In this document: positions 1 to 64,000 of the stretch, in pieces
Position numbering within the stretch: the stretch's first letter is position 1
Layout of the letters: each line of letters starts with the position of its first letter
From: Planctomycetota bacterium
GTDB lineage: Bacteria > Planctomycetota > J058
DNA: 64,000 nt
Direction of reading: 5' to 3'
Assembly (NCBI GenBank): GCA_041402045.1
Contig: JAWKSZ010000029.1
Location: forward strand, 270-64,269
Notes under the pieces: generated by a model
What the model was told of the DNA's origin: nothing
The model's input: only the letters and a program-made list of their open reading frames with translations
Database searches by the model: none
Made by a program: the position numbers and the translations under genes

Positions 1-558
1 GCGGGGGCCCAGGTTCAGGTCGCCGGCGAGCACGACCTTGCCCTGGAGGCCGTCGATCCAGGTCGCGAGCTCTTGGAAGTAGACCCGGCGCGGGGTGTAG
101 AAGCCGGCCGGCGCGTGGACGTTGACCAGGGTCCAGCCCGACTGGAACTGGAGCCCCAGCGCGCCGTAGCCCGCCGAGCTGCGGAACTCGAGGCGCTGCG
201 CGAGCTGCTCGCCCTTGTAGAAGGTCGCGACCAGCCGGCCGTCGTTGCGGCTGGGGTTGTTTTGGAAGGTCTCGAAGGCGTAGTCGTGGCCCTGGGCCAG
301 GAGCCCGTCCTTGAGCCGCTGCACCTGAGCGACGTCGCGCAGCTCCTGGAGCGTGACGGTGTCCGCCCCGTGCAGGGCCAGGCGCTCGACCACGCGGCCT
401 TCGCGGCGCTTGGGCAGGCGGAAGCTGAAGGGGTTGATCGTCCCCACGTTCCAAGTCATGTGGCGGCGGTCGAGGGTCTGCGCCTGACCGGTCCCTGCGG
501 TGAGGACCAGCGCGAACAGCAACGCCCCGACCCACCGCCTCCCGAGGGAGGTCTGCAT
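1..558 (-). CDS. Secreted endonuclease/exonuclease/phosphatase (EEP) family protein, 3' end outside window
   Basis: Not in the ORF track (runs off the edge). Manual translation from ATG 558: MQTSLGRRWVGALLFALVLTAGTGQAQ signal peptide, then EEP motifs MTWNV, TLQE, VNVHAP, LAGDLN. Confidence 0.8.
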   Translation of the reverse strand, partial: MQTSLGRRWVGALLFALVLTAGTGQAQTLDRRHMTWNVGTINPFSFRLPKRREGRVVERLALHGADTVTLQELRDVAQVQRLKDGLLAQGHDYAFETFQNNPSRNDGRLVATFYKGEQLAQRLEFRSSAGYGALGLQFQSGWTLVNVHAPAGFYTPRRVYFQELATWIDGLQGKVVLAGDLNLGPR

Positions 559-706
559 GGGCCTATCTTTCTCTCGGCGCGGCGTAGTGCACATGCCTGG
601 CCAGGCGTAAGTGCTTACGCGGAGGCGGGCCGAGCCCGACGGATGCGAGATCTGGGATTCGGGTTCAGCCCGTGCGCCCGCTGCGTGCCGCGGCGGCGAC
701 ACGCTG

Positions 707-817
707 GTTTCAGGGGGCCTCTCCGAGGCCCCCTCGCCCTCGCAGCCAAGCGGCTCGGGCTCACACCCAACGGGCTCGCTGCGGCGGCCTTCGCCGCCTC
801 GCTGCGCGCTCGCAGCT
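707..817 (+). repeat. REP-like multi-hairpin element (single arm)
   Basis: GTTTCA-GGGGGCCTC-TCC-GAGGCCCCC-TCGCCCTCG...CTCGGGCTCACACCCAACGGGCTCGC; homologous to arms at 21687, 22055 (rc) and 55892. Confidence 0.75.
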
Positions 818-886
818 CCGCGGGTCGGGCGGTGCACGTCCCTCGGTCCCTGGGAGCCTGTCCGGGGCTCGGCCTAGAATTCGCGA

Positions 887-2677
887 GTGACCATCGCCAG
901 CGAAGCCCAGACCCGTCCCCGGATCCACGCGCTCACGCCCTCGCTGATCAATCAGATCGCGGCCGGTGAGGTCGTCGAGCGCCCGGCCTCGGTGGTCAAG
1001 GAGCTGCTGGAGAACGCCCTCGACGCCGGCAGCACCCGGGTGACCCTCGAGCTCGAGGCCGGGGGCCTGCGCCTGATCCGGATCACCGACGACGGCAACG
1101 GGGTGGTCAAGGACGACCTGCGGCTCGCCGTTCAGAGCCACGCCACGAGCAAGCTGCGGCGCACCGAGGACCTGTTCGCGATCCGCTCGCTGGGCTTCCG
1201 CGGGGAGGCCCTGGCGAGCATCGCGGCGGTCAGCAAGTTCACGATCACCAGCCGCCCGCCCGAGGAGCCCGACGGCGCGCAGCTCGTGGTCGACGGCGGC
1301 GCGATAGGCCGGGTGCGCACCGTCGGCGCGCCCCTGGGCACCCAGATCGAGGTCGGGGACCTGTTCTTCAACGTGCCCGCGCGCCGCGGGTTCCTGCGCA
1401 CCGAGCGCAGCGAGCTGCGCGCGATCCTGAACGAGGTGCGGCAGCAGGCGCTCTGCCGCCCGGACCTCACGATCCGCGTCGAGCACGAGGGCAAGACCGT
1501 GCTCGAGGCGGTGGCCGAGGACGAACCCCGCGAGCGGATCGCGCAGCTCCTGGGGCGCGACCTGGCCGAGGCGCTGATCGCGCTGCCCCTGACCGAGGGC
1601 GCCGCCGGCAAGCTCCGCGGCTACGTCTCGCCGTGCGACCTCTCCCGCGGCGACTCGCGCCAGCAGTTCTTCTTCCTCAACGGGCGCGCGGTGCGCGACG
1701 TGACCTTGCTCACCGCGATCAAGACCGCCTACTCGAACCTCCTGCCGCCGCGGCGGCACCCGACCGCGCTGTTGTGGCTCGACCTGCCCCCGGCGGAGGT
1801 CGACGTCAACGTGCACCCGCAGAAGACCGAGGTCCGCTTCCGCCGAGACCGCGAGCTGTTCCGCCTGGTGCAGCGCACGATCGCCGACGTCCTGCGCGAG
1901 GAGGGGCTGACCCGCGAGTTCCACCTCAACCGCCGCGGGCTCGACGTCCTGGGGCCGCGCCCGGCGGAGCCCGTCGAGCTGCGGGTCGCGGGCTCGCGGG
2001 AGCTGGGGCTCGTGCCCTCGCCCTTCGCGCAGAACGTGGGCTTCGCGGGAGGCGACGCGCCTCCGCCGTCCGCGCCCGAGCAGCAGGCGTTCGTCGAGGC
2101 CAGCGGGCGCTTCCTCCAGGTCCACGACAGCTACGTCGTCGAGCAGACGCCGCGCGGGATCCGCCTGCTCGACCCCCACGCGCTGCACGAGCGGATCCTC
2201 TACGAGGAGATCCGCGAGCGCCTCGAGCGCGACGGCCTCGAGAGCCAGCGCTTCCTGTTCCCGCAGCTGATCGACGTGGGGCCCGTCGAGCTGGCCGCGC
2301 TGGAGGACGCCCAGGGCGAGCTCGTGCGCCTGGGCTTCGAGGTCACGCCCTTCGGCGAGGGGACCCTGGCCGTGCACGCGGCGCCGCGCATGCTCAAGGC
2401 GACCCGGGTCCAGGACACGGTCAAGCGGCTGTTGAGCGAGGAGGTGAACCTCCACGACGAAGAGCCGGGCGGGCTCCTGCACCAGCTCGCGGCGACCCTC
2501 GCCTGTCGCAGCGCGGTGCGCTTCGGCGAGCCGCTCTCCGACGATCAGATCCGGGCCTTGCTCGCGCGGCGCGACAGCGTCGAGCGCGGGCACTGCTGCC
2601 CCCACGGGCGGCCGACGACGCTGACGCTGACCCTGGACGAGCTCGGGCGCCGCTTCCGCCGCCAGAGCGACGGCTGA
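887..2677 (+). CDS. mutL: DNA mismatch repair endonuclease MutL
   Basis: NQIAAGEVVERPASVVKELLENALDAG, HATSK, SLGFRGEALASI (GHKL ATPase); DVNVHPQKTEVRF; C-terminal DPHALHERILYE, ACR, CPHGRP endonuclease motifs. Confidence 0.97.
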   Translation: MTIASEAQTRPRIHALTPSLINQIAAGEVVERPASVVKELLENALDAGSTRVTLELEAGGLRLIRITDDGNGVVKDDLRLAVQSHATSKLRRTEDLFAIRSLGFRGEALASIAAVSKFTITSRPPEEPDGAQLVVDGGAIGRVRTVGAPLGTQIEVGDLFFNVPARRGFLRTERSELRAILNEVRQQALCRPDLTIRVEHEGKTVLEAVAEDEPRERIAQLLGRDLAEALIALPLTEGAAGKLRGYVSPCDLSRGDSRQQFFFLNGRAVRDVTLLTAIKTAYSNLLPPRRHPTALLWLDLPPAEVDVNVHPQKTEVRFRRDRELFRLVQRTIADVLREEGLTREFHLNRRGLDVLGPRPAEPVELRVAGSRELGLVPSPFAQNVGFAGGDAPPPSAPEQQAFVEASGRFLQVHDSYVVEQTPRGIRLLDPHALHERILYEEIRERLERDGLESQRFLFPQLIDVGPVELAALEDAQGELVRLGFEVTPFGEGTLAVHAAPRMLKATRVQDTVKRLLSEEVNLHDEEPGGLLHQLAATLACRSAVRFGEPLSDDQIRALLARRDSVERGHCCPHGRPTTLTLTLDELGRRFRRQSDG

Positions 2678-2716
2678 GGGCAGCGCCGAACCCCTTCTCC
2701 GTGAACGTGTTCTACG

Positions 2717-2769
2717 TTCCGGATCGATCGATCTGAAATCCTGCTTGTGTTTTGGACTGACTGGTTCAA
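2717..2769. promoter_or_regulatory. Two palindromes upstream of the SDR gene, putative TetR operators
   Basis: TTCCGGATCGATCGATCTGAA (2717-2737) and TTGGACT-GACT-GGTTCAA (2752-2769; resembles the NemR-type box TAGACC-N4-GGTCTA) in an AT-richer island; the next gene but one is a TetR. Confidence 0.5.
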
Positions 2770-2802
2770 TACTCCGAGGCACACCCACCGAAGGAGTTCG
2801 TC

Positions 2803-3537
2803 ATGAGCACGCTTCAAGACACCGTCGCCTTGATCACGGGGGGCGGCACCGGGATCGGGCGCGCGATCGCGCTGGCGCTGCGCGCCCAGGGCGCGAAGGT
2901 CGTCGTCGTCGGCCGCCGAGAGCCGCCGCTCGCGGCCCTCGCCAAGGAGGACCCGGAGATCGCCTACACCACCGCCGACGTCACCCGCTCCGAGGAGGTG
3001 CGCGCGGCCGTGGCCTTCACGATCGAGCGCTTCGGGCGGCTGGACCTCCTGGTCAACAACGCCGGCGTCGGGCTGGCGAAGCCGCTGATCGAGACCAGCG
3101 ACGAGGAGATCGATCAGGTCCTGCGCGTGAACGTGGGCGGCACCCTGCTCGCGGCGCGTGAGGCGCTGCCCGAGCTCGTGAAGCGCCGCGGGGCGATCGT
3201 GAACGTGGGCTCGGTCGTGGCCCAGGGCGTCGTGCCCGGCATGGCCACCTATTCGGCGAGCAAGGCCGCCGTCGCGCACCTGACTCGCGTGCTCGCGGCG
3301 GAGGTCGGCCCCAGCGGAGTCCGCGTGAACGCCGTCGCGCCGGGGTTGACCCGCACGGACATGGCCGCGGACTTCATTGACGACGCCCAGACCCGGGACG
3401 CCATGGTCGGTCAGACCCCGCTGCGGCGGGTCGGAGAGCCCCAGGACGTGGCTGAGGTCGTGGCCTTCCTCGCGGGCCCCGGGGCCTCCTGGGTCACCGG
3501 GCAGGTGCTCGCGGCGTCGGGCGGGCTCATGAACTAG
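2803..3537 (+). CDS. Short-chain dehydrogenase/reductase (SDR)
   Basis: TGGGTGIG, LVNNAG, YSASK catalytic motif, RVNAVAPG; RBS AAGGAG. Confidence 0.95.
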   Translation: MSTLQDTVALITGGGTGIGRAIALALRAQGAKVVVVGRREPPLAALAKEDPEIAYTTADVTRSEEVRAAVAFTIERFGRLDLLVNNAGVGLAKPLIETSDEEIDQVLRVNVGGTLLAAREALPELVKRRGAIVNVGSVVAQGVVPGMATYSASKAAVAHLTRVLAAEVGPSGVRVNAVAPGLTRTDMAADFIDDAQTRDAMVGQTPLRRVGEPQDVAEVVAFLAGPGASWVTGQVLAASGGLMN

Positions 3538-3543
3538 TGGCTG

Positions 3544-3569
3544 GTGAGGCCGGCTAACGCTGGCCTCAC
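3544..3569 (+). terminator. GC-rich hairpin after SDR
   Basis: GTGAGGCCGGC-TAAC-GCTGGCCTCAC, 11-bp stem with one G-U pair; no U tract. Confidence 0.4.
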
Positions 3570-3622
3570 GCACTTACGTCGGAGCGGTTCACACGGCCGT
3601 CCCCTGCGGATAGGTTGAGGGC

Positions 3623-4204
3623 ATGGCGAGGCCCAAGGAGTTCGACCCTGCTCAGGCGTTGGAGCGCGCCATGGACGTGTTCTGGCGCAAGGGCTACGAC
3701 GCGACCTCGGTCCAGGACCTGGTCGAGGGCATGGGGATCAACCGCGCCAGCCTCTACGGCACCTTCGGCGACAAGCACTCGCTGTTCGTCGCCGCCCTCG
3801 ACCGCTACGCCGACTCCGCGGGGCGGGAGGTGATCGAGTGCCTCTCCCGCGAAGGCCCCGCGGACCAGGTGCTGGGTCAGACCTTGCGCCAGCTCGTGGC
3901 CTGGCAGGCGGAGAGCGGGCGCGGCTGCTTCATGACCAACGCCGCGGTCGAGCTCTGCCAGCGCTGCCCCGAGACCGCGTCGAAGGTGCAGGCCAGCCTC
4001 GAGCGGCTGCGTGAGGCCTTCGAGGTCCTCGTCGCGCGCGGGCAGGCCGAGGGCAGCTTCGCCGCGCGCCGCAGCCCCGAGGCCCTGGCGCACTACCTGT
4101 GCGGCGTCATGCAGGGGCTGATCGTGCTCGGCAAATCGCGCCAGCCCCAGGGCGTGCTCGAGCAGGCCGCCGACGTGGCCCTGGACGCCCTCCGCGGCGT
4201 GTAA
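3623..4204 (+). CDS. TetR/AcrR family regulator (NemR/ComR-like)
   Basis: MARPKEFD...AMDVFWRKGYDATSVQDLVEGMGINRASLYGTFGDKHSLF HTH; GCFMTN in the C-terminal domain. Confidence 0.95.
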   Translation: MARPKEFDPAQALERAMDVFWRKGYDATSVQDLVEGMGINRASLYGTFGDKHSLFVAALDRYADSAGREVIECLSREGPADQVLGQTLRQLVAWQAESGRGCFMTNAAVELCQRCPETASKVQASLERLREAFEVLVARGQAEGSFAARRSPEALAHYLCGVMQGLIVLGKSRQPQGVLEQAADVALDALRGV

Positions 4205-4260
4205 AAACAACCGCCCTAACGGCTTCCAGCTCCCGGCCGGGACCGTATAGTGTGCGAATC

Positions 4261-6833
4261 ATGGCTCTTACGCGCCGAACCCGCCTGGTGCTGTTCACCC
4301 TGCTCAGCCTGGTGCTGTTGGGGGTGGTCGTCTACGTCACGGGCCCGGAGAGCTCGGGTGGGCTCGGGGCGATCACGATCAAGCTCACGACCCCCGGCCC
4401 GCTGTCCCTGGCGCACGCGCCCATGGACGTCCAGGAGCAGTGCAGCGACTGCCACGAGCAGGCCGGCGGTCTGACCGGCGGTCTGTTGACGCCGGACCAG
4501 AAGTGCCGTGACTGCCACGTGGCCCTCGACGAGCGGATCCAGGCCGAGCGCGGGTTCCACGCCAAGATCGTGAAGGCCTTCGAGGGCGAGGGCGACACCT
4601 GCCGGCGTTGCCACGCCGAGCACCTGGGCAAGGACGTCCCGGTGGTCGTATGGACCACGGCCGAGGAGCCGTTCAAGCCCGCGGGGCGTGAGGACGCGAC
4701 GCAGAAGGACTTCCCCCACGAGGTGGCGACGGGCTTCGCGCTGAACGGCGCCCACAAGACGATCGAGTGCGAGGACTGCCACAAGCTCGCGCTGGTGAGC
4801 GACGACCCCACGGGGAAGGTCCAGGAGACGTTCCAGTCGGAGGCCGGCGAGTTCACCAGCTTCCTCGGCCTCTCCAAGACCTGCGCCGACTGCCACCAGG
4901 ACCCCCACGTCCCCAGCCAGGGCGCGGACTGCGCCAAGTGCCACTCCGAGGCGAAGTGGGACGAGCTCCCCGAGTTCGACCACGACCAGACGCGCTTCGC
5001 GCTCAACGGCGCCCACGAGACCGTGGACTGCGAGAAGTGCCACCTGGCGACGGGCGCGGATCCCCCGGCCCCGCCGCCCCCGCGGGCCTGCCCAACTTCC
5101 AGGCGATCGTGGCGGACTCGAAGCCGCGGGTGTTCCGCGGGGTGGGCTTCGGCACCGTGCGCGGGCACGAGGTCCAGGGCGAGGAGCTCCCGGACTGCAA
5201 GGCCTGCCACGAGAACCCGCACCGCGACACCGAGGCGTTCCTCGAGTGCAAGAGCTGCCACAACGAGACCAAGTTCGCGCCCATGGACGACCGCGCGAGC
5301 TTCGACCACGCGCCGTTCTATCCCCTGGAGGGCGCCCACGAGACCAAGGCCACCTGCGTCGGCTGCCACGGTGAGAAGGAGGGCGAGCGCGGGCCGCTGC
5401 TCCTGCCCAAGCGCGAGACCTGCCGCGAGTGCCACCAGGAGGACTACGACGAGTATCACGCGGGCAGCTTCGACCGCGAGCTGGAGGTCGCCTTCCGCGC
5501 CGACAGCGAGGGCTGCGCCCAGTGCCACGACGTGAAGAGCTTCAAGGAGTCGACCTACTCCCTCGAGGATCACACGCCTCAGGCGAAGCCCCCGGTGGCG
5601 ATCCCCCTGGCCGGCTCCCACGAGATCCGCTGCGAGTATTGCCACGGCACCGGCCGCGCTCAGCTCGAGCCTCTGGCCGCGGTGCGCGAGGGGCGCAAGA
5701 ACTTCACCAAGGACCGGCCCTTCCCCCGGCTCCCCGCTCAAGGCCGGTTCTCGATCGGGCAGCTCGAGAGCGACTGCGAGACGTGCCACGTCGACGTGCA
5801 CGAGGGCGCGCTCACGATCCCGGAGAAGGATCAGACCTGCGCCACCTGCCACTGGTTCGACGGCTGGCACGGGACCAAGACCGAGCCCCTGGACCGCGAC
5901 GGCCACGCGGCCCTGGGCTTCCCGATCCGGGGCAAGCACGACGAGATCTTCGACGACTGCCAGGCTTGCCACGGCGGCAAGACCCCGGAGGGCGCGCTGC
6001 GCGAGGTGGCGTTGGCGGAGATCAAGCAGAACCCCGCCGAGTCCTGCAACTACTGCCACCACGAGGTCGGCGAGGCGGCCCACCGGGGCACCCTGGGCAA
6101 GGACTGCGCGCGTTGCCACAACGAGCGCGAGTGGGATCCTGCCGAGTACACCTTCGAAGAGCACCAGCAGACGCGCTTCCCCCTCACGGACGCCCACGCC
6201 GCGGTGCCCTGCCAGGTGTGTCACGAGCCCCAGACGCTCCCCGCGGCCCAGCAGCCGGTCGCCGGTCAGACGATCCACTTCCACCCGCACACGTTCGAGG
6301 CGGACCCCCTGCGGTGCACCACTTGCCACCAGGAGGACTCCCCCCACGGACGGCAGTTCCAGCGCCAGGACTGCGATCGCTGCCACACCACCGAGAGCTA
6401 CTTGCCCTCGACCTACGACAAGCAGCGGCACCTCACCGACGCGCGCTTCCCCCTGGAGGACAAGCACGACACGGCGTGCACGCACTGCCACCAGCCGCCG
6501 GCCGGTCGCCCCCCCAAGAACGCGATCTACGAGGACACGCCCCGCGCCTGCGCCCTCTGCCACGAGGACTTCCACCTGGGGCAGTTCTTCATGAAGGGTC
6601 GTGAGGGCTGCTCGGTGTGCCACACGATCCAGAACTGGGAGCCCTCCCGCTTCGACCACGACAAGGCGCGCTTCCAGCTCAAGGGCGCGCACGAGACCCT
6701 CGCCTGCGAGGCGTGTCACCCCAAGATCTCGCGCACCTTCGACGGCGAGACCAAGGAGACCCCGCACTTCTTCCCCATGGAGGCGCGGGCCTGTCAGGAC
6801 TGCCACCAGAACCCCCACGGCGGCGCGAAGTAG
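4261..6833 (+). CDS. Multiheme cytochrome c, 26 CxxCH motifs, N-terminal TM/signal; split by a 1-nt frameshift at about 5062-5082
   Basis: 7 CxxCH in the first frame (ATG 4261) plus 19 in the frame ending 6833; repeated F-x-L-x-G-x-H-x(3-5)-CxxCH units; adding one C to a C5 run fuses them into about 857 aa. Confidence 0.9.
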
Positions 6834-6843
6834 TCGCGAGCCG

Positions 6844-6937
6844 CTGGGAGTAGGGTTTTCGACACGACTGGGAGTAGGGTTTTCGACACGACTGGGAGTA
6901 GGGTTCTCGACACGACTGGGAGTAGGGTTCGACACGA
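6844..6937 (+). repeat. 24-nt tandem repeat x4 containing GTAG
   Basis: CTGGGAGTAGGGTTTTCGACACGA at 6844 and 6868, a 1-nt variant at 6892 and a 22-nt variant at 6916; no spacers. Confidence 0.95.
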
Positions 6938-7115
6938 CCCGTTCGCGCCGCGCCGAAAGACCCGCCGTGCCCGCCGCTCGCCGACTCCGCCGACTTCGCC
7001 CGTTCGGCCTGCGATTTGCCCCTCCGGCCAGGACCCGGCCGAACCTCCGGCCACGCAGGCTTTGCGGAGTGTGGGCGGAAGCCGCGCGAAAACGTGCGCA
7101 TGCATGCAGGGCCCT

Positions 7116-8075
7116 CTAGGCGCTAGGGTGCGCAAGAACCAGGGCGCCGTAGCGCTGGCCGAGCAGCCACGGAAGCCCGGCAGGAGGGCGACCCGCGGGT
7201 CCTCGAGGCCAGGAGTCGCGCGCTTGCACGTAGTCGCGACGCCAGGCGGTGCGCTCCTCGCGCCGCGCGCGCACTCCTCGCGCGTGCCGAGACCGGCGAG
7301 GGCCGCTCGCCGCGAGGGCGGTAGGGCTCGGGCGTCGGGGGCGGGGACAAGGGGATCCGCGGTGAGGATCCGGCGGGCGCCGAGGAACGGACGCCCCTTC
7401 CGCTCGGCGAGGATCTCCGCGAGCCTGGCGTCGACGGCGGCCTGATAGACCCGGCGGTAGGCGGCGGAGTCCATGCCCTCGGGCAGGAGGTGCGTGGGCG
7501 GCATGGTCAGGGTCAGCTCGACGTCGTCGGGAGGGTGGAGTCCTCGGGGAGGGCGGTCGGGTCGCCGCCGCGGCGGTTGCCGCCGAAGAGGCCGTGGCGG
7601 GCTTGTGGGCGCGGAAGGTGCAGCCGACCTGGTCGGGGCGGGTGAGGAAGCCGGGGTAGGCCTTGGGGGAGGAGACCAGGCCGTCCTTGACCGGGTTCAG
7701 GGTCACGTAGACCAGGGTGCGGAGCAGGGCGTCGAAGCCGATCAGCTCGACCTTCTCGTAGGAGCCAGGGCCCCAGAAGTGGCCCTTGACGCCGTGCTGG
7801 GCGTTGAGGGCGCGGGCGATCATGGAGTTCATGCGCTGCATGAAGTCCGGGTGGCGGCCGTTGGGGTCGGTGATCACCAGGTGGAAGTGGTTCGTAGAGA
7901 AGCAGGCCGCGTGGACCTCGATCCCGCACTCCTTGGCCGCGTGGAACAGGGCGAACTTGACGATCGAGGTGACCTTGGAGTCCGGGGTCAGGCGACGAAG
8001 CCGGCGATCGCAGCGGCGGGTGAGGTGGTAGGTCTTGCCCTGGGTGACCGGGTCGGCCCGGGTGGTGGGCGTGAG
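7116..8075 (-). mobile_element. Degenerate RAYT / IS200-like Y1 HUH transposase with several frameshifts
   Basis: KTYHLTRRC, ACFSTNHFHLVITD (HUH), FMQRMNSMIARALN, GHFW, LVYVTLNPVKDGLV; the C-terminal half is scattered over three frames (...GLFGG..., DDVELTLTMPP...AEILAER...ILTADP, AWRRDYVQARDSW); no clear start codon. Confidence 0.8.
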
Positions 8076-8221
8076 GGAATAGGAGCGAGGCGAGAGGACC
8101 AGCACGCGAGGGGCGTGAGCAAAGCGGGGGCCGGGGCCAGAACAGGGGACTTGGGCGGCGGGGTGTGTCCCGGGGGCGGGAGAGGGGCTCACCCGGGGTG
8201 AATCGGGTCACCTGGGGTGAG

Positions 8222-11200
8222 CTACACCGCGAAGCGGGTGAGCACCACGTGCAGGAACATGGTCGCGATCACGATCACGGCCATGATCAGGTGCAGCGCG
8301 CGCCAGGTGTCCATGAAGTCGCGGACGGCCTCGGCCTGAGAGAGCCGGCGCTCGAGGCGCGACTGCTGCTTGAGCAGCTCCAGGGTCTCGACGATCACCG
8401 GGCGGGCCTGCTTGGCCTCCGCGGTGAGCATGAGCGCCTTGAGCTCCCGGGCCAGGCGGCGGTTCTTGACCATGGCCCGCAGGTCGGAGAGCAGCAGGGG
8501 GCCTAGGAACAACAGGCCCCGGGCCTTGGTGTCGGCGGGCGGGTTCAGGGCCTCGAGCGCGGCGTCGCGGAGCTTGGGGAACTGGGCCAGGCCCGTGCGC
8601 AGCACGCGGCGGAGGTCCGCCAGGCGCTGGGCCATATTGCTCCGCTCGCGCAGCTCCGACGCGCGGTCCTTGGGGCCGCCGAGGTTCTCCTCGTTGCGCA
8701 GGTAGCGCGGCACGTGGGAGAGCACGTAGCGCCCGAAGATCCCCGAGACCACCGCGAACAGGATCGCGAAGGAGCTCAGGCGCGCCACGAGGTTGCTCGT
8801 GAGCAGCGCGCTGTGGGCGAGCACCAGGCTCCCGCCGGTGAGCCCGAACAGGAAGTGCAGGTTCAACCACATGCGCAGGCTGATCAGCTTCTGGAACAGG
8901 CCAAACCGCCGGCGGAGCACGTAGGTCAGGTTGAGCAGGAACAGCGTCGACGCCGTGATCCCGAGGGTCAGGCCCACGGTCCCGCCGGGCTTGAGGACGT
9001 CGTGCAGCGCGTGGCGGCTGCGGTCCTGCACCGGGATCTGGTAGTAGTCCCAGCCGTTCCAGATCAAGAACGGGCCGATCAACGCGCCGCCGACGCTGAG
9101 CAGGATCCAGAGCGCGTCGCCCTGCCACAGGCGAATCAGGCGCATGAAGAACGCGACCGCCAACGTGTCGTCCGGCTCCGCCTCCTCCTCCTCCCACTCG
9201 CCCGAGACTTCACCGGTCTCGGAGAAGCCGAGGTCCGACTGCGCGCCGGGAGCCACGTTCACGAGCGGCGTGGCGTCGTCGCTCTCGAACAGACGCTGCT
9301 CCAGCGACGGATCCTGCTTGCCGAAGATCTCGGCGTGGGTCAGCTCCACGGTCCGCCCGCGGCCCTCGCGGGAGTGCTCGAGCGGGTCGCGGAACCTGCG
9401 CTCGCTGGACACGCTCCTGATGTCCGAGAGGTCACCGACGTCGGAGATCACCCCCTGGCCGGAGAGTTGGTTCAGGTTGGCCAGGAGCCGCGCCGCGTTG
9501 CCCGTGGCCGACTCCCCCCAGCGACCGCGACGCCAGGAGAGCACGTCGATCTCGCTGTCGGCGTCGAGCGGCTTGCTCATGAGTCCGTCGGAGGACTCGG
9601 CGCCGAGGGAGGCCACGGCCCGGTCTCGCTCGTCCGAGTCGACCAGGGACCCAAACGCGTCGAGCTGCTCGGGGCGAGTGCGGGTCAACTCCGCGGGCAT
9701 GCGGCTCGCAGGGCGCCGGCTCGCGAAGGGATCGTCCTGATCCGTCGCGTCCTCGAACACCGTGTCGTCCGAGCCGCTGAGCGAGCCGAAGTCGCTCTCG
9801 CGCACGTCCTCGAAGTCGTCGAGCTCCTCTTGTTGGGTGCGGGTGAGCAGGTCCTCGAGCTCCGCCGAGTCGGCGGGGTCGGGCTGGACCTTACCCTGAT
9901 CGCTGACGACGTCGAAGTCGTCGCCGCGCTGACGGATCGCGTAGGTGCCGCTCCCCGCGACCTCGTCCTCGTCCATGGCGCCGATCGGGTCGAAGGTCTC
10001 GCGAGACCCCGAGCCCGAGTGCTTCTTCCCTCCGCCGCGCGCCGCCCGAGCCGCGGCGATCGTGTAGCCCGGGGCCGCCGTCTCTGCCTTGCCGGAGGGC
10101 GCGGGGTAGTTGGGGGCGAGGGTCTGATCCTTGCCGGAGGGCGCGGGGTAGTGGGGGGCGAGGGTTTGGTCCTTGCCGGAGGGCGCGGGGTAGTGGGGGC
10201 GAGGGTCTGGTCCTTGCCGGAGGGCGCGGGGTAGTGGGGGGCGAGGGTTTGGTCCTTGCCGGAGGGCTTGGGGTAGTGGGGGGCGAGGGTCTGGTCCTTG
10301 CCGGAGGGCTTGGGGTAGTGGGGGGCGAGGGTTTGGTCCTTGCCGGAGGGCGCGGGGTAGTGGGGGCGAGGGTTTGGTCCTTGCCGGTGGGCTTGGGGTA
10401 GGTGGGGGCGAGGGTCTGGTCCTTGCCGGAGGGCGCGGGGTAGGTGGGGGCGAGGGTCTGGTCCTTGCCGGAGGGCGCGGGGTAGTGGGGGGGGAGCGTG
10501 CGCTCGCGCCCGGCGACGGGGCTGGGGTACCCCGGGGGGAGCGTCGGCGCGCCTGCTCCAGGGGGAGGCCTCCGGTCCGGCCGGCGCACGCGACCGGTGG
10601 GGCGCCGCCCAGGACGCGCGACCCTCGCCGTCGCCGTGCGCCGCCCGGGGCGCGGCGAGCGCCCCGTGCCTGGGTCGCCGGCGTGAGCGTCTGCTCGGGG
10701 CGGGCCGGGGCGAGGCGGCTGGGGGCTGTCGCCCACGGGCGCGCCCGCGTCGCTCTGGCGGGGATACTTGCCCGTCGGCGGGCGTCCGCTCGGGCGCGGG
10801 CCCTCGTCGCTCTGGCGGGGATACTTGCCCGTCGGGGGACGGCCGCTCGGGCGAGGGCCCTCGTCGCTCTGGCGGGGGTACTTGCCCGTCGGGGGACGGC
10901 CGCTCGGGCGAGGGCCCGCGTCGCTCTGGCGGGGATACTTGCCCGTCGGCGGGCGCGCGGGAGCCTCGCCGGTCGGCGCGTGCACACCCGCGGGCCGCGG
11001 GAACGTGCCGGTGGGCGGGCGCGTGCCGGCGCCCGGGGGCCGCGGGAACGACCCCGTCGGCGGGCGGCCGCCCGCCCGTGAAGTCGGCGAGGGCGGACCT
11101 CCGGCCGCCGGGCCGCGCTCGGACCGCGCGCTGCGCGGCGGCTCGGGAGGCGCCGCGCGCGGGGGCACCCAGCCTTCGCCGCTGTCGGGGAAGACCACGT

Positions 11201-11615
11201 CCTCGTCGCTGTCGGGGATCGTCGAGAGCATGCTCTCGTCGTCGTCGTCGATCGAGCCCTCGTCGCTGTCGACGAACACCGGGCCCTCGTCGCTGGCGAA
11301 GTAGGCGTCGTTGCGATCGACCTCCAGGAGCGGCTGCGTCCGCCGCCGCGCGATGGGGCTCTTGATCTCGCCGCTGTCGCTCTCCTCGGCCCGGGTCACC
11401 GGAGGGGGGCGCCGCTCGGGCGTCGGCGTGCTGCGTCGACCTCCGGCGAAGGGCGACCGGATCTCGTCGCTGCTCTCCTGGACGCGACCTTGGTCGGTCG
11501 GGCGGTCGCGGAACTGGAACTCGGCGAAGGCCTCGTCGTCCCAGGAGCGCCCGAACGCCCCTTCCCCCGACTCCCCCAGCGGGAAGCGTTCCGCCTCGTC
11601 GTCGCGCGGGCTCAC
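8222..11615 (-). CDS. Ferric-reductase/cytochrome b-like membrane protein with very long disordered repeat-rich N-terminus; two 1-nt frameshifts in G-runs (about 10197 and 10364)
   Basis: ATG 11615 overlaps the stop of the upstream flavoprotein (ATGA). C-terminal about 300 aa has several TM helices with WLNLH-x13-H and WRALH-x13-H; restoring G6 in two G5 runs gives one ORF of about 1131 aa. Confidence 0.8.
10087..10499 (-). repeat. 42-nt (14-aa, DQTLAP[H/T/N]YP[A/K]PSGK) coding tandem repeat, 10 core copies
   Basis: CCTTGCCGG cores at 10087, 10129, 10171, 10212, 10254, 10296, 10338, 10379, 10421, 10463; two units are 41 nt. Confidence 0.97.
10748..10955 (-). repeat. 57-nt (19-aa, GPRPSGRPPTGKYPRQSDE) coding tandem repeat, about 4 copies
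   Basis: CGTCGCTCTGGCGGGG at 10748, 10805, 10862, 10919. Confidence 0.95.
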
Positions 11616-13495
11616 GCCTCGTCGCCTCGCTCGTGGCGGGCCGATCCGCGTCGGCGGCGCGCAGACCCGCTGCCGCCCGACTCCCGCTTCGTGCGGCCGG
11701 TGTCGCGCGTGGTGCGGCCGGTGTCGCGCTTGGCGCGGGCAGAGTCGCCTCGCAGCTTGTCGCGGTCGAGGCGGCCCGCGTCCCGCTGGACGCGGCCGGT
11801 GTCGCGCTTGGTGCGCGCGGAACCACCGCGCCGGCGCGCCGAGTCGGTGGGGGACGGCGCGGGAGGGGGGGCGGGCTCGAGCGCGATCCCGTCGTCCTCC
11901 ATGTCCATGGCAGACCCGAGCTCGACCCCTGACACCTCGAGCTCGCTGTCCTCGAGGGCGTCACTCGAAGGCGCCGCGACGCGGTCGCCGCTCTTGCGCC
12001 GCGTGAGCTTGCCCGTGCCGCGGCGGCTCAACCGCGCGCTCACGCGCTTGGTGATCCGGCCGCTGCGGCGCCCCGTGTCTCCCGAGGTCTTGAGGGTCTG
12101 CGCCAGGCGGGTCGAGATCCGGTTCGTGGCCTTGGCGAGGGTGCGCGCCAGGCGCGCCGAGGAGTCCTGGCCCTCGACCCGCTCGCCGTGCTTGGTCTCG
12201 ACGTGGACGCCCATGGACTCGAGGAACGGCGTGGGGAGCACACCGCCCGCGTTCACGATCACGTCGTCGATCTCGAGGGTGAACGCCCCTTCGGGCGAGA
12301 TCATCTCCACGGTGTTCGCGCCGACGCGGGTCACGTTGCTGCGCAGGTGGACGTTCAGCCCGTTCTGCTCGGTGGCCTCCTGCAGCTTGTCGCGGTTCTT
12401 CTTCTTCACCCGGAAGAAGGACTCGCCGCGGTAGGCCAAGTGGACCTCGCAGCCCGCGGTCTCGCTGAGCTGGACCGCCGCCTCCACCGCGGAGTCGCCG
12501 CCGCCCACCACCAGCACCTTGCGGTGGCGGTACTGCTCGGCGTCCCCCAGGCGATAGACCACGTGCTCCTGCTCTTCGCCGGGGACCCCCAGCTTGCGCG
12601 GGGTCCCGCGCCGGCCGATCGCGAGGACCACGGTCCGCCCGCGGAAGGAGCGCGTTCCCTCGGGTGACTCGGTGTGCACGTGGAACTCGCCGAACTCGCC
12701 CTCCACCCCGGTGACCCGGTGGTTCTCGTGGATCGTGATCTTCGCCGCGGCGAGCACGCGCTCGAACTCGCTGATCAACTCCTCCTTGAGCATCTCCGCC
12801 TTGCCGAAGCGGCCCACGATCGGGAGCTTGATCACCTCGGAGAACACGAGCTTGCGCCGCGGGTAGTGGGCCACGCTCCCGCCGAGCTGATACTGCTCCA
12901 CCAGGTGGTAGGTCAGGCCCTTGTCCACCGCGGCCAGGGCAGCGGCGACGCCGGCGGGTCCGCCGCCCACGATCACCATGTCGCGCAGCTCGGGGTCCTG
13001 CTGGAACGGATCCGCGAGCACGCTCTTGAGGGTGTCCACCACCTGGACGCCTTGACGCATGGCGTTGCGAATCAGCCCCATGCCTCCCAGCTCGCCAATG
13101 ACGTAGATCCCGTCGACGTTGGTCTCGTACCCCGCGCGCAACAGCGGGATGTCGATGCCGCGCTGCGCGGTGCCGAACACGAGCGAGATGGCGTTGACCG
13201 GGCACACGTCCGCGCAGCGTCCGTGGCCGATACACCCGCTCGCCTGCACGAGGTAGGTCGAGCCGTCGACGATGCCCAACACGTCCTCGGGGCAGGCGTC
13301 GACGCAGGCCCCGGACGCCATGCACACGTCCATGTCGATGACCGGGTGCAGGCTCGCGACCTGATTCATGCCGCCCGAGACTGCTTCCTCGAGCAGCTCG
13401 CGCAGCTTGTCCTCGCGGCGGAAGAATACGAGGACCCCCACCGCGACCGACACCACGACGACCAGGAACGTTCCAACGACCAGGTAGGTGAGCAC
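11612..13495 (-). CDS. Membrane-anchored 2x[4Fe-4S] + FAD/NAD(P)-binding oxidoreductase (thioredoxin-reductase/YpdA-like fold) with basic disordered C-tail
   Basis: GTG 13495 after GGAG; N-terminal TM; CMASGACVDACP and CIGHGRCADVCP; GGGPAG, GRRGTP, GGGDSA motifs; no CxxC redox pair seen; tail rich in DTGR/SGR. Confidence 0.9.
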   Translation of the reverse strand: MLTYLVVGTFLVVVVSVAVGVLVFFRREDKLRELLEEAVSGGMNQVASLHPVIDMDVCMASGACVDACPEDVLGIVDGSTYLVQASGCIGHGRCADVCPVNAISLVFGTAQRGIDIPLLRAGYETNVDGIYVIGELGGMGLIRNAMRQGVQVVDTLKSVLADPFQQDPELRDMVIVGGGPAGVAAALAAVDKGLTYHLVEQYQLGGSVAHYPRRKLVFSEVIKLPIVGRFGKAEMLKEELISEFERVLAAAKITIHENHRVTGVEGEFGEFHVHTESPEGTRSFRGRTVVLAIGRRGTPRKLGVPGEEQEHVVYRLGDAEQYRHRKVLVVGGGDSAVEAAVQLSETAGCEVHLAYRGESFFRVKKKNRDKLQEATEQNGLNVHLRSNVTRVGANTVEMISPEGAFTLEIDDVIVNAGGVLPTPFLESMGVHVETKHGERVEGQDSSARLARTLAKATNRISTRLAQTLKTSGDTGRRSGRITKRVSARLSRRGTGKLTRRKSGDRVAAPSSDALEDSELEVSGVELGSAMDMEDDGIALEPAPPPAPSPTDSARRRGGSARTKRDTGRVQRDAGRLDRDKLRGDSARAKRDTGRTTRDTGRTKRESGGSGSARRRRGSARHERGDEA

Positions 13496-13960
13496 CGTCG
13501 ACTCCGCAACGGACGGTACTGCATGGGGCGCAGAAGTTCCATTACCCCCGTGTACATAAGGTGCGTTGCACGCCCTGCGGGCTCGCAGCCTCGCGATCCC
13601 AGCTTTACGGTTCGCGTCGGCCCGATGGACGCGGGGGGCCTGCTCGGTGTCGCCGAAGTGAGTCATCTCCCCCCCAAAGCTCCACTGTTGCCATTGTGCG
13701 ACGGGTGTCCACGGGCAGGCATGATGCATAAGTCCATTGGATAAAGGACGCGACGCACTGCAGTGAAGGACCTTCCCAGAACGCGGTTCCACCCCACTGG
13801 CCGGGAACATCGTTCACGAAATCTGTTCCAGGTTCGGACCGTTGCATGGGGCTGACACGGCTGCCGTCGGTGGGTACCACCTGCGAAGGAAGGGGGTCAG
13901 CACTGGGATCAAAGGGGTTGTGACAAGTCCGAGCGAGTGGACGGGCGATGAAGACGCCGC

Positions 13961-13976
13961 TGGTATGGCCCGTGCA
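13961..13976 (+). promoter_or_regulatory. Putative sigma-54 promoter
   Basis: TGGTATGGCCCGTGCA = GG-N10-GC, about 45 nt upstream of ATG 14022, within an intergenic region of about 520 bp. Confidence 0.4.
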
Positions 13977-14021
13977 TTAGAGGCTGCTGAGGTCTTCGGC
14001 ATGTCCCGAGAGAGGTTCAGG

Positions 14022-16241
14022 ATGCTGCAGGTGAATGGTAAGAACTTTCTGGTAATGGCAAACGCCATGGTGGCCGTGGGGGCTGCCGTTGGCTTCATGG
14101 GCTGCGGCGGTGGCGGCGGCTCAGGCGGTGGTGGAGGTTCGACCACCGCGCCCATCACGAGCGGTGGCAACCAAGGGGTCGTCGGTCCGATCAGCGGACT
14201 CGCGGTCAACCCCGGCGCCAGCACGCTCGAGCTCTACTCGGCCGGCACTGCCGCGACCAACGAGCAATTCCAACTGGTGATCGACGGCTACGACGCGAAC
14301 GGGAACGCTAAGGACCTGACTCGCGACGTGACCTACACCGTGAGCGACGACACGGTGGTCGCGATCGACGGGAACGGCCTCATGACGGCCCAGGCTCCCG
14401 GTTCGGCGACCATCGATATCTCGTTCCCGGGCTCCAGCCTTCAGACGTCGGTCTCGGTCAACGTCGTGGCGGCTCCGGCCAACCTGACGGCTCCGACCTT
14501 CACCGGCCTGGAGATCCTGCCCAAGTCGCGCACCCTGGATGAGGTGAACACCGCGGCCGGCGTGGAGCAGCTCCAGCAGATCGTGATCGTCGGCACCGAC
14601 AACACCGGTCGCCTGTGGGACTTGACCCGCAGCAACGGCGTCGAGCTGCTCGACTACGCGGACCCGAGCCTGAACCCGCTGCCGATCAGCACCGCGGGCC
14701 AGCTCGACGCGACCACCGGCCTGTTCCGTGGTGTCGTGGACAGCAGCGACGTGCTGCTCCTGACCCAGGGCGCGGCTGGCCAGGCTGCTTCGCACTTCCA
14801 CATTGGCGTGGGCCAGTCGAAGCCGGTCTCCCCGACCGCCCTCTACAGCGGCGCGCCGCTGGCGGGCTCGGGTAACCCCCTCGACCAGGCGGTGCTGTCG
14901 GTCCTGGCTCCGGCCGCGATCGAGCCGGCTCCCCTGACGACCAACGGTGAGTTCGTGCGCCGCGTCTACGCGGATTCGATCGGCCGTCTGCCCACCCCGG
15001 CGGAGACCGAGGCCTTCCTGGCCAACCCGGACCGCGACGCTCTGGTGGACGCGCTCGTCGGCTCGGCCGCGTTCGACAACCACATGGGCAAGTTCTTCGG
15101 CGAGCACTTCCGCATGCAGGACCTGGCGTTCGACGCCTGGATCGCCAGCGAGCTGGCTGCCGGCTCGACCGCGGAGAAGATCTGGAGCGACCTGATCACC
15201 GAGACCGGCGCTGGCTCCGCCCTGTTCGTGGCCGAGCACGCCGAGGTCGCCGAGCAAATGGAGACGATCGTCCACGTCGGCTCGGGCTACACGGTGGAGT
15301 GCGATCGTTGCCACAACCACCCGACCGCGAGCATGGCGGACGACCCGCACGCGCTCCAGACCCAGCGCTACCAGCTCGACGCCTTCTTCGTGACCGACCT
15401 GGACGAGACGATCCCCCTCGACCGCGCCGGGAACCGCACCGGGAACAACGGCAACCGGATCGAGCCGGGCTGGCCCTTCGACGCGAACGTCGCGGTGACC
15501 TCGACCCTGGCCGACCCCGTCGCCACCCGTCGCGCCGAGTTCGCCCAGATCTTCACCAAGTCGGACATTTTCTACCGTGGGCTGGCGCACCGCCTCTTCG
15601 GCTCGGTCGCTCAGGCCCTCCTCGACCCGAACCAGGTGCTGAAGGCCACCCTGGACAGCGTGCAGAACAAGCCCCTGCTCGACGCGCTGGCCGCGACCTT
15701 CAAGACTCAGAACGGCTCGATCAAGGACTTCATGACCACCGTGTTCAAGAGCAAGGTCTACCAACTGAGCTCGAACTACGCGGACACCATGAACGACGGG
15801 CTGGTCGTGCGTCACCCGCTGGATCGCTTCCAGGCTGAGGCCATGGAGACCCTCGTCGCCAACGTGACCGGCTCCATGCCCACCTCGGGCGCCTTCTTCC
15901 GGGACGCGTTCGGCTTCCCCCTGACCCGCTCTGCGATCACCGAGCGCAGCACCGTGGTCAACATGAGCCAGTCGCTGATCCTCATGAACAGCCCGACCGT
16001 GCACGGGGGTCTGACCTCCGCGACCGGGACCGTCGCCACCCTGGCGGGTCAGGTCTCGGGCGGCACGATCACCCAGGCGGACGCCGTGAACGCCATTTTC
16101 AAGGCGGCTCTGGCCCGTGACGCGTCGGCCACCGACATGCAGGCTGCCAACGACCTGATCGGTCAGGCCGGCAGCATGCAAGAGGGCCTCGAGGACGTCG
16201 CTGCCGCGGTCCTCTCCTCGATCGAGGCGGTCGCCCGCTAA
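14022..16241 (+). CDS. Lipoprotein with Ig-like (Big_2) + DUF1549/DUF1553 (planctomycete cytochrome-associated) domains, one CxxCH
   Basis: RBS GAGAGG; hydrophobic signal ending FMG-C then Gly/Ser linker; Big_2-like DVTYTVSDDTVVAIDGNGLMTA; EFVRRVYADSIGRLPT (DUF1549); CDRCH; QSLILMNSP (DUF1553). Confidence 0.8.
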   Translation: MLQVNGKNFLVMANAMVAVGAAVGFMGCGGGGGSGGGGGSTTAPITSGGNQGVVGPISGLAVNPGASTLELYSAGTAATNEQFQLVIDGYDANGNAKDLTRDVTYTVSDDTVVAIDGNGLMTAQAPGSATIDISFPGSSLQTSVSVNVVAAPANLTAPTFTGLEILPKSRTLDEVNTAAGVEQLQQIVIVGTDNTGRLWDLTRSNGVELLDYADPSLNPLPISTAGQLDATTGLFRGVVDSSDVLLLTQGAAGQAASHFHIGVGQSKPVSPTALYSGAPLAGSGNPLDQAVLSVLAPAAIEPAPLTTNGEFVRRVYADSIGRLPTPAETEAFLANPDRDALVDALVGSAAFDNHMGKFFGEHFRMQDLAFDAWIASELAAGSTAEKIWSDLITETGAGSALFVAEHAEVAEQMETIVHVGSGYTVECDRCHNHPTASMADDPHALQTQRYQLDAFFVTDLDETIPLDRAGNRTGNNGNRIEPGWPFDANVAVTSTLADPVATRRAEFAQIFTKSDIFYRGLAHRLFGSVAQALLDPNQVLKATLDSVQNKPLLDALAATFKTQNGSIKDFMTTVFKSKVYQLSSNYADTMNDGLVVRHPLDRFQAEAMETLVANVTGSMPTSGAFFRDAFGFPLTRSAITERSTVVNMSQSLILMNSPTVHGGLTSATGTVATLAGQVSGGTITQADAVNAIFKAALARDASATDMQAANDLIGQAGSMQEGLEDVAAAVLSSIEAVAR

Positions 16242-16258
16242 GCGGGTCTCCCCGCTCG

Positions 16259-16289
16259 GGGTGGCGCGCGCACTCGGCGTGCGCCACCC
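16259..16289 (+). other. 13-bp intergenic hairpin
   Basis: GGGTGGCGCGCGC-ACTCG-GCGTGCGCCACCC between the DUF1549 and DUF1501 genes. Confidence 0.5.
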
Positions 16290-16357
16290 AGAGGCCGGGG
16301 CTATAGGTAGAAAACGTTCACAGCACAAACACACAAGACACATTCGGAGTTATCGAA

Positions 16358-17797
16358 ATGGCTAACATTCACAGCAGCAGCGACTACGACTACAACCGTC
16401 GTCAGCTGCTCAAGCTCGCGGGTAAGGGCGTGGTGCTCGGCGCGGCTGGCCTCTCGCTCCCCAACCTGCTCTTCATGCGGGAAGCCGCTGGCCTCGACCT
16501 GGACCCCAACGTGCAGCTCTTCGACGGGTTCATGCAGATCTTCTTTACCGGCGGCCCTGGGATTGGCCAGGACATTGCCGACTACAAGAACCCTGCGGAC
16601 AACCCCACGACCTCGTTCAACCCGATCAACATGGGCGTGAACGACGTCTACGGGAACCCCATGCGGGTGACCGACGCGATCCAGAACCTGGCGGCCAAGG
16701 CTCAGAACGACCCCATGGTGAGCCTCGCGGTCGTGCGCTCCATGCGGCACAACAACAACAACCACGGCACCGGTCAGGAAATGAACACGTCGTGGTGGCA
16801 AGGCGCGCTGCTCAACACCATGCCCGCGATCGCCCCGACCATGGCCTACTACATGCAGGGCAAGGGCGTCGGGATCCCGGCGGTGCTCGTCAACGGCGAC
16901 AACGGCAACAACGCCAACAACGCCCGCGGCAACACCCGCATTCCGACGGCGCTCACGGTGACCGTCGGCGGGAACCAGAACAACAACCCGGTCGTCGAGG
17001 CCCTGAGCCTGCCCCAGGGCGTGGATCAGGCGCGTTACAGCCGCCGCAAGGCCATGCTCGACCAGATGAACGCGCGCTTCCTCTCCGCCAACCCCGACGG
17101 CCTGGCCAAGGCCTACGAGAAGGCCACCAAGGACGCGTTCGACATCACCATGAAGGGCGAGGCCGCCGCGGCCTTCGACCTCGCGGGCAAGCCGCTCCTG
17201 CCGGGTGGCAACAACGGCATTCGCCAGCGCGCGACCCTCGCCCAGAACCTGCTCCTGGCGGGCGTGCCCTACGTCTCCATGGGCCAGGGTGGTAACGACT
17301 ACCACGGCAACGCCAACCAGTCGGTCACTAACAACTGGCAGAACAACCTCGACGTCTATCTGCCGGCCATGATCGACAACCTGAAGGCCTCCGGGAAGCG
17401 CTACCTGATCCAGATCTGCGGTGACTTCGATCGGACGCCGGACGGCAAGGGTGGCTTCGGCGCCAACGACAACGGTCGTGACCACTGGGGTGAGGCTCAG
17501 AGCCACATTCTGATCGGCGTCAACCAGCCGAAGCTGAAGACCACGGCGGTGGGCGACACCGGGCCTCGCGGCACGGGCACGGTCAACACCACCCGCCGCA
17601 ACGGTCAACCGGGCGTGCTCGTGGATCCGTTCCCCATGGCCGCCATGGGCTACGTGGTCTACCGCGGCATGGGGATCAACCTGTTCCAGCCGGACGGGTA
17701 CTACGACATTCCCACCACGCTGCGCGACGCGCCTCCGGTCGACCGCCAGATCGGCCTGACCGACGGCGTGAAGCTGAGCAACTTCCTGATCGCGTAG
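16358..17797 (+). CDS. DUF1501 family protein with twin-arginine signal
   Basis: YNRRQLLK Tat motif; IFFTGGPG; GDFDRTP...GRDHW C-terminal motif; typical partner of DUF1549/1553. Confidence 0.88.
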   Translation: MANIHSSSDYDYNRRQLLKLAGKGVVLGAAGLSLPNLLFMREAAGLDLDPNVQLFDGFMQIFFTGGPGIGQDIADYKNPADNPTTSFNPINMGVNDVYGNPMRVTDAIQNLAAKAQNDPMVSLAVVRSMRHNNNNHGTGQEMNTSWWQGALLNTMPAIAPTMAYYMQGKGVGIPAVLVNGDNGNNANNARGNTRIPTALTVTVGGNQNNNPVVEALSLPQGVDQARYSRRKAMLDQMNARFLSANPDGLAKAYEKATKDAFDITMKGEAAAAFDLAGKPLLPGGNNGIRQRATLAQNLLLAGVPYVSMGQGGNDYHGNANQSVTNNWQNNLDVYLPAMIDNLKASGKRYLIQICGDFDRTPDGKGGFGANDNGRDHWGEAQSHILIGVNQPKLKTTAVGDTGPRGTGTVNTTRRNGQPGVLVDPFPMAAMGYVVYRGMGINLFQPDGYYDIPTTLRDAPPVDRQIGLTDGVKLSNFLIA

Positions 17798-17820
17798 ACA
17801 CCACCTCGAACCTGAACCTC

Positions 17821-17853
17821 GCAGGAGCCGGGCCCCCCACGCCCGGCTCCTGC
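17821..17853 (+). terminator. Rho-independent terminator-like hairpin
   Basis: GCAGGAGCCGGGC-N7-GCCCGGCTCCTGC perfect 13-bp stem followed by CGTGTTT. Confidence 0.6.
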
Positions 17854-17886
17854 CGTGTTTCCGGAGGACGGAGCTAAACTACGCCC

Positions 17887-19197
17887 ATGGATCGGATCGG
17901 CGTCGTCGGGATCTCGTGGCGCTCGGGGGGACCCGAGGCGCTCGCGCCGTTCACGCGGGGGCCCGCGGAGCGGGCGCGCATGCTGCCCGAGCTGGCCCAG
18001 GCGATCGGGTCGCCGGAGGTGTTCTACCTCGCGACCTGCAACCGGGTCGAGGTCGGCTTCGTGACCGACGGCAAGACCCCGCTCGGGGCCTACCGGCCCC
18101 GGGTGTTCCGCTACTTCACCGGGCGCGAGCCCGAGCCGGGGGAGGCCGAGCGCGTGTTCCGCGCCTGGGCCGGGGAGGGCGCGGCAGAGCACGTGTTCCT
18201 GGTGGGCGCCGGGCTCGACTCGGCGAAGGTCGGGGAGACCGAGATCGCGGGGCAGTTGCGTGAGGCGCTCAAGCACGCGCGCGCCGCCGGGACCTGTCGC
18301 CTGCGCCTGGGGCTCGTGCTCGAGGAGGGGCTCAAGGTCGCGAGCAGGGTCCACACCCTGACCGGGCTCAGCAGCGGGCGGATCTCGCTGGCGGAGATCG
18401 CCCTGGACCGGGTCCGCGGGCGGCTGAGTGAGACGCCTGGCTGTGTGGCCCTGGTCGGGGTCTCGGCCATGACCGAGCGCTGCGCCCGCGCGCTGATCGC
18501 CGAGGGCCACGCGGTGCTGGTGGTCAACCGCACCCTGACCCGGGCCGAGGAGCTCGCGAGCTCCGTCGGCGCCCGCGCCCTGAGCCTGGAGGCCTTCCAG
18601 GCCGCCCCGCCCGGCGTGGAGGCGCTGGTGCTCGCGACCGGCGCCGACGGGCCGGTGTTGGGCAAGGCCGCCCTCGAGCGCCTCGCCGCGCAGGCGCCCT
18701 CGGGACGCCCGCCGCTGGCGGTGGACCTCGCGGTGAACCCCGACGTCGACCCCCAGGCGGCGCGGGAGGCCGGGGTGCCCCGGGTCCCGCTGCAGGAGGT
18801 GATCGACGAGGCCGCCTCGACCCGCGACCAGCGCCTGGTGGAAATGGCCGACGCGCGGGTGCTCGTGGACGAGGCCCTGGTCGCGTTTCGCCGGCGGCTG
18901 GCGCAGCGTGTGCTCGGCCCCGTCGTCGGCGCGATCCAGCGGCGCTACCTCGAGACCGCGCGCGCCGGGCTCGAGCGGCTGCTGAACAAGGAGCTCTCGG
19001 GGCTGGGCCCCGACGAGCGCCAGGCCGTCGACCGCTGGCTCTCGACCTTGGCGCGGCGCTTCGCGCACCTCCCCAGCGAGGGGCTCAAGGGCGTGGCCTT
19101 CGAATACGGCGCGGGCGCGGTGGAGGCGTTCCTCGCCAAGGGCGCGCCGGAGCTGCTGCAGGTGCTCGAGGACCTCCCCGAGGACGACCCGCGGTGA
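17887..19197 (+). CDS. hemA: Glutamyl-tRNA reductase
   Basis: LATCNRVE catalytic motif, HVFLVGAGLDSAKVGETEIAGQ, LVVNRT, AVDLAVNPDVDP. Confidence 0.9.
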   Translation: MDRIGVVGISWRSGGPEALAPFTRGPAERARMLPELAQAIGSPEVFYLATCNRVEVGFVTDGKTPLGAYRPRVFRYFTGREPEPGEAERVFRAWAGEGAAEHVFLVGAGLDSAKVGETEIAGQLREALKHARAAGTCRLRLGLVLEEGLKVASRVHTLTGLSSGRISLAEIALDRVRGRLSETPGCVALVGVSAMTERCARALIAEGHAVLVVNRTLTRAEELASSVGARALSLEAFQAAPPGVEALVLATGADGPVLGKAALERLAAQAPSGRPPLAVDLAVNPDVDPQAAREAGVPRVPLQEVIDEAASTRDQRLVEMADARVLVDEALVAFRRRLAQRVLGPVVGAIQRRYLETARAGLERLLNKELSGLGPDERQAVDRWLSTLARRFAHLPSEGLKGVAFEYGAGAVEAFLAKGAPELLQVLEDLPEDDPR

Positions 19198-20285
19198 AGA
19201 GCGCCGACCCCACCCGCCGCGTGCAGTTGATCTACGGCTTCGTGCTGGTCGTGTGCGTGGCCCAGACCACCTGGTGGATCGTGGACCAGGCGCGCTTCAC
19301 CGGCGAAGTGCGCGAGCAGGCCCAGGCCACCCTCGAGGCCGACGTGCTCCAGGCGCAGCTCCTGCTCGACGCGGGGGTCGACCCCCAGGCCGTCGACGAG
19401 GCGTTCCCGGATCTGGAGTTCGTGCCCGCGGGCCCACGGATCGACGCCGAGGCCCTGGCCGCGGCGGAGCGCCGCCTGCGCCGGCGGGTGGTGCGCTACG
19501 GCTGGGAGGGCAGCTTCTTCCTCGTGGTGCTCGTGATCGGGCTGATCGTGCTCCTGCGCACCCTGCGCCAGCGCGCGCGGCTGCTGCGCTGGCAGGAGAA
19601 CTTCGTGGCGGCGGTGAGCCACGAGCTCAAGAGCCCGGTGGCCAGCATTCGCTTGACCGCCGAGACCCTGAGCCTGCGCGACCCGCCCAAGGAGCGCCGG
19701 GAGCAGCTCCTGCGCCGGATCCAGGAGGAGACCGAGCGCCTGGAGACCACGACCACGAACCTCCTGGAGACGCGACGGCTGGAGGAGGGCGCCGCCAAGC
19801 GCGAGCCGCAGCCGCTGGACCTGGCCGAGGTCGTGGGCAAGGTGGTCGAGTCGCTGACGCCGTCCTTCAGCGCCTGCGGGGTCACGATCGTGGACGAGCT
19901 CCCGCGCGGGCTGGTGCTCCAGGGCGACCGCACCGAGGTCCAGATCGTGGTCACGAACCTGCTCGACAACGCCGGCAAGGCGCTCGCCCAGTGCGACGGC
20001 CCCAAGGTGCACCTGCAGGGCGAGCGCACCGACGACGGCTACGTGCGGTTGACGGTCAGCGACAACGGGGTGGGGTTCCCCAGCAGCGAGTCCAACCGGC
20101 TGTTCGTGAAGTTCTATCGCCTGGGGGACGAGCTGCGGCGCACCAGCCGCGGCGTGGGCCTGGGGCTCTACCTGGTGCGGAGCCTGGTCGAGTCCGGCGG
20201 CGGCAAGGTCTCTGCCACGAGCCCGGGGGTCGGCAAGGGCGCGACCTTCCAGGTGCTCTGGCCGGCGGCCAAGGAGGCAGCGTGA
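19194..20285 (+). CDS. Sensor histidine kinase (2 TM, HisKA + HATPase)
   Basis: VSHELKSP H-box, NLLDNA N-box, DNGVG, FYR, GVGLGL; overlaps the hemA stop (GTGA). Confidence 0.95.
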   Translation: MKSADPTRRVQLIYGFVLVVCVAQTTWWIVDQARFTGEVREQAQATLEADVLQAQLLLDAGVDPQAVDEAFPDLEFVPAGPRIDAEALAAAERRLRRRVVRYGWEGSFFLVVLVIGLIVLLRTLRQRARLLRWQENFVAAVSHELKSPVASIRLTAETLSLRDPPKERREQLLRRIQEETERLETTTTNLLETRRLEEGAAKREPQPLDLAEVVGKVVESLTPSFSACGVTIVDELPRGLVLQGDRTEVQIVVTNLLDNAGKALAQCDGPKVHLQGERTDDGYVRLTVSDNGVGFPSSESNRLFVKFYRLGDELRRTSRGVGLGLYLVRSLVESGGGKVSATSPGVGKGATFQVLWPAAKEAA

Positions 20286-20971
20286 GCGCGCGGATCCTGG
20301 TGGTCGAGGACGAGGCGAACCTGGCGTTGGGGATCCAGGAGAACCTCCAGGACGAGGGGCACGAGGTCGACGTGGCCCAGGACGGGGAGGCGGGGTTGGC
20401 TCGGGCGCTGGCCGAGCGCTACGACCTCGTGATCCTGGACGTCATGATGCCCAAGCTCGACGGCTACGCGGTGTGCGAGGCGCTGCGGGCGCAGCGCAGC
20501 GACGTGCTGATCCTGTTCCTCACCGCCAAGGGCTCCGTCGCCGACCGGATCCAGGGTCTGGAGAAGGGCGGGGACGACTACTTGTCCAAGCCCTTCAGCC
20601 TGCGCGAGCTCCTGCTGCGGGTGAACTCGCTGCTGCGGCGCAGGCCGCAGTCGCCGGCGGCCGGGGAGCCGCCGCTCGTGTTCGGCGGCAACACCGTGGA
20701 CCTCGTCGCGTATCGCGCGATCGCCTGGGACGGGACCGAGCACCCGCTGCAGCAGAAGGAGGTCGCGCTCCTGCGCGCCCTCGCCGCGCGGCCGCGGGAG
20801 GTGGTCACCCGCGAGGAGGCGCTGGAGGCGGTCTACGGCCACGACCCGCACCCCGGGAGCCGGGTGCTGCTCGAGCTCATGGCCGGGCTCTGCGCGCGCC
20901 TCGAGCGCGACCCGGGGCAGCCGCAGCACCTCACGACGGTGCGGGGGGTGGGGTTCCGCTTCGAGCCCTGA
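20282..20971 (+). CDS. OmpR/PhoB family response regulator
   Basis: In frame within ORF 19253..20971 from GTG 20282: ILVVEDE, LDVMMP, FLTAK, DYLSKPF, TVRGVGFRFE. Confidence 0.93.
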   Translation: MSARILVVEDEANLALGIQENLQDEGHEVDVAQDGEAGLARALAERYDLVILDVMMPKLDGYAVCEALRAQRSDVLILFLTAKGSVADRIQGLEKGGDDYLSKPFSLRELLLRVNSLLRRRPQSPAAGEPPLVFGGNTVDLVAYRAIAWDGTEHPLQQKEVALLRALAARPREVVTREEALEAVYGHDPHPGSRVLLELMAGLCARLERDPGQPQHLTTVRGVGFRFEP

Positions 20972-20977
20972 GCGGGG

Positions 20978-21673
20978 CTACTTCCCCAGCGCCTTGCGCA
21001 CGAAGGCCTTGACCTCGGGGGTCACCCAGGCGGGGACGACCTCCTCCAGGAACGCGCGCTCCTCGGACTCGACCACCCGCGCGACCCCTGCGCGGAGGGT
21101 CGCCTTGGCGGCCGCGTAGGCCGGCGCGGGGTAGGCGGCCCGCGCCGCGAGGCGCTCCTGGGCGCGCGCCAGCGGGTCGGGGGCGAGCTCGTCGACGAGG
21201 CCCAGGGCCAGCGCCTGCTCCGGGGCGTAGAGCCCGGCGTCGAGCACGATCCGGTCGAGGAGCGGGAGCTGATGGCGCAGCATGCGCAGCAGCCGCTGGG
21301 GGAAGCGCAGCCCGAGGGCGACCTCGTTCAGCCCGATCCGGGCCTTGGGGTTCGCGGTCCCGACCCGCCAGTCGCAGCACAGCGCGAGCACGCAGCCGCC
21401 GGCGATCGCGTGGCCGTTGACGCAGGCGACCGTCGGTCCGGGGTAGTCGAACAAGAGCGCCGAGAGCGCGCCCAGGCGCTCGAGGAACCCGCGCATGCCC
21501 TCGAGGTCGAGCTCCAGCAGCTCCTTCAGGTTCAGGCCCGCCGAGAACGCGTCGCCGGAGCCGGTGAGCAGCACCGGCTCACCGCCAGCGGCCTCGAGCT
21601 CCGCGTGCAGGTGCGCCATGAGCTCGCTGCCCAGCGCGTTCTTCCCCGGTCCCTCGATCGTGATCGTGCGCAC
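20978..21673 (-). CDS. Enoyl-CoA hydratase/isomerase family protein
   Basis: RBS AGGAGGT + GTG 21673; FSAGLNL, VNGHAIAGGCVLALCCD, GLNEVALG. Confidence 0.92.
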   Translation of the reverse strand: MRTITIEGPGKNALGSELMAHLHAELEAAGGEPVLLTGSGDAFSAGLNLKELLELDLEGMRGFLERLGALSALLFDYPGPTVACVNGHAIAGGCVLALCCDWRVGTANPKARIGLNEVALGLRFPQRLLRMLRHQLPLLDRIVLDAGLYAPEQALALGLVDELAPDPLARAQERLAARAAYPAPAYAAAKATLRAGVARVVESEERAFLEEVVPAWVTPEVKAFVRKALGK

Positions 21674-21686
21674 GTCCCACCTCCTA

Positions 21687-22055
21687 GTTTCAGGGGGTCT
21701 GTCCCAGACCCCTCGGGCTCGGGGCAAAGCCCCTCGCCCTCACCCCAAGGGGCTCGCGCGCGCTTCGCGCGCTCGCGGCTGTCGCCGCTCGCCGGGCGCG
21801 CCCAAGAAGCCAGTTTAGCTCGCATTCTGGGGCTCGCTCGCGGCCGGGACGCACGAGGGGAAGGCAGGCCGCCAACACCACACGTGACGTCGCCGCGCGC
21901 TGCGACGCCGCTTCCGGGCGCGCAGGAGGCGCCCGGCGAGCGGCGTGAGCCGCGAGCGCGCAGCCGCCGGCGGAGCCGGCGGCGAGCCCCTTGGGGGTGA
22001 GCCCGAGGGGCTTTGCCCCGAGGGCGAGGGGGTCTGGGACAGACCCCCTGGAAAT
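21687..22055. repeat. REPIN/BIME-like element: two inverted multi-hairpin arms of about 110 nt
   Basis: Left arm GTTTCAGGGGGTCTGTCCCAGACCCC...; right end reverse-complements to ATTTCCAGGGGGTCTGTCCCAGACCCCC...; arms share GGGGCAAAGCCCC and CCCCAAGGGG hairpins. Confidence 0.85.
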
Positions 22056-22083
22056 GCGAGGCTCGCCGACGCGGAGGTGGCGC

Positions 22084-23628
22084 ATGGCACCGTGGGTGTG
22101 GGTTCTGACCGGCGTTGGGGCGCTCTTGCTCCTGGTGGCCCTCTACGACGTGTTCCAGAAGAAGCACGCGATCCTCAGGAACTTCCCGATCATCGGTCAC
22201 TTCCGCTACTGGCTGGAAATGATCGGGCCCGAGCTGCGGCAGTACATCGTGACCGACAACGACGAGGAGCGCCCCTTCAGCCGCGACCAGCGCCGCTGGG
22301 TCTACGCCTCGGCCAAGCAGGAGAACGCCTACTTCGGCTTCGGCACCGACAACGACCTCGAGCAGACCGCCAACTACATCGTGCTCAAGCACGCGACCTT
22401 CCCCCTGCTCGAGAAGCACGAGGGCGACCCCGGCTACGAGCCCCTGCACCCGCTCCCCTGCGCCAAGGTGTTGGGTGCCGCACGCGGGCGGGCCAAGGCC
22501 TTCCGCCCGCGCTCGATCGTGAACGTCTCGGCCATGAGCTACGGCTCGCTGGGGTCCAGCGCGGTCGAGGCGATCAACCGCGGCTGCGCCCTGGCGGGCT
22601 GCCTGCACAACACCGGCGAGGGCGGGATCTCACCCCACCACAAGCACGGCGGCGACCTGATCTGGCAGCTCGGCACCGGCTACTTCGGCGCGCGCAACCC
22701 GGACGGGAGCTTCTCGCTGGAGAAGCTCGTCGAGCGCGCCGCCCAGGCGCAGGTGCGCGCGATCGAGGTCAAGCTCAGCCAGGGCGCCAAGCCCGGGCTC
22801 GGCGGCGTGCTGCCCGCGGCCAAGGTCACCCGCGAGGTGTCCGAGATCCGCGGGATCCCGATCGGCCAGGCCTGCCTCAGCCCCTCGGCCCACCGCGCGT
22901 TCAGGGACGTGGACGGGCTGCTCGACTTCGTAGAGCGGATCGCCGAGGCCACCGGGCTCCCGGTGGGGATCAAGTCCGCGGTGGGCGACATGAAGTTCTG
23001 GGCCGAGCTCGCCCAGCGCATGGCCGACGACCCGGGGCGCGGGGTGGACTACATTCAGATCGACGGCGGCGAGGGCGGGACCGGCGCGGCGCCCCTGGCC
23101 TTCTCCGACCACGTGGCCCTGCCCTTCAAGCTCGGCTTCACCCGGGTCTACCGCGAGTTCGCGCAGCGCGGGATCACCGACAAGCTCCTGTTCGCGGGCT
23201 CGGGCAAGTTGGGCTTCCCCGAGGGGGCGCTCCTCGCCATGAGCCTCGGCTGCGACATGGTCCACGTGGCGCGCGAGGCCATGCTCGCGATCGGCTGCAT
23301 TCAAGCCCAGCGCTGCCACACCGGGCACTGCCCGGCCGGGGTCGCGACCCAGAACACGTGGCTCATGCGCGGGCTCGACCCCACGCTCAAGGCCGCGCGG
23401 CTGGCGAACTACGTGGCCACCCTGCGCAAGGAGCTGACCCGCATGAGCTACGCCGCGGGCGTGCCGCACCCGGCCTTCGTGACCCCGGACGCCCTCGAGA
23501 TCCTCGACGACTCCTTCGGCTCGCGCACGGCGGCCGAGGTGTTCCGCTACGAGGACGGGTGGGGGCGCCCCTCGCCCGCGCAGCTCGACGCCTTGCTCCA
23601 GGAGCTCGGCGCCGCGCACCACGCCTGA
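22084..23628 (+). CDS. FMN-binding glutamate synthase family protein (stand-alone GltS domain 2)
   Basis: SAMSYGSL, NTGEGG, EVKLSQGAKPGLGG, IDGGEGGTGAAP, GCIQAQRCHTGHCPAGVATQ ([3Fe-4S]); N-terminal TM. Confidence 0.93.
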   Translation: MAPWVWVLTGVGALLLLVALYDVFQKKHAILRNFPIIGHFRYWLEMIGPELRQYIVTDNDEERPFSRDQRRWVYASAKQENAYFGFGTDNDLEQTANYIVLKHATFPLLEKHEGDPGYEPLHPLPCAKVLGAARGRAKAFRPRSIVNVSAMSYGSLGSSAVEAINRGCALAGCLHNTGEGGISPHHKHGGDLIWQLGTGYFGARNPDGSFSLEKLVERAAQAQVRAIEVKLSQGAKPGLGGVLPAAKVTREVSEIRGIPIGQACLSPSAHRAFRDVDGLLDFVERIAEATGLPVGIKSAVGDMKFWAELAQRMADDPGRGVDYIQIDGGEGGTGAAPLAFSDHVALPFKLGFTRVYREFAQRGITDKLLFAGSGKLGFPEGALLAMSLGCDMVHVAREAMLAIGCIQAQRCHTGHCPAGVATQNTWLMRGLDPTLKAARLANYVATLRKELTRMSYAAGVPHPAFVTPDALEILDDSFGSRTAAEVFRYEDGWGRPSPAQLDALLQELGAAHHA

Positions 23629-23640
23629 GCGCGCGCGGGG

Positions 23641-23803
23641 CTAGTGCTGTGCGTCAGAAGTTTCGGTACAGGTCGCGCAGCAATCGTCGTCCCTGGCAAG
23701 GCGTGAGGAGGGAGCAATGCGGGCCATTGTGACCGACGAACAACACAGCCAGGGGCGGCGAGGGCAAGCGAGATGTACCGGAACTTCTGACGTGCAGCAC
23801 TAG
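23641..23803. mobile_element. 163-bp MITE / internally deleted IS with 26-bp TIRs flanked by CTAG
   Basis: CTAGTGCTGTGCGTCAGAAGTTTCGGTACA (23641-23670) is the inverted complement of TGTACCGGAACTTCTGACGTGCAGCACTAG (23774-23803) at 27/30 positions; internal SD+ATG mini-ORF MRAIVTDEQ... Confidence 0.85.
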
Positions 23804-26058
23804 TCCTTGCCCTGGTGGCGGAGCACGTAGACCAGGGCCTCCTTGGCGCAGACCTCTTCGTAGCCGATCGCGGCCAGGCGCTCGAAGGCGTCGACCACGC
23901 GCTGCTGATCGACCTCGTCCACCCGCGCCCAGTCGTCGGTACCGTAGCGCAGGAGCTGGGTCTGGAACTTGCTGATCGCCGCCTCGCGCTCCTTGTGATA
24001 GTGCGCGCGCAGGGCGCCGAAGATGTCCGAGAAGATCTCGCGGTAGGCCACGGGCTTGCCGGGGTTGTCGATCACCCAGGCCGCGATCCTGAGGATCAAG
24101 CCCTTGCGGTACTCCTTGGGTTTGGTGTCCCCGATCCCGACCCGCGCCTCGACGCGCTCCATGAGCTGGGTCGAGGCCGGCTCCAGGCGCTGGGTGTGAG
24201 GGTTCAGCACCTTCTCGTTGGCGTCGAAGGCGCGCACGTGCTGGAAGTAGTCCTCGAACAGCTGCTCGTAGGCGCCCTCGGTGACCAGGGCCAGGGCCTG
24301 GTGGACCTCGTTGCGCACCAGGCGCCGATACTCGCTCTCGGCGTAGTCGGTGAGCGCGTCGACGTCGTTGTAGTCGCCGTCGGGGTCGAGGCGCAGGAAC
24401 TCGTAGAGCCGGCGGTCGGCGGCGAGGGCGCGGATCGCCTTGAGCACGGCCAGAGGGGAGAGGCACGGCGACTCCTCGTCGAGGACCGCGTCCTGGAGCA
24501 GGGTCTTGACCTCCCGCGGGCTCGCGCCGCGCCGGCCTTCGTAGGCCGTGTCGGGGAGCCCTTCGAACTCCTCCTCGACCACGTCCCACTCGGTGGCGAG
24601 CTCCTCCAGGTGGCGCAGCAGCTCGCGGCGCTCGGCGTCGCTCCAGCCCTCGGGGGCGGTGCCGTCGTTGTAGAGGTGGGCCTTCTCCAGCGGGTTCAGG
24701 CGCGCGACCAGGGGCTTTATGTCGCCGGTGTAGTGGTCGGGCTGGGGCCGGCGCAGGCGGGTCAGCACCGCCCACAGCGCGGCGATCCGCGTGGTGTGGG
24801 GGGCGATCGGCTTGTGGTTCGCGATCGAGGTGATCTCCCGCGCGTAGATCTGCTCCTCGATCGACCAGCGCAGGAGGTAGGGCGCGCGCACCAGCTCGAA
24901 GCGCCCCTTGAACGAGGGGAAGTCCGGGTTGCGCTTGAACAGCGTCATGTTCTTCTCGTTGGAGGTCGCGAACAGGACGCAGTCGAGCTCGGCGCTGGCG
25001 TCGGGCAGGCTGATCGTGCCCTTCTCGCTGGTCGTGAGCAGGTATTTGCTCAGCTCCAGCGGGCGCTTGAAGAAGTCGGAGTATTCGACCAGCCCGCGGT
25101 TGGCGTCGACGAGGTCGCCCGAGAGCTCGCTCAGGCTCGACTGGCTGAGCATGGGGGGCAGGCGGTAGCTCTTCTCCAGGTTCAGCGGGCGCGAGCCCGC
25201 GTCGACGTTGCGCTGGGGCTGGATCACCACCGCGCAGCGGCGGTAGCGGCGGCTGACGTAGAGCCGCTCGACCTGCACGTGGTCGTAGACCCGAGGCAGG
25301 TCGCCCTTCCGCGCGTTGACCAGCGCGTCGAAGATCGGGCGGTTCTTGGGGCTGAGGTCGCCCTCGCGCAGCACGTCGGGCAGGCGGAAGGGCTGCTTGG
25401 CGGCGGCGAAGGCCTTCTGCAACAGCTCGAGCCGGTCGCCGGCCGGGATCAGGAGCAGGGGGTGGTCCTTCAGGTCGGGGCCCAGCTTGAAGCTGATCTG
25501 GTCGGGCTCGAGGTAGGCCAGCGAGCTGCCGCCGGCGGGCGGGTCCTTCTCGAGGAAGCCGAAGCTCGCGCCCTCGGGGCGGTCGCTGAACACCCAGTTG
25601 AAGGTGTAGAGCACCCCCTCGGGCAGGCTGGAGTAATGCTCCATGCCCGCGGTCATGCACTCGACGAAGGTCGACTTGGCGGTGCCGTTGGGGCCGTGGA
25701 GCATGATCAGCTTGTCGACGCGGCCGCGCTCGCAGAAGGTCGTGAGCTCCTTGTAGACCTCGTTCTGCAGCGTCTCCTGGCCCAGGACCCGGGTCTTGTG
25801 CCCGTTGAACTCGGCGTCGAACAGCTTGAACCGGCGCTGGCGCCCGCGCGGCGTCTGCACGGTGGTCGTGCCGAAGTGGTCGAACAGGTCGCGCAGGTAG
25901 AGCGCCGCGTTGCGGGTGTGCCGGGCGGGGTCTTCGAGCACCAGCTCCAGGTACTCCGGGAACGAGAGGATCGTGCGCTGCGTCTCGAACCGCTCGCAGC
26001 TCGTTTGGCGCAGCTCGTCGAGGAGCTTCTTGGCGGGGGTGTCGAGGCTCTGCGTCAC
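23800..26058 (-). CDS. prkA: PrkA-family AAA serine protein kinase
   Basis: GTG 26058 after GGAGG; LHGPNGTAKST Walker A, GDLVDANRGLVEYSDFFK, GRRGASPRE. Confidence 0.85.
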   Translation of the reverse strand: MTQSLDTPAKKLLDELRQTSCERFETQRTILSFPEYLELVLEDPARHTRNAALYLRDLFDHFGTTTVQTPRGRQRRFKLFDAEFNGHKTRVLGQETLQNEVYKELTTFCERGRVDKLIMLHGPNGTAKSTFVECMTAGMEHYSSLPEGVLYTFNWVFSDRPEGASFGFLEKDPPAGGSSLAYLEPDQISFKLGPDLKDHPLLLIPAGDRLELLQKAFAAAKQPFRLPDVLREGDLSPKNRPIFDALVNARKGDLPRVYDHVQVERLYVSRRYRRCAVVIQPQRNVDAGSRPLNLEKSYRLPPMLSQSSLSELSGDLVDANRGLVEYSDFFKRPLELSKYLLTTSEKGTISLPDASAELDCVLFATSNEKNMTLFKRNPDFPSFKGRFELVRAPYLLRWSIEEQIYAREITSIANHKPIAPHTTRIAALWAVLTRLRRPQPDHYTGDIKPLVARLNPLEKAHLYNDGTAPEGWSDAERRELLRHLEELATEWDVVEEEFEGLPDTAYEGRRGASPREVKTLLQDAVLDEESPCLSPLAVLKAIRALAADRRLYEFLRLDPDGDYNDVDALTDYAESEYRRLVRNEVHQALALVTEGAYEQLFEDYFQHVRAFDANEKVLNPHTQRLEPASTQLMERVEARVGIGDTKPKEYRKGLILRIAAWVIDNPGKPVAYREIFSDIFGALRAHYHKEREAAISKFQTQLLRYGTDDWARVDEVDQQRVVDAFERLAAIGYEEVCAKEALVYVLRHQGKD

Positions 26059-26293
26059 GCGCCCTCCTGCTCCTGAGTCTAGCGCCAATCCTCGGGGGAT
26101 TCTGCGGCGGGGGACGCGAGGAGGTGGGGGCGCTAACCCGCCACGGAGCCGGGACATCGGAGAACCATCCCGGGGATGTCGGATGGCCTGCGTAGAGTGG
26201 GGCGCGTTGCCCGCTGGGCCAGCTCCCATGCGGCTTCCCGCACACTCCCTGCTCCTCGCCCGACGCTAGTTCGGCGACAGAAAGGACCCTCCC

Positions 26294-26944
26294 ATGCTCG
26301 TAGGCAAGGGATCGCTCACGTTTCGGCAATACGAGATCGGCGGCAAGCGCAAGCGCGTGGACCCCGACTACGTGTGCGAGCGGCTGAGCACTTTCGCGTT
26401 CGCCGGGCTGGCGTCGGGTGAAGAGGGCGTGGCCCAGGGCTGGGTCGCCCCGGCCCACCTGTTCGACGGCGACTTCGACCGTCACCGCCTGTTCCACGGG
26501 CCGTACGTGACCTTCGCCCTGCGGATCGACACCCGCAAGGTCCCGGCGTCGTTGATCAACGCCCACGCCGCGCTGGAGATCAACGCGGCCCTCGAGGCCG
26601 AGGGGCTCGACCGCCTCTCGAACCGCCGCAAGCGCGAGATCAAGGAGGAGATCCGCCTGCGCCTGGCCGAGGAGACCCCCCCGACGCAGAAGGCGTTCGG
26701 CGTGTTCTGGAACCTGGAGAAGCGCCGGGTCTACCTGCAGAACACCTCCAAGACCGTGAACGAGGCCTTCCGCGCGTTGTTCGAGCGCACCTTCGAGACC
26801 GAGATCAGCCCCCAGATCCCGGGGCTCCAGGCCGCCGGCTGGGCCCGGGCCGCGGGCCTGCTCGAGACCCTGCGCGAGGCGCGGCCCCTCGAGCTGCGCG
26901 CCGCCCCCGCGGGCAGCAGCGCCCCCAGCATGGTCCGTTCCTAG
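26294..26944 (+). CDS. RdgC-like protein (N-terminal part of split RdgC)
   Basis: GSLTFRQY, GWV, FALRIDTRKVPASL, IKEEIRLRL resemble the recombination-associated RdgC family. Confidence 0.6.
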   Translation: MLVGKGSLTFRQYEIGGKRKRVDPDYVCERLSTFAFAGLASGEEGVAQGWVAPAHLFDGDFDRHRLFHGPYVTFALRIDTRKVPASLINAHAALEINAALEAEGLDRLSNRRKREIKEEIRLRLAEETPPTQKAFGVFWNLEKRRVYLQNTSKTVNEAFRALFERTFETEISPQIPGLQAAGWARAAGLLETLREARPLELRAAPAGSSAPSMVRS

Positions 26945-26971
26945 TCCACCCCGAGCCGAGAGAGCTACCCC

Positions 26972-27529
26972 ATGACCGCTACCGACGTCGCCTTCGCTGT
27001 CGAGCGCAGCTTCCTGGCCCAAGAGTTCCTCACCTGGCTGTGGTTCCGCTGCGAGGTGGAGGGCGGAGAGTTCGACCTCGACGGACGCCACGTCGCGATC
27101 GTGGTCGAGGACAGCCTCAGCCTCTCGGGCTGGGACGACGAGGGTCCCCGCACGAGCCTGCGCGGCGGGAACCCCACCCAGCGCGCCGAGGCCGCGGGCG
27201 CCCTCTCCCAGGGGCTGCTCCTGCACAAGGCCAAGCTGATCGCCGCCGACGGCAACCGCGAGTGGCAGTTCACCCTCGACACCGAGAGCCTGGACCTCCT
27301 GAGCGTGAAGGTCCCCGCCCTCGACGAGGACGAAGACGTCGAGGACCCGCTGGCCGAGAAGCTCGGCGCCGGCGAGTGGCTGCGCGAGACCGTGGACGCG
27401 CTGTTCGAGCAGTTCCTCTCGCTGCGCCTGAGCGCCGACTGGCTGAAGATCGAGGTCCCCCGGCTCGAGCAGTGGGTGCGGATCAAGGTCGAGCGCGCCC
27501 ACGCCTCCGCCGACCGCGAGCCCAACTGA
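26972..27529 (+). CDS. RdgC-associated protein (FLxxEFLTWLW family)
   Basis: FLAQEFLTWLWF signature, EARGALSQG-like stretch, WQFTLD; family commonly follows the preceding gene. Confidence 0.55.
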   Translation: MTATDVAFAVERSFLAQEFLTWLWFRCEVEGGEFDLDGRHVAIVVEDSLSLSGWDDEGPRTSLRGGNPTQRAEAAGALSQGLLLHKAKLIAADGNREWQFTLDTESLDLLSVKVPALDEDEDVEDPLAEKLGAGEWLRETVDALFEQFLSLRLSADWLKIEVPRLEQWVRIKVERAHASADREPN

Positions 27530-28140
27530 GCAAGCCCACGCTCGAGCTCGCCCTCGTCGACCTGAAGCCCGCGCTCGTCACGTGCTGGCGCCGCGACTTC
27601 GCAGGCGTGGCCGGAGTCGAGGCGGTCGAGGGCTCGATCTTCGACGTCGCCTGCGACGCGCTCGTGAGCCCAGCCAACAGCTTCGGGTTCATGGACGGGG
27701 GCCTTGACCTCGCGATCTCTCAGCACTTCGGTTGGCACGTGCAGGAGCGCCTGCAGGCGAGGATTCGCGCGCGGCACCACGGGGAGCTGCTCGTCGGCCA
27801 GGCGGACGCTGTACCGACCGACGACCCCGCGATTCCGCTCGTGATCGCTGCGCCGACCATGCGCGTGCCCATGCGGCTCGGAGCCAGCGCGAACCCCTAC
27901 CTCGCCCTGCGCGCGGTCTTGCTCTGGGTGCGGCACGCGCACCTCGACGACGGGCGCCCTGCGCGCGAGGTGGTGCGGAAGGTCGCGGTGCCTGGGCTCG
28001 GGACCGGGGTCGGTGGGGTGCCCTCGGGGGTGTGTTCGCGGCAAATGCGCGCGGCCTACGACCAGGTCGTGGCGGGGACGCCCGGGTTCCCTCGCTCGTG
28101 GAACGAGGCCTGCGCCCGGCACGAGGGGCTGCTGCGCTGA
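27526..28140 (+). CDS. Macro domain (ADP-ribose-binding/hydrolase) protein, probable CTG start
   Basis: GSIFDVACDALVSPANSFGFMDGGLDLAI, APTMRVP, PGLGTGVGG; CTG 27526 overlaps the upstream TGA. Confidence 0.85.
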   Translation: MSKPTLELALVDLKPALVTCWRRDFAGVAGVEAVEGSIFDVACDALVSPANSFGFMDGGLDLAISQHFGWHVQERLQARIRARHHGELLVGQADAVPTDDPAIPLVIAAPTMRVPMRLGASANPYLALRAVLLWVRHAHLDDGRPAREVVRKVAVPGLGTGVGGVPSGVCSRQMRAAYDQVVAGTPGFPRSWNEACARHEGLLR

Positions 28141-28145
28141 GGCGT

Positions 28146-28204
28146 CCCCGTGCGGGAACGTTCTCGTGCGGGAACGCAAGGCCGTTCTCGTGTGGGAACG
28201 CAGG
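28146..28204. repeat. Three short palindromic units between convergent genes
   Basis: CCCGTGCGGGAACG, GTTCTCG-TG-CGGGAAC, GTTCTCG-TG-TGGGAAC. Confidence 0.6.
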
Positions 28205-28234
28205 CGCGGGCGGCCGGGGGCGCGGCTTCCGCCC

Positions 28235-29080
28235 TCAGGGGTCGAGGAGGGTCAGCCGGCCCATGCGATCCTCGATCACGAGCGGGGGGGCTTCGGTCGT
28301 GGCGAAGTAGACCAGCACCGGCTCCCGCTCGCGGGAGGCAAAGAGCCAGCTCGCCGGGAGGGTCCCCTCCACGGGGATCCGCTCGAGGCCTCGTTGAGGG
28401 GTGTCCTCGCCCAGGCGGTAGAGGGCGGCGCAGGCCGCGGAGTTCGGTGAGCCCGGCTCCTGCCAGATCCGCAGCGTCCGCGGGACGGGGTCTGCGCGGT
28501 GGAGGAGCTGGTTGAGCCGCAGCCAGGTGCGGGTGTTTCGCCACAGGCGGCGCAAGGCGAACGCGCCCCAGCACACGCACCACGGGCCAACGAACCCGCA
28601 CAGGCCGGCGAGGAGGCCTGCCAGCGGGACGTCGCGGTGTGCCCCCTGGGCCAGGAGGAAGATCGTGGTCCCGATCATGAGGCTCCCCAGGCCGAGGCCC
28701 AGGCTCGTGATCAAGAGCGCGCCGAGCCAGGCGGAGGTCAGGTTCAGCAGGATCGAGGCGCGGGCGAGCAGGCCATGACGCTGACCGGGGTCGTTGCGGC
28801 GGCGGGCGGCCCAGGCGAGGTGCTCCTGCACCGGGGCGCGAGGGACCGCGGGGGCAGTCACGAGGCGCGCGCGCTCGAGGTCCGAGGGCGGGCGTTCGGG
28901 GTCCGGCGGCGCGGGGGGACGGCAGCCCGGCGTCGGACAGCCGCCGTGCTCGGCGAGGCACTCCCGGTGCAGCGAGGTCCCGCAGCCGACGCAGGTGATC
29001 GGAAGGAAGTCGAGGGCGGAGTGGCAGTAGACGCAGCGGCCCGGCGGTTTGCGGCTGCCGACGATCCGGACCTCGGCCAT
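28235..29080 (-). CDS. Membrane protein with N-terminal prokaryotic RING-finger-like domain
   Basis: CVYCH...CVGCGTSLHRECLAEHGGCPTPGC (Prok-RING_1-like), Pro linker, two TM helices, soluble C-terminal domain. Confidence 0.7.
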   Translation of the reverse strand: MAEVRIVGSRKPPGRCVYCHSALDFLPITCVGCGTSLHRECLAEHGGCPTPGCRPPAPPDPERPPSDLERARLVTAPAVPRAPVQEHLAWAARRRNDPGQRHGLLARASILLNLTSAWLGALLITSLGLGLGSLMIGTTIFLLAQGAHRDVPLAGLLAGLCGFVGPWCVCWGAFALRRLWRNTRTWLRLNQLLHRADPVPRTLRIWQEPGSPNSAACAALYRLGEDTPQRGLERIPVEGTLPASWLFASREREPVLVYFATTEAPPLVIEDRMGRLTLLDP

Positions 29081-29083
29081 GGC

Positions 29084-29773
29084 TCAGTCGCGGGTCTCGT
29101 CGTCGGTGGGCGCGGGGTAGGGCGTCGAGGCCGCGGCCTGGAGCTTCTTGACGATCGCGAGGGGGAAGGTGACCCGCTCCATGCGCTGGATCGTGTTCCC
29201 CAGGCCGAAGGTCTGGCCGTCGCCGGTGGTGAGCTGGACGTCCTTGACGCGGAACACGAGGGTCCCGATCGGGGCGCCGAAGGGGTCCTTGTGCACCCGG
29301 GGCAGGCCGTCGAAGGCGAAGTTCACCACGTAGCGGCCGGGGATCCCGCGGGCGGCGCGGCCGCGAACGACGAGGTAGCGCGTCCCCCAGTGGTGCTGCG
29401 CCTGCCAGAGCACGGTGCCCCCGATCACCCCCACCCCGGCGGCGGGGAGCCAGATCGCGGCGCCGTGGCCGCCCTCGATCAGGGAGGTGGCCAGGGCGTG
29501 CAGGGTGAGGCCCAGGAGCAGGGTCAGGCCGCGGCCGGCGAGCACGCTGCGGCCGAGGGTGTGGGTCATGCCCCACAGGCCGGCCACGAGCAGGGCGTGG
29601 CGCAGGGCCGCTTGGGGCGGGCCCTCGCCCAGGGCGAGCAGGAGCGCGCCGTAGGTCAGGAGCACCGCGATCGCGGTGAGTCCGCCGGCGCGGTAGTCGC
29701 CCGAGCTGGGGCCCACGAACGGGCGCCCTTCCCAGAGGACTTCGCCTTGCGGCCAGCCGGCGGGGCTGCTCAT
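29084..29773 (-). CDS. Hypothetical multi-pass membrane protein
   Basis: GC3-biased frame, about 4 hydrophobic segments, coupled to mnmA (ATGA overlap). Confidence 0.7.
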   Translation of the reverse strand: MSSPAGWPQGEVLWEGRPFVGPSSGDYRAGGLTAIAVLLTYGALLLALGEGPPQAALRHALLVAGLWGMTHTLGRSVLAGRGLTLLLGLTLHALATSLIEGGHGAAIWLPAAGVGVIGGTVLWQAQHHWGTRYLVVRGRAARGIPGRYVVNFAFDGLPRVHKDPFGAPIGTLVFRVKDVQLTTGDGQTFGLGNTIQRMERVTFPLAIVKKLQAAASTPYPAPTDDETRD

Positions 29774-30867
29774 GAGGTGCCTTCCACGCGATCGATCCAG
29801 GCGCTCGCCAGGACGTAGCGGTCGGCGGGATCGTAAACCACGATGGCCTGGCCGGAAACGACGGCCTCCACCGGGGCCTCGAAGCGGAACGCGAGGCGCC
29901 CGTCGGGGCGGGCCTCCAGGGTGCCGGGGTGCGTCTGGCCGTGGGCGCGGATCTGCGCGCGGCCGGGGCAGGACTCCCCGGGGGTCAGCGCGAGGGCGAG
30001 CCAGGTCGCGTCCTCGGCCTCGAGGGCCACACAGCCGAGGTCCTGCTTGGGGCCGACGACGACCAGCCGCCGGGCCGGGTCGGTGCGCTGCACGTAGAGC
30101 GGGTGGGTGGCCGCGACCCCGATCCCCTTGCGTTGGCCGACGGTGAAGCCGGCGGTGCCCGCGTGGCGGCCGAGCTCCTGGCCCGCGGCGTCCACGATCG
30201 GCCCCGGCTGCAGCGCGGGGGCGTCGGGGGACAGGCGCTGGCGGAGGAAGTCGCGGTAGTCGCCCTGGACGAAGCAGATCTCCTGGGAGTCGGCCTTGCC
30301 CGCGACGCGGTAGAGCCCGCGGCGGGCGGCCTCGTCGCGCACCTGCTCCTTGCTCAGCTCGCCGAGGGGCAGCTCGAGGGCCGCGAGCTGGGTCTGCTCG
30401 AGGACCGCGAGCACGTAGGACTGATCCTTGTGGCGGTCCACCGGACGGGCGAGGGTCCAGCGCTCGCCCCGCCGCTCGACCCGGGCGTAGTGCCCGCTGG
30501 CGATCCGGGTCGCGCCGACGTCGCGGGCGAAGCGCAGCACGTGGCCGAACTTCAGCCAGCGGTTGCAGAGCACGCAGGGGTTCGGCGTGCGCCCGCGGGC
30601 GTAGTCCTGGGCGAAGCGGTCCATGATCCGCCCGAACTCGTCCTCCATGTTCAGCGCGTAGAAGGGGATCCCGAGCTGGTCGGCGACCCGGCGCGCGTCG
30701 ACGGCGTCCTCGACGCTGCAGCAGCCCTGCTGCTCGCCCTGGGCGTGCTCCGACGCGCCCGAGCGCATGAACACACCGACCACCTCGTGCCCCGCGTCCA
30801 CGAGGCGTGCCGCGGCGACGCTGGAGTCGACCCCTCCGGACATGCAGGCCACGACGCGCTCACCCAT
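29770..30867 (-). CDS. mnmA: tRNA-specific 2-thiouridylase MnmA
   Basis: MSGGVDSSVAA, TPNPCVLCN, ASGHYAR, KDQSY, DSQEICF, FTVGQRKG, GQAIVVY. Confidence 0.97.
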   Translation of the reverse strand: MGERVVACMSGGVDSSVAAARLVDAGHEVVGVFMRSGASEHAQGEQQGCCSVEDAVDARRVADQLGIPFYALNMEDEFGRIMDRFAQDYARGRTPNPCVLCNRWLKFGHVLRFARDVGATRIASGHYARVERRGERWTLARPVDRHKDQSYVLAVLEQTQLAALELPLGELSKEQVRDEAARRGLYRVAGKADSQEICFVQGDYRDFLRQRLSPDAPALQPGPIVDAAGQELGRHAGTAGFTVGQRKGIGVAATHPLYVQRTDPARRLVVVGPKQDLGCVALEAEDATWLALALTPGESCPGRAQIRAHGQTHPGTLEARPDGRLAFRFEAPVEAVVSGQAIVVYDPADRYVLASAWIDRVEGTS

Positions 30868-30901
30868 GCTGCGAGGGTAGCACCGGCGCGCGGGACCGGG
30901 A

Positions 30902-33493
30902 TCAGTCGGTTCGGCGCTCGAGGTCGCCCGCCAGGGTGCGGCAGGACTGGAGCAGGTCCACGGGGCCGTCGCTGCCGGCGATCGCCTCGTCCAGGTAGCG
31001 CCGCACCACCTCCAGGGGGTAGGGGCAGCGCGCGGGCTCGGCGCGACAGAGCGCGCCGGCGGCGTAGGCCAGCTTGAGCTTGTCGGACGGCCCGCGGAAG
31101 CCGCGGGGGAACTCGTCGGTCGGGAGCGTGGCCGCGACGAGCCTCCAGCCCGCGGGGAAGACCTCGGCCTCCCGGGTGAGGTCGAAGGCCAGGAGCGCGA
31201 TCGCGGTCGGGTCGTCGCCAGCCTCCCTCAGCGCCAGAGTTCGGACGGCGAGGCGGTGGTAGCCCTGGATCTCGGGGACCGCGGGGCGGGTGCCCAGGTG
31301 CGCCACGTCCGACCACGCGTGCTGGGTCCCCGCCCGGAGCAGGCACGCCAGCGCGCAGCGGGCGAGGGCTTCGCGCTGGCTGTCGTGGATCATCGCGCTC
31401 GCCAGGTCGCCCCTGGCCGGGGAGCCGAGGTTCGTGAGTCGTTGGCTGAACTCCTGGCCTATGCAGTGCAGGAACCCCGACGACCCCTCTGGCGCGACCA
31501 TGGCCGCCTTGGCCCACACGGGGTCCCTGCGCAGCGCGTCCCACGCCGCCTCGGACAGCACCTCCTTGCCCTCGAGCAGCGCGGCGCCTACCTGCTGCCG
31601 CAGCTCCGCGCGCTGCAGGACGAGGAACGTCTGCACGTCGCTCGGAGGACGCCCCCACTCCAGCCGCAGGGCGGCCTCGCACAGGGCCAGGCGCACGACG
31701 GGGGGGATCGCGTCGGCGTCCGCGCCGAGCTCCCTCCACAGCCGCACGCTCTTGTCCACGTGATCCGACGACGCCTCGGCGATCCCCGCGCAGTAGAGCC
31801 GCAGCGCCTGCTTGCGGTCCCGGGGGAGGGACCCCTCCCCGGCCTCGTAGCGGTTGCCCAGGACGTAGGCGCAGGGGATGTCGCCGCGGGCGTGGCCCTC
31901 GCGGAGCAGGGCCGCCGCCAGGCGGTCGAGGTCGTAGGGCTGCGGGAGGCCCAGGTCGCGCAGCGGGTTCGAGCCCTGCACGAACTCGGCGAACTCCCTC
32001 CAGGCGCTGGGCTCGGCCTCGGCCAGGCGCAGGTAGGCCTGGGCCACGTCCAGCCAGCTCGTCGCTCCTCGCTCGAAGGAGCGCTTCTTGGCGCTCACGC
32101 CGCTGCGCAGGGACTTCGTCGCGATCGACCCTCCCTTGACCGTCTCCAGGCCCAGGGTCTCGAAGTCGGTCTCCGTCTGCGGCTCGTGCGCCCGCAGGAG
32201 CTCCAGGAGCGTGGGCAGGTCCAGCTCCTGCTCGCCCGAGTCCACGACCGCGGCGGTCGGCTCCGGGGTGTCCGCGACGGGCGCCGGGACCTGCGGCGGG
32301 GGAGCGGCGCGGGCGAAGACCCACGCCACCAGGAGCAGGGTCAGCCCACCGGCCAGACCCAGGCCGGCGAGCGCCCCGCGCCGCGCGGCGCGGGGCGCGG
32401 GGGCGGCGCCGAGCAGCGCCGCGCGCAGGGCGCGGGCGCTGGGGAAGCGGTCGTCCTGGCGCTTGGCCAGGGCCTTTAGGCAGATCCGCTCCAGGTCCTT
32501 GTCGACGTCGGGCACGAGGCTCGAGGGCGCGGGGGGCGCCTGGGTCATGACCTGCTGCAGCACGGTGATCGGGGTTCGGCCCTGGAACGGCGCGCGGCCG
32601 GTGAGCACGTGGTAGAGCACCGCGCCGAGGCCGTAGACGTCGGTGCGCTCGTCGACGGGCTCGCCGATCGCCTGCTCGGGCGCCATGTAGGCCGGGGTGC
32701 CCAGGATCTCGCCCGTGACCGAGAGCGAGGTCCGGGCCGCGCCGCGCACGAGGCCGAAGTCGCTGAGCAGGGGGCGGCCGTCGTCGGCGAACAGCACGTT
32801 CTGGGGCTTGAGGTCGCGGTGCATGAGCCCCAGGGCGTGGACGTGCGCCAGGCCCGCGGCCAGGTCGGCGAGCAAGCGGCGCGCGTCGGCGGGCGGGAGC
32901 GGGCCGGCCTTGAGCCGCTGGTGCAGGTCCTCGGGTTGGGCGAGGTCCATGACCAGGAACACGCGCTGGTCGTGCTGGCCGACGTCGTGGATCCGGATCA
33001 CGTTGGGGTGGCCGTCGAGCCGCGCGAGGGCCTGGGCCTCGCGCAGGAAGCGCGCGCGCTCCATGGGCTCGGCGAAGGGGAGCAGGGTCTTGAGCGCGCG
33101 CGGCGCTCCGGTCGGCAGGTGGGTCACCCGCCACACCTCGCCCGCGCCGCCGCGGCCGAGGCGCGCCTCGAGGCGGTAGGCGCCGACGACCGAGCCCTGA
33201 GTCCAGGCGAGGGGCCCCCGGGTCAGCGCCTGGGCGTGGGCGAGGGGCACGCTGTCGTAGCCCGAGGGCGCGACGGCGCCGAAGCCCGAGGGCGCCACCG
33301 CGCCGAAGCCCGAGGGGGCGACGGAGCCCACCGCCGAGGAGCTCCCCGACGGCGGGGGAGGGGGCGCGCTGCCCGGCGGCGCGCGCCGCGTCTCCGCGAG
33401 GTAGAGCTCGGCCTGCTCGGGCGTCAGTTGGCCGGACTGGACCAGGGAGTGGACCAGGCGCGCGGGGTCGGAGCTCGGCTCGGAGGAGGACAC
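30902..33493 (-). CDS. Hanks-type Ser/Thr kinase with TM and Sel1-like C-terminal region
   Basis: GTG 33493; LGRGGAGEV, ALK, HRDLKPQN, DFG, GTPAYMAPE; TM; YVLGNRYEAGEG...DRKQALRLY; AVAPSG[F/Y] x3 repeat near the N-terminus. Confidence 0.9.
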   Translation of the reverse strand: MSSSEPSSDPARLVHSLVQSGQLTPEQAELYLAETRRAPPGSAPPPPPSGSSSAVGSVAPSGFGAVAPSGFGAVAPSGYDSVPLAHAQALTRGPLAWTQGSVVGAYRLEARLGRGGAGEVWRVTHLPTGAPRALKTLLPFAEPMERARFLREAQALARLDGHPNVIRIHDVGQHDQRVFLVMDLAQPEDLHQRLKAGPLPPADARRLLADLAAGLAHVHALGLMHRDLKPQNVLFADDGRPLLSDFGLVRGAARTSLSVTGEILGTPAYMAPEQAIGEPVDERTDVYGLGAVLYHVLTGRAPFQGRTPITVLQQVMTQAPPAPSSLVPDVDKDLERICLKALAKRQDDRFPSARALRAALLGAAPAPRAARRGALAGLGLAGGLTLLLVAWVFARAAPPPQVPAPVADTPEPTAAVVDSGEQELDLPTLLELLRAHEPQTETDFETLGLETVKGGSIATKSLRSGVSAKKRSFERGATSWLDVAQAYLRLAEAEPSAWREFAEFVQGSNPLRDLGLPQPYDLDRLAAALLREGHARGDIPCAYVLGNRYEAGEGSLPRDRKQALRLYCAGIAEASSDHVDKSVRLWRELGADADAIPPVVRLALCEAALRLEWGRPPSDVQTFLVLQRAELRQQVGAALLEGKEVLSEAAWDALRRDPVWAKAAMVAPEGSSGFLHCIGQEFSQRLTNLGSPARGDLASAMIHDSQREALARCALACLLRAGTQHAWSDVAHLGTRPAVPEIQGYHRLAVRTLALREAGDDPTAIALLAFDLTREAEVFPAGWRLVAATLPTDEFPRGFRGPSDKLKLAYAAGALCRAEPARCPYPLEVVRRYLDEAIAGSDGPVDLLQSCRTLAGDLERRTD

Positions 33494-33552
33494 GTGCCCC
33501 GATGGTAGCGAACCGCACCCCTGCGGCGCGACGGGCCGCGAACCAGGCGTGC

Positions 33553-35928
33553 TCAGCGGGGGGGCTCGAGGCTCCGCAGGAGCTCTTCGAGCCTCTTGCG
33601 GGGGCCAGCCTCGCACTCCGAGTGCCCGAGGGCGCGCTCCAGCAAGGCCCGCGTCTGCGCGCGGTCGAAGGGAGAGCCGACCGTGTGGGGGAAATACAGG
33701 TGCAGCCGGGCGCTGACCTCCGCCACCTGGGACAGTACGCGGAAGTTCTTGATCGGCGCTGGGTCCACCGGCTCGAGCATGCGTCGCGCGCGCACCGGGT
33801 CGCAGGGGACACCCGGCAGGTGCTGCTCGTCCCAGTTGAGCGCGTCGGAGGCCAGCTGCGCGCTGGCGCGTTCGTCGCCGTCGCGGGTGTGACCACGCTC
33901 GAGGCAGGCCGTCTCCCCCGGGGCGTCCTGACCCAGCGCCCAGGGGGCGGAGATCCGATTCGCGAGGTGGAGGATGAGGTGCAGGTCGAAGCTCGAGGCG
34001 CGGGCGCCGCGGTCGCTGGCGAGGCAGAGCAGCGTGGCGGACAGGCGCAGGGTCGCCGCGGGGTCCTCGTCGCACGCGCCCGCGCGGACGTGCGCCGCGA
34101 GGGCGCTGCCGGCGCCGTAGACCGCGGTGGCGTTGGACTGGGCGAGGTCCTCGGGGGTCAGGTAGCGCACGAGCTCGCGGTGCACCGGGTCGAGCACGAT
34201 CTCGGGGTCGATCGGGCTCGCCGCGAGGGCTGCGAGCTGGGCTTCTCCCTCGGCCTGGCGCAGCTCTGCCCAGTAGGCGAGGAGCCAGGACTGCTCGCGG
34301 GCGTTGAGCGGCTCCCAGAGCTCCGGCTCGAACAGCGCCAGCAGGTGCTCGACCTGCACGCTTCGCGGCGGCGCCGTGGCGGGGGCCATGCGCGCCAGCC
34401 TCAGGATCACGACCCGCGTGCGGCGGTCGGCCGCGAGGTAGCCGGTCGAGGGGCGCGGGGCGTCGGCGCAGCCCGCGTAGAGCGCCTGGGCTCGGGACGC
34501 GTCCCGGGTGAAGCCGAAGCTGCCGTTGGCCATGGCCTCCGCCACCCACAGGGTCGCGACCAGGCAGCCGGCCTCGGCGCTCTGGAATCCGAGGTGGCGG
34601 GCCATGGCCTCGCGCTGGCTCGCGTCTGGCCACAGCGCCTCCGCCTCGGGGTGCACGAGGAGCTTGCCGAGGTAGCCCGCCGCGCGGAAGTCGCCGGCCT
34701 CCATGGCCGCCTGCAGCAGCCGGGCGATCTCCGGCGCCGGGGCGAGGAGCCGCCCTTCGGCGCGGTCCATTTCGCGCACGGCGCGGATCCGGTAGGCGGC
34801 CGCGTCGCGCACGTAGTGCGAGACGCGATCCTCGGGCGGGGTGTCGGCCAGGACCAGCTCGAGGTCAGGGAGGCGGGCGTAGAGCTGCTCGAGCTGGGCC
34901 TCGACCTGGGAGGCTGGATCCGCGGCGGGCGGGGGCGCGGGCAGGGGCGACGGGGCCTCGGCGCCGAGCGAATCGGACTCGGGCGGCGTCGTCGAGCTCG
35001 CGGCGACCAGGAGGTAGGCGCCCAGGCAGGCGCTCGCGACGGCGCCAGCGCTCGCCAGCAGCAGGGGCCAGCGGCGGCGCCCCGCGGGGCTCGGCGCGCG
35101 ACGCCCGAGGAGCGCGTCGCGCAGCTCGTCGGTGTCGCGGAAGCGCGCGGCGGGGTCCTTGGCGAGGGCCTTGAGGCAGATCAGCTCCAGGTCCCTGGGC
35201 ACCGCCAGGCCGGCCTCGGACGGCGGGCGCGGGGCGTCTTCGAGCACCTGGCGCATGCTCTCGATCAAGGAGTTGCCTTGGAAGGGCGGGCGGCCGGTGA
35301 GCGCGTGGTAGAGCACGGCTCCCAGGCCGTAGACGTCGGTGCGCGCGTCGACCTCGCCGCCCAGGGCCTGCTCCGGGGCCATGTAGGCCGGGGTGCCGAT
35401 CACGTCGGCGCTCTGGGTCAGGGAGCTGCGGCGCACGCCGCGCACGAGGCCGAAGTCGGCGAGCAGCGGGCGGCCGTGCTCGTCGAAGAGCACGTTCTGC
35501 GGCTTGAGGTCGCGGTGGAACAGGCCCCGCGCGTGGACGAAGCCCAGGGCGTCGGCGAGGGTCGCGATCAGGCTCCGGGCCTGCTCCGGCTCGAGGGGGC
35601 CCCGCTTCAGGCGCTCGAGCAGGTCCCCGCCGGGGGCGTAGTCGAGCACGAGGTAGCCGCGGCCGTGGGCCTGGCCCGAGCTGTGCACGCGCAGCAGGTT
35701 CGGGTGCCCCTCCAGCGCAGCCAGCGCGCGGCCCTCGCGCGCGAGGCGCTCCTGGTCGACGGGGGTCGCGCCGGGGAGCAGGGTCTTGATCACCCGCAGC
35801 GAGCCGGTGGCGAGCTGGACCGCGCCCCACACCTCGCCCATGCCGCCCCCGCCCAGGCGACGCTCGAGGCGGTAGCCGTCGATCACGCTGCCGGAGGTCC
35901 AGCCCTGTGCAGGAGGGGGTGCGGGCAT
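33553..35928 (-). CDS. Hanks-type Ser/Thr kinase with TM and Sel1-like C-terminal region (tandem paralog)
   Basis: LGGGGMGEV, VIK, HRDLKPQN, DFG, GTPAYMAPE; TM; GSFGFTRDASRAQALY. Confidence 0.92.
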   Translation of the reverse strand: MPAPPPAQGWTSGSVIDGYRLERRLGGGGMGEVWGAVQLATGSLRVIKTLLPGATPVDQERLAREGRALAALEGHPNLLRVHSSGQAHGRGYLVLDYAPGGDLLERLKRGPLEPEQARSLIATLADALGFVHARGLFHRDLKPQNVLFDEHGRPLLADFGLVRGVRRSSLTQSADVIGTPAYMAPEQALGGEVDARTDVYGLGAVLYHALTGRPPFQGNSLIESMRQVLEDAPRPPSEAGLAVPRDLELICLKALAKDPAARFRDTDELRDALLGRRAPSPAGRRRWPLLLASAGAVASACLGAYLLVAASSTTPPESDSLGAEAPSPLPAPPPAADPASQVEAQLEQLYARLPDLELVLADTPPEDRVSHYVRDAAAYRIRAVREMDRAEGRLLAPAPEIARLLQAAMEAGDFRAAGYLGKLLVHPEAEALWPDASQREAMARHLGFQSAEAGCLVATLWVAEAMANGSFGFTRDASRAQALYAGCADAPRPSTGYLAADRRTRVVILRLARMAPATAPPRSVQVEHLLALFEPELWEPLNAREQSWLLAYWAELRQAEGEAQLAALAASPIDPEIVLDPVHRELVRYLTPEDLAQSNATAVYGAGSALAAHVRAGACDEDPAATLRLSATLLCLASDRGARASSFDLHLILHLANRISAPWALGQDAPGETACLERGHTRDGDERASAQLASDALNWDEQHLPGVPCDPVRARRMLEPVDPAPIKNFRVLSQVAEVSARLHLYFPHTVGSPFDRAQTRALLERALGHSECEAGPRKRLEELLRSLEPPR

Positions 35929-35969
35929 GGCCCAAATCTAGCCCAGGAACGGCGGGCGCGCCTGGCTGG

Positions 35970-37742
35970 CTACTTCTTTGCCGGGTCCTCGGGGGCCTGC
36001 GGGGCGCCGGTGGCGGGGTCGACGGCGAGGTCCAGGTCCTCGTCGGGGCGCAGGTAGAACACGAAGTGGTAGAGCATTTCCTTCTGCGACTGCAACCCCC
36101 AGCCCACGGGCCGGCTGGGGTCGGGGTTGTAGCCGTTGAGCGGGCTGTTGTCGTAGTAGGTGGAGCAGCGGATCCTGGCGCCGGCGGGCACGAACCGGGG
36201 CTGGCGCAGGACGTAGGCCATTTGCCAGTCGAAGCTGTAGTTGGGCACGGTCAGCAAGCGCTCGGGCTCGCCGCCCTCGAGCTGGAGGTCGAAGCTGAAG
36301 GCCTTCCCGCGCAGGTGCATGTGCCCGAACAGCGCGATCAGGAGCGCGGGGTGCTCGAGGGTGGTCTCGGCGTCCACGCGGTGGTGGTTCGCCCCGGCGG
36401 GCACCTCGAAGTCCCGGCGCTCGATCAGGGTGGAGTAGAAGCGGCGGTGCACCCGCCCGCGGGGGAAGCGGAAGCCGACCCGTACGGAGTCCTGGACCGC
36501 CGTCCCGTTGGGCTGGTAGTGGATCTGGAGCCCGAGCAGCGAGCCCTTGGGGATCAGGGTCGCGACCCCGAACCCGAGCTGCAGCGGCGGGCCGCCGGGG
36601 ACCTTGCCCGCGATCACCTGGGAGCTGTCGAAGGCCTTCCCCGGGCGCAGGAAGAACAGGTTGCAGTGGTGCAGGACCTCGGGGACGGCGTTTTGGATCT
36701 CGATCGCCTCGACCCAGGTGTCGTGCTCGAAGCGGTGCGGGAGCATGACGTACTGGTAGGGCATGCTGCCCTCGGCCACCACCGCGGTCTCGCCGGGCTG
36801 CGCGAGCACGAGGTCGGGGGCCTTGATCGCCCACTCCTGCTTGGGGAACGCGCGCGGCGCGGGGGGCTCGCCCTCGCCGCGGGGCATGCCGCCCTGGACC
36901 CAGGCCACGAGGGTCGCGCGCTGCGCGGCGTCGAGGCCGCGGTGGTTGCTGAATTGCTCAGGGCCCTCGACCGCGAACCAGGGCGGCATGCGCCCCTGCT
37001 CCACGACCTCCGCCAGCATGTCGCCGGTGTCCCGGGCGTCCTCGTAGCGCGTGAGCGCGAAGGGCGCGGAGCCGCCTTCGCGGTGGCAGTCCTGGCAGTG
37101 GCGCTGCACGAGGGCGGCGACCTCGCCGTTCCAGGTCGGGACGCGGTCGTGGGGGCTGGGGCGCGCGGGGCCCGAGAGCTTGCAGCCGTCGACCGGGGTC
37201 TCGGGCACGCTCACCGGCTGTCCGGCAAGGAGCTCGTCCAGGGCCTCGACCAGGTCGCGGCGGGTGGGCTCCGCGCGGGTCCCGCCCAGGCGCAGCTGGT
37301 CGTCGACCCGCCCGCGGTAGCGCAGCACGCGCTCGGCGTCGAGCACCGCCACCTCGGGGCTGCGGGTCGCGCCCACCGCGCGGGCGGCCTCGCCCCAGGC
37401 GTCCTTGAGCGCGGGGAAGGGCAGCTCGTGCTCGAGGGCGAAGGCGGCCATGGCGTTCACGTCGGGGTCGGGGGTCACGTCCACGAACACGAAGCGCACC
37501 CCGCGCTCGGCGTAGTCCCCGGCGAGCCGGCGCAGCTTGGGCAGCGCGCGCAGCGCGATCGGGCACTTGCGGGTGGCGAACACGAGCGCGGTGATCCCGG
37601 GCTCGCCCAGGTCGTCGAGGGAGCAGGGCAGGTAGCGCACGTCGACCGCGGTGAACGGGGCGACGCGCGCGCCGATCGCCGGCTCCTCGGCCAGGGCGGG
37701 GGAGAGGGCGGCGAGCAGGGCCAGGCAGAGCAGGCGGCGCAT
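35970..37742 (-). CDS. Secreted redoxin + c-type heme + copper-monooxygenase-like fusion protein
   Basis: Signal peptide from ATG 37742; AhpC-like TRKCP; CQDCH; MPPW; HHCN; HMHLRGK; YSFDWQ. Confidence 0.8.
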   Translation of the reverse strand: MRRLLCLALLAALSPALAEEPAIGARVAPFTAVDVRYLPCSLDDLGEPGITALVFATRKCPIALRALPKLRRLAGDYAERGVRFVFVDVTPDPDVNAMAAFALEHELPFPALKDAWGEAARAVGATRSPEVAVLDAERVLRYRGRVDDQLRLGGTRAEPTRRDLVEALDELLAGQPVSVPETPVDGCKLSGPARPSPHDRVPTWNGEVAALVQRHCQDCHREGGSAPFALTRYEDARDTGDMLAEVVEQGRMPPWFAVEGPEQFSNHRGLDAAQRATLVAWVQGGMPRGEGEPPAPRAFPKQEWAIKAPDLVLAQPGETAVVAEGSMPYQYVMLPHRFEHDTWVEAIEIQNAVPEVLHHCNLFFLRPGKAFDSSQVIAGKVPGGPPLQLGFGVATLIPKGSLLGLQIHYQPNGTAVQDSVRVGFRFPRGRVHRRFYSTLIERRDFEVPAGANHHRVDAETTLEHPALLIALFGHMHLRGKAFSFDLQLEGGEPERLLTVPNYSFDWQMAYVLRQPRFVPAGARIRCSTYYDNSPLNGYNPDPSRPVGWGLQSQKEMLYHFVFYLRPDEDLDLAVDPATGAPQAPEDPAKK

Positions 37743-37744
37743 GG

Positions 37745-38785
37745 TCAGTTGCCTTTCGCGAGGGGGGCGCAGGAGGCGGCGACCTCGACCAGCTCGGGGT
37801 AGGGCAGGTTCGAGATCAGGGTCAGGTGGGTCGTGCCCTCGGCCCAGCTCAGGACGTAGAAGCCGAACACGACGTTCAGCGTAGCGTCGTGGAGCCCGAA
37901 GGCCACGGGGATCCCCAGCTCGGGGACCAGGATCGGGCCCATGTTGGGGATCTCGGTGAGCGAGAGCCAGTGGCCGCGGTGGCTGAGGATCAACGCGGCG
38001 CCGGTCGCCCCGTCGAGCTCGCTGATCAGGACCTTCTGCAGCGAGTGTCCGGGGGGCAGGTGCTGGGGCACGAGCAGGGGGAACTCGGTCTGGCGCTCGG
38101 CCTCCTCCAGGCTCACCCCCTCCTCGGCCAGGTCCCACTCGTGCACGATCGCGCCCTCGGGGAGCTCGACGGCGAAGGCGTCGTCGGGGACCTCGGCCTC
38201 GAAGTCGATCGCCTCGGCGCGGAAGGAGTAGAACGGGCGGCCGTCGGTGTCCTGCATGTCCAAGCGCAGGGGCACGTGGAAGTGGGCGTCCATGGAGGCC
38301 TGGTAGGGGTAGAGCAGGGGCGCGGGCTCGTCGGGGGTCACGCTCCACTCGCTGACCGGGCGCCCGGCCACCGCGGCGGCCTCGTGCTCCTCGAGGTCGT
38401 AGCGCTCGAGCAGCCAGTGGGTGTTCCAGAGGATCGCGTCGCCGACCTCGTTGCGCGGGGGGACCTCCAGGTGCTTCACCCGCAGCCCGAAGAAGAAGCG
38501 CGGCCACCACACGGTGAGGGTCGAGCCGTCGAACACGAACAGCTCACCCCTGTGCTCCTCGGGCTCGACGACCTCGGCGCGCACGCGCCAGAGCTTGGCG
38601 TAGCGCACGCGCTTGCGCACCTCGACCGTGGGGTCGGCGCGCAGGATCCCGCGCTCGCTGAAGGTCGCGTCGTAGTGCTCGATCGCGTAGAGCCCGGTCG
38701 CCAGGTGGTGGGCGACGGCGTGGGCGCGCAGCCCGGTGCAGCCGGTGAGGGTCAGCGCGAGGAGCGCGAGCAGCGGGCGGGTCAT
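37745..38785 (-). CDS. Lipoprotein with LolA/MucB-RseB-like fold
   Basis: MTRPLLALLALTLTG-C lipobox; FVFDGSTLTVW, VPDDAFAVELPEGA; second domain EFPLLVPQHLPPG. Confidence 0.6.
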   Translation of the reverse strand: MTRPLLALLALTLTGCTGLRAHAVAHHLATGLYAIEHYDATFSERGILRADPTVEVRKRVRYAKLWRVRAEVVEPEEHRGELFVFDGSTLTVWWPRFFFGLRVKHLEVPPRNEVGDAILWNTHWLLERYDLEEHEAAAVAGRPVSEWSVTPDEPAPLLYPYQASMDAHFHVPLRLDMQDTDGRPFYSFRAEAIDFEAEVPDDAFAVELPEGAIVHEWDLAEEGVSLEEAERQTEFPLLVPQHLPPGHSLQKVLISELDGATGAALILSHRGHWLSLTEIPNMGPILVPELGIPVAFGLHDATLNVVFGFYVLSWAEGTTHLTLISNLPYPELVEVAASCAPLAKGN

Positions 38786-39390
38786 GGGGCCTCCCCGAGG
38801 CCGTGGGTGAACAGCGCGGCGATCGCGGTCAGCGCCTGGCCCTCGCTGAGGCCCAGGTGCCGGCGCGCGCCGATCATGCGCTCGACGATGAAGAAGTTGA
38901 AGAACTGCATGTAGACGGTGAGGAAGGCGGTCACCGGGTCCTGGCCCCCCGGGAGCGCGGCGCGGGCGCGCTCGCCGAGGGCGGCGCTGAAGCTCGCGCG
39001 CAGGGCCTGGTAGTAGGGGCGCACGTGGCGGCCCTGGAACTCGACCATGTCGACGTAGATCAGGGTCAGGTAGTCGCGGTGGGCCTCGACGGTGCGCCCG
39101 ATCGCCTGGCCGAGGGCCTCGAGGTCGTGGGGGAACCGGCACTGGGCGAAGTAGTCGGCGAGGGGCGAGTCCTGGGCGGCGAAGGCGGCGTGCAGGCGCT
39201 CGAGGAGCGCGTCGAACAGCGCCTCCTTGCTGGGGTAGTAGGTGTAGATCGCCCCCAGGGAGACCCCGGCCTCCTCCGCGATCTCCCTGAGCCCGGTCCC
39301 GTGGAAGCCGCGGGTCTGGAAGCGCACGAGCGCCGCGTCCTCGACGCGGCGCTTACGGACTTCGATCTGGGCCGGGGAGAGCTTGGGCAT
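38782..39390 (-). CDS. TetR/AcrR family regulator
   Basis: FQTRGFHGTGLREIAEEAGVSLGAIYTYYPSKEALF HTH. Confidence 0.93.
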   Translation of the reverse strand: MPKLSPAQIEVRKRRVEDAALVRFQTRGFHGTGLREIAEEAGVSLGAIYTYYPSKEALFDALLERLHAAFAAQDSPLADYFAQCRFPHDLEALGQAIGRTVEAHRDYLTLIYVDMVEFQGRHVRPYYQALRASFSAALGERARAALPGGQDPVTAFLTVYMQFFNFFIVERMIGARRHLGLSEGQALTAIAALFTHGLGEAP

Positions 39391-39403
39391 GGGGGTCTCA
39401 AAA

Positions 39404-39421
39404 AAAACGAACGAACGTTTT
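39404..39421. promoter_or_regulatory. Putative TetR autoregulatory operator
   Basis: AAAACG-AACGAA-CGTTTT palindrome in the only AT-rich patch, 14 nt upstream of the tetR ATG. Confidence 0.5.
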
Positions 39422-39518
39422 CTTTTAAGGCCTGCCGAAGCTCGCGTCAAGGGCTCTCGGCTCCGCGGGTTGAGCCCCGCAGCCGGCGCCGTAGAATCCA
39501 CGCCCTGTGGAGGCCAGC

Positions 39519-39935
39519 ATGAAGCGTCCCTTGGCGTATCGGCACTTGGCGCGGATCTACGAGATGGTCGGTGTGTCCTCGGTGGCGCGGGTCGCCGTGG
39601 ACCGGGGTCTGTTCCCGTCGCCCGAGCTCGAGCGCCTGGCCAGCGAGGACACGGCGACCGAGGAGGAGGTCCTGGCCCTGGCCCGCGATCGCGGCTGGAC
39701 CCTGCCCGAGGCCGAGCCCTACCGCTGGGGCGAGGTCGGCTCCGAGGAGGTGCTGACCCTCCCGCGCCTGGTGCGGGTGCTCGACCGCGACGTGTTCGAG
39801 CTCGACGAGCTGGGGCGCACGACCGACGACGACGAGGTCGCCTCGCTGGCGGTGCACGTGCGCCAGGAGCGCCGCGCGCTGCTGGCCGAGCTGGACCGGG
39901 TCTACCCCGGGATCATGCTCCCCGGCGCCAAGTAG
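39519..39935 (+). CDS. Hypothetical protein
   Basis: TAGAAT, RBS GGAGG, ATG 39519; GC3-biased codons; no recognised motif. Confidence 0.7.
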   Translation: MKRPLAYRHLARIYEMVGVSSVARVAVDRGLFPSPELERLASEDTATEEEVLALARDRGWTLPEAEPYRWGEVGSEEVLTLPRLVRVLDRDVFELDELGRTTDDDEVASLAVHVRQERRALLAELDRVYPGIMLPGAK

Positions 39936-40033
39936 TCTGGGCGCGGGGCGGGGTGCGGACCCCGCCCGCTGCCCCGGTTCGTCTCGCCTGGCCGCCTCGC
40001 CCCGAGTAGCCTGAGGGGGCCGAGGAGGGCGCC

Positions 40034-41164
40034 GTGGGCGCGACCCTATCCACAGTGGACTCCCTCGACGCGCTGGGCGCGCGCGCGCGCACGCCCCGCA
40101 GCCAGGACGCCCTGGGTCGCCTGGAGAAGCTGGCCAAGAAGCGCGTGGGCCGCGAGGGCCCGTCCCTGGCGCGGATCGCCGCGAGCGCGGCGCTGCGCTT
40201 CGACGACTGGCTGGTCCCCGAGGAATACAGCGTCGGCTACCACACCCCGCTGTGGGAGGCCCTGAGCGAGGCCGAGCGCCTGGCGCTCAACCACTGGGTC
40301 TACTGCCTGCACTACAACAAGATCGTGCGCGGCGAGCGCATGGCGCTGGTGGCGAACTACCTGTTCGCCGACGCGATCGAGGCCCAGGCGCCCCACGTGG
40401 CCGCGCTCCTGCGCCACGAGGCCGAGGAGGAGCGCGACCATATCGCCGCCTTCTCCCGGACCACGAGCCGGATCTACGCGCACTACGGCGTGCCCGGGCG
40501 CTTCACCGGCGACAAGCGCGGCCACGTCTACGTGCGCAACCGCCTGGTCGTGGGCTGGTTGCTCCGGACCTTCGGCGTCGACTTCATCGCGACCTACTTC
40601 ACCGGGCGCGGGATCGCGAACCACCTGGGCAAGGGCTACGAGCTCCCGCTCTGCCGCTACCGCACCTCGAACGCCGCGGTGCAGGAGCTCTCCCTGCTCC
40701 ACACCCAGGACGAGAGCAACCACATGGCGGCCTCGCACCTGATCACCGCGGCCAGCCCCGAGTGCCTCCCGGTGCACCGGCGCTCGCCCTGGAACCGCGC
40801 CGGCGCGCGGCTGGTGCTCAAGGCCACCGCGGTCATGACCTTCTCCGAGGCGATCGTGGAGCGCGTGCACCGCGAGGCGACCCTCGGCGCGCTGTGCTGC
40901 ATGCGCGTGTTCGACGGGCGCTCGACCGCGTTCCTGCGCGAGCTGGTCCGCGCGCACTACGCCCAGCCCACCGGGATCCAGCGCTCGATCAACACCCAGC
41001 TCGCGCGCTCCACGGAGCGGCTGCTCGCCGGGGCGGCCCTCGAGCCCGCCGACCGCGCGCTGTGGGCGGAGACCCTGGTGCGCAACCAGGGCCACCTGCG
41101 CTTCCTGGGCGACGACGTCGCCCGGGGCTGGGCAGGCGGGGGCGCGCCTCAGTCCCGGCTGTAG
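40034..41164 (+). CDS. Ferritin-like diiron oxygenase (AurF/CmlI-like)
   Basis: GERM, EAEEERDH (ExxH) and HTQDESNH (HxxxExxH) diiron ligand motifs. Confidence 0.7.
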   Translation: MGATLSTVDSLDALGARARTPRSQDALGRLEKLAKKRVGREGPSLARIAASAALRFDDWLVPEEYSVGYHTPLWEALSEAERLALNHWVYCLHYNKIVRGERMALVANYLFADAIEAQAPHVAALLRHEAEEERDHIAAFSRTTSRIYAHYGVPGRFTGDKRGHVYVRNRLVVGWLLRTFGVDFIATYFTGRGIANHLGKGYELPLCRYRTSNAAVQELSLLHTQDESNHMAASHLITAASPECLPVHRRSPWNRAGARLVLKATAVMTFSEAIVERVHREATLGALCCMRVFDGRSTAFLRELVRAHYAQPTGIQRSINTQLARSTERLLAGAALEPADRALWAETLVRNQGHLRFLGDDVARGWAGGGAPQSRL

Positions 41165-42078
41165 GTCTCGGGGCGCAGGTCGCGGCGCAGGTTCCACCCC
41201 GAGGGGTCGGGGCGGGTGAGGGTGTCCAGCGCCACGTCCACGATCACCAGCCGCGGGTCCTCGCTCAGGTCGTTGAGCGGGCCCTCGGGGCCGACGACGT
41301 GGCTCTCGCCGAAGAAGGCCTGGTTCCAGGGCGGCTCCTGACCCAGGCGGTTCGAGCCGGCGATCACGATCCGGTGGCGGCAGGCGTCGACGGCGAACTC
41401 CTGGCGCCACATGCGCCGCGACTTCTCGCCGAAGGTCACCGCCGGGGAGACCACGACCTGAGCGCCGTTCTGGGCCAGGCTGCGCATGACGCCCTCGAAG
41501 TGGCGGTCGTAGCAGATCGCGACGCCCACGCGCACCCCCTCGAGCTGGAACACGGGGAAGAAGCGGTTGTCCGAGACGTTCGCCGGGCCCTGGACCATGA
41601 GCCCGTCGCTGCCGTCGTAGTAGTAGCGCTCGTCGAACACGCCCTGTTCGTTCTGGCCCTGGGGCACGTGCACCTTGCGGTAGGTCCCGAGGACCTCGCC
41701 CTTGGCGTCGATCACGACCGCGGTGTTGAAGCGCTGCCCGCTCTCCGGGTCGAGCTCGTAGATCGGGGCCACGACCGCGACCCCCAGCGCCGCCGCGGCG
41801 CGGCTCACCGCGCGCACCGTGGGGCCGCGGCGCGCGTCCTCGGCCATGTCGCGCCACACCGGGTGCTGGGTCAGGGCGAAGTAGGGCCCGTGGAACAGCT
41901 CGCCGAAGCACACGAGCTGCGCCCCGCGGCCCTTGGCCCGGCGCAGGAGGTCCAGGTGGTGCTCGACGCAGGCGTCGCGCAGCTCCGCCAGGCGCGGGCG
42001 GACCTCCTCCAGGCGGTCCAGGGGCGGGAGGTCCTGGACGGGGCACACGGTCTGGGTCAGGGCCAGGCGCAGGCTCAC
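41149..42078 (-). CDS. Carbon-nitrogen hydrolase (beta-ureidopropionase / N-carbamoylamine amidohydrolase-like)
   Basis: Triad FGELF (E), YRKVHVP (K), ICYDRHF (C). Confidence 0.9.
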   Translation of the reverse strand: MSLRLALTQTVCPVQDLPPLDRLEEVRPRLAELRDACVEHHLDLLRRAKGRGAQLVCFGELFHGPYFALTQHPVWRDMAEDARRGPTVRAVSRAAAALGVAVVAPIYELDPESGQRFNTAVVIDAKGEVLGTYRKVHVPQGQNEQGVFDERYYYDGSDGLMVQGPANVSDNRFFPVFQLEGVRVGVAICYDRHFEGVMRSLAQNGAQVVVSPAVTFGEKSRRMWRQEFAVDACRHRIVIAGSNRLGQEPPWNQAFFGESHVVGPEGPLNDLSEDPRLVIVDVALDTLTRPDPSGWNLRRDLRPETYSRD

Positions 42079-43337
42079 GGGAGCTCCGTCAGCTCGAGGG
42101 CGACCCGGAGCAGGGTCGAGATCCCCCGCGCGCACTGCGCGGGGGTCGAGAGCTCGCGGGGGTTGTGGCTGATCCCGTCGTTCTCCCCGGGCACGAAGAT
42201 CATGCCCGTGGGGCAGAGCCGGGCGAACTCCTGGGCGTCGTGGCCGGCGCCGGACACGATCGGGGCGTGGCGCAGGCCCTGAGCGTCGGCCGCGGCGGCG
42301 ATCCGCGCCTGCACGCCCGGGTCGAAGGGGACGGTCCGGGTGCGCGCGGTCTGGCGCCAGCTCAGCTCGACGCCCTCGAGCGCGGCGGCGCGGTCGTAGA
42401 GCGCGAGGACCTCGGCCTCGACCGCCTCCATGAGCGCGTCGTCGGGGTTGCGCAGGTCCACGGTGCAGGTGCAGCTCCCGGGGACCACGTTCACCAGGTT
42501 CGGGGTGGGGCGGATCGCGCCCATGGTCGCCCGCATCTGGCCGAAGCGCCCGCTGCGGATCAGCTCCCGCAGCCCGAGGTTGATCCGCGCCGCGGCGACG
42601 CCGGCGTCGTGGCGCAGCTCCATGGGGGTCGTGCCCGCGTGGGCCGACTTGCCCACGATCGTGAGCTCGTGCCAGCTGATCGCCTGCACGCCGGAGACGA
42701 CGCCGAGCTCCAGGCCCTGCGCCGCGAGCAGCGGGCCTTGCTCGATATGGCACTCGAGGAACGCCGCCGGGGGCGCGACCTGCTCCGGGGCCTCGCCCAG
42801 GAAGCCGATCGCCGCGAGCGCGTCGCGGAGCACGACCCCGTCGCGGTCGGTGAGGCCGTAGGCCTGCTCCAGGGGGATCCGCCCGGTGGCGACCGCGCTC
42901 CCGAGCATGTCGGTGCCGAAGCGGCAGCCCTCCTCGTCGGTGAAGAACGCGACCTCGAGCGGGCGCCGCGTGCGCACGCCGGCGTCGTTCAGCGCGCGCA
43001 CGACCTCCAGCCCGCCTACGACCCCCAGGCAGCCGTCGAAGATCCCCGCGGTGGGCACGCTGTCTATGTGCGAGCCGAGGAGCACCGGCTCCAGGTCGGC
43101 GCTGCCCGCCCGCCGTCCGTAGACGTTGCCGATCCGGTCGACGCGGACCTCGAGGCCCAGCTCGCGCATGACCCCGGCCACGTGGCGTCGGCCCTCGCCG
43201 TCGGCCGGCGTCAGCGCCAGGCGGCACACGCCGCGCAACCCGCTGCGCGGGTCGTCGTAGCTCCCGATCCGGCCCAGGGTCTGGAGCGCGGCGTAGAGCC
43301 GAGCGGGGTCGATCGCGAGCTTCTCGGTGCGCGTCAC
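42075..43337 (-). CDS. M20 Zn-dependent amidohydrolase (allantoate/N-carbamoyl-amino acid hydrolase family)
   Basis: GSHIDSVPTAGIFDG, DEEGCRFG, ECHIEQGP, HAGTTPM, SGAGHDA, GISHNPRE. Confidence 0.93.
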   Translation of the reverse strand: MTRTEKLAIDPARLYAALQTLGRIGSYDDPRSGLRGVCRLALTPADGEGRRHVAGVMRELGLEVRVDRIGNVYGRRAGSADLEPVLLGSHIDSVPTAGIFDGCLGVVGGLEVVRALNDAGVRTRRPLEVAFFTDEEGCRFGTDMLGSAVATGRIPLEQAYGLTDRDGVVLRDALAAIGFLGEAPEQVAPPAAFLECHIEQGPLLAAQGLELGVVSGVQAISWHELTIVGKSAHAGTTPMELRHDAGVAAARINLGLRELIRSGRFGQMRATMGAIRPTPNLVNVVPGSCTCTVDLRNPDDALMEAVEAEVLALYDRAAALEGVELSWRQTARTRTVPFDPGVQARIAAAADAQGLRHAPIVSGAGHDAQEFARLCPTGMIFVPGENDGISHNPRELSTPAQCARGISTLLRVALELTELP

Positions 43338-43387
43338 GGGAGTGAGTATGCCCGACCGCGAGGAGCCGGACGAGCGAGATTCCAGGA

Positions 43388-45080
43388 TCAGTCCTTCGCG
43401 ACGCGGGCCCGGACCTCGGGGTCGAGGCGACCCTGGACGCGGAAGCTGTAGCGCCGGGTGCGGGCCTCGGTCACCGGGACCTCGTCTGCGTAGGTCAGGC
43501 GGTAGCTCTCGAAGCGGGTCTCGAGCTCCGGAACCTCGTTCAGGACCTCGGCCTCGCGGTCGTCGACCTGCTCGTAGTCGTTCCAGCGGCGCCAGGAGTC
43601 GTGGGCCAGGCGGAACAGCTCGAGGTCCGCGGCGTCCTCGCGTCGCAGCTCGCCCAGGGGCGTCAGCTCCTCGGCGTCCACGAGCTCGACCTCCTCGGCG
43701 GGGGCGTCGGCGGGGGCGTCGGCGGCCGGCGTCGGCTGGGGGTCTCGGGGCGCGCCGCCGCCCCAGTCGACCTTGAGCAAGACCCCGGTCACGAGCATGA
43801 CCCCGCCCAGGAACCAGGCGACCTTGGGGATCTGGAACCCGCCGTAGTCCAGGCTCGCGCCGCTGACCTGAGCCCGCTGGCGGCGGAGGCGCTCCGCGGC
43901 CGCGCGGGCCTCGCGCTCGCGCTGCAGCTCGAGCCGATCCTGGGTGCGCAGCGCGATCACGTCGGCGCCGCAGGCGGGGCAGGTGGTGCTGCGCAGCGGG
44001 CGGTGGCCGCAGCCCGGGCAGCCGTCGCTCGGCGGCGCCGCCGGCTCCTCGGGGATCGCCGCGGTGTGCTTGGCGAGGGTCGCGCCGGCGCCGGCGCCGG
44101 CCGGCGGGGCCCCCGCGCCCCCGGGGGGCGCCGTAGGCCACCGTGGCCGCGTCGCCCCCGGCGTGGCCGCCGGGGCCCGCGACCCCGCGCAGCCCCACGC
44201 GCCAGTCGGCGGCGTCGAGGGCCGCGATCAGCGCCTCGACGCTGGGGAAGCGCTCGCCGGGGGTGGAGGCCAGCGCCCGGTCGACCACTCGCTCCAGGGC
44301 CGGCGGGATCGCGCGCACGTGCTCGCGGACCGAGGGGCGCGGGATCTCGCCGTAGCGCGCCTTCATGACCTTGGTGAACACCTCCGCCGGGGTCCGCCCC
44401 GAGTAGGGCAGCGCGCCGGTGAGGGCCTGGAACAGCATGACCCCCAGGGCGTAGACGTCGGCGCGCTGGTCGACCCGCGCCGCGTCCTCGAACTGCTCCG
44501 GAGGCATGTAGAACGGGGTGCCCAGGCCCACGTTCTTGCCGGTGAGCTCGGGGGCGAGGGTGACCGGCTCGTCGGGGTCGAGGGTCGCCGGCGCCGGGGC
44601 CTCCTCGGCGCCGAGCTCCTTGGCGATCCCGAAGTCGGTGAGGTGCAGCCGCCCCGCGCGGTCGACGAGGAAGTTCGCGGGCTTGACGTCGCGGTGGACG
44701 ACGCCGGCGGCGTGGGCCTTGGCCACGAGCCGCGCGGCCTCGTAGACCCGCTCGATCCGCTGCAGCAGCGGGCCGCGGGTCACGTCGAGGTCGCCAGCGC
44801 CGTCGACGAAGTCGATCACCAGGTAGAGCCGTCCGCCGGGGAGCTCGCCCCAGTCGAGGGCGCGCACGATCCCGTCCTGACGGCCCAGCAGGTTGCCGAG
44901 CTTCGCCTCGCGCTTGAGCCGCGCGGCGGCGTCGGTCGCGCCGCGCTCCGGGCTCAGGACCTTGACCGCGACCTCGGCGTCGAACTTCTCGTCCCGGGCG
45001 CGGAACACGACGCCCATGCCACCGCGGCCGATCTCCTCCTGCATGAGGTAGCGGCCGGCGATCTTCGGCGGCACGTCCAT
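43388..45080 (-). CDS. Ser/Thr kinase + Zn-ribbon + TM + extracellular domain; 1-nt frameshift in a C6 run at about 44123-44128
   Basis: IGRGGMG, VAVK, HRDVKPAN, DFG, GTPFYMPPE; removing one C joins the kinase to CPGCG...CPACG and the TM-containing ORF 43388..43960. Confidence 0.8.
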
Positions 45081-45139
45081 GCGCTCCCCCCTCGGCCCCC
45101 AAGGTAGCGGGCGAGGCGGGCCCTGTCTCCGCTCAGGGG

Positions 45140-46111
45140 CTACTTCGCCGGGCCGACCCAGTCGCCCTGGAGCCAGGTGTAGAGCTCGGGGGTCGTGGTC
45201 TCCCCGCCGCGGGTCAGCTCCACGCCTCGGAACACCGGCTCGACGCCCCAGCCGGTGTGGACCGGCTGCGCGTCCTGGAGGTGGAAGTGCAGGTGCGGCT
45301 CGCTGGAGTTCCCGCTGTTGCCGCAGCGCCCGAGGCGCTGGCCGGGCTCGAGCGCGTCCCCGGCGGCGACCTCGAGCGACCCCGGGATCAGGTGCGCGTA
45401 GAGCGCGAAGGTCCCGTCGCCGTGATCCACGAACACTGCGTTGCCGAGGGCCATGTAGCCGTTGAGCTGCCCGGGGACGTTGTCGGGGACGCCGTCGATC
45501 GCGAACACGACGCGGCCAGTCCCAGCGGCGAGGATCGGCTTCCCGTAGCAGTAGTAGTCCTCGTTGCGGGTTCCGTCGCCCTGGTGGGTCTTGCCCTCGG
45601 CGTCGGTGATCCCCAGGTCCGCGGCGCGGCGCTGCTGGGGGTTCGTGACGTGGTAGTTGTCGGCTTCGGTCGCGCCGCCCCAGGTCACGGTCCAGGTCTC
45701 GGCGAAGGGCAGGCGCAGGGGCTGGCTCCGAGCCACCGGCGGCGCCACGATCTCGGGCCGCAGCGAGAGGCCGCTCAGCCGGCCGGCGTCGTCCCAGCTC
45801 ACCTGGAGCTGGACCGCGGCCTCGGCGCCGCGCAGGAGGTAGACCGCGCTCGAGCCGCGTTGGGAGCGGCGCTCCGGGGCCTGGAGCGGCCCCACGGCCT
45901 GGTGGACCCGACCGAACAGCGCCTCGAGCTGGGGCAGCGGCAGCGCCGCTCGCAGCTCGGGGGTCGAGGCGCTGTGCACGGCGGCCGCGCTCTGAGCGTC
46001 TATGCCCTCGCGCACGAGGCGCGCGAGGGCGTCGGGGTCGGGGCCGGCCCAGGCGTGGAGCGCCAGGGCCGCGCTGAGGAGCGCGACCCCGGCCGCGGCC
46101 CGTCGGATCAC
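45140..46111 (-). CDS. M23 family peptidase with N-terminal DUF3887-like domain
   Basis: Signal peptide; GNAVFVDHG, LYAHL, GNSGNSSEPHLHFH. Confidence 0.85.
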   Translation of the reverse strand: MIRRAAAGVALLSAALALHAWAGPDPDALARLVREGIDAQSAAAVHSASTPELRAALPLPQLEALFGRVHQAVGPLQAPERRSQRGSSAVYLLRGAEAAVQLQVSWDDAGRLSGLSLRPEIVAPPVARSQPLRLPFAETWTVTWGGATEADNYHVTNPQQRRAADLGITDAEGKTHQGDGTRNEDYYCYGKPILAAGTGRVVFAIDGVPDNVPGQLNGYMALGNAVFVDHGDGTFALYAHLIPGSLEVAAGDALEPGQRLGRCGNSGNSSEPHLHFHLQDAQPVHTGWGVEPVFRGVELTRGGETTTPELYTWLQGDWVGPAK

Positions 46112-47367
46112 GAGGGCTTGCGGACGATCGTGACCACGGCGGTGCGGTCGTCGCCGCCCATGTTCTGGGCGAGGCCGAGGGTCGGGTTGCCGGGGACCTG
46201 GTAGTCGCCGCACTGGCCGTGGAGCTGGCGATAGAGCTCGCCGATCTGCTTCACGCCGGTGGCGCCCACCGGGTGCCCGAAGGCCATGAGCCCGCCGCCG
46301 GTGTTGACCGGGATCCGCCCGTCGATCGCCATGGCGCCCTCGTCGATCAGCTTGCGCGCGCCGCCGGGGCCGTCGGCGAAGCCCAGGGCCTCGACCGCCA
46401 GGAGCTGCGCCACGGCGAAGCAGTCGTGGACCTCGGCCACCTGCACGTCCGAGGGCTTCACGCCGGCCTGGGCGTAGGCGCGGTCGGCGGCGGTCTTGGT
46501 TACGTCCATGCGGGTCAGGTCCGCGGGGCCGGTGATCGGCCCGGTGGCCTGGGCGTTGGCGATCACCTCGACGGTCTGCGCCACGGCGCGGCCGATCTTC
46601 TTCAGCCCCTCCTCGGAGCAGAGCACGATCGCCGAGCCGCCGTCGGAGACCTGCGAGCAGTCGCTGACCTTCATGAACGGCTTGAGCTCCTGGTTGTCCA
46701 GGAAGCAGGGGTTCTTGTCGCTGGCCTCGCTCGCGTTGTCGAGGGTCATGTTCACCGTGCGCATGTGGGCGAACGGGTTCTTGTTGGCGTTCTGGTAGGC
46801 GTTGACCACGACCTTGGCCAGCTCGCCCTGCTCGAGGCCGAAGGCCTCCTGGTAGGCCTGCATGCGGCGGGCGAACAGCGCGGGGAAGGTGAACGGGTCG
46901 ATCTCGCGCTGGGTGCGGTAGTGCGCGGCGCGGGCGAGGTAGTCGGCGCCGACCTTGGCGTTCTCGGTGGTTTGGACCTCGGCGCCGACCACGAGCACCA
47001 CGTCGGCCCCGGCCTTGATCGCGTCGACGCCGGCGCTGACCGCCAGCGCGCCGCTGGCGCAGGCGCCCTCGACGCGCATGCTGGCCACGCCCTCGAGGCC
47101 AGGGTGCGCGGCGGCGAGCACGGCGCCCAGGTGGCCCTGGTTGCTGAACAGCTCGCCCACGAAGTTGCCCACGTAGGCCTTGTCGACCTGGCTCGGCTCG
47201 GCGCCGGCGTGCTCGAGGGCGGCCAGCGCGGCGCGGTGGACGTAGTCCTCCAGGCTCGGGTTCTCGCGCGAGCCGAAGTCGGGGTGCTTCTTCCAGATGA
47301 AGTCGGGGTGGAACTTGCCGATGAACGGGGTGTGGGCAGCGCCCGCGACGTAGACCTTGCGGCTCAT
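46108..47367 (-). CDS. SCP2-type thiolase (acetyl-CoA C-acyltransferase)
   Basis: VEGACASG, CSQVSDGGSA, EVHDCF, GGLMAFGHPVGATG. Confidence 0.9.
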   Translation of the reverse strand: MSRKVYVAGAAHTPFIGKFHPDFIWKKHPDFGSRENPSLEDYVHRAALAALEHAGAEPSQVDKAYVGNFVGELFSNQGHLGAVLAAAHPGLEGVASMRVEGACASGALAVSAGVDAIKAGADVVLVVGAEVQTTENAKVGADYLARAAHYRTQREIDPFTFPALFARRMQAYQEAFGLEQGELAKVVVNAYQNANKNPFAHMRTVNMTLDNASEASDKNPCFLDNQELKPFMKVSDCSQVSDGGSAIVLCSEEGLKKIGRAVAQTVEVIANAQATGPITGPADLTRMDVTKTAADRAYAQAGVKPSDVQVAEVHDCFAVAQLLAVEALGFADGPGGARKLIDEGAMAIDGRIPVNTGGGLMAFGHPVGATGVKQIGELYRQLHGQCGDYQVPGNPTLGLAQNMGGDDRTAVVTIVRKPS

Positions 47368-47498
47368 GCAGCCTCCTGAGGCCGGGATTGTAAGGCCTCC
47401 GCGCGATCGCGCCGCCCCGGCGAGGGGTTTTGTGGCTCTCGGATCTCGCGGCTGCGTCCCCCGTACGCCCGTGCTACCGTGAGGCAAGCGAGTTCGAG

Positions 47499-48455
47499 AT
47501 GGACCCCGCAACCGAGCTACCTCGCCGGGTCTGGCGCGTCGTGCCAGCGGTCTTCGCCGTCCAAGCGGCGTGCGCCCTGGCTGTACTCGCGGGGCAAATC
47601 GCCTGGGACCCCTCCCTCGAGTTCTGGGTCGTGGGTGACCTCGGCGCCGTCCTCGAGCGCCCCTGGACCTTGCTGACCCACGGCTTCTTGCACCGGCACT
47701 ACCTCGAGTTCCTGCTCGGGGCGACGGTGCTCCTGCTCGCCGGCCCTGCGGTCGAGGAGGCCCTGGGCAGCCTGCGCTTCCTCCTGCTCTACGCCTGCTC
47801 CCTGGTCGGGGTGGGGCTCGTGCACGCCCTCCTCGCGACCGCCGCGCCCGACGTGGTGGGTCCGCTGTTCAGCGGATCCCTGGGGGCCTCGGCGGCCCTG
47901 CTCTCGGCGTATCTCTTGGTGTACCCAGGCGACCGCGTGGCCAACGTGCCGGGGCCCGTGGCCTACGTGCTGTGCGCGGTGGCCCTGGTCGGCGTCGCGC
48001 GCTACGTCGGGTGGGACATGGCGCGGGGCTACCAGGATCGCGTCGCCGAGGCGCGCAACGACGCCTACGGCGGCGAGAACGTCTCGGCCGCAGAGCGGGT
48101 CGACCTCCTGTGGTCGGCCCAGGGCTGGGTGCAGCTCCGCCCGGACCTGAGCACCACGCCGTGGGGCTTTCCGCTGGGGGTGCTGATCCTGGGGCTGTGC
48201 ACCGGGCTGCGTCGCGCCGAGGAGCGGGTCCGCCTGAACCTGGGGATCCGTCAGCTCGAGGGCGAGGTCCACGCGCGAGCTCGCGTCGAAACGTTGCTCG
48301 AGAAGATCGCGATCCAGGGGCGCGAGTCGTTGACGCGCGAGGAGTTGCGCTTCCTCACCCGCGCCAGCAAGCGCTACTACCAGCGCAAGACCAGCACCCG
48401 CGTGCCCGCGGGGCCCCGCCCGCGCAGCCCCGTGGGCGATCCCACCGCCGAGTAG
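47499..48455 (+). CDS. Rhomboid-family membrane protein with C-terminal DUF6576-like domain
   Basis: PWTLLTHGFLH, GPAVEEALGSLRFLLLY, GASAA; ETLLEKIAIQGRESLTREE tail. Confidence 0.75.
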   Translation: MDPATELPRRVWRVVPAVFAVQAACALAVLAGQIAWDPSLEFWVVGDLGAVLERPWTLLTHGFLHRHYLEFLLGATVLLLAGPAVEEALGSLRFLLLYACSLVGVGLVHALLATAAPDVVGPLFSGSLGASAALLSAYLLVYPGDRVANVPGPVAYVLCAVALVGVARYVGWDMARGYQDRVAEARNDAYGGENVSAAERVDLLWSAQGWVQLRPDLSTTPWGFPLGVLILGLCTGLRRAEERVRLNLGIRQLEGEVHARARVETLLEKIAIQGRESLTREELRFLTRASKRYYQRKTSTRVPAGPRPRSPVGDPTAE

Positions 48456-48469
48456 CTCGTCCGCGCTCC

Positions 48470-48519
48470 GGAAGCGAGCAGGGCGACCCGTGTGAGGGTC
48501 GCCCTGGGTGTGCGCTTCC
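48470..48519. terminator. Hairpin between convergent rhomboid and HU/IHF genes
   Basis: CAGGGCGACCC-GTGTGA-GGGTCGCCCTG perfect 11-bp stem, extended by GGAAGCG/CGCTTCC. Confidence 0.55.
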
Positions 48520-48554
48520 GCGCGGTGTGCGTTCGCGCGCGGTTCGCGCCGGCG

Positions 48555-49064
48555 CTAGCTGGTGAAGAAGGGTCGCGGCGGCGGCGAGGGCGGCGGCGAG
48601 GTGGCCGGCGGCGGCGGAGGCGGCGGGGGCGCAGCCGGGGACGACGAGGGCATCGTAAACGGCTTGGGCTGAGGCGCTGGCGTCGACGCCGCGGGGGCGG
48701 GCGGGGTCGCCGTGGCCGCCGGGGTCGGCGTGGCCGGGGCGGCGGGCCCGTCGTCTTCCTTGGTGCCGTCGTCGGGGATCGTGTTGGCGACGCGCGCCTT
48801 CATGACCTTGCCGGGCTTGAAGCTCACCACGGTCTTCTCGGGCACCTGGACCTGCGCACCAGTCTTGGGGTTACGCGCGATCCGCGGCTTGCGGCGCTTG
48901 AGCTCGAAGATCCCGAACTCGCGGAACTCGATCCGGTTGCCGCGGGAGAGCTCGTCGATGATCTGGTTCATGAAGACTTGGACGAGCTGAGCGGTTTGGG
49001 TCGTGGTCAGACCGTGGCGCTCGCTGACGGTCTTCACGATTTCCTTTTTGCTAACCGTTGCCAC
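48555..49064 (-). CDS. HU/IHF family DNA-binding protein with Pro/Ala-rich C-terminal tail
   Basis: RBS GGAGG + GTG 49064; IEFREFGIFE, RIARNPKTG, VSFKPGK. Confidence 0.93.
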   Translation of the reverse strand: MATVSKKEIVKTVSERHGLTTTQTAQLVQVFMNQIIDELSRGNRIEFREFGIFELKRRKPRIARNPKTGAQVQVPEKTVVSFKPGKVMKARVANTIPDDGTKEDDGPAAPATPTPAATATPPAPAASTPAPQPKPFTMPSSSPAAPPPPPPPPATSPPPSPPPRPFFTS

Positions 49065-49205
49065 GATAAAGCCTCCGGTAGGTTCTCTTGCAACCTTACC
49101 AATCCACCCCACCGACGTAAAGCTCTTGAAGACAGCTTTTTGAGCGCACGGCCAGGGGTTGCCTGCGGGCCGCTCAGGGCCCAGGGCTACTCGCTCTATA
49201 AGGAT

Positions 49206-50822
<1,617 letters not shown>

Positions 50823-50866
50823 CCTGGGAGTGTAACCCCGCCCGCGGCCGCGTTCATGGGGGTCGC

Positions 50867-53428
50867 TCACGGCCCGTCGGGGAGCCGCCCGACCTCCTTC
50901 AAGCGCGCGGCCAGCGCCTCGCACGCCGCGGGGGCGAGCTGGTTCCCGGCCTCGTCCACCACGTAGAACACGTCCACCGCGCGGTTGCCCTTGGTGAACA
51001 CCTTGGCCAGGCGCATGTCGCAGCCTCCGGCGGCGAGGGCCGCGGCCAGGTCGTAGAGCAGCCCGGGGCGGTCGGGAGCGGTCACGTCGACCACCGTGTG
51101 GTGGGGCGAGATCTGGTTGCTGATCCGGATCCGCACCGCCGGCGGCGGCGCCTGGCTGGCCGCGGGCGCGCGCCGGGGGAGCGCGGGGGCGCCTTCGAAC
51201 ACGGCGCGGCGCAGGCCCTCCTCCAGCCGCGGCCAGCGCGCTTGCGGCGCCCCCGGCGGCGGCTCGACGGCGAAGCGGTCGAACACGATCCCGTCGCCGC
51301 GGTAGGCGGTCGAGACGCCGAGGATCTGATAGCCCTGGGCGCTCAACCCGCCGCAGAGGTCGGCGAACAGCCGGGGGCGGTCGCGGGCCGCGACCCAGAT
51401 CCGCTCGCAGTGGGCGTCGAGGGAGGCGTGGACCGCGGCCGGGGCGCCGGCCTCCAGGGCGGCCGCCTGCTCCACGTGCAGCTCGATCTCGTCGGGGTCG
51501 ACGCTCCCCAGGTAGTCGTCGTCGACGGCGGCGAGGTGCGCGGCGAGGGCGCCGTGCTGCTCCGGCGGGAGACGCTCGGCCAGCCAGCTCTGCCAGGCCG
51601 AGGGGTCCTCGGGGCGGAGGAAGCCCCCGTCGGGCTGCCCCTCGAGGGCCGCGACCGCGCGCTCGTAGAGCCGGGTGAGCAGGTAGTCCTTCCAGCGGGT
51701 CATGGCCTGGGGCGAGACCCCGCGGATGTCGGCGCAGGTGAGCAGGTAGAGGTGGTCGAGGCGCTGGCGGTCGTGGGAGACCACGTCGAGCAGGGTCGCC
51801 AGGGTCTCCGGCGAGTCGACGTCCCGCTTCTCGGCCAGGCGCGAGAGGGTCAGGTGCTCGCGCACGAGGAAGCGCACGTGGGCGTGGTGCCGCGCGCTGA
51901 GTTCCAGGCGCCGCGCCACACCGGGCACCAGGGCCAGCCCGCGCTCGGTGTGCCCGATCGAGCCCGCGACCTTGCCGGCGTCGTGCAGCAGGACCCCCAG
52001 GCGCAGCAGGTCGCGGTCGCCGACGTCGATCAGCAGCCGCTCGCGCAGGAGCTCCTCGCGCTCGGTGGGGTGGGGCTCCTCCAGGAACTCGAGCACCGCC
52101 AGGGTGTGCTCGTCCACCGTGTAGCTGTGGTACGGGTCCGCCTGGGCCAGGCACTCCAGCGCGCCGAACTCGGGGAGCAAGACCCCGAGGTAGCCCGCGT
52201 CGTGCATGTCGCGCAGCGTGGTCGCCACGCCCTTGGCCGGGGCCATGAGCGCGCGCAGGCGCAGGGGCTGGGGCGCCGACGGGACCCACTCCTTGAGCGC
52301 GCGGCGCACGGCGTCGCGGGTGCGGAGGGAGACCCGGCGTCGGGTCTCGAGGGCCAGGCGGAACAGGGCCGCGGCGGTCTCCGGCGCGCAGGTCTCGTGG
52401 GGGCGCTCGAGCACCAGCTCGTCGCCGAGCACGGCCACGCCGTCCTGCAGGGGGCGCGCGCGCACGAAGGCTCGGGTGCGCCCGGGGTCGAGGGACAGCC
52501 GCACGCGCGTCAGCGCGCGGTCCACCGCGCGCAGGGCGCGGTAGAGGTCCTCCATGAACACCTCGACCGGGAGCCGGTCGGCGCGCTCCTGCACGCCGAG
52601 CTCGGCGGCGAGGGCGTGCTGGACGCCGACCTCGAGCCGGTCGCTCTTGGCCGCGCGCTGCAGCGCGCTGCGCACGACCAGCAGCCGACGGCGCGCGGAG
52701 ACCACCGCCAGGCGCTCGGCGTCGTCGAGGTCGAGGAGCGTGAGGTCGACCGGCGGGAGCAGCTGCGCGGGCGCGGGGGGCGTGGGGTCGTGCAGCCGCG
52801 CGGCGAGCTCGAGCAGCTGCACGTCGCGCAGCCCGCCGCGCCCGAGCTTGAGGTCGGGGTTGACCAGGCACACCGCGCCGCCCTGGGCGCGGTGCCGCTC
52901 TTCGGCCTCTTCGAACTTGGCCGCGAGGAAGCGCTCGCGGTGGTCGGCCAGGAAGCGGCGGGTGGTCTCGAGCAGCGCCTCCCAGGCGGGGCCCGGTCCG
53001 CTCAGGCGGCGGGCCTCGAGCAGCGCCGTCGCGGCGTGCAGGTCGCGGGTCAGCGCGTCGCCCACGGCGCCGACCGGGCGCACGATCTGACTCACGCGGA
53101 AGCCCGCGTCCCACAGCAGGCGCACGCCGTCCTCGATCGCGCTCAGGTCCTGCCCGTCGGGGTAGACCACGAGCAGGTCCAGGTCCGAGCGCGGGGCGAG
53201 CTCGCCGCGGCCGTAGCCGCCGGTGGCCAGGATCAGACACTCCGGCGCGGGCTCGACCAGCCAGGCCTGCACGGCGTGGTCGGCGAGCGAGCCGCGGGCG
53301 CCGACGCCGCCCGGGTCGGGCTCGGCGAACGAGTCCAGCAAGCTCGCCTCGTGGACCTCGCGCAGCGCGCGCAGCGCGGTGGGGTTCCGCGCGCTGAGGG
53401 CCTGGGTGAGCGCCTCGGGGAGCGTCAG
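50867..53428 (-). CDS. glnD: P-II uridylyltransferase/uridylyl-removing enzyme; start uncertain (CTG 53428 or TTG 53341)
   Basis: GGYGRGELAPRSDLD NTase, GGLRD, YTVDEH...LHDAGK HD domain, two ACT domains (DRPRLF, DRPGLL). Confidence 0.93.
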   Translation of the reverse strand: MTLPEALTQALSARNPTALRALREVHEASLLDSFAEPDPGGVGARGSLADHAVQAWLVEPAPECLILATGGYGRGELAPRSDLDLLVVYPDGQDLSAIEDGVRLLWDAGFRVSQIVRPVGAVGDALTRDLHAATALLEARRLSGPGPAWEALLETTRRFLADHRERFLAAKFEEAEERHRAQGGAVCLVNPDLKLGRGGLRDVQLLELAARLHDPTPPAPAQLLPPVDLTLLDLDDAERLAVVSARRRLLVVRSALQRAAKSDRLEVGVQHALAAELGVQERADRLPVEVFMEDLYRALRAVDRALTRVRLSLDPGRTRAFVRARPLQDGVAVLGDELVLERPHETCAPETAAALFRLALETRRRVSLRTRDAVRRALKEWVPSAPQPLRLRALMAPAKGVATTLRDMHDAGYLGVLLPEFGALECLAQADPYHSYTVDEHTLAVLEFLEEPHPTEREELLRERLLIDVGDRDLLRLGVLLHDAGKVAGSIGHTERGLALVPGVARRLELSARHHAHVRFLVREHLTLSRLAEKRDVDSPETLATLLDVVSHDRQRLDHLYLLTCADIRGVSPQAMTRWKDYLLTRLYERAVAALEGQPDGGFLRPEDPSAWQSWLAERLPPEQHGALAAHLAAVDDDYLGSVDPDEIELHVEQAAALEAGAPAAVHASLDAHCERIWVAARDRPRLFADLCGGLSAQGYQILGVSTAYRGDGIVFDRFAVEPPPGAPQARWPRLEEGLRRAVFEGAPALPRRAPAASQAPPPAVRIRISNQISPHHTVVDVTAPDRPGLLYDLAAALAAGGCDMRLAKVFTKGNRAVDVFYVVDEAGNQLAPAACEALAARLKEVGRLPDGP

Positions 53429-53429
53429 C

Positions 53430-53885
53430 TCAGCGCCCCGCGATCAGGTCCATGATCGCGCCCGCCGACGGCGCCTCGACGATCTGGCGGCGCAGCCGGG
53501 AGTCGTTGAGCAAGCGCGCGATCCCGGCGAGGGTGCGGATATGCGCCTGGAAGCGGTTCGGGGGCACGACCAGCAGGACGACGATCTGCACCGGGGCGCC
53601 GTCGAGGGCGGTGAAGTCCACGCCTCCGGGCACGATCCCCAGCGCGGCGACCACGTCGTCCACGTGCTCGCACACCCCGTGGGGGATCGCCACGCCGCCG
53701 CCCAGGCCCGTGGTCTGGGAGGCCTCGCGCTGGTGCACGGCGCGGGCGGCGTCGGCGCGGTGCGCGGCGTCGAGGGCGCCGGCGTCGACGAGCGCGTCGA
53801 CCAGGAGCTCGATCGCTGCGTCACGGCCCCCGGGCTCCAGGTGGGTGAGCACGACCTCTTCCGAGAGCAGGTCCGAGAGGTTCAT
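53430..53885 (-). CDS. PTS EIIA domain protein (PtsN/fructose-type)
   Basis: REASQTTGLGGGVAIPH phospho-His motif, GVDFTALDGAPV. Confidence 0.92.
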   Translation of the reverse strand: MNLSDLLSEEVVLTHLEPGGRDAAIELLVDALVDAGALDAAHRADAARAVHQREASQTTGLGGGVAIPHGVCEHVDDVVAALGIVPGGVDFTALDGAPVQIVVLLVVPPNRFQAHIRTLAGIARLLNDSRLRRQIVEAPSAGAIMDLIAGR

Positions 53886-54070
53886 GCGCTGACTCTAGCC
53901 GCCCCCCGGGGGGGCGCAAGCCCAGAAGCCAGGGGCGGTGAGGGACTTAAACGCAGCCCATGAGGTCCTTGACGCTTTGCACCATAGGGGGTGTCTCGAG
54001 GGGAGGGCGCTGGTAGACTCCGCCCCTTCTGCACCGGCCCCCCCGCGGGAAAGCCAGGCAAGAGGCGGCC

Positions 54071-54418
54071 TTGAAGCTGGTAGTTGGCATCGTGCGCCCC
54101 GAACGACTCGACGCGGTCAAGCAAGCCTTGGCGGCCGAGCAGGTGTTCCGGCTCACGGTCTCCGACGTCCAGGGCGTCCGCCCCGCGAGCGGCGGCTCCG
54201 CCGCCGCGCGCTACGCCGGCGGGGGCACCTCGCCCACCGCCGAGCGCATGGTGAAGCTCGAGGTGGCCGTGAACGAAGACTTCGTGGAGCCGACGTTGCG
54301 CGCGTTGAGCGCGGCTCGGCGAGACGGAGGCGGCGAGGGGGACGGCTGCGTGTTCGTCCTCCCGCTCGACGAAGCCCTGCGGATCCGGACCGGGGAGCGC
54401 GGTCCGGACGCGATCTGA
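54071..54418 (+). CDS. glnB: Divergent P-II family nitrogen regulator
   Basis: MKLVVGIVRP, LTVSDVQG, VKLEVAV, GDG-VFV, RIRTGERG; T-loop and B-loop residues altered. Confidence 0.8.
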   Translation: MKLVVGIVRPERLDAVKQALAAEQVFRLTVSDVQGVRPASGGSAAARYAGGGTSPTAERMVKLEVAVNEDFVEPTLRALSAARRDGGGEGDGCVFVLPLDEALRIRTGERGPDAI

Positions 54419-54439
54419 CCTCGTAGAAGGAAGAAGCCC

Positions 54440-55858
54440 ATGACCTCCACCCCCAAGGACGTTCTCGCCCTCGCCAAGGACCAAGGAGTCGAGTTCGTCG
54501 ACCTCCGCTTCACGGATCTGCCGGGGATGTGGCAACACTTCTCGGTGCCCGTGCGCTACCTCACCGAGGAGTGCTTCGAGGAGGGCTTCCCCTTCGACGG
54601 CTCCTCGATCCGCGGGTGGCAGGCGATCAACGAGTCGGACATGATCATCATTCCCGACCCGGCGAGCGCCTTCGTCGACCCCTTCCTGGCGCACCCGACC
54701 CTGGTCCTGACCTGCTCGGTCAAGGACCCGATCACCCACCAGGACTACGACCGCGACCCGCGGAACATCGCCAAGCGCGCGGAGGCCTACGTGGCCTCGA
54801 CCGGGCTGGCGGACACCGTCTATTTCGGCCCCGAGGCGGAGTTCTTCATCTTCGACGACGTGCGCTTCGACCAGGCGATCAACTACGGCTACTACTACCT
54901 CGACTCGATCGAGGGCTCCTGGAACAACGGCTCCAACGAGGGCCCGAACCTCGGGCACAAGCCGCGCCAGAAGGGCGGCTACTTCCCCTGCAGCCCGATC
55001 GACAAGTACCACGACCTGCGCGCGGAGATGTGCGTGAACCTCGAGCGCGTCGACATCGAGGTCGAGCGCGAGCACCACGAGGTCGCGACCGGCGGTCAGG
55101 CGGAGATCGACTTCCGCTTCGACACCCTGACCCGCTGCGCCGACAAGCTGCAGCTGTTCAAGTACGTGATCAAGAACACCGCCCTGCGCCACGGCAAGTC
55201 GGTGACCTTCATGCCGAAGCCGCTGTTCGCGGACAACGGCTCGGGCATGCACTGCCACTTCTCGCTGTGGAAGAACGGCCAGCCGCTGTTCGCCGGTGAG
55301 CAGTACGCCGGCATGAGCGAGATGGCCCTGTTCGCGATCGGCGGGATCCTCAAGCACGCCGCGGCGCTGGTGGCCTTCACCAACCCCACCACCAACAGCT
55401 ACAAGCGCCTGGTGGCGGGCTACGAGGCCCCGGTGAACCTGGCCTACTCGGCGCGCAACCGCTCGGCGGCGATCCGGATCCCCGTCGGCGACAGCAACCC
55501 CAAGGCCAAGCGCATCGAGTTCCGCTGCCCCGACCCCACGGCGAACCCCTACTTCGCCTTCGCCGCGATCACCATGGCCGCCATGGACGGGATCCAGAAC
55601 AAGATTCACCCGGGCGAGGCGCTGGACAAGGACATCTACGACCTCAAGCCCGAGGAGAAGGCCCACGTGCCCAGCACGCCCTTCTCCCTGCACCACGCGC
55701 TGCTCAACCTCGAGCAGGACTACGAGTGGCTGCTCAAGGGCGACGTGTTCAGCGAGGGTCTGGTCAAGCACTGGATCCAGTGGAAGCGGACCCACGAGGT
55801 CGACCCCGTGCGCATGCGCCCGCACCCCCACGAGTTCGAGCTGTATTACACGTGCTAG
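54440..55858 (+). CDS. glnA: Glutamine synthetase type I
   Basis: [47 protein letters not shown], adenylylation motif DIYDL. Confidence 0.98.
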
Positions 55859-55862
55859 CTCC

Positions 55863-56140
55863 ATGGGGGCCTCTCCGAGGCCCTCGTCGCGGCTTCAGGG
55901 GGCCTCTCCGAGGCCCCTCGCCCTCGGGGCGAAGCCCTCGGGCTCACCCCCAAGGGCTCGCTCGCTGCGCTCGCTGCGCGCTCGCGGCTGACGCCGCTCG
56001 CCGGGCGCACCCTGGGTTCATGGGGGCCTCTCCGAGGCCCCTCGGGCTCACCCCCAAGGGGCTCGCTCGCGGTTGACGCCGCTCGCCGGGCGCACCGCGT
56101 GACCTTTCCCCCTCGCCTGGTTTCAGGGGGCCTCATGAGG
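55863..56140 (+). repeat. Cluster of direct-tandem REP-like multi-hairpin arms
   Basis: GGGGGCCTC-TCC-GAGGCCC three times plus a degenerate fourth copy; two copies of CTCGGGCTCACCCCCAAGGG...GACGCCGCTCGCCGGGCGCACC. Confidence 0.85.
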
Positions 56141-56211
56141 GCCGTGTCTCCTCGAGAGGGGGCGTCGGCGTGCGGCTCGAGGCTGCGGTAGGCTCTGGGG
56201 CGGAGGCTGAC

Positions 56212-57618
56212 ATGGCGACGATCCAGCGCGTGGGCGAACCGGAGAACCAGAGCGAGGCCAAGGCGATCACCGCCTTGGCCTCCGCGCTTCCGGACGACTA
56301 CACCCTCGTCCACAACTTCGAGTTGACCACCGGGCGCGGGCTGCCCTACGAGTACGACCTGGCGGTGATCGGGCCGTTCGCGGTGTGGCACGTCGAGGTC
56401 AAGGGCTACCGCGGCACGATCCAGGGCAACCAGCACCACTGGGTGCTGGACAGCGGCTACCGCCAGCCCTCGCCGATCCCGCTGGCCAACAAGAAGTCCA
56501 AGATCCTGGCCAGCACCCTGCGCAAGCACGACCGGCGCCTGGAGGACGTGTTCGTCGAGACCGCGATCCTGCTCAGCGACGAGCGCGCGAACCTCCGGGT
56601 GCAGGACCCCCAGGCCAGCAAGATCGTGCGCATCGACCAGGCCCTGGAGCACTTCACCGACCCCGGGCGGCTCCCGGTGCGCCCGCGACAGATCGGGCAC
56701 CTCACCGATGGGATCTTGAGCGCGCTGGTGGGGCTGCGGCCCCGACGGCGGGTCACGCAGATCGGGCTCTACGACGTGCTCGAGCGCATCAACCAGACCG
56801 AGGAGCGCACCGTGTTCCTCGCCAAGCACCGCTACATTCGCACCCGCCCGCGCACGATCCTCAAGGTGTTCCACTTCGACATCTACACCTCCGAGGAGGA
56901 GCGTCAGCGGCAGATCGAGGCGATCTTCCACGACCAGGACGCGCTGCGGTTGCTGGGCGTGCACCCGAACCTGATCGACACCAGCGACATGTTCGCGTGG
57001 GACGACAACAAGTTCGTGCTGCCCACCGAATACGTCGAGCAGGGGCGGACCCTGGAGGAGGTGCTCGCGGAGTCCGCCGACCGCGCGATCACCTGGCGCG
57101 AGAAGGCGGACATCATCGTCGGCACCGCCCGCGGGCTGCGGCACGCCCACATGCGCGGGGTGATCCACCGCGACGTGCGCCCGCTGTCGGTGGTGGTGGG
57201 CCCCGGCGGGCTGGCCAAGGTCGTGAACTTCGACCTCGCGCTCCTGCAGCACGCGCCCCAGCTCAGCGCGCCCAAGGGCCTCGAGCGCCGGCTCGACCCG
57301 CGCTACTGCGCGCCCGAGGTGTGGCGGGACCCCGGCTGCGCCGACGCGCGAGCCGACATTTACAGCCTGGGGATCCTGTTCTACGAGCTGATCACCAGCC
57401 AGCGCCCCTACGCCTCGGTCGAGGACCTCCAGGGCGAGGTCCCGCTGGATCGGGAGCTGCTCCTGCGTGAGCTGAGCACGCCAGGGAGCGAGGACTTCAT
57501 GGCCGCGCCCCAGGACGCCGTCGACGTGATCGCCCGGATGTGCGCCTACGAGCGGGAGGCGCGCTATCCAACTCTGGACGGGGTGCTCGAGGACCTCTCG
57601 ATCCTGCGCGAGGACTGA
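56212..57618 (+). CDS. NERD nuclease domain + degenerate protein kinase domain
   Basis: EAKA...YEYDLAVI...VEVKG (NERD); kinase with ILK, HRDVRPLS, NFD (for DFG), YCAPE, ADIYSLG. Confidence 0.85.
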   Translation: MATIQRVGEPENQSEAKAITALASALPDDYTLVHNFELTTGRGLPYEYDLAVIGPFAVWHVEVKGYRGTIQGNQHHWVLDSGYRQPSPIPLANKKSKILASTLRKHDRRLEDVFVETAILLSDERANLRVQDPQASKIVRIDQALEHFTDPGRLPVRPRQIGHLTDGILSALVGLRPRRRVTQIGLYDVLERINQTEERTVFLAKHRYIRTRPRTILKVFHFDIYTSEEERQRQIEAIFHDQDALRLLGVHPNLIDTSDMFAWDDNKFVLPTEYVEQGRTLEEVLAESADRAITWREKADIIVGTARGLRHAHMRGVIHRDVRPLSVVVGPGGLAKVVNFDLALLQHAPQLSAPKGLERRLDPRYCAPEVWRDPGCADARADIYSLGILFYELITSQRPYASVEDLQGEVPLDRELLLRELSTPGSEDFMAAPQDAVDVIARMCAYEREARYPTLDGVLEDLSILRED

Positions 57619-57720
57619 CCGGCGCAGTGCAGTGCATGAGGGGCCAAGCGCTCGCGCAGCCGGCGTCGACGCGCTAGGCTGCGGCCAAACGCGGGCCGCT
57701 CGGAGGCGGCCGGAGGCGGC

Positions 57721-59010
57721 TTGGCGTTCTCGGGAGATTTGACCCTCGTGCCCCCCCAAGAGCTGCTCGATTTCCTCGGGCGGCACTCCCAGAGCGGGCG
57801 ATTGACCCTCGACCGAGGGGACGGGGTCAGCCTGAGCCTGCACCTCGAGGAGGGTCAGGTCCACTGCCCGCTGTTCCCCGCGGTCGAGAGCGGACGCAGC
57901 GGGCGGATCGCGCGCAGCGACCTGGACGCGATCTTCGCGCGCAGCTCGCGGGTGCTCTCCCGGTCCGAAGCCGGGGAGGGCGGTAAGCAGTCCGCCAAGG
58001 CCCGCTCTCGCGGACGGGGCGACCTCCTCGTGCGCGAGCTGCGCGGGCTGGGCACCCAGGAGGCGGCGCACCGGCGCAAGGTCGTCCACCAGGTGATCCA
58101 GCGCGCGATCACCTGGACCGGGCGCTTCCGCTTCATTCCCGGGCCCCTCCCGGCCTGGGTGCGCGACGCCGTGATCAACGAGGAGGTGTGGAGCCAGAAC
58201 GCCAGCGAGCTGGCCATGGAGGGGGCGCGCTTCCGCGACGACACCGCGCGGATCAGCCGCGAGGACCTGTTGCTCGAGCTGGACAAGGAGCCCGAAGACG
58301 TCGTGCAGAGGACGCTCCAGGGCGACCTGACGGGGATCGGGTTGGCGGCGGTGCTCGAGTCGCTGCAGTCGGCCCGGCACTCGGGGACCCTCGAGGTCGG
58401 CGACGCCAAGCTCTCGGTGGACCTGGTGTTCTTCGAGGGGCGCGCGTTCGTCATGCGCCGCGAGGCCGGCGACAGCACGGCGAGCTTCGCGGCTGAGTTC
58501 CTCGAGGTGGGCTCGGACACGGCGCGCTGGAACCTGCGCCAGGAGCCCACCGGACGGGTGCACGAGGACGACCTCGACCCCGAGCTGCGCTCGGCGGTCC
58601 GCGACCCCCTGTTCGCGCTGCTGGTGCACGACGAGGCGCGCTTCCGCTTCCTGGCCGAGGAGCTCCCCGACGACTTCGAGGAGCCCGGGGCGGGGACGGC
58701 GCGGATCGAGCTGCGCACCGACCGCTTCCTGCTCGAGGCGATCCAGCGGCTCACGGAGTGGGACGCCGTGCGTCAGCGGGTGGGACACCGCAAGGTCCTG
58801 CGCTTCGCCTCCTCCGAGGTGCGCCGGCAGTTGATCGCCGAGGCCGACGCGGACACGCGCGAGCTCCTGACCCTGATCGACGGGCGCCGCAGCTTCGGCG
58901 CGCTCCTGGGCAGCGCGTCGCTGGGGCGCCTGGCCACCGGGCGCCTGGTGCGGGGCTGGGTCGAGGACGGGACCCTCGAGATCGTGGACGAGGCCGCCGC
59001 CGAGGCGTGA
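57721..59010 (+). CDS. Tandem DUF4388 domain protein
   Basis: FSGDL...ELLDFL...SGRLTL and LQGDL...VLESL...SGTLEV repeats; FRF motifs; winged-helix-like C-terminus LLTLIDGRRS. Confidence 0.75.
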   Translation: MAFSGDLTLVPPQELLDFLGRHSQSGRLTLDRGDGVSLSLHLEEGQVHCPLFPAVESGRSGRIARSDLDAIFARSSRVLSRSEAGEGGKQSAKARSRGRGDLLVRELRGLGTQEAAHRRKVVHQVIQRAITWTGRFRFIPGPLPAWVRDAVINEEVWSQNASELAMEGARFRDDTARISREDLLLELDKEPEDVVQRTLQGDLTGIGLAAVLESLQSARHSGTLEVGDAKLSVDLVFFEGRAFVMRREAGDSTASFAAEFLEVGSDTARWNLRQEPTGRVHEDDLDPELRSAVRDPLFALLVHDEARFRFLAEELPDDFEEPGAGTARIELRTDRFLLEAIQRLTEWDAVRQRVGHRKVLRFASSEVRRQLIAEADADTRELLTLIDGRRSFGALLGSASLGRLATGRLVRGWVEDGTLEIVDEAAAEA

Positions 59011-59030
59011 CCGGCCGTCGGATCCGGGCG

Positions 59031-60005
59031 CTAGTTGCTCTGCGGGCGCTTGCGGGGCACGTCGATCTTGACGTGGGGAATGGAGGGGAGCGACGAGGCC
59101 ACGAGGCGGGTCACCTCGAGGTTTCCCTCACCCTCGGCGTCGGTCGTGACCTCGACCCAGGCCAGCTTGCCGTTGTCGGAGATCAGCCCTGAGCCGCCGG
59201 CGAACTGGTCGACCATGCGCACCTTGTGCCAGTCGACCTGATCCGCGCTGGGGTTGTCGATCTGGGTCATGACCCCGGTCACGTAGAGCGCGAAGTTCAT
59301 GAACACCGTGGCCGAGCGCACCCGGGCCGAGCTCAAGGGCAAGCTCGACTGCAGGTCCTTCTGCACCTCGGGCTTCCAGAGCGCGCCCTCCTCGTCCGCG
59401 ATCAGGCGCACGTTGGCGGTCTGCACGCCGAAGGCCACGTTGATCTTGGAGCGGGCCTCCTCGTCCTCGAGGCCGAGGGCGCGGCTGTAGACCGAGATCG
59501 GCCCGGCGTGCTCGTTGTTCTTCGCGACCTCCTGGATCCTGGTCGCCATGCCCGAGGGGAAGGGGCCGCGGTCCTTGGGCGCCAGGCGGATCACCGCCGC
59601 CTTGAGGTCCGGCGAGAACACCCGGGGGACCAGCCAACTGCCCGCGTGCAGCCAGGGCTTGGCGCGCTCCCACTCCTCCTGGGAGATCGCCTCCAGGGTG
59701 CGCGGGGAGGGCAGGTCGCCGTCGGGGACGAGGATCGAGAACGAGTTCGGTCCCTGGACCGCGAGCCCCAGCGCCTCGAGGTCCTTCTGCAGCTTGACCA
59801 GGGCCTTGCGGTTGACCTCCTGGTCGAGGTCGGGGACCTCGAGCATGACCACCGCGTGGGGCAGCTCTTGGATCGGACCCTGGGGCGGCTTCTTCATCAG
59901 CGTCGTGAGGTAGACCAGGGCCAGGAGCCCCAGGAACCCGCCGACGAGGAACACGGCGATCGAGCCGAAGGGCCCCTTGTCGTTGGTCTGCTCAGCGTCC
60001 GTCAT
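59031..60005 (-). CDS. Single-pass membrane protein, hypothetical (MMPL/RND periplasmic-domain-like)
   Basis: One N-terminal TM; VFSPDLKAAVIRL and LISDNGKLAWVEV motifs; 15 nt downstream of dctM. Confidence 0.55.
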   Translation of the reverse strand: MTDAEQTNDKGPFGSIAVFLVGGFLGLLALVYLTTLMKKPPQGPIQELPHAVVMLEVPDLDQEVNRKALVKLQKDLEALGLAVQGPNSFSILVPDGDLPSPRTLEAISQEEWERAKPWLHAGSWLVPRVFSPDLKAAVIRLAPKDRGPFPSGMATRIQEVAKNNEHAGPISVYSRALGLEDEEARSKINVAFGVQTANVRLIADEEGALWKPEVQKDLQSSLPLSSARVRSATVFMNFALYVTGVMTQIDNPSADQVDWHKVRMVDQFAGGSGLISDNGKLAWVEVTTDAEGEGNLEVTRLVASSLPSIPHVKIDVPRKRPQSN

Positions 60006-60020
60006 GTGCCTCGTCCCCGG

Positions 60021-62489
60021 TCACCGGCCGTCGTCCGACCCGTCGTCTTCACCGCCCGCGTCGTCGTCACCGTCGTCCCAGGCGTCGTCTTCGTCTTCCC
60101 CGTCGTCCCAGGCGTCGTCGCCCCAGGCGTCGTCCTCTTCCGCGGAGGCCGTGACGGTAACCCGGATCTGCGCCTGAGCCACGTGTCCGCGTTTATCCAT
60201 GACCGTGGCGGTGACCAGGTGCTCGCCGGGCTTGAGGTCGCCCAGGGCGAAGCGCGGCCCGACCTCGCTCTGGCCGCTGGTCCGCGAGCGCCAGGACACC
60301 GTGCGACCCATTTGCTCGAGGTCCGCGACCAGGCGCCGCGCGGCGTCGAGCTCGTCGGCGTAGGGGCGCAGGGGCTCGCGCTGCTGCTCGAGCTCCGCGC
60401 GCTGGGCGCGCAGGACCTTGGCGTCGCCCTCCCGGGCGTTGAGCTTGCTCTCGATGTCGGCGATCTGGCGCTCGATGTCGGCCCAGTCGATCCCGTCCTT
60501 CTCCTGGGCCGCGGCGAACACGCGCTGGGCCTCCTCCAGCCGGGCCTGGGCGGCGGGCAGGTCCTCTTCCCCCGCGGCGATGCGCGAGGGCTCGAGCTCG
60601 GCGTCGCTCCACTGCTCGACGGTCAGGGGTCCCGCGGGGAGGCTCACGTGGGGCAGCTCGCTCTGGAAGAAGCCCAGCGAGAGGAAGGGCAGGTAGGTGA
60701 TCGCCATCAGCGCGACCAGGAGCACCCCAATGAACAGGAGCGAGGCCCGGTAGAGCGCGAACACGGGGCGCCGGAAGCGCAGCGAGGCGATGAACAGGTT
60801 GATCCCGACCGGCGGGGTCGAGTAGCCGATCTCGAGGTTGACCAGGAAGATCGCCGCGAGGTGGTAGGGGTCGACGCCGAACTCGAGGGCCACCGGCGCG
60901 ATCAGGGGCACCACCACCAGGGTCGCGCTGAAGATGTCCATGAGGCAGCCCACGAGCAGCAGGAACAGGTTCAGCATGATCAGGAAGGTCAGCTGGCTGT
61001 GAATGTGGGACTGCATGGCCTCCAGGATCATCTGCGGGATCCGCACCAGGCTCAGCCAGTCGCTGAAGCCGAGCGCCGTGCCCACGATCAGGAGGATCGC
61101 GCCCACGAGCACCGCGGTCTTGCGCACCACGCGGAACAGGTCCTTGAGCCCCAGGTCGCGGTAAATGAACACCGTGGTCACGACCACGTAGAACGCGGTG
61201 ACGGCGGCGGCCTCCTCCGGGGCGATGAACCCGAACATGATCCCGCCGAGCACGATGAACGGGAGCGGGAGCTCCCACAGCGCGCCTCGGAGCGCGGAGG
61301 GGAGGTCGGTCAGGGAGTCCACGAACTTGTGGCGCGGGACCTTGTAGACGATCGCGAACACGAAGCTCAGGCCGGCGAGCAGGACCACCAGCAGGATCCC
61401 GGGCACGAGGGTCGCCTGGTACAGGCGCTTGACGTCCAGGTGCGTGACCACGCCGTAGACGATCACCGGGAGCGAGGGCGCGAACAGCAGCCCCAGGCTG
61501 CCGCCGGTGGTCAGCAGGCCCAGGGAGAAGCGCTCGGGGTAGCCCTCGCGCAGGAGCACCGGGAACAGCAGCCCGCCGAGGGCGATGATCGTGACCCCCG
61601 AGGCGCCGGTGAACGCGGTCAGCACGCAGCAGGTGGTGAGGGTCACCAGCGAGAGCCCGCCGGGGAGCCAGCCGACCAGCGCGCGGCAGAGGTTGATCAG
61701 GCGCGTCGGCGCGCGGGACTCGCTGAGCAAGGTCCCGGCGAAGGTGAACAGCGGGATCGCGATGAACAGCTGGCTGTCGCCCATCGGGGAGAGCCAGCTG
61801 ATGAACACGTTCACGCCCTTGCCCTGGGCGGTCTCGACCTCGCGCGGGTCGACGCGGGTGAAGAAGCCCGAGGTCGTGTCGAGCTGGGTCTCGAGGTAGA
61901 GCCCGAGGCAGGTGATCGCCGCGATCACTACGAACAACGGGGTGCCGAGGAGCGCGAGCAGGGCGATCAACACCCCGGCGCAGGCGACGTGGGTCGGGCT
62001 GAGCCCATAGGTCGTGTAGCTCCCGCGCTTGACCACCCGCAGCTCGACCTCCTCGCCGAACTCGTCGGCGAGGCCGACCCCCACGTCGAGGGTCGCGCCG
62101 GGGTCGGTGGAGGGCGCGCGGAACAGGAGCGACGTGCCGTCCTCCGCGCGCGAGATCTGCTCGGGGTAGACCTGGGTCTGGCCCAGCCACACGCTGTAGG
62201 GCTCGGCGAGGTTCGCGCCGCGGATCAGGACCCACTCGCGGCCCGCGGGGTCGAAGGTGCCCGGGGTGCTGCGGCCGAGCAGGCCCCAGGGGCCCACGGA
62301 GACCCGCTCCACGGCCTCGATCGTGGGGGCGCCGTCGCGAGCGGCGTCGACGGGCTCGAGCACACCCAGGTCGCGGTTGCAGGCGGCGAGCACGAGCAGC
62401 GCGGCCAGGACCGCGAGGCTGCCGCGGAAGCGCCAGGGCAGCGGGCGCTGCCACCAGGGCGGCGGCGGGGGGGCGTTGGGCTCGCTCAC
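60021..62489 (-). CDS. dctM: TRAP large permease DctM fused to N-terminal lipoprotein/IPT-TIG-like and C-terminal coiled-coil + Ig/PKD-like + acidic tail
   Basis: GTG 62489 overlaps the dctQ stop; AIPLFTFAG, FTGASGVTIIALG, GSLGLLFAPS, GYSTPPVGINLF DctM motifs; extra domains at both ends. Confidence 0.88.
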   Translation of the reverse strand: MSEPNAPPPPPWWQRPLPWRFRGSLAVLAALLVLAACNRDLGVLEPVDAARDGAPTIEAVERVSVGPWGLLGRSTPGTFDPAGREWVLIRGANLAEPYSVWLGQTQVYPEQISRAEDGTSLLFRAPSTDPGATLDVGVGLADEFGEEVELRVVKRGSYTTYGLSPTHVACAGVLIALLALLGTPLFVVIAAITCLGLYLETQLDTTSGFFTRVDPREVETAQGKGVNVFISWLSPMGDSQLFIAIPLFTFAGTLLSESRAPTRLINLCRALVGWLPGGLSLVTLTTCCVLTAFTGASGVTIIALGGLLFPVLLREGYPERFSLGLLTTGGSLGLLFAPSLPVIVYGVVTHLDVKRLYQATLVPGILLVVLLAGLSFVFAIVYKVPRHKFVDSLTDLPSALRGALWELPLPFIVLGGIMFGFIAPEEAAAVTAFYVVVTTVFIYRDLGLKDLFRVVRKTAVLVGAILLIVGTALGFSDWLSLVRIPQMILEAMQSHIHSQLTFLIMLNLFLLLVGCLMDIFSATLVVVPLIAPVALEFGVDPYHLAAIFLVNLEIGYSTPPVGINLFIASLRFRRPVFALYRASLLFIGVLLVALMAITYLPFLSLGFFQSELPHVSLPAGPLTVEQWSDAELEPSRIAAGEEDLPAAQARLEEAQRVFAAAQEKDGIDWADIERQIADIESKLNAREGDAKVLRAQRAELEQQREPLRPYADELDAARRLVADLEQMGRTVSWRSRTSGQSEVGPRFALGDLKPGEHLVTATVMDKRGHVAQAQIRVTVTASAEEDDAWGDDAWDDGEDEDDAWDDGDDDAGGEDDGSDDGR

Positions 62490-63574
62490 GGCGCGCGCTC
62501 CTCGCCCTCGGCGTCGGTGGACGTCGTGGCGTCGTCGGGCAGCTCGGGGTCGGGCAGGCGCTGGGTGAACTCCAGCCCGCCCGAGCCCGCGGGGCGCTGT
62601 TCGGGGTCGGGGGTCTCGATCATGGAGTCCTCCCCGCCGAAGTCGACGGGGTCGGCCTCCGAGTCGGGGGCGTGGGGGTCGTAGGGGGCGAGCAGGTCGG
62701 CGGTGGTCAGGAGCTCGCCGTCGGGCTCCGGCTCCGGGTCCGGCTCGCGCAGGTCCTCGTCGTCGCCCAGATCGCGGTAGATCGGGATCTCGTCGGTCGA
62801 GCGGCCCACCACCCGCTTGGGCTGGGGCCCCTGGGCCTGCACCGGCTGGGTCTCGGGCGGCTCGCCCAGGGCGGCGCGCACCGCGGCGCGGGCCGAGTCG
62901 GGGTCCAGCCCCTGGCGAGACGACTCGCTCGCCAGCAGCAGCTCCGCGGCGCCGGCCTCGTCGGAGTCGGCGTGCTCGGCGACCTCGTCGGCCAGCTCGT
63001 CGGCGTGGTCGACGTAGAGCTCGTCGGGCATGAACACGCCCTCCGCCGCGCGCAGCAGGCAGCGCACCGTGATCAGCGCGAGGCCCAGCGGGACGACGAG
63101 CAGGAACGGCCAGCGGTAGACCTTCAGGTCCAGGGCGGCCACCGTGAACATGGGCAGGGTGCGCGGGATCTGGCTCTTGATCAGGTAGACCAGGACCAGC
63201 CCCAGGAGCAGCGCCGTGACCGCAGCGGTCACGAGGCTGATCACCACCCCGAGCCGGCGCCGCCCCTTCGGAGGCAAGAACTTGGGCACGGCCTCGATCG
63301 CGATGTGCCGACCCTCGGCCGTCGCCAGGCTGGCGCCCAGCATGCCGACCCAGATCACGAGGTTGCGCGTGATCGTGTCGAACCACCCCACCGGCTGGAA
63401 CACCTCGCCCTGGAACTGGCGCAGGAAGACCTGCACGAAGGCGAGCAGGATCATGAGCGCCAGGCTCAGCGCGCACACGCCGACCTCGGCCTGCTGCACG
63501 GCCGCGTCGACCTTGCGCAGCTTCAGCAACGCTTGAACCACCGGGGGGTGCGCAGCAGCCGAGTCGGACGTCAT
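62486..63574 (-). CDS. dctQ: TRAP small permease DctQ with long acidic disordered C-terminal tail
   Basis: 4 TM, LVIWVGMLGASLAT...HIAIE DctQ motif; about 170-aa D/E/P-rich tail. Confidence 0.88.
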   Translation of the reverse strand: MTSDSAAAHPPVVQALLKLRKVDAAVQQAEVGVCALSLALMILLAFVQVFLRQFQGEVFQPVGWFDTITRNLVIWVGMLGASLATAEGRHIAIEAVPKFLPPKGRRRLGVVISLVTAAVTALLLGLVLVYLIKSQIPRTLPMFTVAALDLKVYRWPFLLVVPLGLALITVRCLLRAAEGVFMPDELYVDHADELADEVAEHADSDEAGAAELLLASESSRQGLDPDSARAAVRAALGEPPETQPVQAQGPQPKRVVGRSTDEIPIYRDLGDDEDLREPDPEPEPDGELLTTADLLAPYDPHAPDSEADPVDFGGEDSMIETPDPEQRPAGSGGLEFTQRLPDPELPDDATTSTDAEGEERAP

Positions 63575-63584
63575 GCGCGAGGGC

Positions 63585-64000
63585 TTACTTGCCGGACTCG
63601 GCGCGGCGGGCCTCGAGGATCCCGCGGACCTTGTCCAGGGTCTCCTGCGAGTAGAGGCTGCCGACCATTTCGTCGGCGGTCTTCTTGCCGAGCTCCAGGT
63701 AGCGGGGCATCTCCTCCTCGGGGATCGGGATGATCTTCATGCCGTTGCTCTGCAGCTCCTGGACGGTCTCCTCGTTCTTCTGGCGCACCTCGACCAGGAG
63801 CTGGTCCAGGCGCTCGCGGGCGAGCTTGGCGATCCCCTCGCGCATCTTGGCCGGGATCTGGTCCCACTGCTGCTTGCGCACCAGCAGGGCCCCGGTGCCG
63901 TGGCCCACGTTCATGCGGCTCATGTAGCGCAGGTCGCGGTGCCATTGCAGGCCCACCAGGCCGTAGGGCGAGTTGTAGACCGAGTCGATCATGCCCGTCT
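63585..64000 (-). CDS. dctP: TRAP substrate-binding protein DctP (C-terminal part, 5' end outside window)
   Basis: GMIDSVYNSPYGLVGLQWH, KQQWDQIP, ETVQELQSNGMKI; directly upstream of dctQ-dctM. Confidence 0.8.
   Translation of the reverse strand, partial: TGMIDSVYNSPYGLVGLQWHRDLRYMSRMNVGHGTGALLVRKQQWDQIPAKMREGIAKLARERLDQLLVEVRQKNEETVQELQSNGMKIIPIPEEEMPRYLELGKKTADEMVGSLYSQETLDKVRGILEARRAESGK

Follow-up and report, generated by a model that had tools for sequence, protein, structure and literature searches.

NADPH oxidases (NOX) and ferric reductases combine a six-helix ferric-reductase transmembrane domain with an FNR-like FAD/NADPH domain and pass electrons from NAD(P)H through flavin and two stacked bis-His b-hemes to an outside acceptor, O2 or Fe(III) chelates. 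The Tmc and Hmc complexes of sulfate reducers, which are quinone-independent, bring together a periplasmic multiheme cytochrome c, a membrane cytochrome b of the NarI/HdrE type and a cytoplasmic CCG-domain Fe-S protein, with electrons flowing inward, toward sulfite reduction. In MtrAB, MtoAB and PioAB, the gene of a decaheme cytochrome precedes that of an outer-membrane beta-barrel, and the inner-membrane entry is a quinol dehydrogenase (CymA, ImoA). The PCC3 and PCC4 clusters, predicted systems that are not characterised, place an inner-membrane protein of ~300 aa with five transmembrane (TM) helices beside a ~21-24-heme periplasmic cytochrome, a second multiheme cytochrome and a beta-barrel porin. 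For this "conserved inner-membrane protein", with WX3HX13H on TM3 and TM5 and SGxxG on TM4, He et al. 2017 (PMC5566968) proposed two b-hemes and an electron relay across the inner membrane, and suggested contact with quinones.

Here we analyse a window, the whole stretch of 64,000 nt studied, from an uncultured Planctomycetota MAG, in which an original prediction had seen a three-component transmembrane electron conduit made of a flavoprotein, a NOX/ferric-reductase-like membrane protein and a 26-heme cytochrome c. Three components proved too few: in relatives, the full module consists of five genes, coding for a membrane-anchored Fe-S/FAD/NAD(P)H flavoprotein, an inner-membrane protein (IMP), a 26-heme cytochrome c and, making up the rest, a decaheme cytochrome and an outer-membrane beta-barrel. 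On balance, we favour with modest confidence the view that three of the five parts of an envelope-spanning, NAD(P)H-fed electron conduit are encoded in the window, a function that we infer. Membrane proteins of this type, with the FRD-like motifs, are already known from PCC3/PCC4 clusters (PMC5566968), which the module resembles in the size, helix number and motifs of its IMP, likened by motifs and not by sequence homology, as well as in the cytochromes and barrel that accompany it. Unlike the four-gene PCC3, which has no cytoplasmic partner, the module possesses the Fer4-FAD-NAD(P)H flavoprotein as a near-constant fifth member, often fused to IMP; a literature search found no paper on this partner of IMP or on the fusion.

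Features of the locus

4261-6833, + strand: 26-heme cytochrome c gene; N-terminal signal/anchor helix; Pfam Cytochrome_C7, c3_2 and MtrC/MtrF_II-IV
6844-6938, no strand: 24-nt tandem repeat, 4 copies, directly behind the cytochrome stop codon, bordering the rearrangement junction
7116-8192, - strand: RAYT/IS200-like transposase remnant; NCBIfam REP_Tyr_transpos 54 bits (cut-off 80), Pfam Y1_Tnp 28.7 bits
8222-11615, - strand: IMP gene, 3394 nt, in three frames as sequenced; ORFs 9891-11615, 9685-11964 and 8222-10987 overlap
8222-9250, - strand: IMP membrane domain, five helices (AF2 model, mean pLDDT 79.7; hydropathy profile)
8855-8857 and 8813-8815, - strand: His codons of TM3, W128x3H132x13H146 (WLNLH132), numbered as in window:8222-9250(-)
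Within the same domain: TM4, S169GxxG173
8291-8293 and 8249-8251, - strand: His codons of TM5, W316x3H320x13H334 (WRALH320)
10087-10496, - strand: 42-nt tandem repeat in the IMP gene, 9.8 copies, encoding xYPxPSGKDQTLAP
10338-10378 and 10171-10211, - strand: 41-nt repeat units in which C5 replaces C6; two -1 frameshifts
11612-13495, - strand: flavoprotein gene, GTG start
13406-13492, - strand: flavoprotein TM anchor (aa 2-30), an N-terminal hydrophobic helix, then RRED
13184-13348, - strand: flavoprotein Fe-S domain (aa 50-104), Fer4 dicluster-type; Pfam Fer4_10, 34 bits, 2.4e-8
12164-12982, - strand: flavoprotein FAD/NAD(P)H domain (aa 172-444); Pfam Pyr_redox_3 (137 bits, 9.7e-40) and Pyr_redox_2 (109 bits)
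Flavoprotein tail (aa 445-627): disordered, Arg/Thr/Asp-rich

The inner-membrane protein

The IMP gene had been read as one open frame, which two frameshifts in its 42-nt repeats break as sequenced. Its product has a disordered, repeat-rich and cytoplasmic N-terminal extension of ~790 aa, with an N-terminal motif, RFPxGE(S/T)G, common to P0006-P0008, followed by the 5-TM domain with a helical cytoplasmic insert between TM4 and TM5. The two predicted His pairs spaced i/i+14 are present, and none of the four His varies among 57 diverse relatives; W128, W316 and SGxxG are also conserved (alignments of 16 and 57 sequences), the relatives of IMP amounting to 3908 representative sequences. Since the flavoprotein precedes TM1 in fusions, positive-inside reasoning suggests that TM3 and TM5 run parallel, from inside to outside, with their His pairs at matching depths.

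NOX enzymes and ferric reductases likewise carry His pairs on TM3 and TM5, each separated by 13 residues, and in both cases dehydrogenase and heme domain can share one polypeptide. The module differs by an IMP with five helices instead of six and by a dehydrogenase that has a thioredoxin reductase (TrxR)-like fold with two Rossmann domains, lies on the N-terminal side and bears an extra Fe-S domain. Homology with the ferric-reductase family, as originally proposed, found no support: the Pfam matches of IMP are all sub-threshold, hhalign against ferric-reductase domains gave a probability of 1.1% (not significant), and Foldseek of the IMP model against the PDB yielded no significant match (best E 0.74). 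The likeness is architectural and homology is not demonstrated; because neither PDB nor ferric-reductase profile matches are significant, the putative diheme nature of IMP rests on motifs and conservation.

The flavoprotein

Pfam domains and motifs agree with the prediction of a flavoprotein endowed with a TM anchor and FAD/NAD(P) Rossmann motifs but devoid of the thioredoxin-reductase CxxC. This motif occurs nowhere in the entire window protein, and the FAD/NAD(P)H domain has no disulfide CxxC in any of the ten flavoproteins aligned. Of the two anticipated ferredoxin Cys clusters, both motifs exist (C58-x2-S-x2-C64-x3-C68-P and C88-x2-H-x2-C94-x3-C98-P, the second conserved as CxGHGxCxxxCP, with an invariant His, in all ten sequences), but each contains three Cys, so that two canonical [4Fe-4S] clusters are not assured. 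The nearest solved structures are YpdA/Bdr and NADPH-dependent TrxR-type FNRs, and the closest NCBIfam model, YpdA, reaches 148 bits against a cut-off of 340, which implies that the flavoprotein is not a YpdA equivalog. These best PDB and NCBIfam matches share with it the FAD and NADPH Rossmann motifs and the lack of CxxC, whereas they are soluble and have neither TM anchor nor fused Fe-S domain. The flavoprotein is, in sum, a CxxC-less relative of the FNR/YpdA group with the thioredoxin-reductase fold. The stop codon of its gene overlaps the start of the IMP gene, as anticipated, although by GTGA and not ATGA.

Conservation and distribution of the module

The gene order flavoprotein-IMP-26-heme-decaheme-barrel holds for all same-family loci that extend far enough to include genes downstream of IMP, the flavoprotein gene being upstream wherever the contig reaches that far, and in one of these loci (L002) consecutive module genes share 4-nt overlaps. 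Across 301 Planctomycetota genomes, the flavoprotein lies at most 10 kb from IMP in 54 of 61 strong IMP loci, and at most 300 nt away in 36 of the 61. About 29 of these loci are natural fusions of both proteins in one open frame (740-860 aa), laid out, in the three that we translated, as TM anchor, Fer4, FAD/NAD and then the IMP domain. In contrast with the proteobacterial PCC3, the module is carried by Planctomycetota and also by Acidobacteriota, Ignavibacteria, Calditrichota, Zixibacteria, Bacteroidota and other phyla; at least 570 species genomes have it. A cytochrome with six or more CxxCH, most often 20-26 and adjoining the IMP gene, occurs within 8 kb of IMP in 73 of 80 cross-phylum loci, and the flavoprotein within 10 kb in 36 of the 38 with full flanks. 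The three families therefore co-occur, as foreseen, far beyond chance, in many phyla and often fused, and the association of flavoprotein, IMP and cytochrome genes is real and strong. Judged by its sequences, this gene set kept across many bacterial phyla looks built for electron transfer from NAD(P)H to the outside.

Cultured or named carriers include Sunxiuqinia sp. A32, Maribellus sediminis and Calditrichota GD2. Most Planctomycetota IMP loci without a nearby flavoprotein sit on short contigs.

The cytochrome gene indeed has the predicted 26 CxxCH and converges on the flavoprotein and IMP genes (+ versus - strand), but the motifs are split over two frames, 7 in one and 19 in the other, with one base missing; eight of eight same-family orthologues have exactly 26 in a single frame. 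The decaheme and barrel genes of this genome are both intact on another contig (C35), and their succession recalls MtrAB, MtoAB and PioAB. However, the barrel protein has no family-level sequence match to these, no Pfam match, and an N-terminal small beta domain. Its AF2 model has ~24 strands, and Foldseek returned 185 matches at E<=1e-3, of which the best 50 are all outer-membrane beta-barrel proteins; the C-termini end in ...RYRF/RF in several phyla.

State of the local copy

The operon of this genome is split and inverted, with a gene order and orientation unlike those of all relatives. The 26-heme gene is inverted and lies next to the transposase remnant, which occupies the place that in relatives is taken by the cytochrome gene, immediately downstream of IMP. 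This relic, expected in the spacer, is a weak REP-associated tyrosine transposase/IS200-like match whose coding signal spans only 7651-8041; the neighbouring 24-nt repeat has no further occurrence elsewhere in the genome. Three single-base deletions affect two genes, namely the shortened C runs (C6 to C5) of IMP at about 10362-10366 and 10195-10199, and the base missing from the Pro-rich linker of the cytochrome at ~5060-5090, placed by alignment with eight orthologues.

With its genes frameshifted and dispersed, the function of the module in this genome is doubtful, and the local copy may be decaying unless the deletions are assembly errors. A transposase-associated inversion and the separation of the decaheme and barrel genes, followed by frameshifts leaving no full-length IMP and 26-heme proteins, is a tentative but serious possibility. 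If errors were random over G/C runs of at least 5, the chance of all three deletions falling in these genes would be ~0.004. The mutL, prkA, hemA and glutamate-synthase-like genes of the window match full-length in a single frame, a GC3 frame scan of the window shows no comparable break except an anomaly at 42075-46250, and the rearranged gene order points the same way. In a sister genome (L033), the IMP frame is open for 712 aa, from the repeat region through the membrane domain, over the stretch held on its 2.8-kb contig. Nevertheless, each of the three changes removes a single base from a C run, and two of them fall in a 420-nt tandem repeat, a setting in which errors are common in MAG assemblies; stop codons and larger deletions have not accumulated, and codon-position GC signal is kept on both flanks of each shift. 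The 26 heme motifs and the four His have all been preserved, and the genes on C35 are intact.

A candidate electron path

For the module at large, the most economical reading is an electron chain from cytoplasm to periplasm, whose carrier order rests on gene content, fusions and predicted topology; we infer likewise that heme b is bound, which nucleotide is used, which way electrons flow and what finally accepts them. The flavoprotein would be held by its N-terminal helix on the cytoplasmic face of the inner membrane and oxidise NAD(P)H at its TrxR-fold FAD domain, without a redox disulfide. Electrons would then pass to its own ferredoxin-like Fe-S domain, which carries the invariant His in its second motif and, following the anchor directly, should be at the membrane surface. 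From there they would enter IMP, where the four invariant His (i/i+14, about 21 A along the helix) may hold two b-hemes between TM3 and TM5, one towards the inner and the other towards the outer side of the membrane. The outer heme would reduce the membrane-tethered 26-heme cytochrome c, probably long enough to cross the periplasm, and the decaheme cytochrome inside the ~24-strand barrel would conduct them across the outer membrane to an acceptor outside the cell, for instance metal oxides, humics or partner cells. Outward flow would be favoured by both the NAD(P)H potential and the membrane potential.

Such a path would follow the NOX logic, from NAD(P)H through flavin and two stacked bis-His b-hemes to an outside acceptor, here a proposed cytochrome c wire in place of O2 or Fe(III) chelates. 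As in NOX, it would bypass the quinone pool, a trait also proposed to be shared with Tmc/Hmc, although an NAD(P)H flavoprotein takes the place of their CCG-domain subunit and their cytochrome b is of another family than IMP; in contrast with MtrAB, MtoAB and PioAB, the entry would be a flavoprotein with cytochrome b instead of a quinol dehydrogenase. This bypass suggests redox balancing or surface reduction, not proton pumping, and, since exporting NAD(P)H electrons would dissipate membrane potential, the benefit to the cell would have to be indirect.

Quinones could nonetheless take part if IMP were a quinol-oxidising or quinone-reducing diheme cytochrome b and the flavoprotein a dedicated NDH-2-like NAD(P)H:quinone reductase feeding a local quinone pool, with quinone instead of direct contact linking the two proteins, which we consider unlikely. 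NDH-2 enzymes have the same two-dinucleotide-binding-domain flavoprotein fold but no Fe-S domain. Weak Pfam matches to Ni_hydr_CYTB, a quinone-reactive cytochrome b family, in 23 of 57 IMP family members (best E 1.1e-5) speak for this reading, and a quinone role has already been proposed for the PCC3/PCC4 protein (He et al. 2017, PMC5566968). However, we identified no quinone-site motif in the module, and partners joined by a diffusible quinone would need neither fusion in one polypeptide nor a built-in Fe-S domain that has an invariant His ligand and lies against the membrane.

Set against the outward chain, the least likely reading is an inward flow, in which Fe(II), reduced humics, a cathode or a syntrophic partner would supply electrons at the cell surface that pass through the cytochromes, IMP and the Fe-S/FAD protein to NAD(P)+ or some other acceptor in the cytoplasm. 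TrxR-type FNRs can work in both directions, but donors at the Fe(II) level would have to reduce NAD(P)+ (about -320 mV) uphill and against the inside-negative membrane potential, with no energy-coupling subunit in the cluster. PCC3 clusters are found in Fe(II) oxidisers, and Sideroxydans sp. CL21 raises the expression of the IMP gene in its PCC3 copy 2 during iron oxidation (PMC12442390); yet the proteobacterial PCC3 of iron oxidisers is described as four genes without the flavoprotein, and the flavoprotein-bearing version is present mainly in heterotrophic lineages.

The hemA gene, confirmed at 17887-19197, had been taken as a sign of heme demand, but a hemA-like match (33% identity, ~5.5 kb upstream of the flavoprotein) accompanies only one of ten loci of relatives, and its proximity in the window looks coincidental.

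Gene content and linkage of the module

The flavoprotein and the 26-heme cytochrome c of the window belong to a five-part module that also includes a predicted five-helix inner-membrane protein (hereafter IMP), a decaheme cytochrome and an outer-membrane barrel, encoded in this genome on two contigs.

Genes and tandem repeats of the module in the window genome (window positions unless a contig is named)
4261-6833 (+): 26-heme cytochrome c gene, 26 CxxCH (7 in one frame, 19 in another), with an N-terminal hydrophobic helix
6844-6938: 24-nt tandem repeat, 4 copies, directly after the cytochrome stop and beside the transposase remnant
8222-11615 (-): IMP gene, membrane domain at 8222-9250
10743-10952: 57-nt tandem repeat, 3.7 copies, in-frame, encoding PPTGKYPRQSDEGPRPSGR in the IMP extension
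11612-13495 (-): flavoprotein gene, 627-aa product
11691-11748: 21-nt tandem repeat, in-frame, encoding RDTGRxx in the flavoprotein tail
Contig C35, 25527-28297: decaheme cytochrome and barrel genes, an intact pair

The window spans positions 270-64269 of contig C29 in a MAG that is 7.9 Mb long, 83% complete and ~70% G+C, and its close relatives are all labelled Planctomycetota. All loci of the same family with sequence downstream of the IMP gene carry, in this order, genes for the IMP, the 26-heme cytochrome, a 10-heme cytochrome and a 614-aa protein, and the flavoprotein gene lies upstream of the IMP gene wherever the contig extends that far. In L002, a locus from another genus, consecutive module genes overlap by 4 nt. 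Genes for PSCyt2/PSD1 (DUF1549/DUF1553) and DUF1501 proteins stand beside the flavoprotein gene in the window (13842-17797) and upstream in its family too, as in L002 (2447-6193), so that this side of the locus is syntenic. A survey of 301 Planctomycetota genomes yielded 61 strong IMP loci; a flavoprotein gene shares the contig at no more than 10 kb in 54 of them and at no more than 300 nt in 36, and the majority of those without a nearby flavoprotein sit on short contigs. About 29 of the Planctomycetota IMP matches lie within open frames of 740-860 aa, and three of these frames, once translated, each contained a TM anchor, Fer4, the FAD/NAD(P)H domain and then the 5-TM domain in one polypeptide. 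These proteins are natural flavoprotein-IMP fusions.

The module extends well beyond this phylum: when single genomes, each representing a species, were scanned for the pattern, at least 570 carriers were detected, among them Thermoanaerobaculia and other Acidobacteriota, Calditrichota, Ignavibacteria, Zixibacteria, Krumholzibacteriia, Eisenbacteria, KSB1, Fibrobacteraceae and Bacteroidota, including the isolate Maribellus sediminis. In 73 of 80 cross-phylum loci, a cytochrome carrying six or more CxxCH occurs within 8 kb, most commonly as a 20-26-heme protein abutting the IMP gene and followed by a second cytochrome with 10 to 85 hemes, and the flavoprotein is also present in 36 of the 38 cross-phylum loci with full 10-kb flanks. 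All five parts are annotated in Sunxiuqinia sp. A32, Calditrichota GD2 and one Ignavibacteriaceae MAG. The co-occurrence of the three families, which the original prediction had left to a gene-neighbourhood search, is borne out by these neighbourhoods and by the fusions, and the association of flavoprotein, IMP and cytochrome is very clearly real. By contrast with this association, the nearby hemA, earlier read as fitting a high heme demand, was rejected as a part of the module: two unrelated genes lie in between, and the loci of ten relatives gave a single 33%-identical match, at one locus.

The flavoprotein

In the flavoprotein, RRED comes after an N-terminal hydrophobic helix; next are a ferredoxin-like domain, an FAD/NAD(P)H domain of the Pyr_redox_3/Pyr_redox_2 type and a disordered C-terminal tail of ~180 aa, and CxxC is absent throughout its length, in agreement with the TM-anchored FAD/NAD(P) protein devoid of CxxC initially described. 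Its best curated match is the YpdA/Bdr bacillithiol disulfide reductase (TIGR04018), at 148.1 bits and thus below the cut-off of 339.9, and the closest solved structures are YpdA/Bdr and ferredoxin-NADP+ reductases of the thioredoxin-reductase type. Beyond what YpdA/Bdr has, it carries a TM anchor and an Fe-S domain, and its gene is a constant companion of those for the IMP and the cytochromes.

Two ferredoxin Cys clusters had been predicted, and two motifs are indeed present in a domain that passes the Pfam Fer4_10 cut-off, but each holds three Cys instead of four: the domain has exactly six Cys (CxxSxxCxxxCP and CxxHxxCxxxCP) and departs from the eight-Cys 2x[4Fe-4S] pattern of two CxxCxxCxxxCP. 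Across 10 aligned flavoproteins from five phyla, the second position of the first motif is Cys or Ser/Thr, the full motif being found in some, and the His of the second motif is invariant. His-ligated exit clusters are known elsewhere, and the invariant His recalls these. The repeat-bearing disordered segments of the flavoprotein tail and of the IMP extension flank the site of the fusion seen in other lineages.

The inner-membrane protein

The IMP gene starts with a GTG that overlaps the flavoprotein stop as GTGA, so that the gene overlap of the original prediction stands but its sequence, given as ATGA, does not. The frame opened by this GTG begins with RFPLGESG, continues into low-complexity repeats and ends at 9891 as sequenced, the membrane domain lying in a different frame. 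The break arises because two 41-nt units, in each of which a run of six C is shortened to five, occur among ten 42-nt repeats; read in the YPxPSGKDQTLAP frame throughout, the gene encodes a single protein of ~1131 aa. Since the sister genome locus L033 keeps the IMP frame open over 712 aa, from the repeat region to the membrane domain, on a 2.8-kb contig, and since an N-terminal RFPFGE(T/S)G motif is common to more distant relatives, we consider it a single gene.

In the membrane domain there are five hydrophobic helices, with a long cytoplasmic insert, itself helical, separating TM4 from TM5 (AF2 mean pLDDT 79.7; hydropathy). The domain contains the motifs WLNLH132-x13-H146 (TM3), S169GxxG173 (TM4) and WRALH320-x13-H334 (TM5), with tryptophans W128 and W316. 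All four His, whose conservation was a proposed check, are invariant across 57 IMP sequences, as are W316, G170 and G173. A typical relative measures 285-300 aa, to which the window family adds the disordered N-terminal extension, and clustering of the family as a whole leaves 3908 representatives at 50% and over 4000 clusters at 90%.

The identification of this protein as a NOX/ferric-reductase homolog was not supported by profile and structure comparisons. Pfam and NCBIfam returned no significant match to the window IMP, and NCBIfam none for its N-terminal extension either. Sub-threshold matches among the 57 relatives concerned three families of diheme cytochromes, DUF4405 (45), Ferric_reduct (28) and Ni_hydr_CYTB (23), with a best E of 1.5e-4 for Ferric_reduct, and the window protein itself had no match to PF01794. 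DUF4405 (PF14358) was discarded as a candidate family, its 66-position two-helix model reaching TM5 only, in one IMP and below the cut-off. When aligned by hhalign with five bona fide ferric reductase domains (FRD) of Planctomycetota, the IMP family reached a probability of 1.1%, the TM3 HX13H helix alone being aligned. A Foldseek search of the PDB with the IMP model (pLDDT 80) gave no match at E<0.7, only helical-bundle noise, and the family profile against PDB sequences recovered only coiled-coil noise from the cytoplasmic insert. These results do not place the IMP in the NOX/FRD family. Like the FRD superfamily (NOX, FRE, MsrQ), it has His pairs on TM3 and TM5 with 12-13 residues between them; unlike NOX, it lacks the C-terminal FNR-like FAD_binding_8/NAD_binding_6 domain, and its dehydrogenase partner, a Pyr_redox_2/3 and Fer4 flavoprotein, is a separate protein or is fused N-terminally. 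Genuine NOX/FRE-type proteins, with a ferric reductase domain fused to an FNR-like domain, do occur in a few Planctomycetota (L130, L133 and L134), and FRD-Rieske fusions in two further loci (L131 and L132).

The IMP can instead be likened, by motifs, to the conserved inner membrane protein of the predicted porin-cytochrome gene clusters PCC3 and PCC4, which has five TMs, WX3HX13H on TM3 and TM5 and SGXXG on TM4 (PMC5566968): the window IMP has five TMs and exactly the same motifs. He et al. (2017) compared the PCC3/PCC4 protein with FRD and with cytochrome b and proposed that it is a diheme protein acting on quinones, the PCC3 and PCC4 versions having no detectable homology even to one another (PMC5566968); later work still takes PCC3 as four genes of predicted function (PMC12442390). 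What else these clusters encode, namely a porin and two multiheme cytochromes, one of them large and periplasmic, is matched in all relatives with sufficient flanks. Judged by gene content and motifs, the module is of the predicted PCC3/PCC4 type, in a widespread variant that includes a flavoprotein. The literature that we searched, with incomplete coverage, contained the description of the PCC3/PCC4 protein and no report of a flavoprotein partner or of IMP fusions.

Multiheme cytochromes and outer-membrane barrel

Eight same-family orthologs of the large cytochrome have exactly 26 CxxCH each in a single frame, and alignment with them puts the frame break of the window gene in a Pro-rich linker, at ~5060-5090, where one base is missing. 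The heme count and the signal/TM helix first reported for it are therefore retained, but for a gene that, as sequenced, is split over two frames. The smaller cytochrome has 10 CxxCH in L002. Elsewhere, this second cytochrome is far larger, with 68 and 85 CxxCH in two Eisenbacteria MAGs (L122 and L124) and 52-58 in several Ignavibacteria (L082, L090, L093 and L103).

A signal peptide opens the 614-aa protein and ...ARYRF closes it; Pfam contains no match to it. The barrel protein of the window genome, modelled with five relatives, shows a small N-terminal beta domain and ~24 long strands (AF2 pLDDT 64 overall, higher within the barrel). Foldseek retrieved 185 matches to this model at E<=1e-3; the 50 that were listed are without exception outer-membrane beta-barrel proteins. 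In other phyla, its counterparts likewise carry this protein's N-terminal motif and end in RF. The modelled fold, the signal peptide and the terminal F are those expected of an outer-membrane beta-barrel porin. With the ten hemes of the small cytochrome, the decaheme-barrel pair looks MtrA/MtrB-like by architecture.

State of the module in the window genome

Each of the three defects in the IMP and cytochrome genes is the loss of one base from a C-rich run. Random one-base errors in G/C runs of at least 5 would put all three in these two genes with a probability of ~0.004, and the remaining large genes of the window look intact, as expected if this copy were decaying; yet two of the three shifts fall inside a 420-nt tandem repeat, and every functional motif is preserved. 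Real inactivation, a matter for this genome only, is possible but less likely than not.

The 26-heme gene is inverted in the window and adjoins a RAYT/IS200-like remnant, consistent with the transposase relic noted earlier; this inversion and the location of the decaheme-barrel pair on C35 indicate that the operon has been rearranged in this genome. The adjacent 24-nt repeat was rejected as a REP family because its unit is unique in the genome. In L033, a Ser/Thr protein kinase gene (2140-2774) follows the IMP stop at the place of the transposase remnant, which implies repeated rearrangement downstream of the IMP gene within the genus. Farther away, one frame at 42075-46250 (-) is open for ~4.2 kb, but the codon-position GC signal is in another frame at ~43441-43981 before it switches back; either three genes or a single gene whose two shifts compensate each other could give this pattern.

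A putative route from NAD(P)H to the cell exterior

Module composition, linkage, fusions, invariant residues and the barrel fold are the data on which a mechanism can be built. Since the flavoprotein precedes TM1 in the fusions and Arg-rich loops follow TM2 and TM4 of the IMP, the flavoprotein and the IMP insert are probably cytoplasmic. TM3 and TM5 would then both run from inside to outside, with H132/H320 and H146/H334 at matching depths. Residues i and i+14 of a helix are ~21 A apart, and this geometry suggests two stacked bis-His hemes. The Fe-S domain, directly after the anchor, would lie at the membrane face. Electrons may thus pass from NAD(P)H through FAD, Fe-S and the inner and outer hemes b, within the flavoprotein and the IMP, to the 26-heme wire, the decaheme cytochrome in the porin and the cell exterior. 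Such a carrier chain is the most economical reading, and the core of the original prediction, a conserved trans-membrane electron chain, is strongly supported by comparative genomics (linkage, fusions and invariant His). A quinone could carry electrons between flavoprotein and IMP, in line with the activity suggested for the PCC3/PCC4 protein; set beside single polypeptides that contain both partners, we regard this as unlikely. Inward electron uptake also appears unlikely, outward flow being the direction that would be downhill and aided by the membrane potential. Outward flow along the NAD(P)H-fed chain would dissipate this potential and not build it up, and so suggests a role in redox balancing or surface reduction.

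To our knowledge, the well-studied extracellular electron transfer systems of Gram-negative bacteria all start at the quinone pool (CymA, ImcH, CbcL). We tentatively propose, with slightly less than even confidence, that the module represents a widespread unrecognized class of "NOX-like" bacterial enzymes in which an anchored NAD(P)H/FAD/Fe-S dehydrogenase, coupled or fused to a five-helix diheme cytochrome b, feeds 20- to 85-heme wires and porin-cytochrome complexes directly and without quinone, and so gives PCC3-type conduits of at least 10 phyla the inner-membrane entry point hitherto missing from them. If so, electrons would enter in another way, straight from NAD(P)H, through a redox valve independent of respiration, and the giant cytochromes of hundreds of fermentative or facultative lineages without known metal respiration would be accounted for. 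The uncharacterized inner-membrane protein of PCC3/PCC4 would gain a concrete partner and a testable mechanism, for which the single-chain fusions and the cultured carriers Sunxiuqinia and Maribellus make biochemistry feasible; the fusions could also offer a compact means of connecting NAD(P)H in cells to electrodes.

A divergent module in a sister genome

We did not find a second module copy in the window's own, incomplete genome. A sister genome of the same genus has a second, divergent module (L028, G001:C261), whose flavoprotein is 55% identical to that of the window, whose IMP, of the short type, is 30% identical, and whose cytochromes have 26 and 19 hemes.
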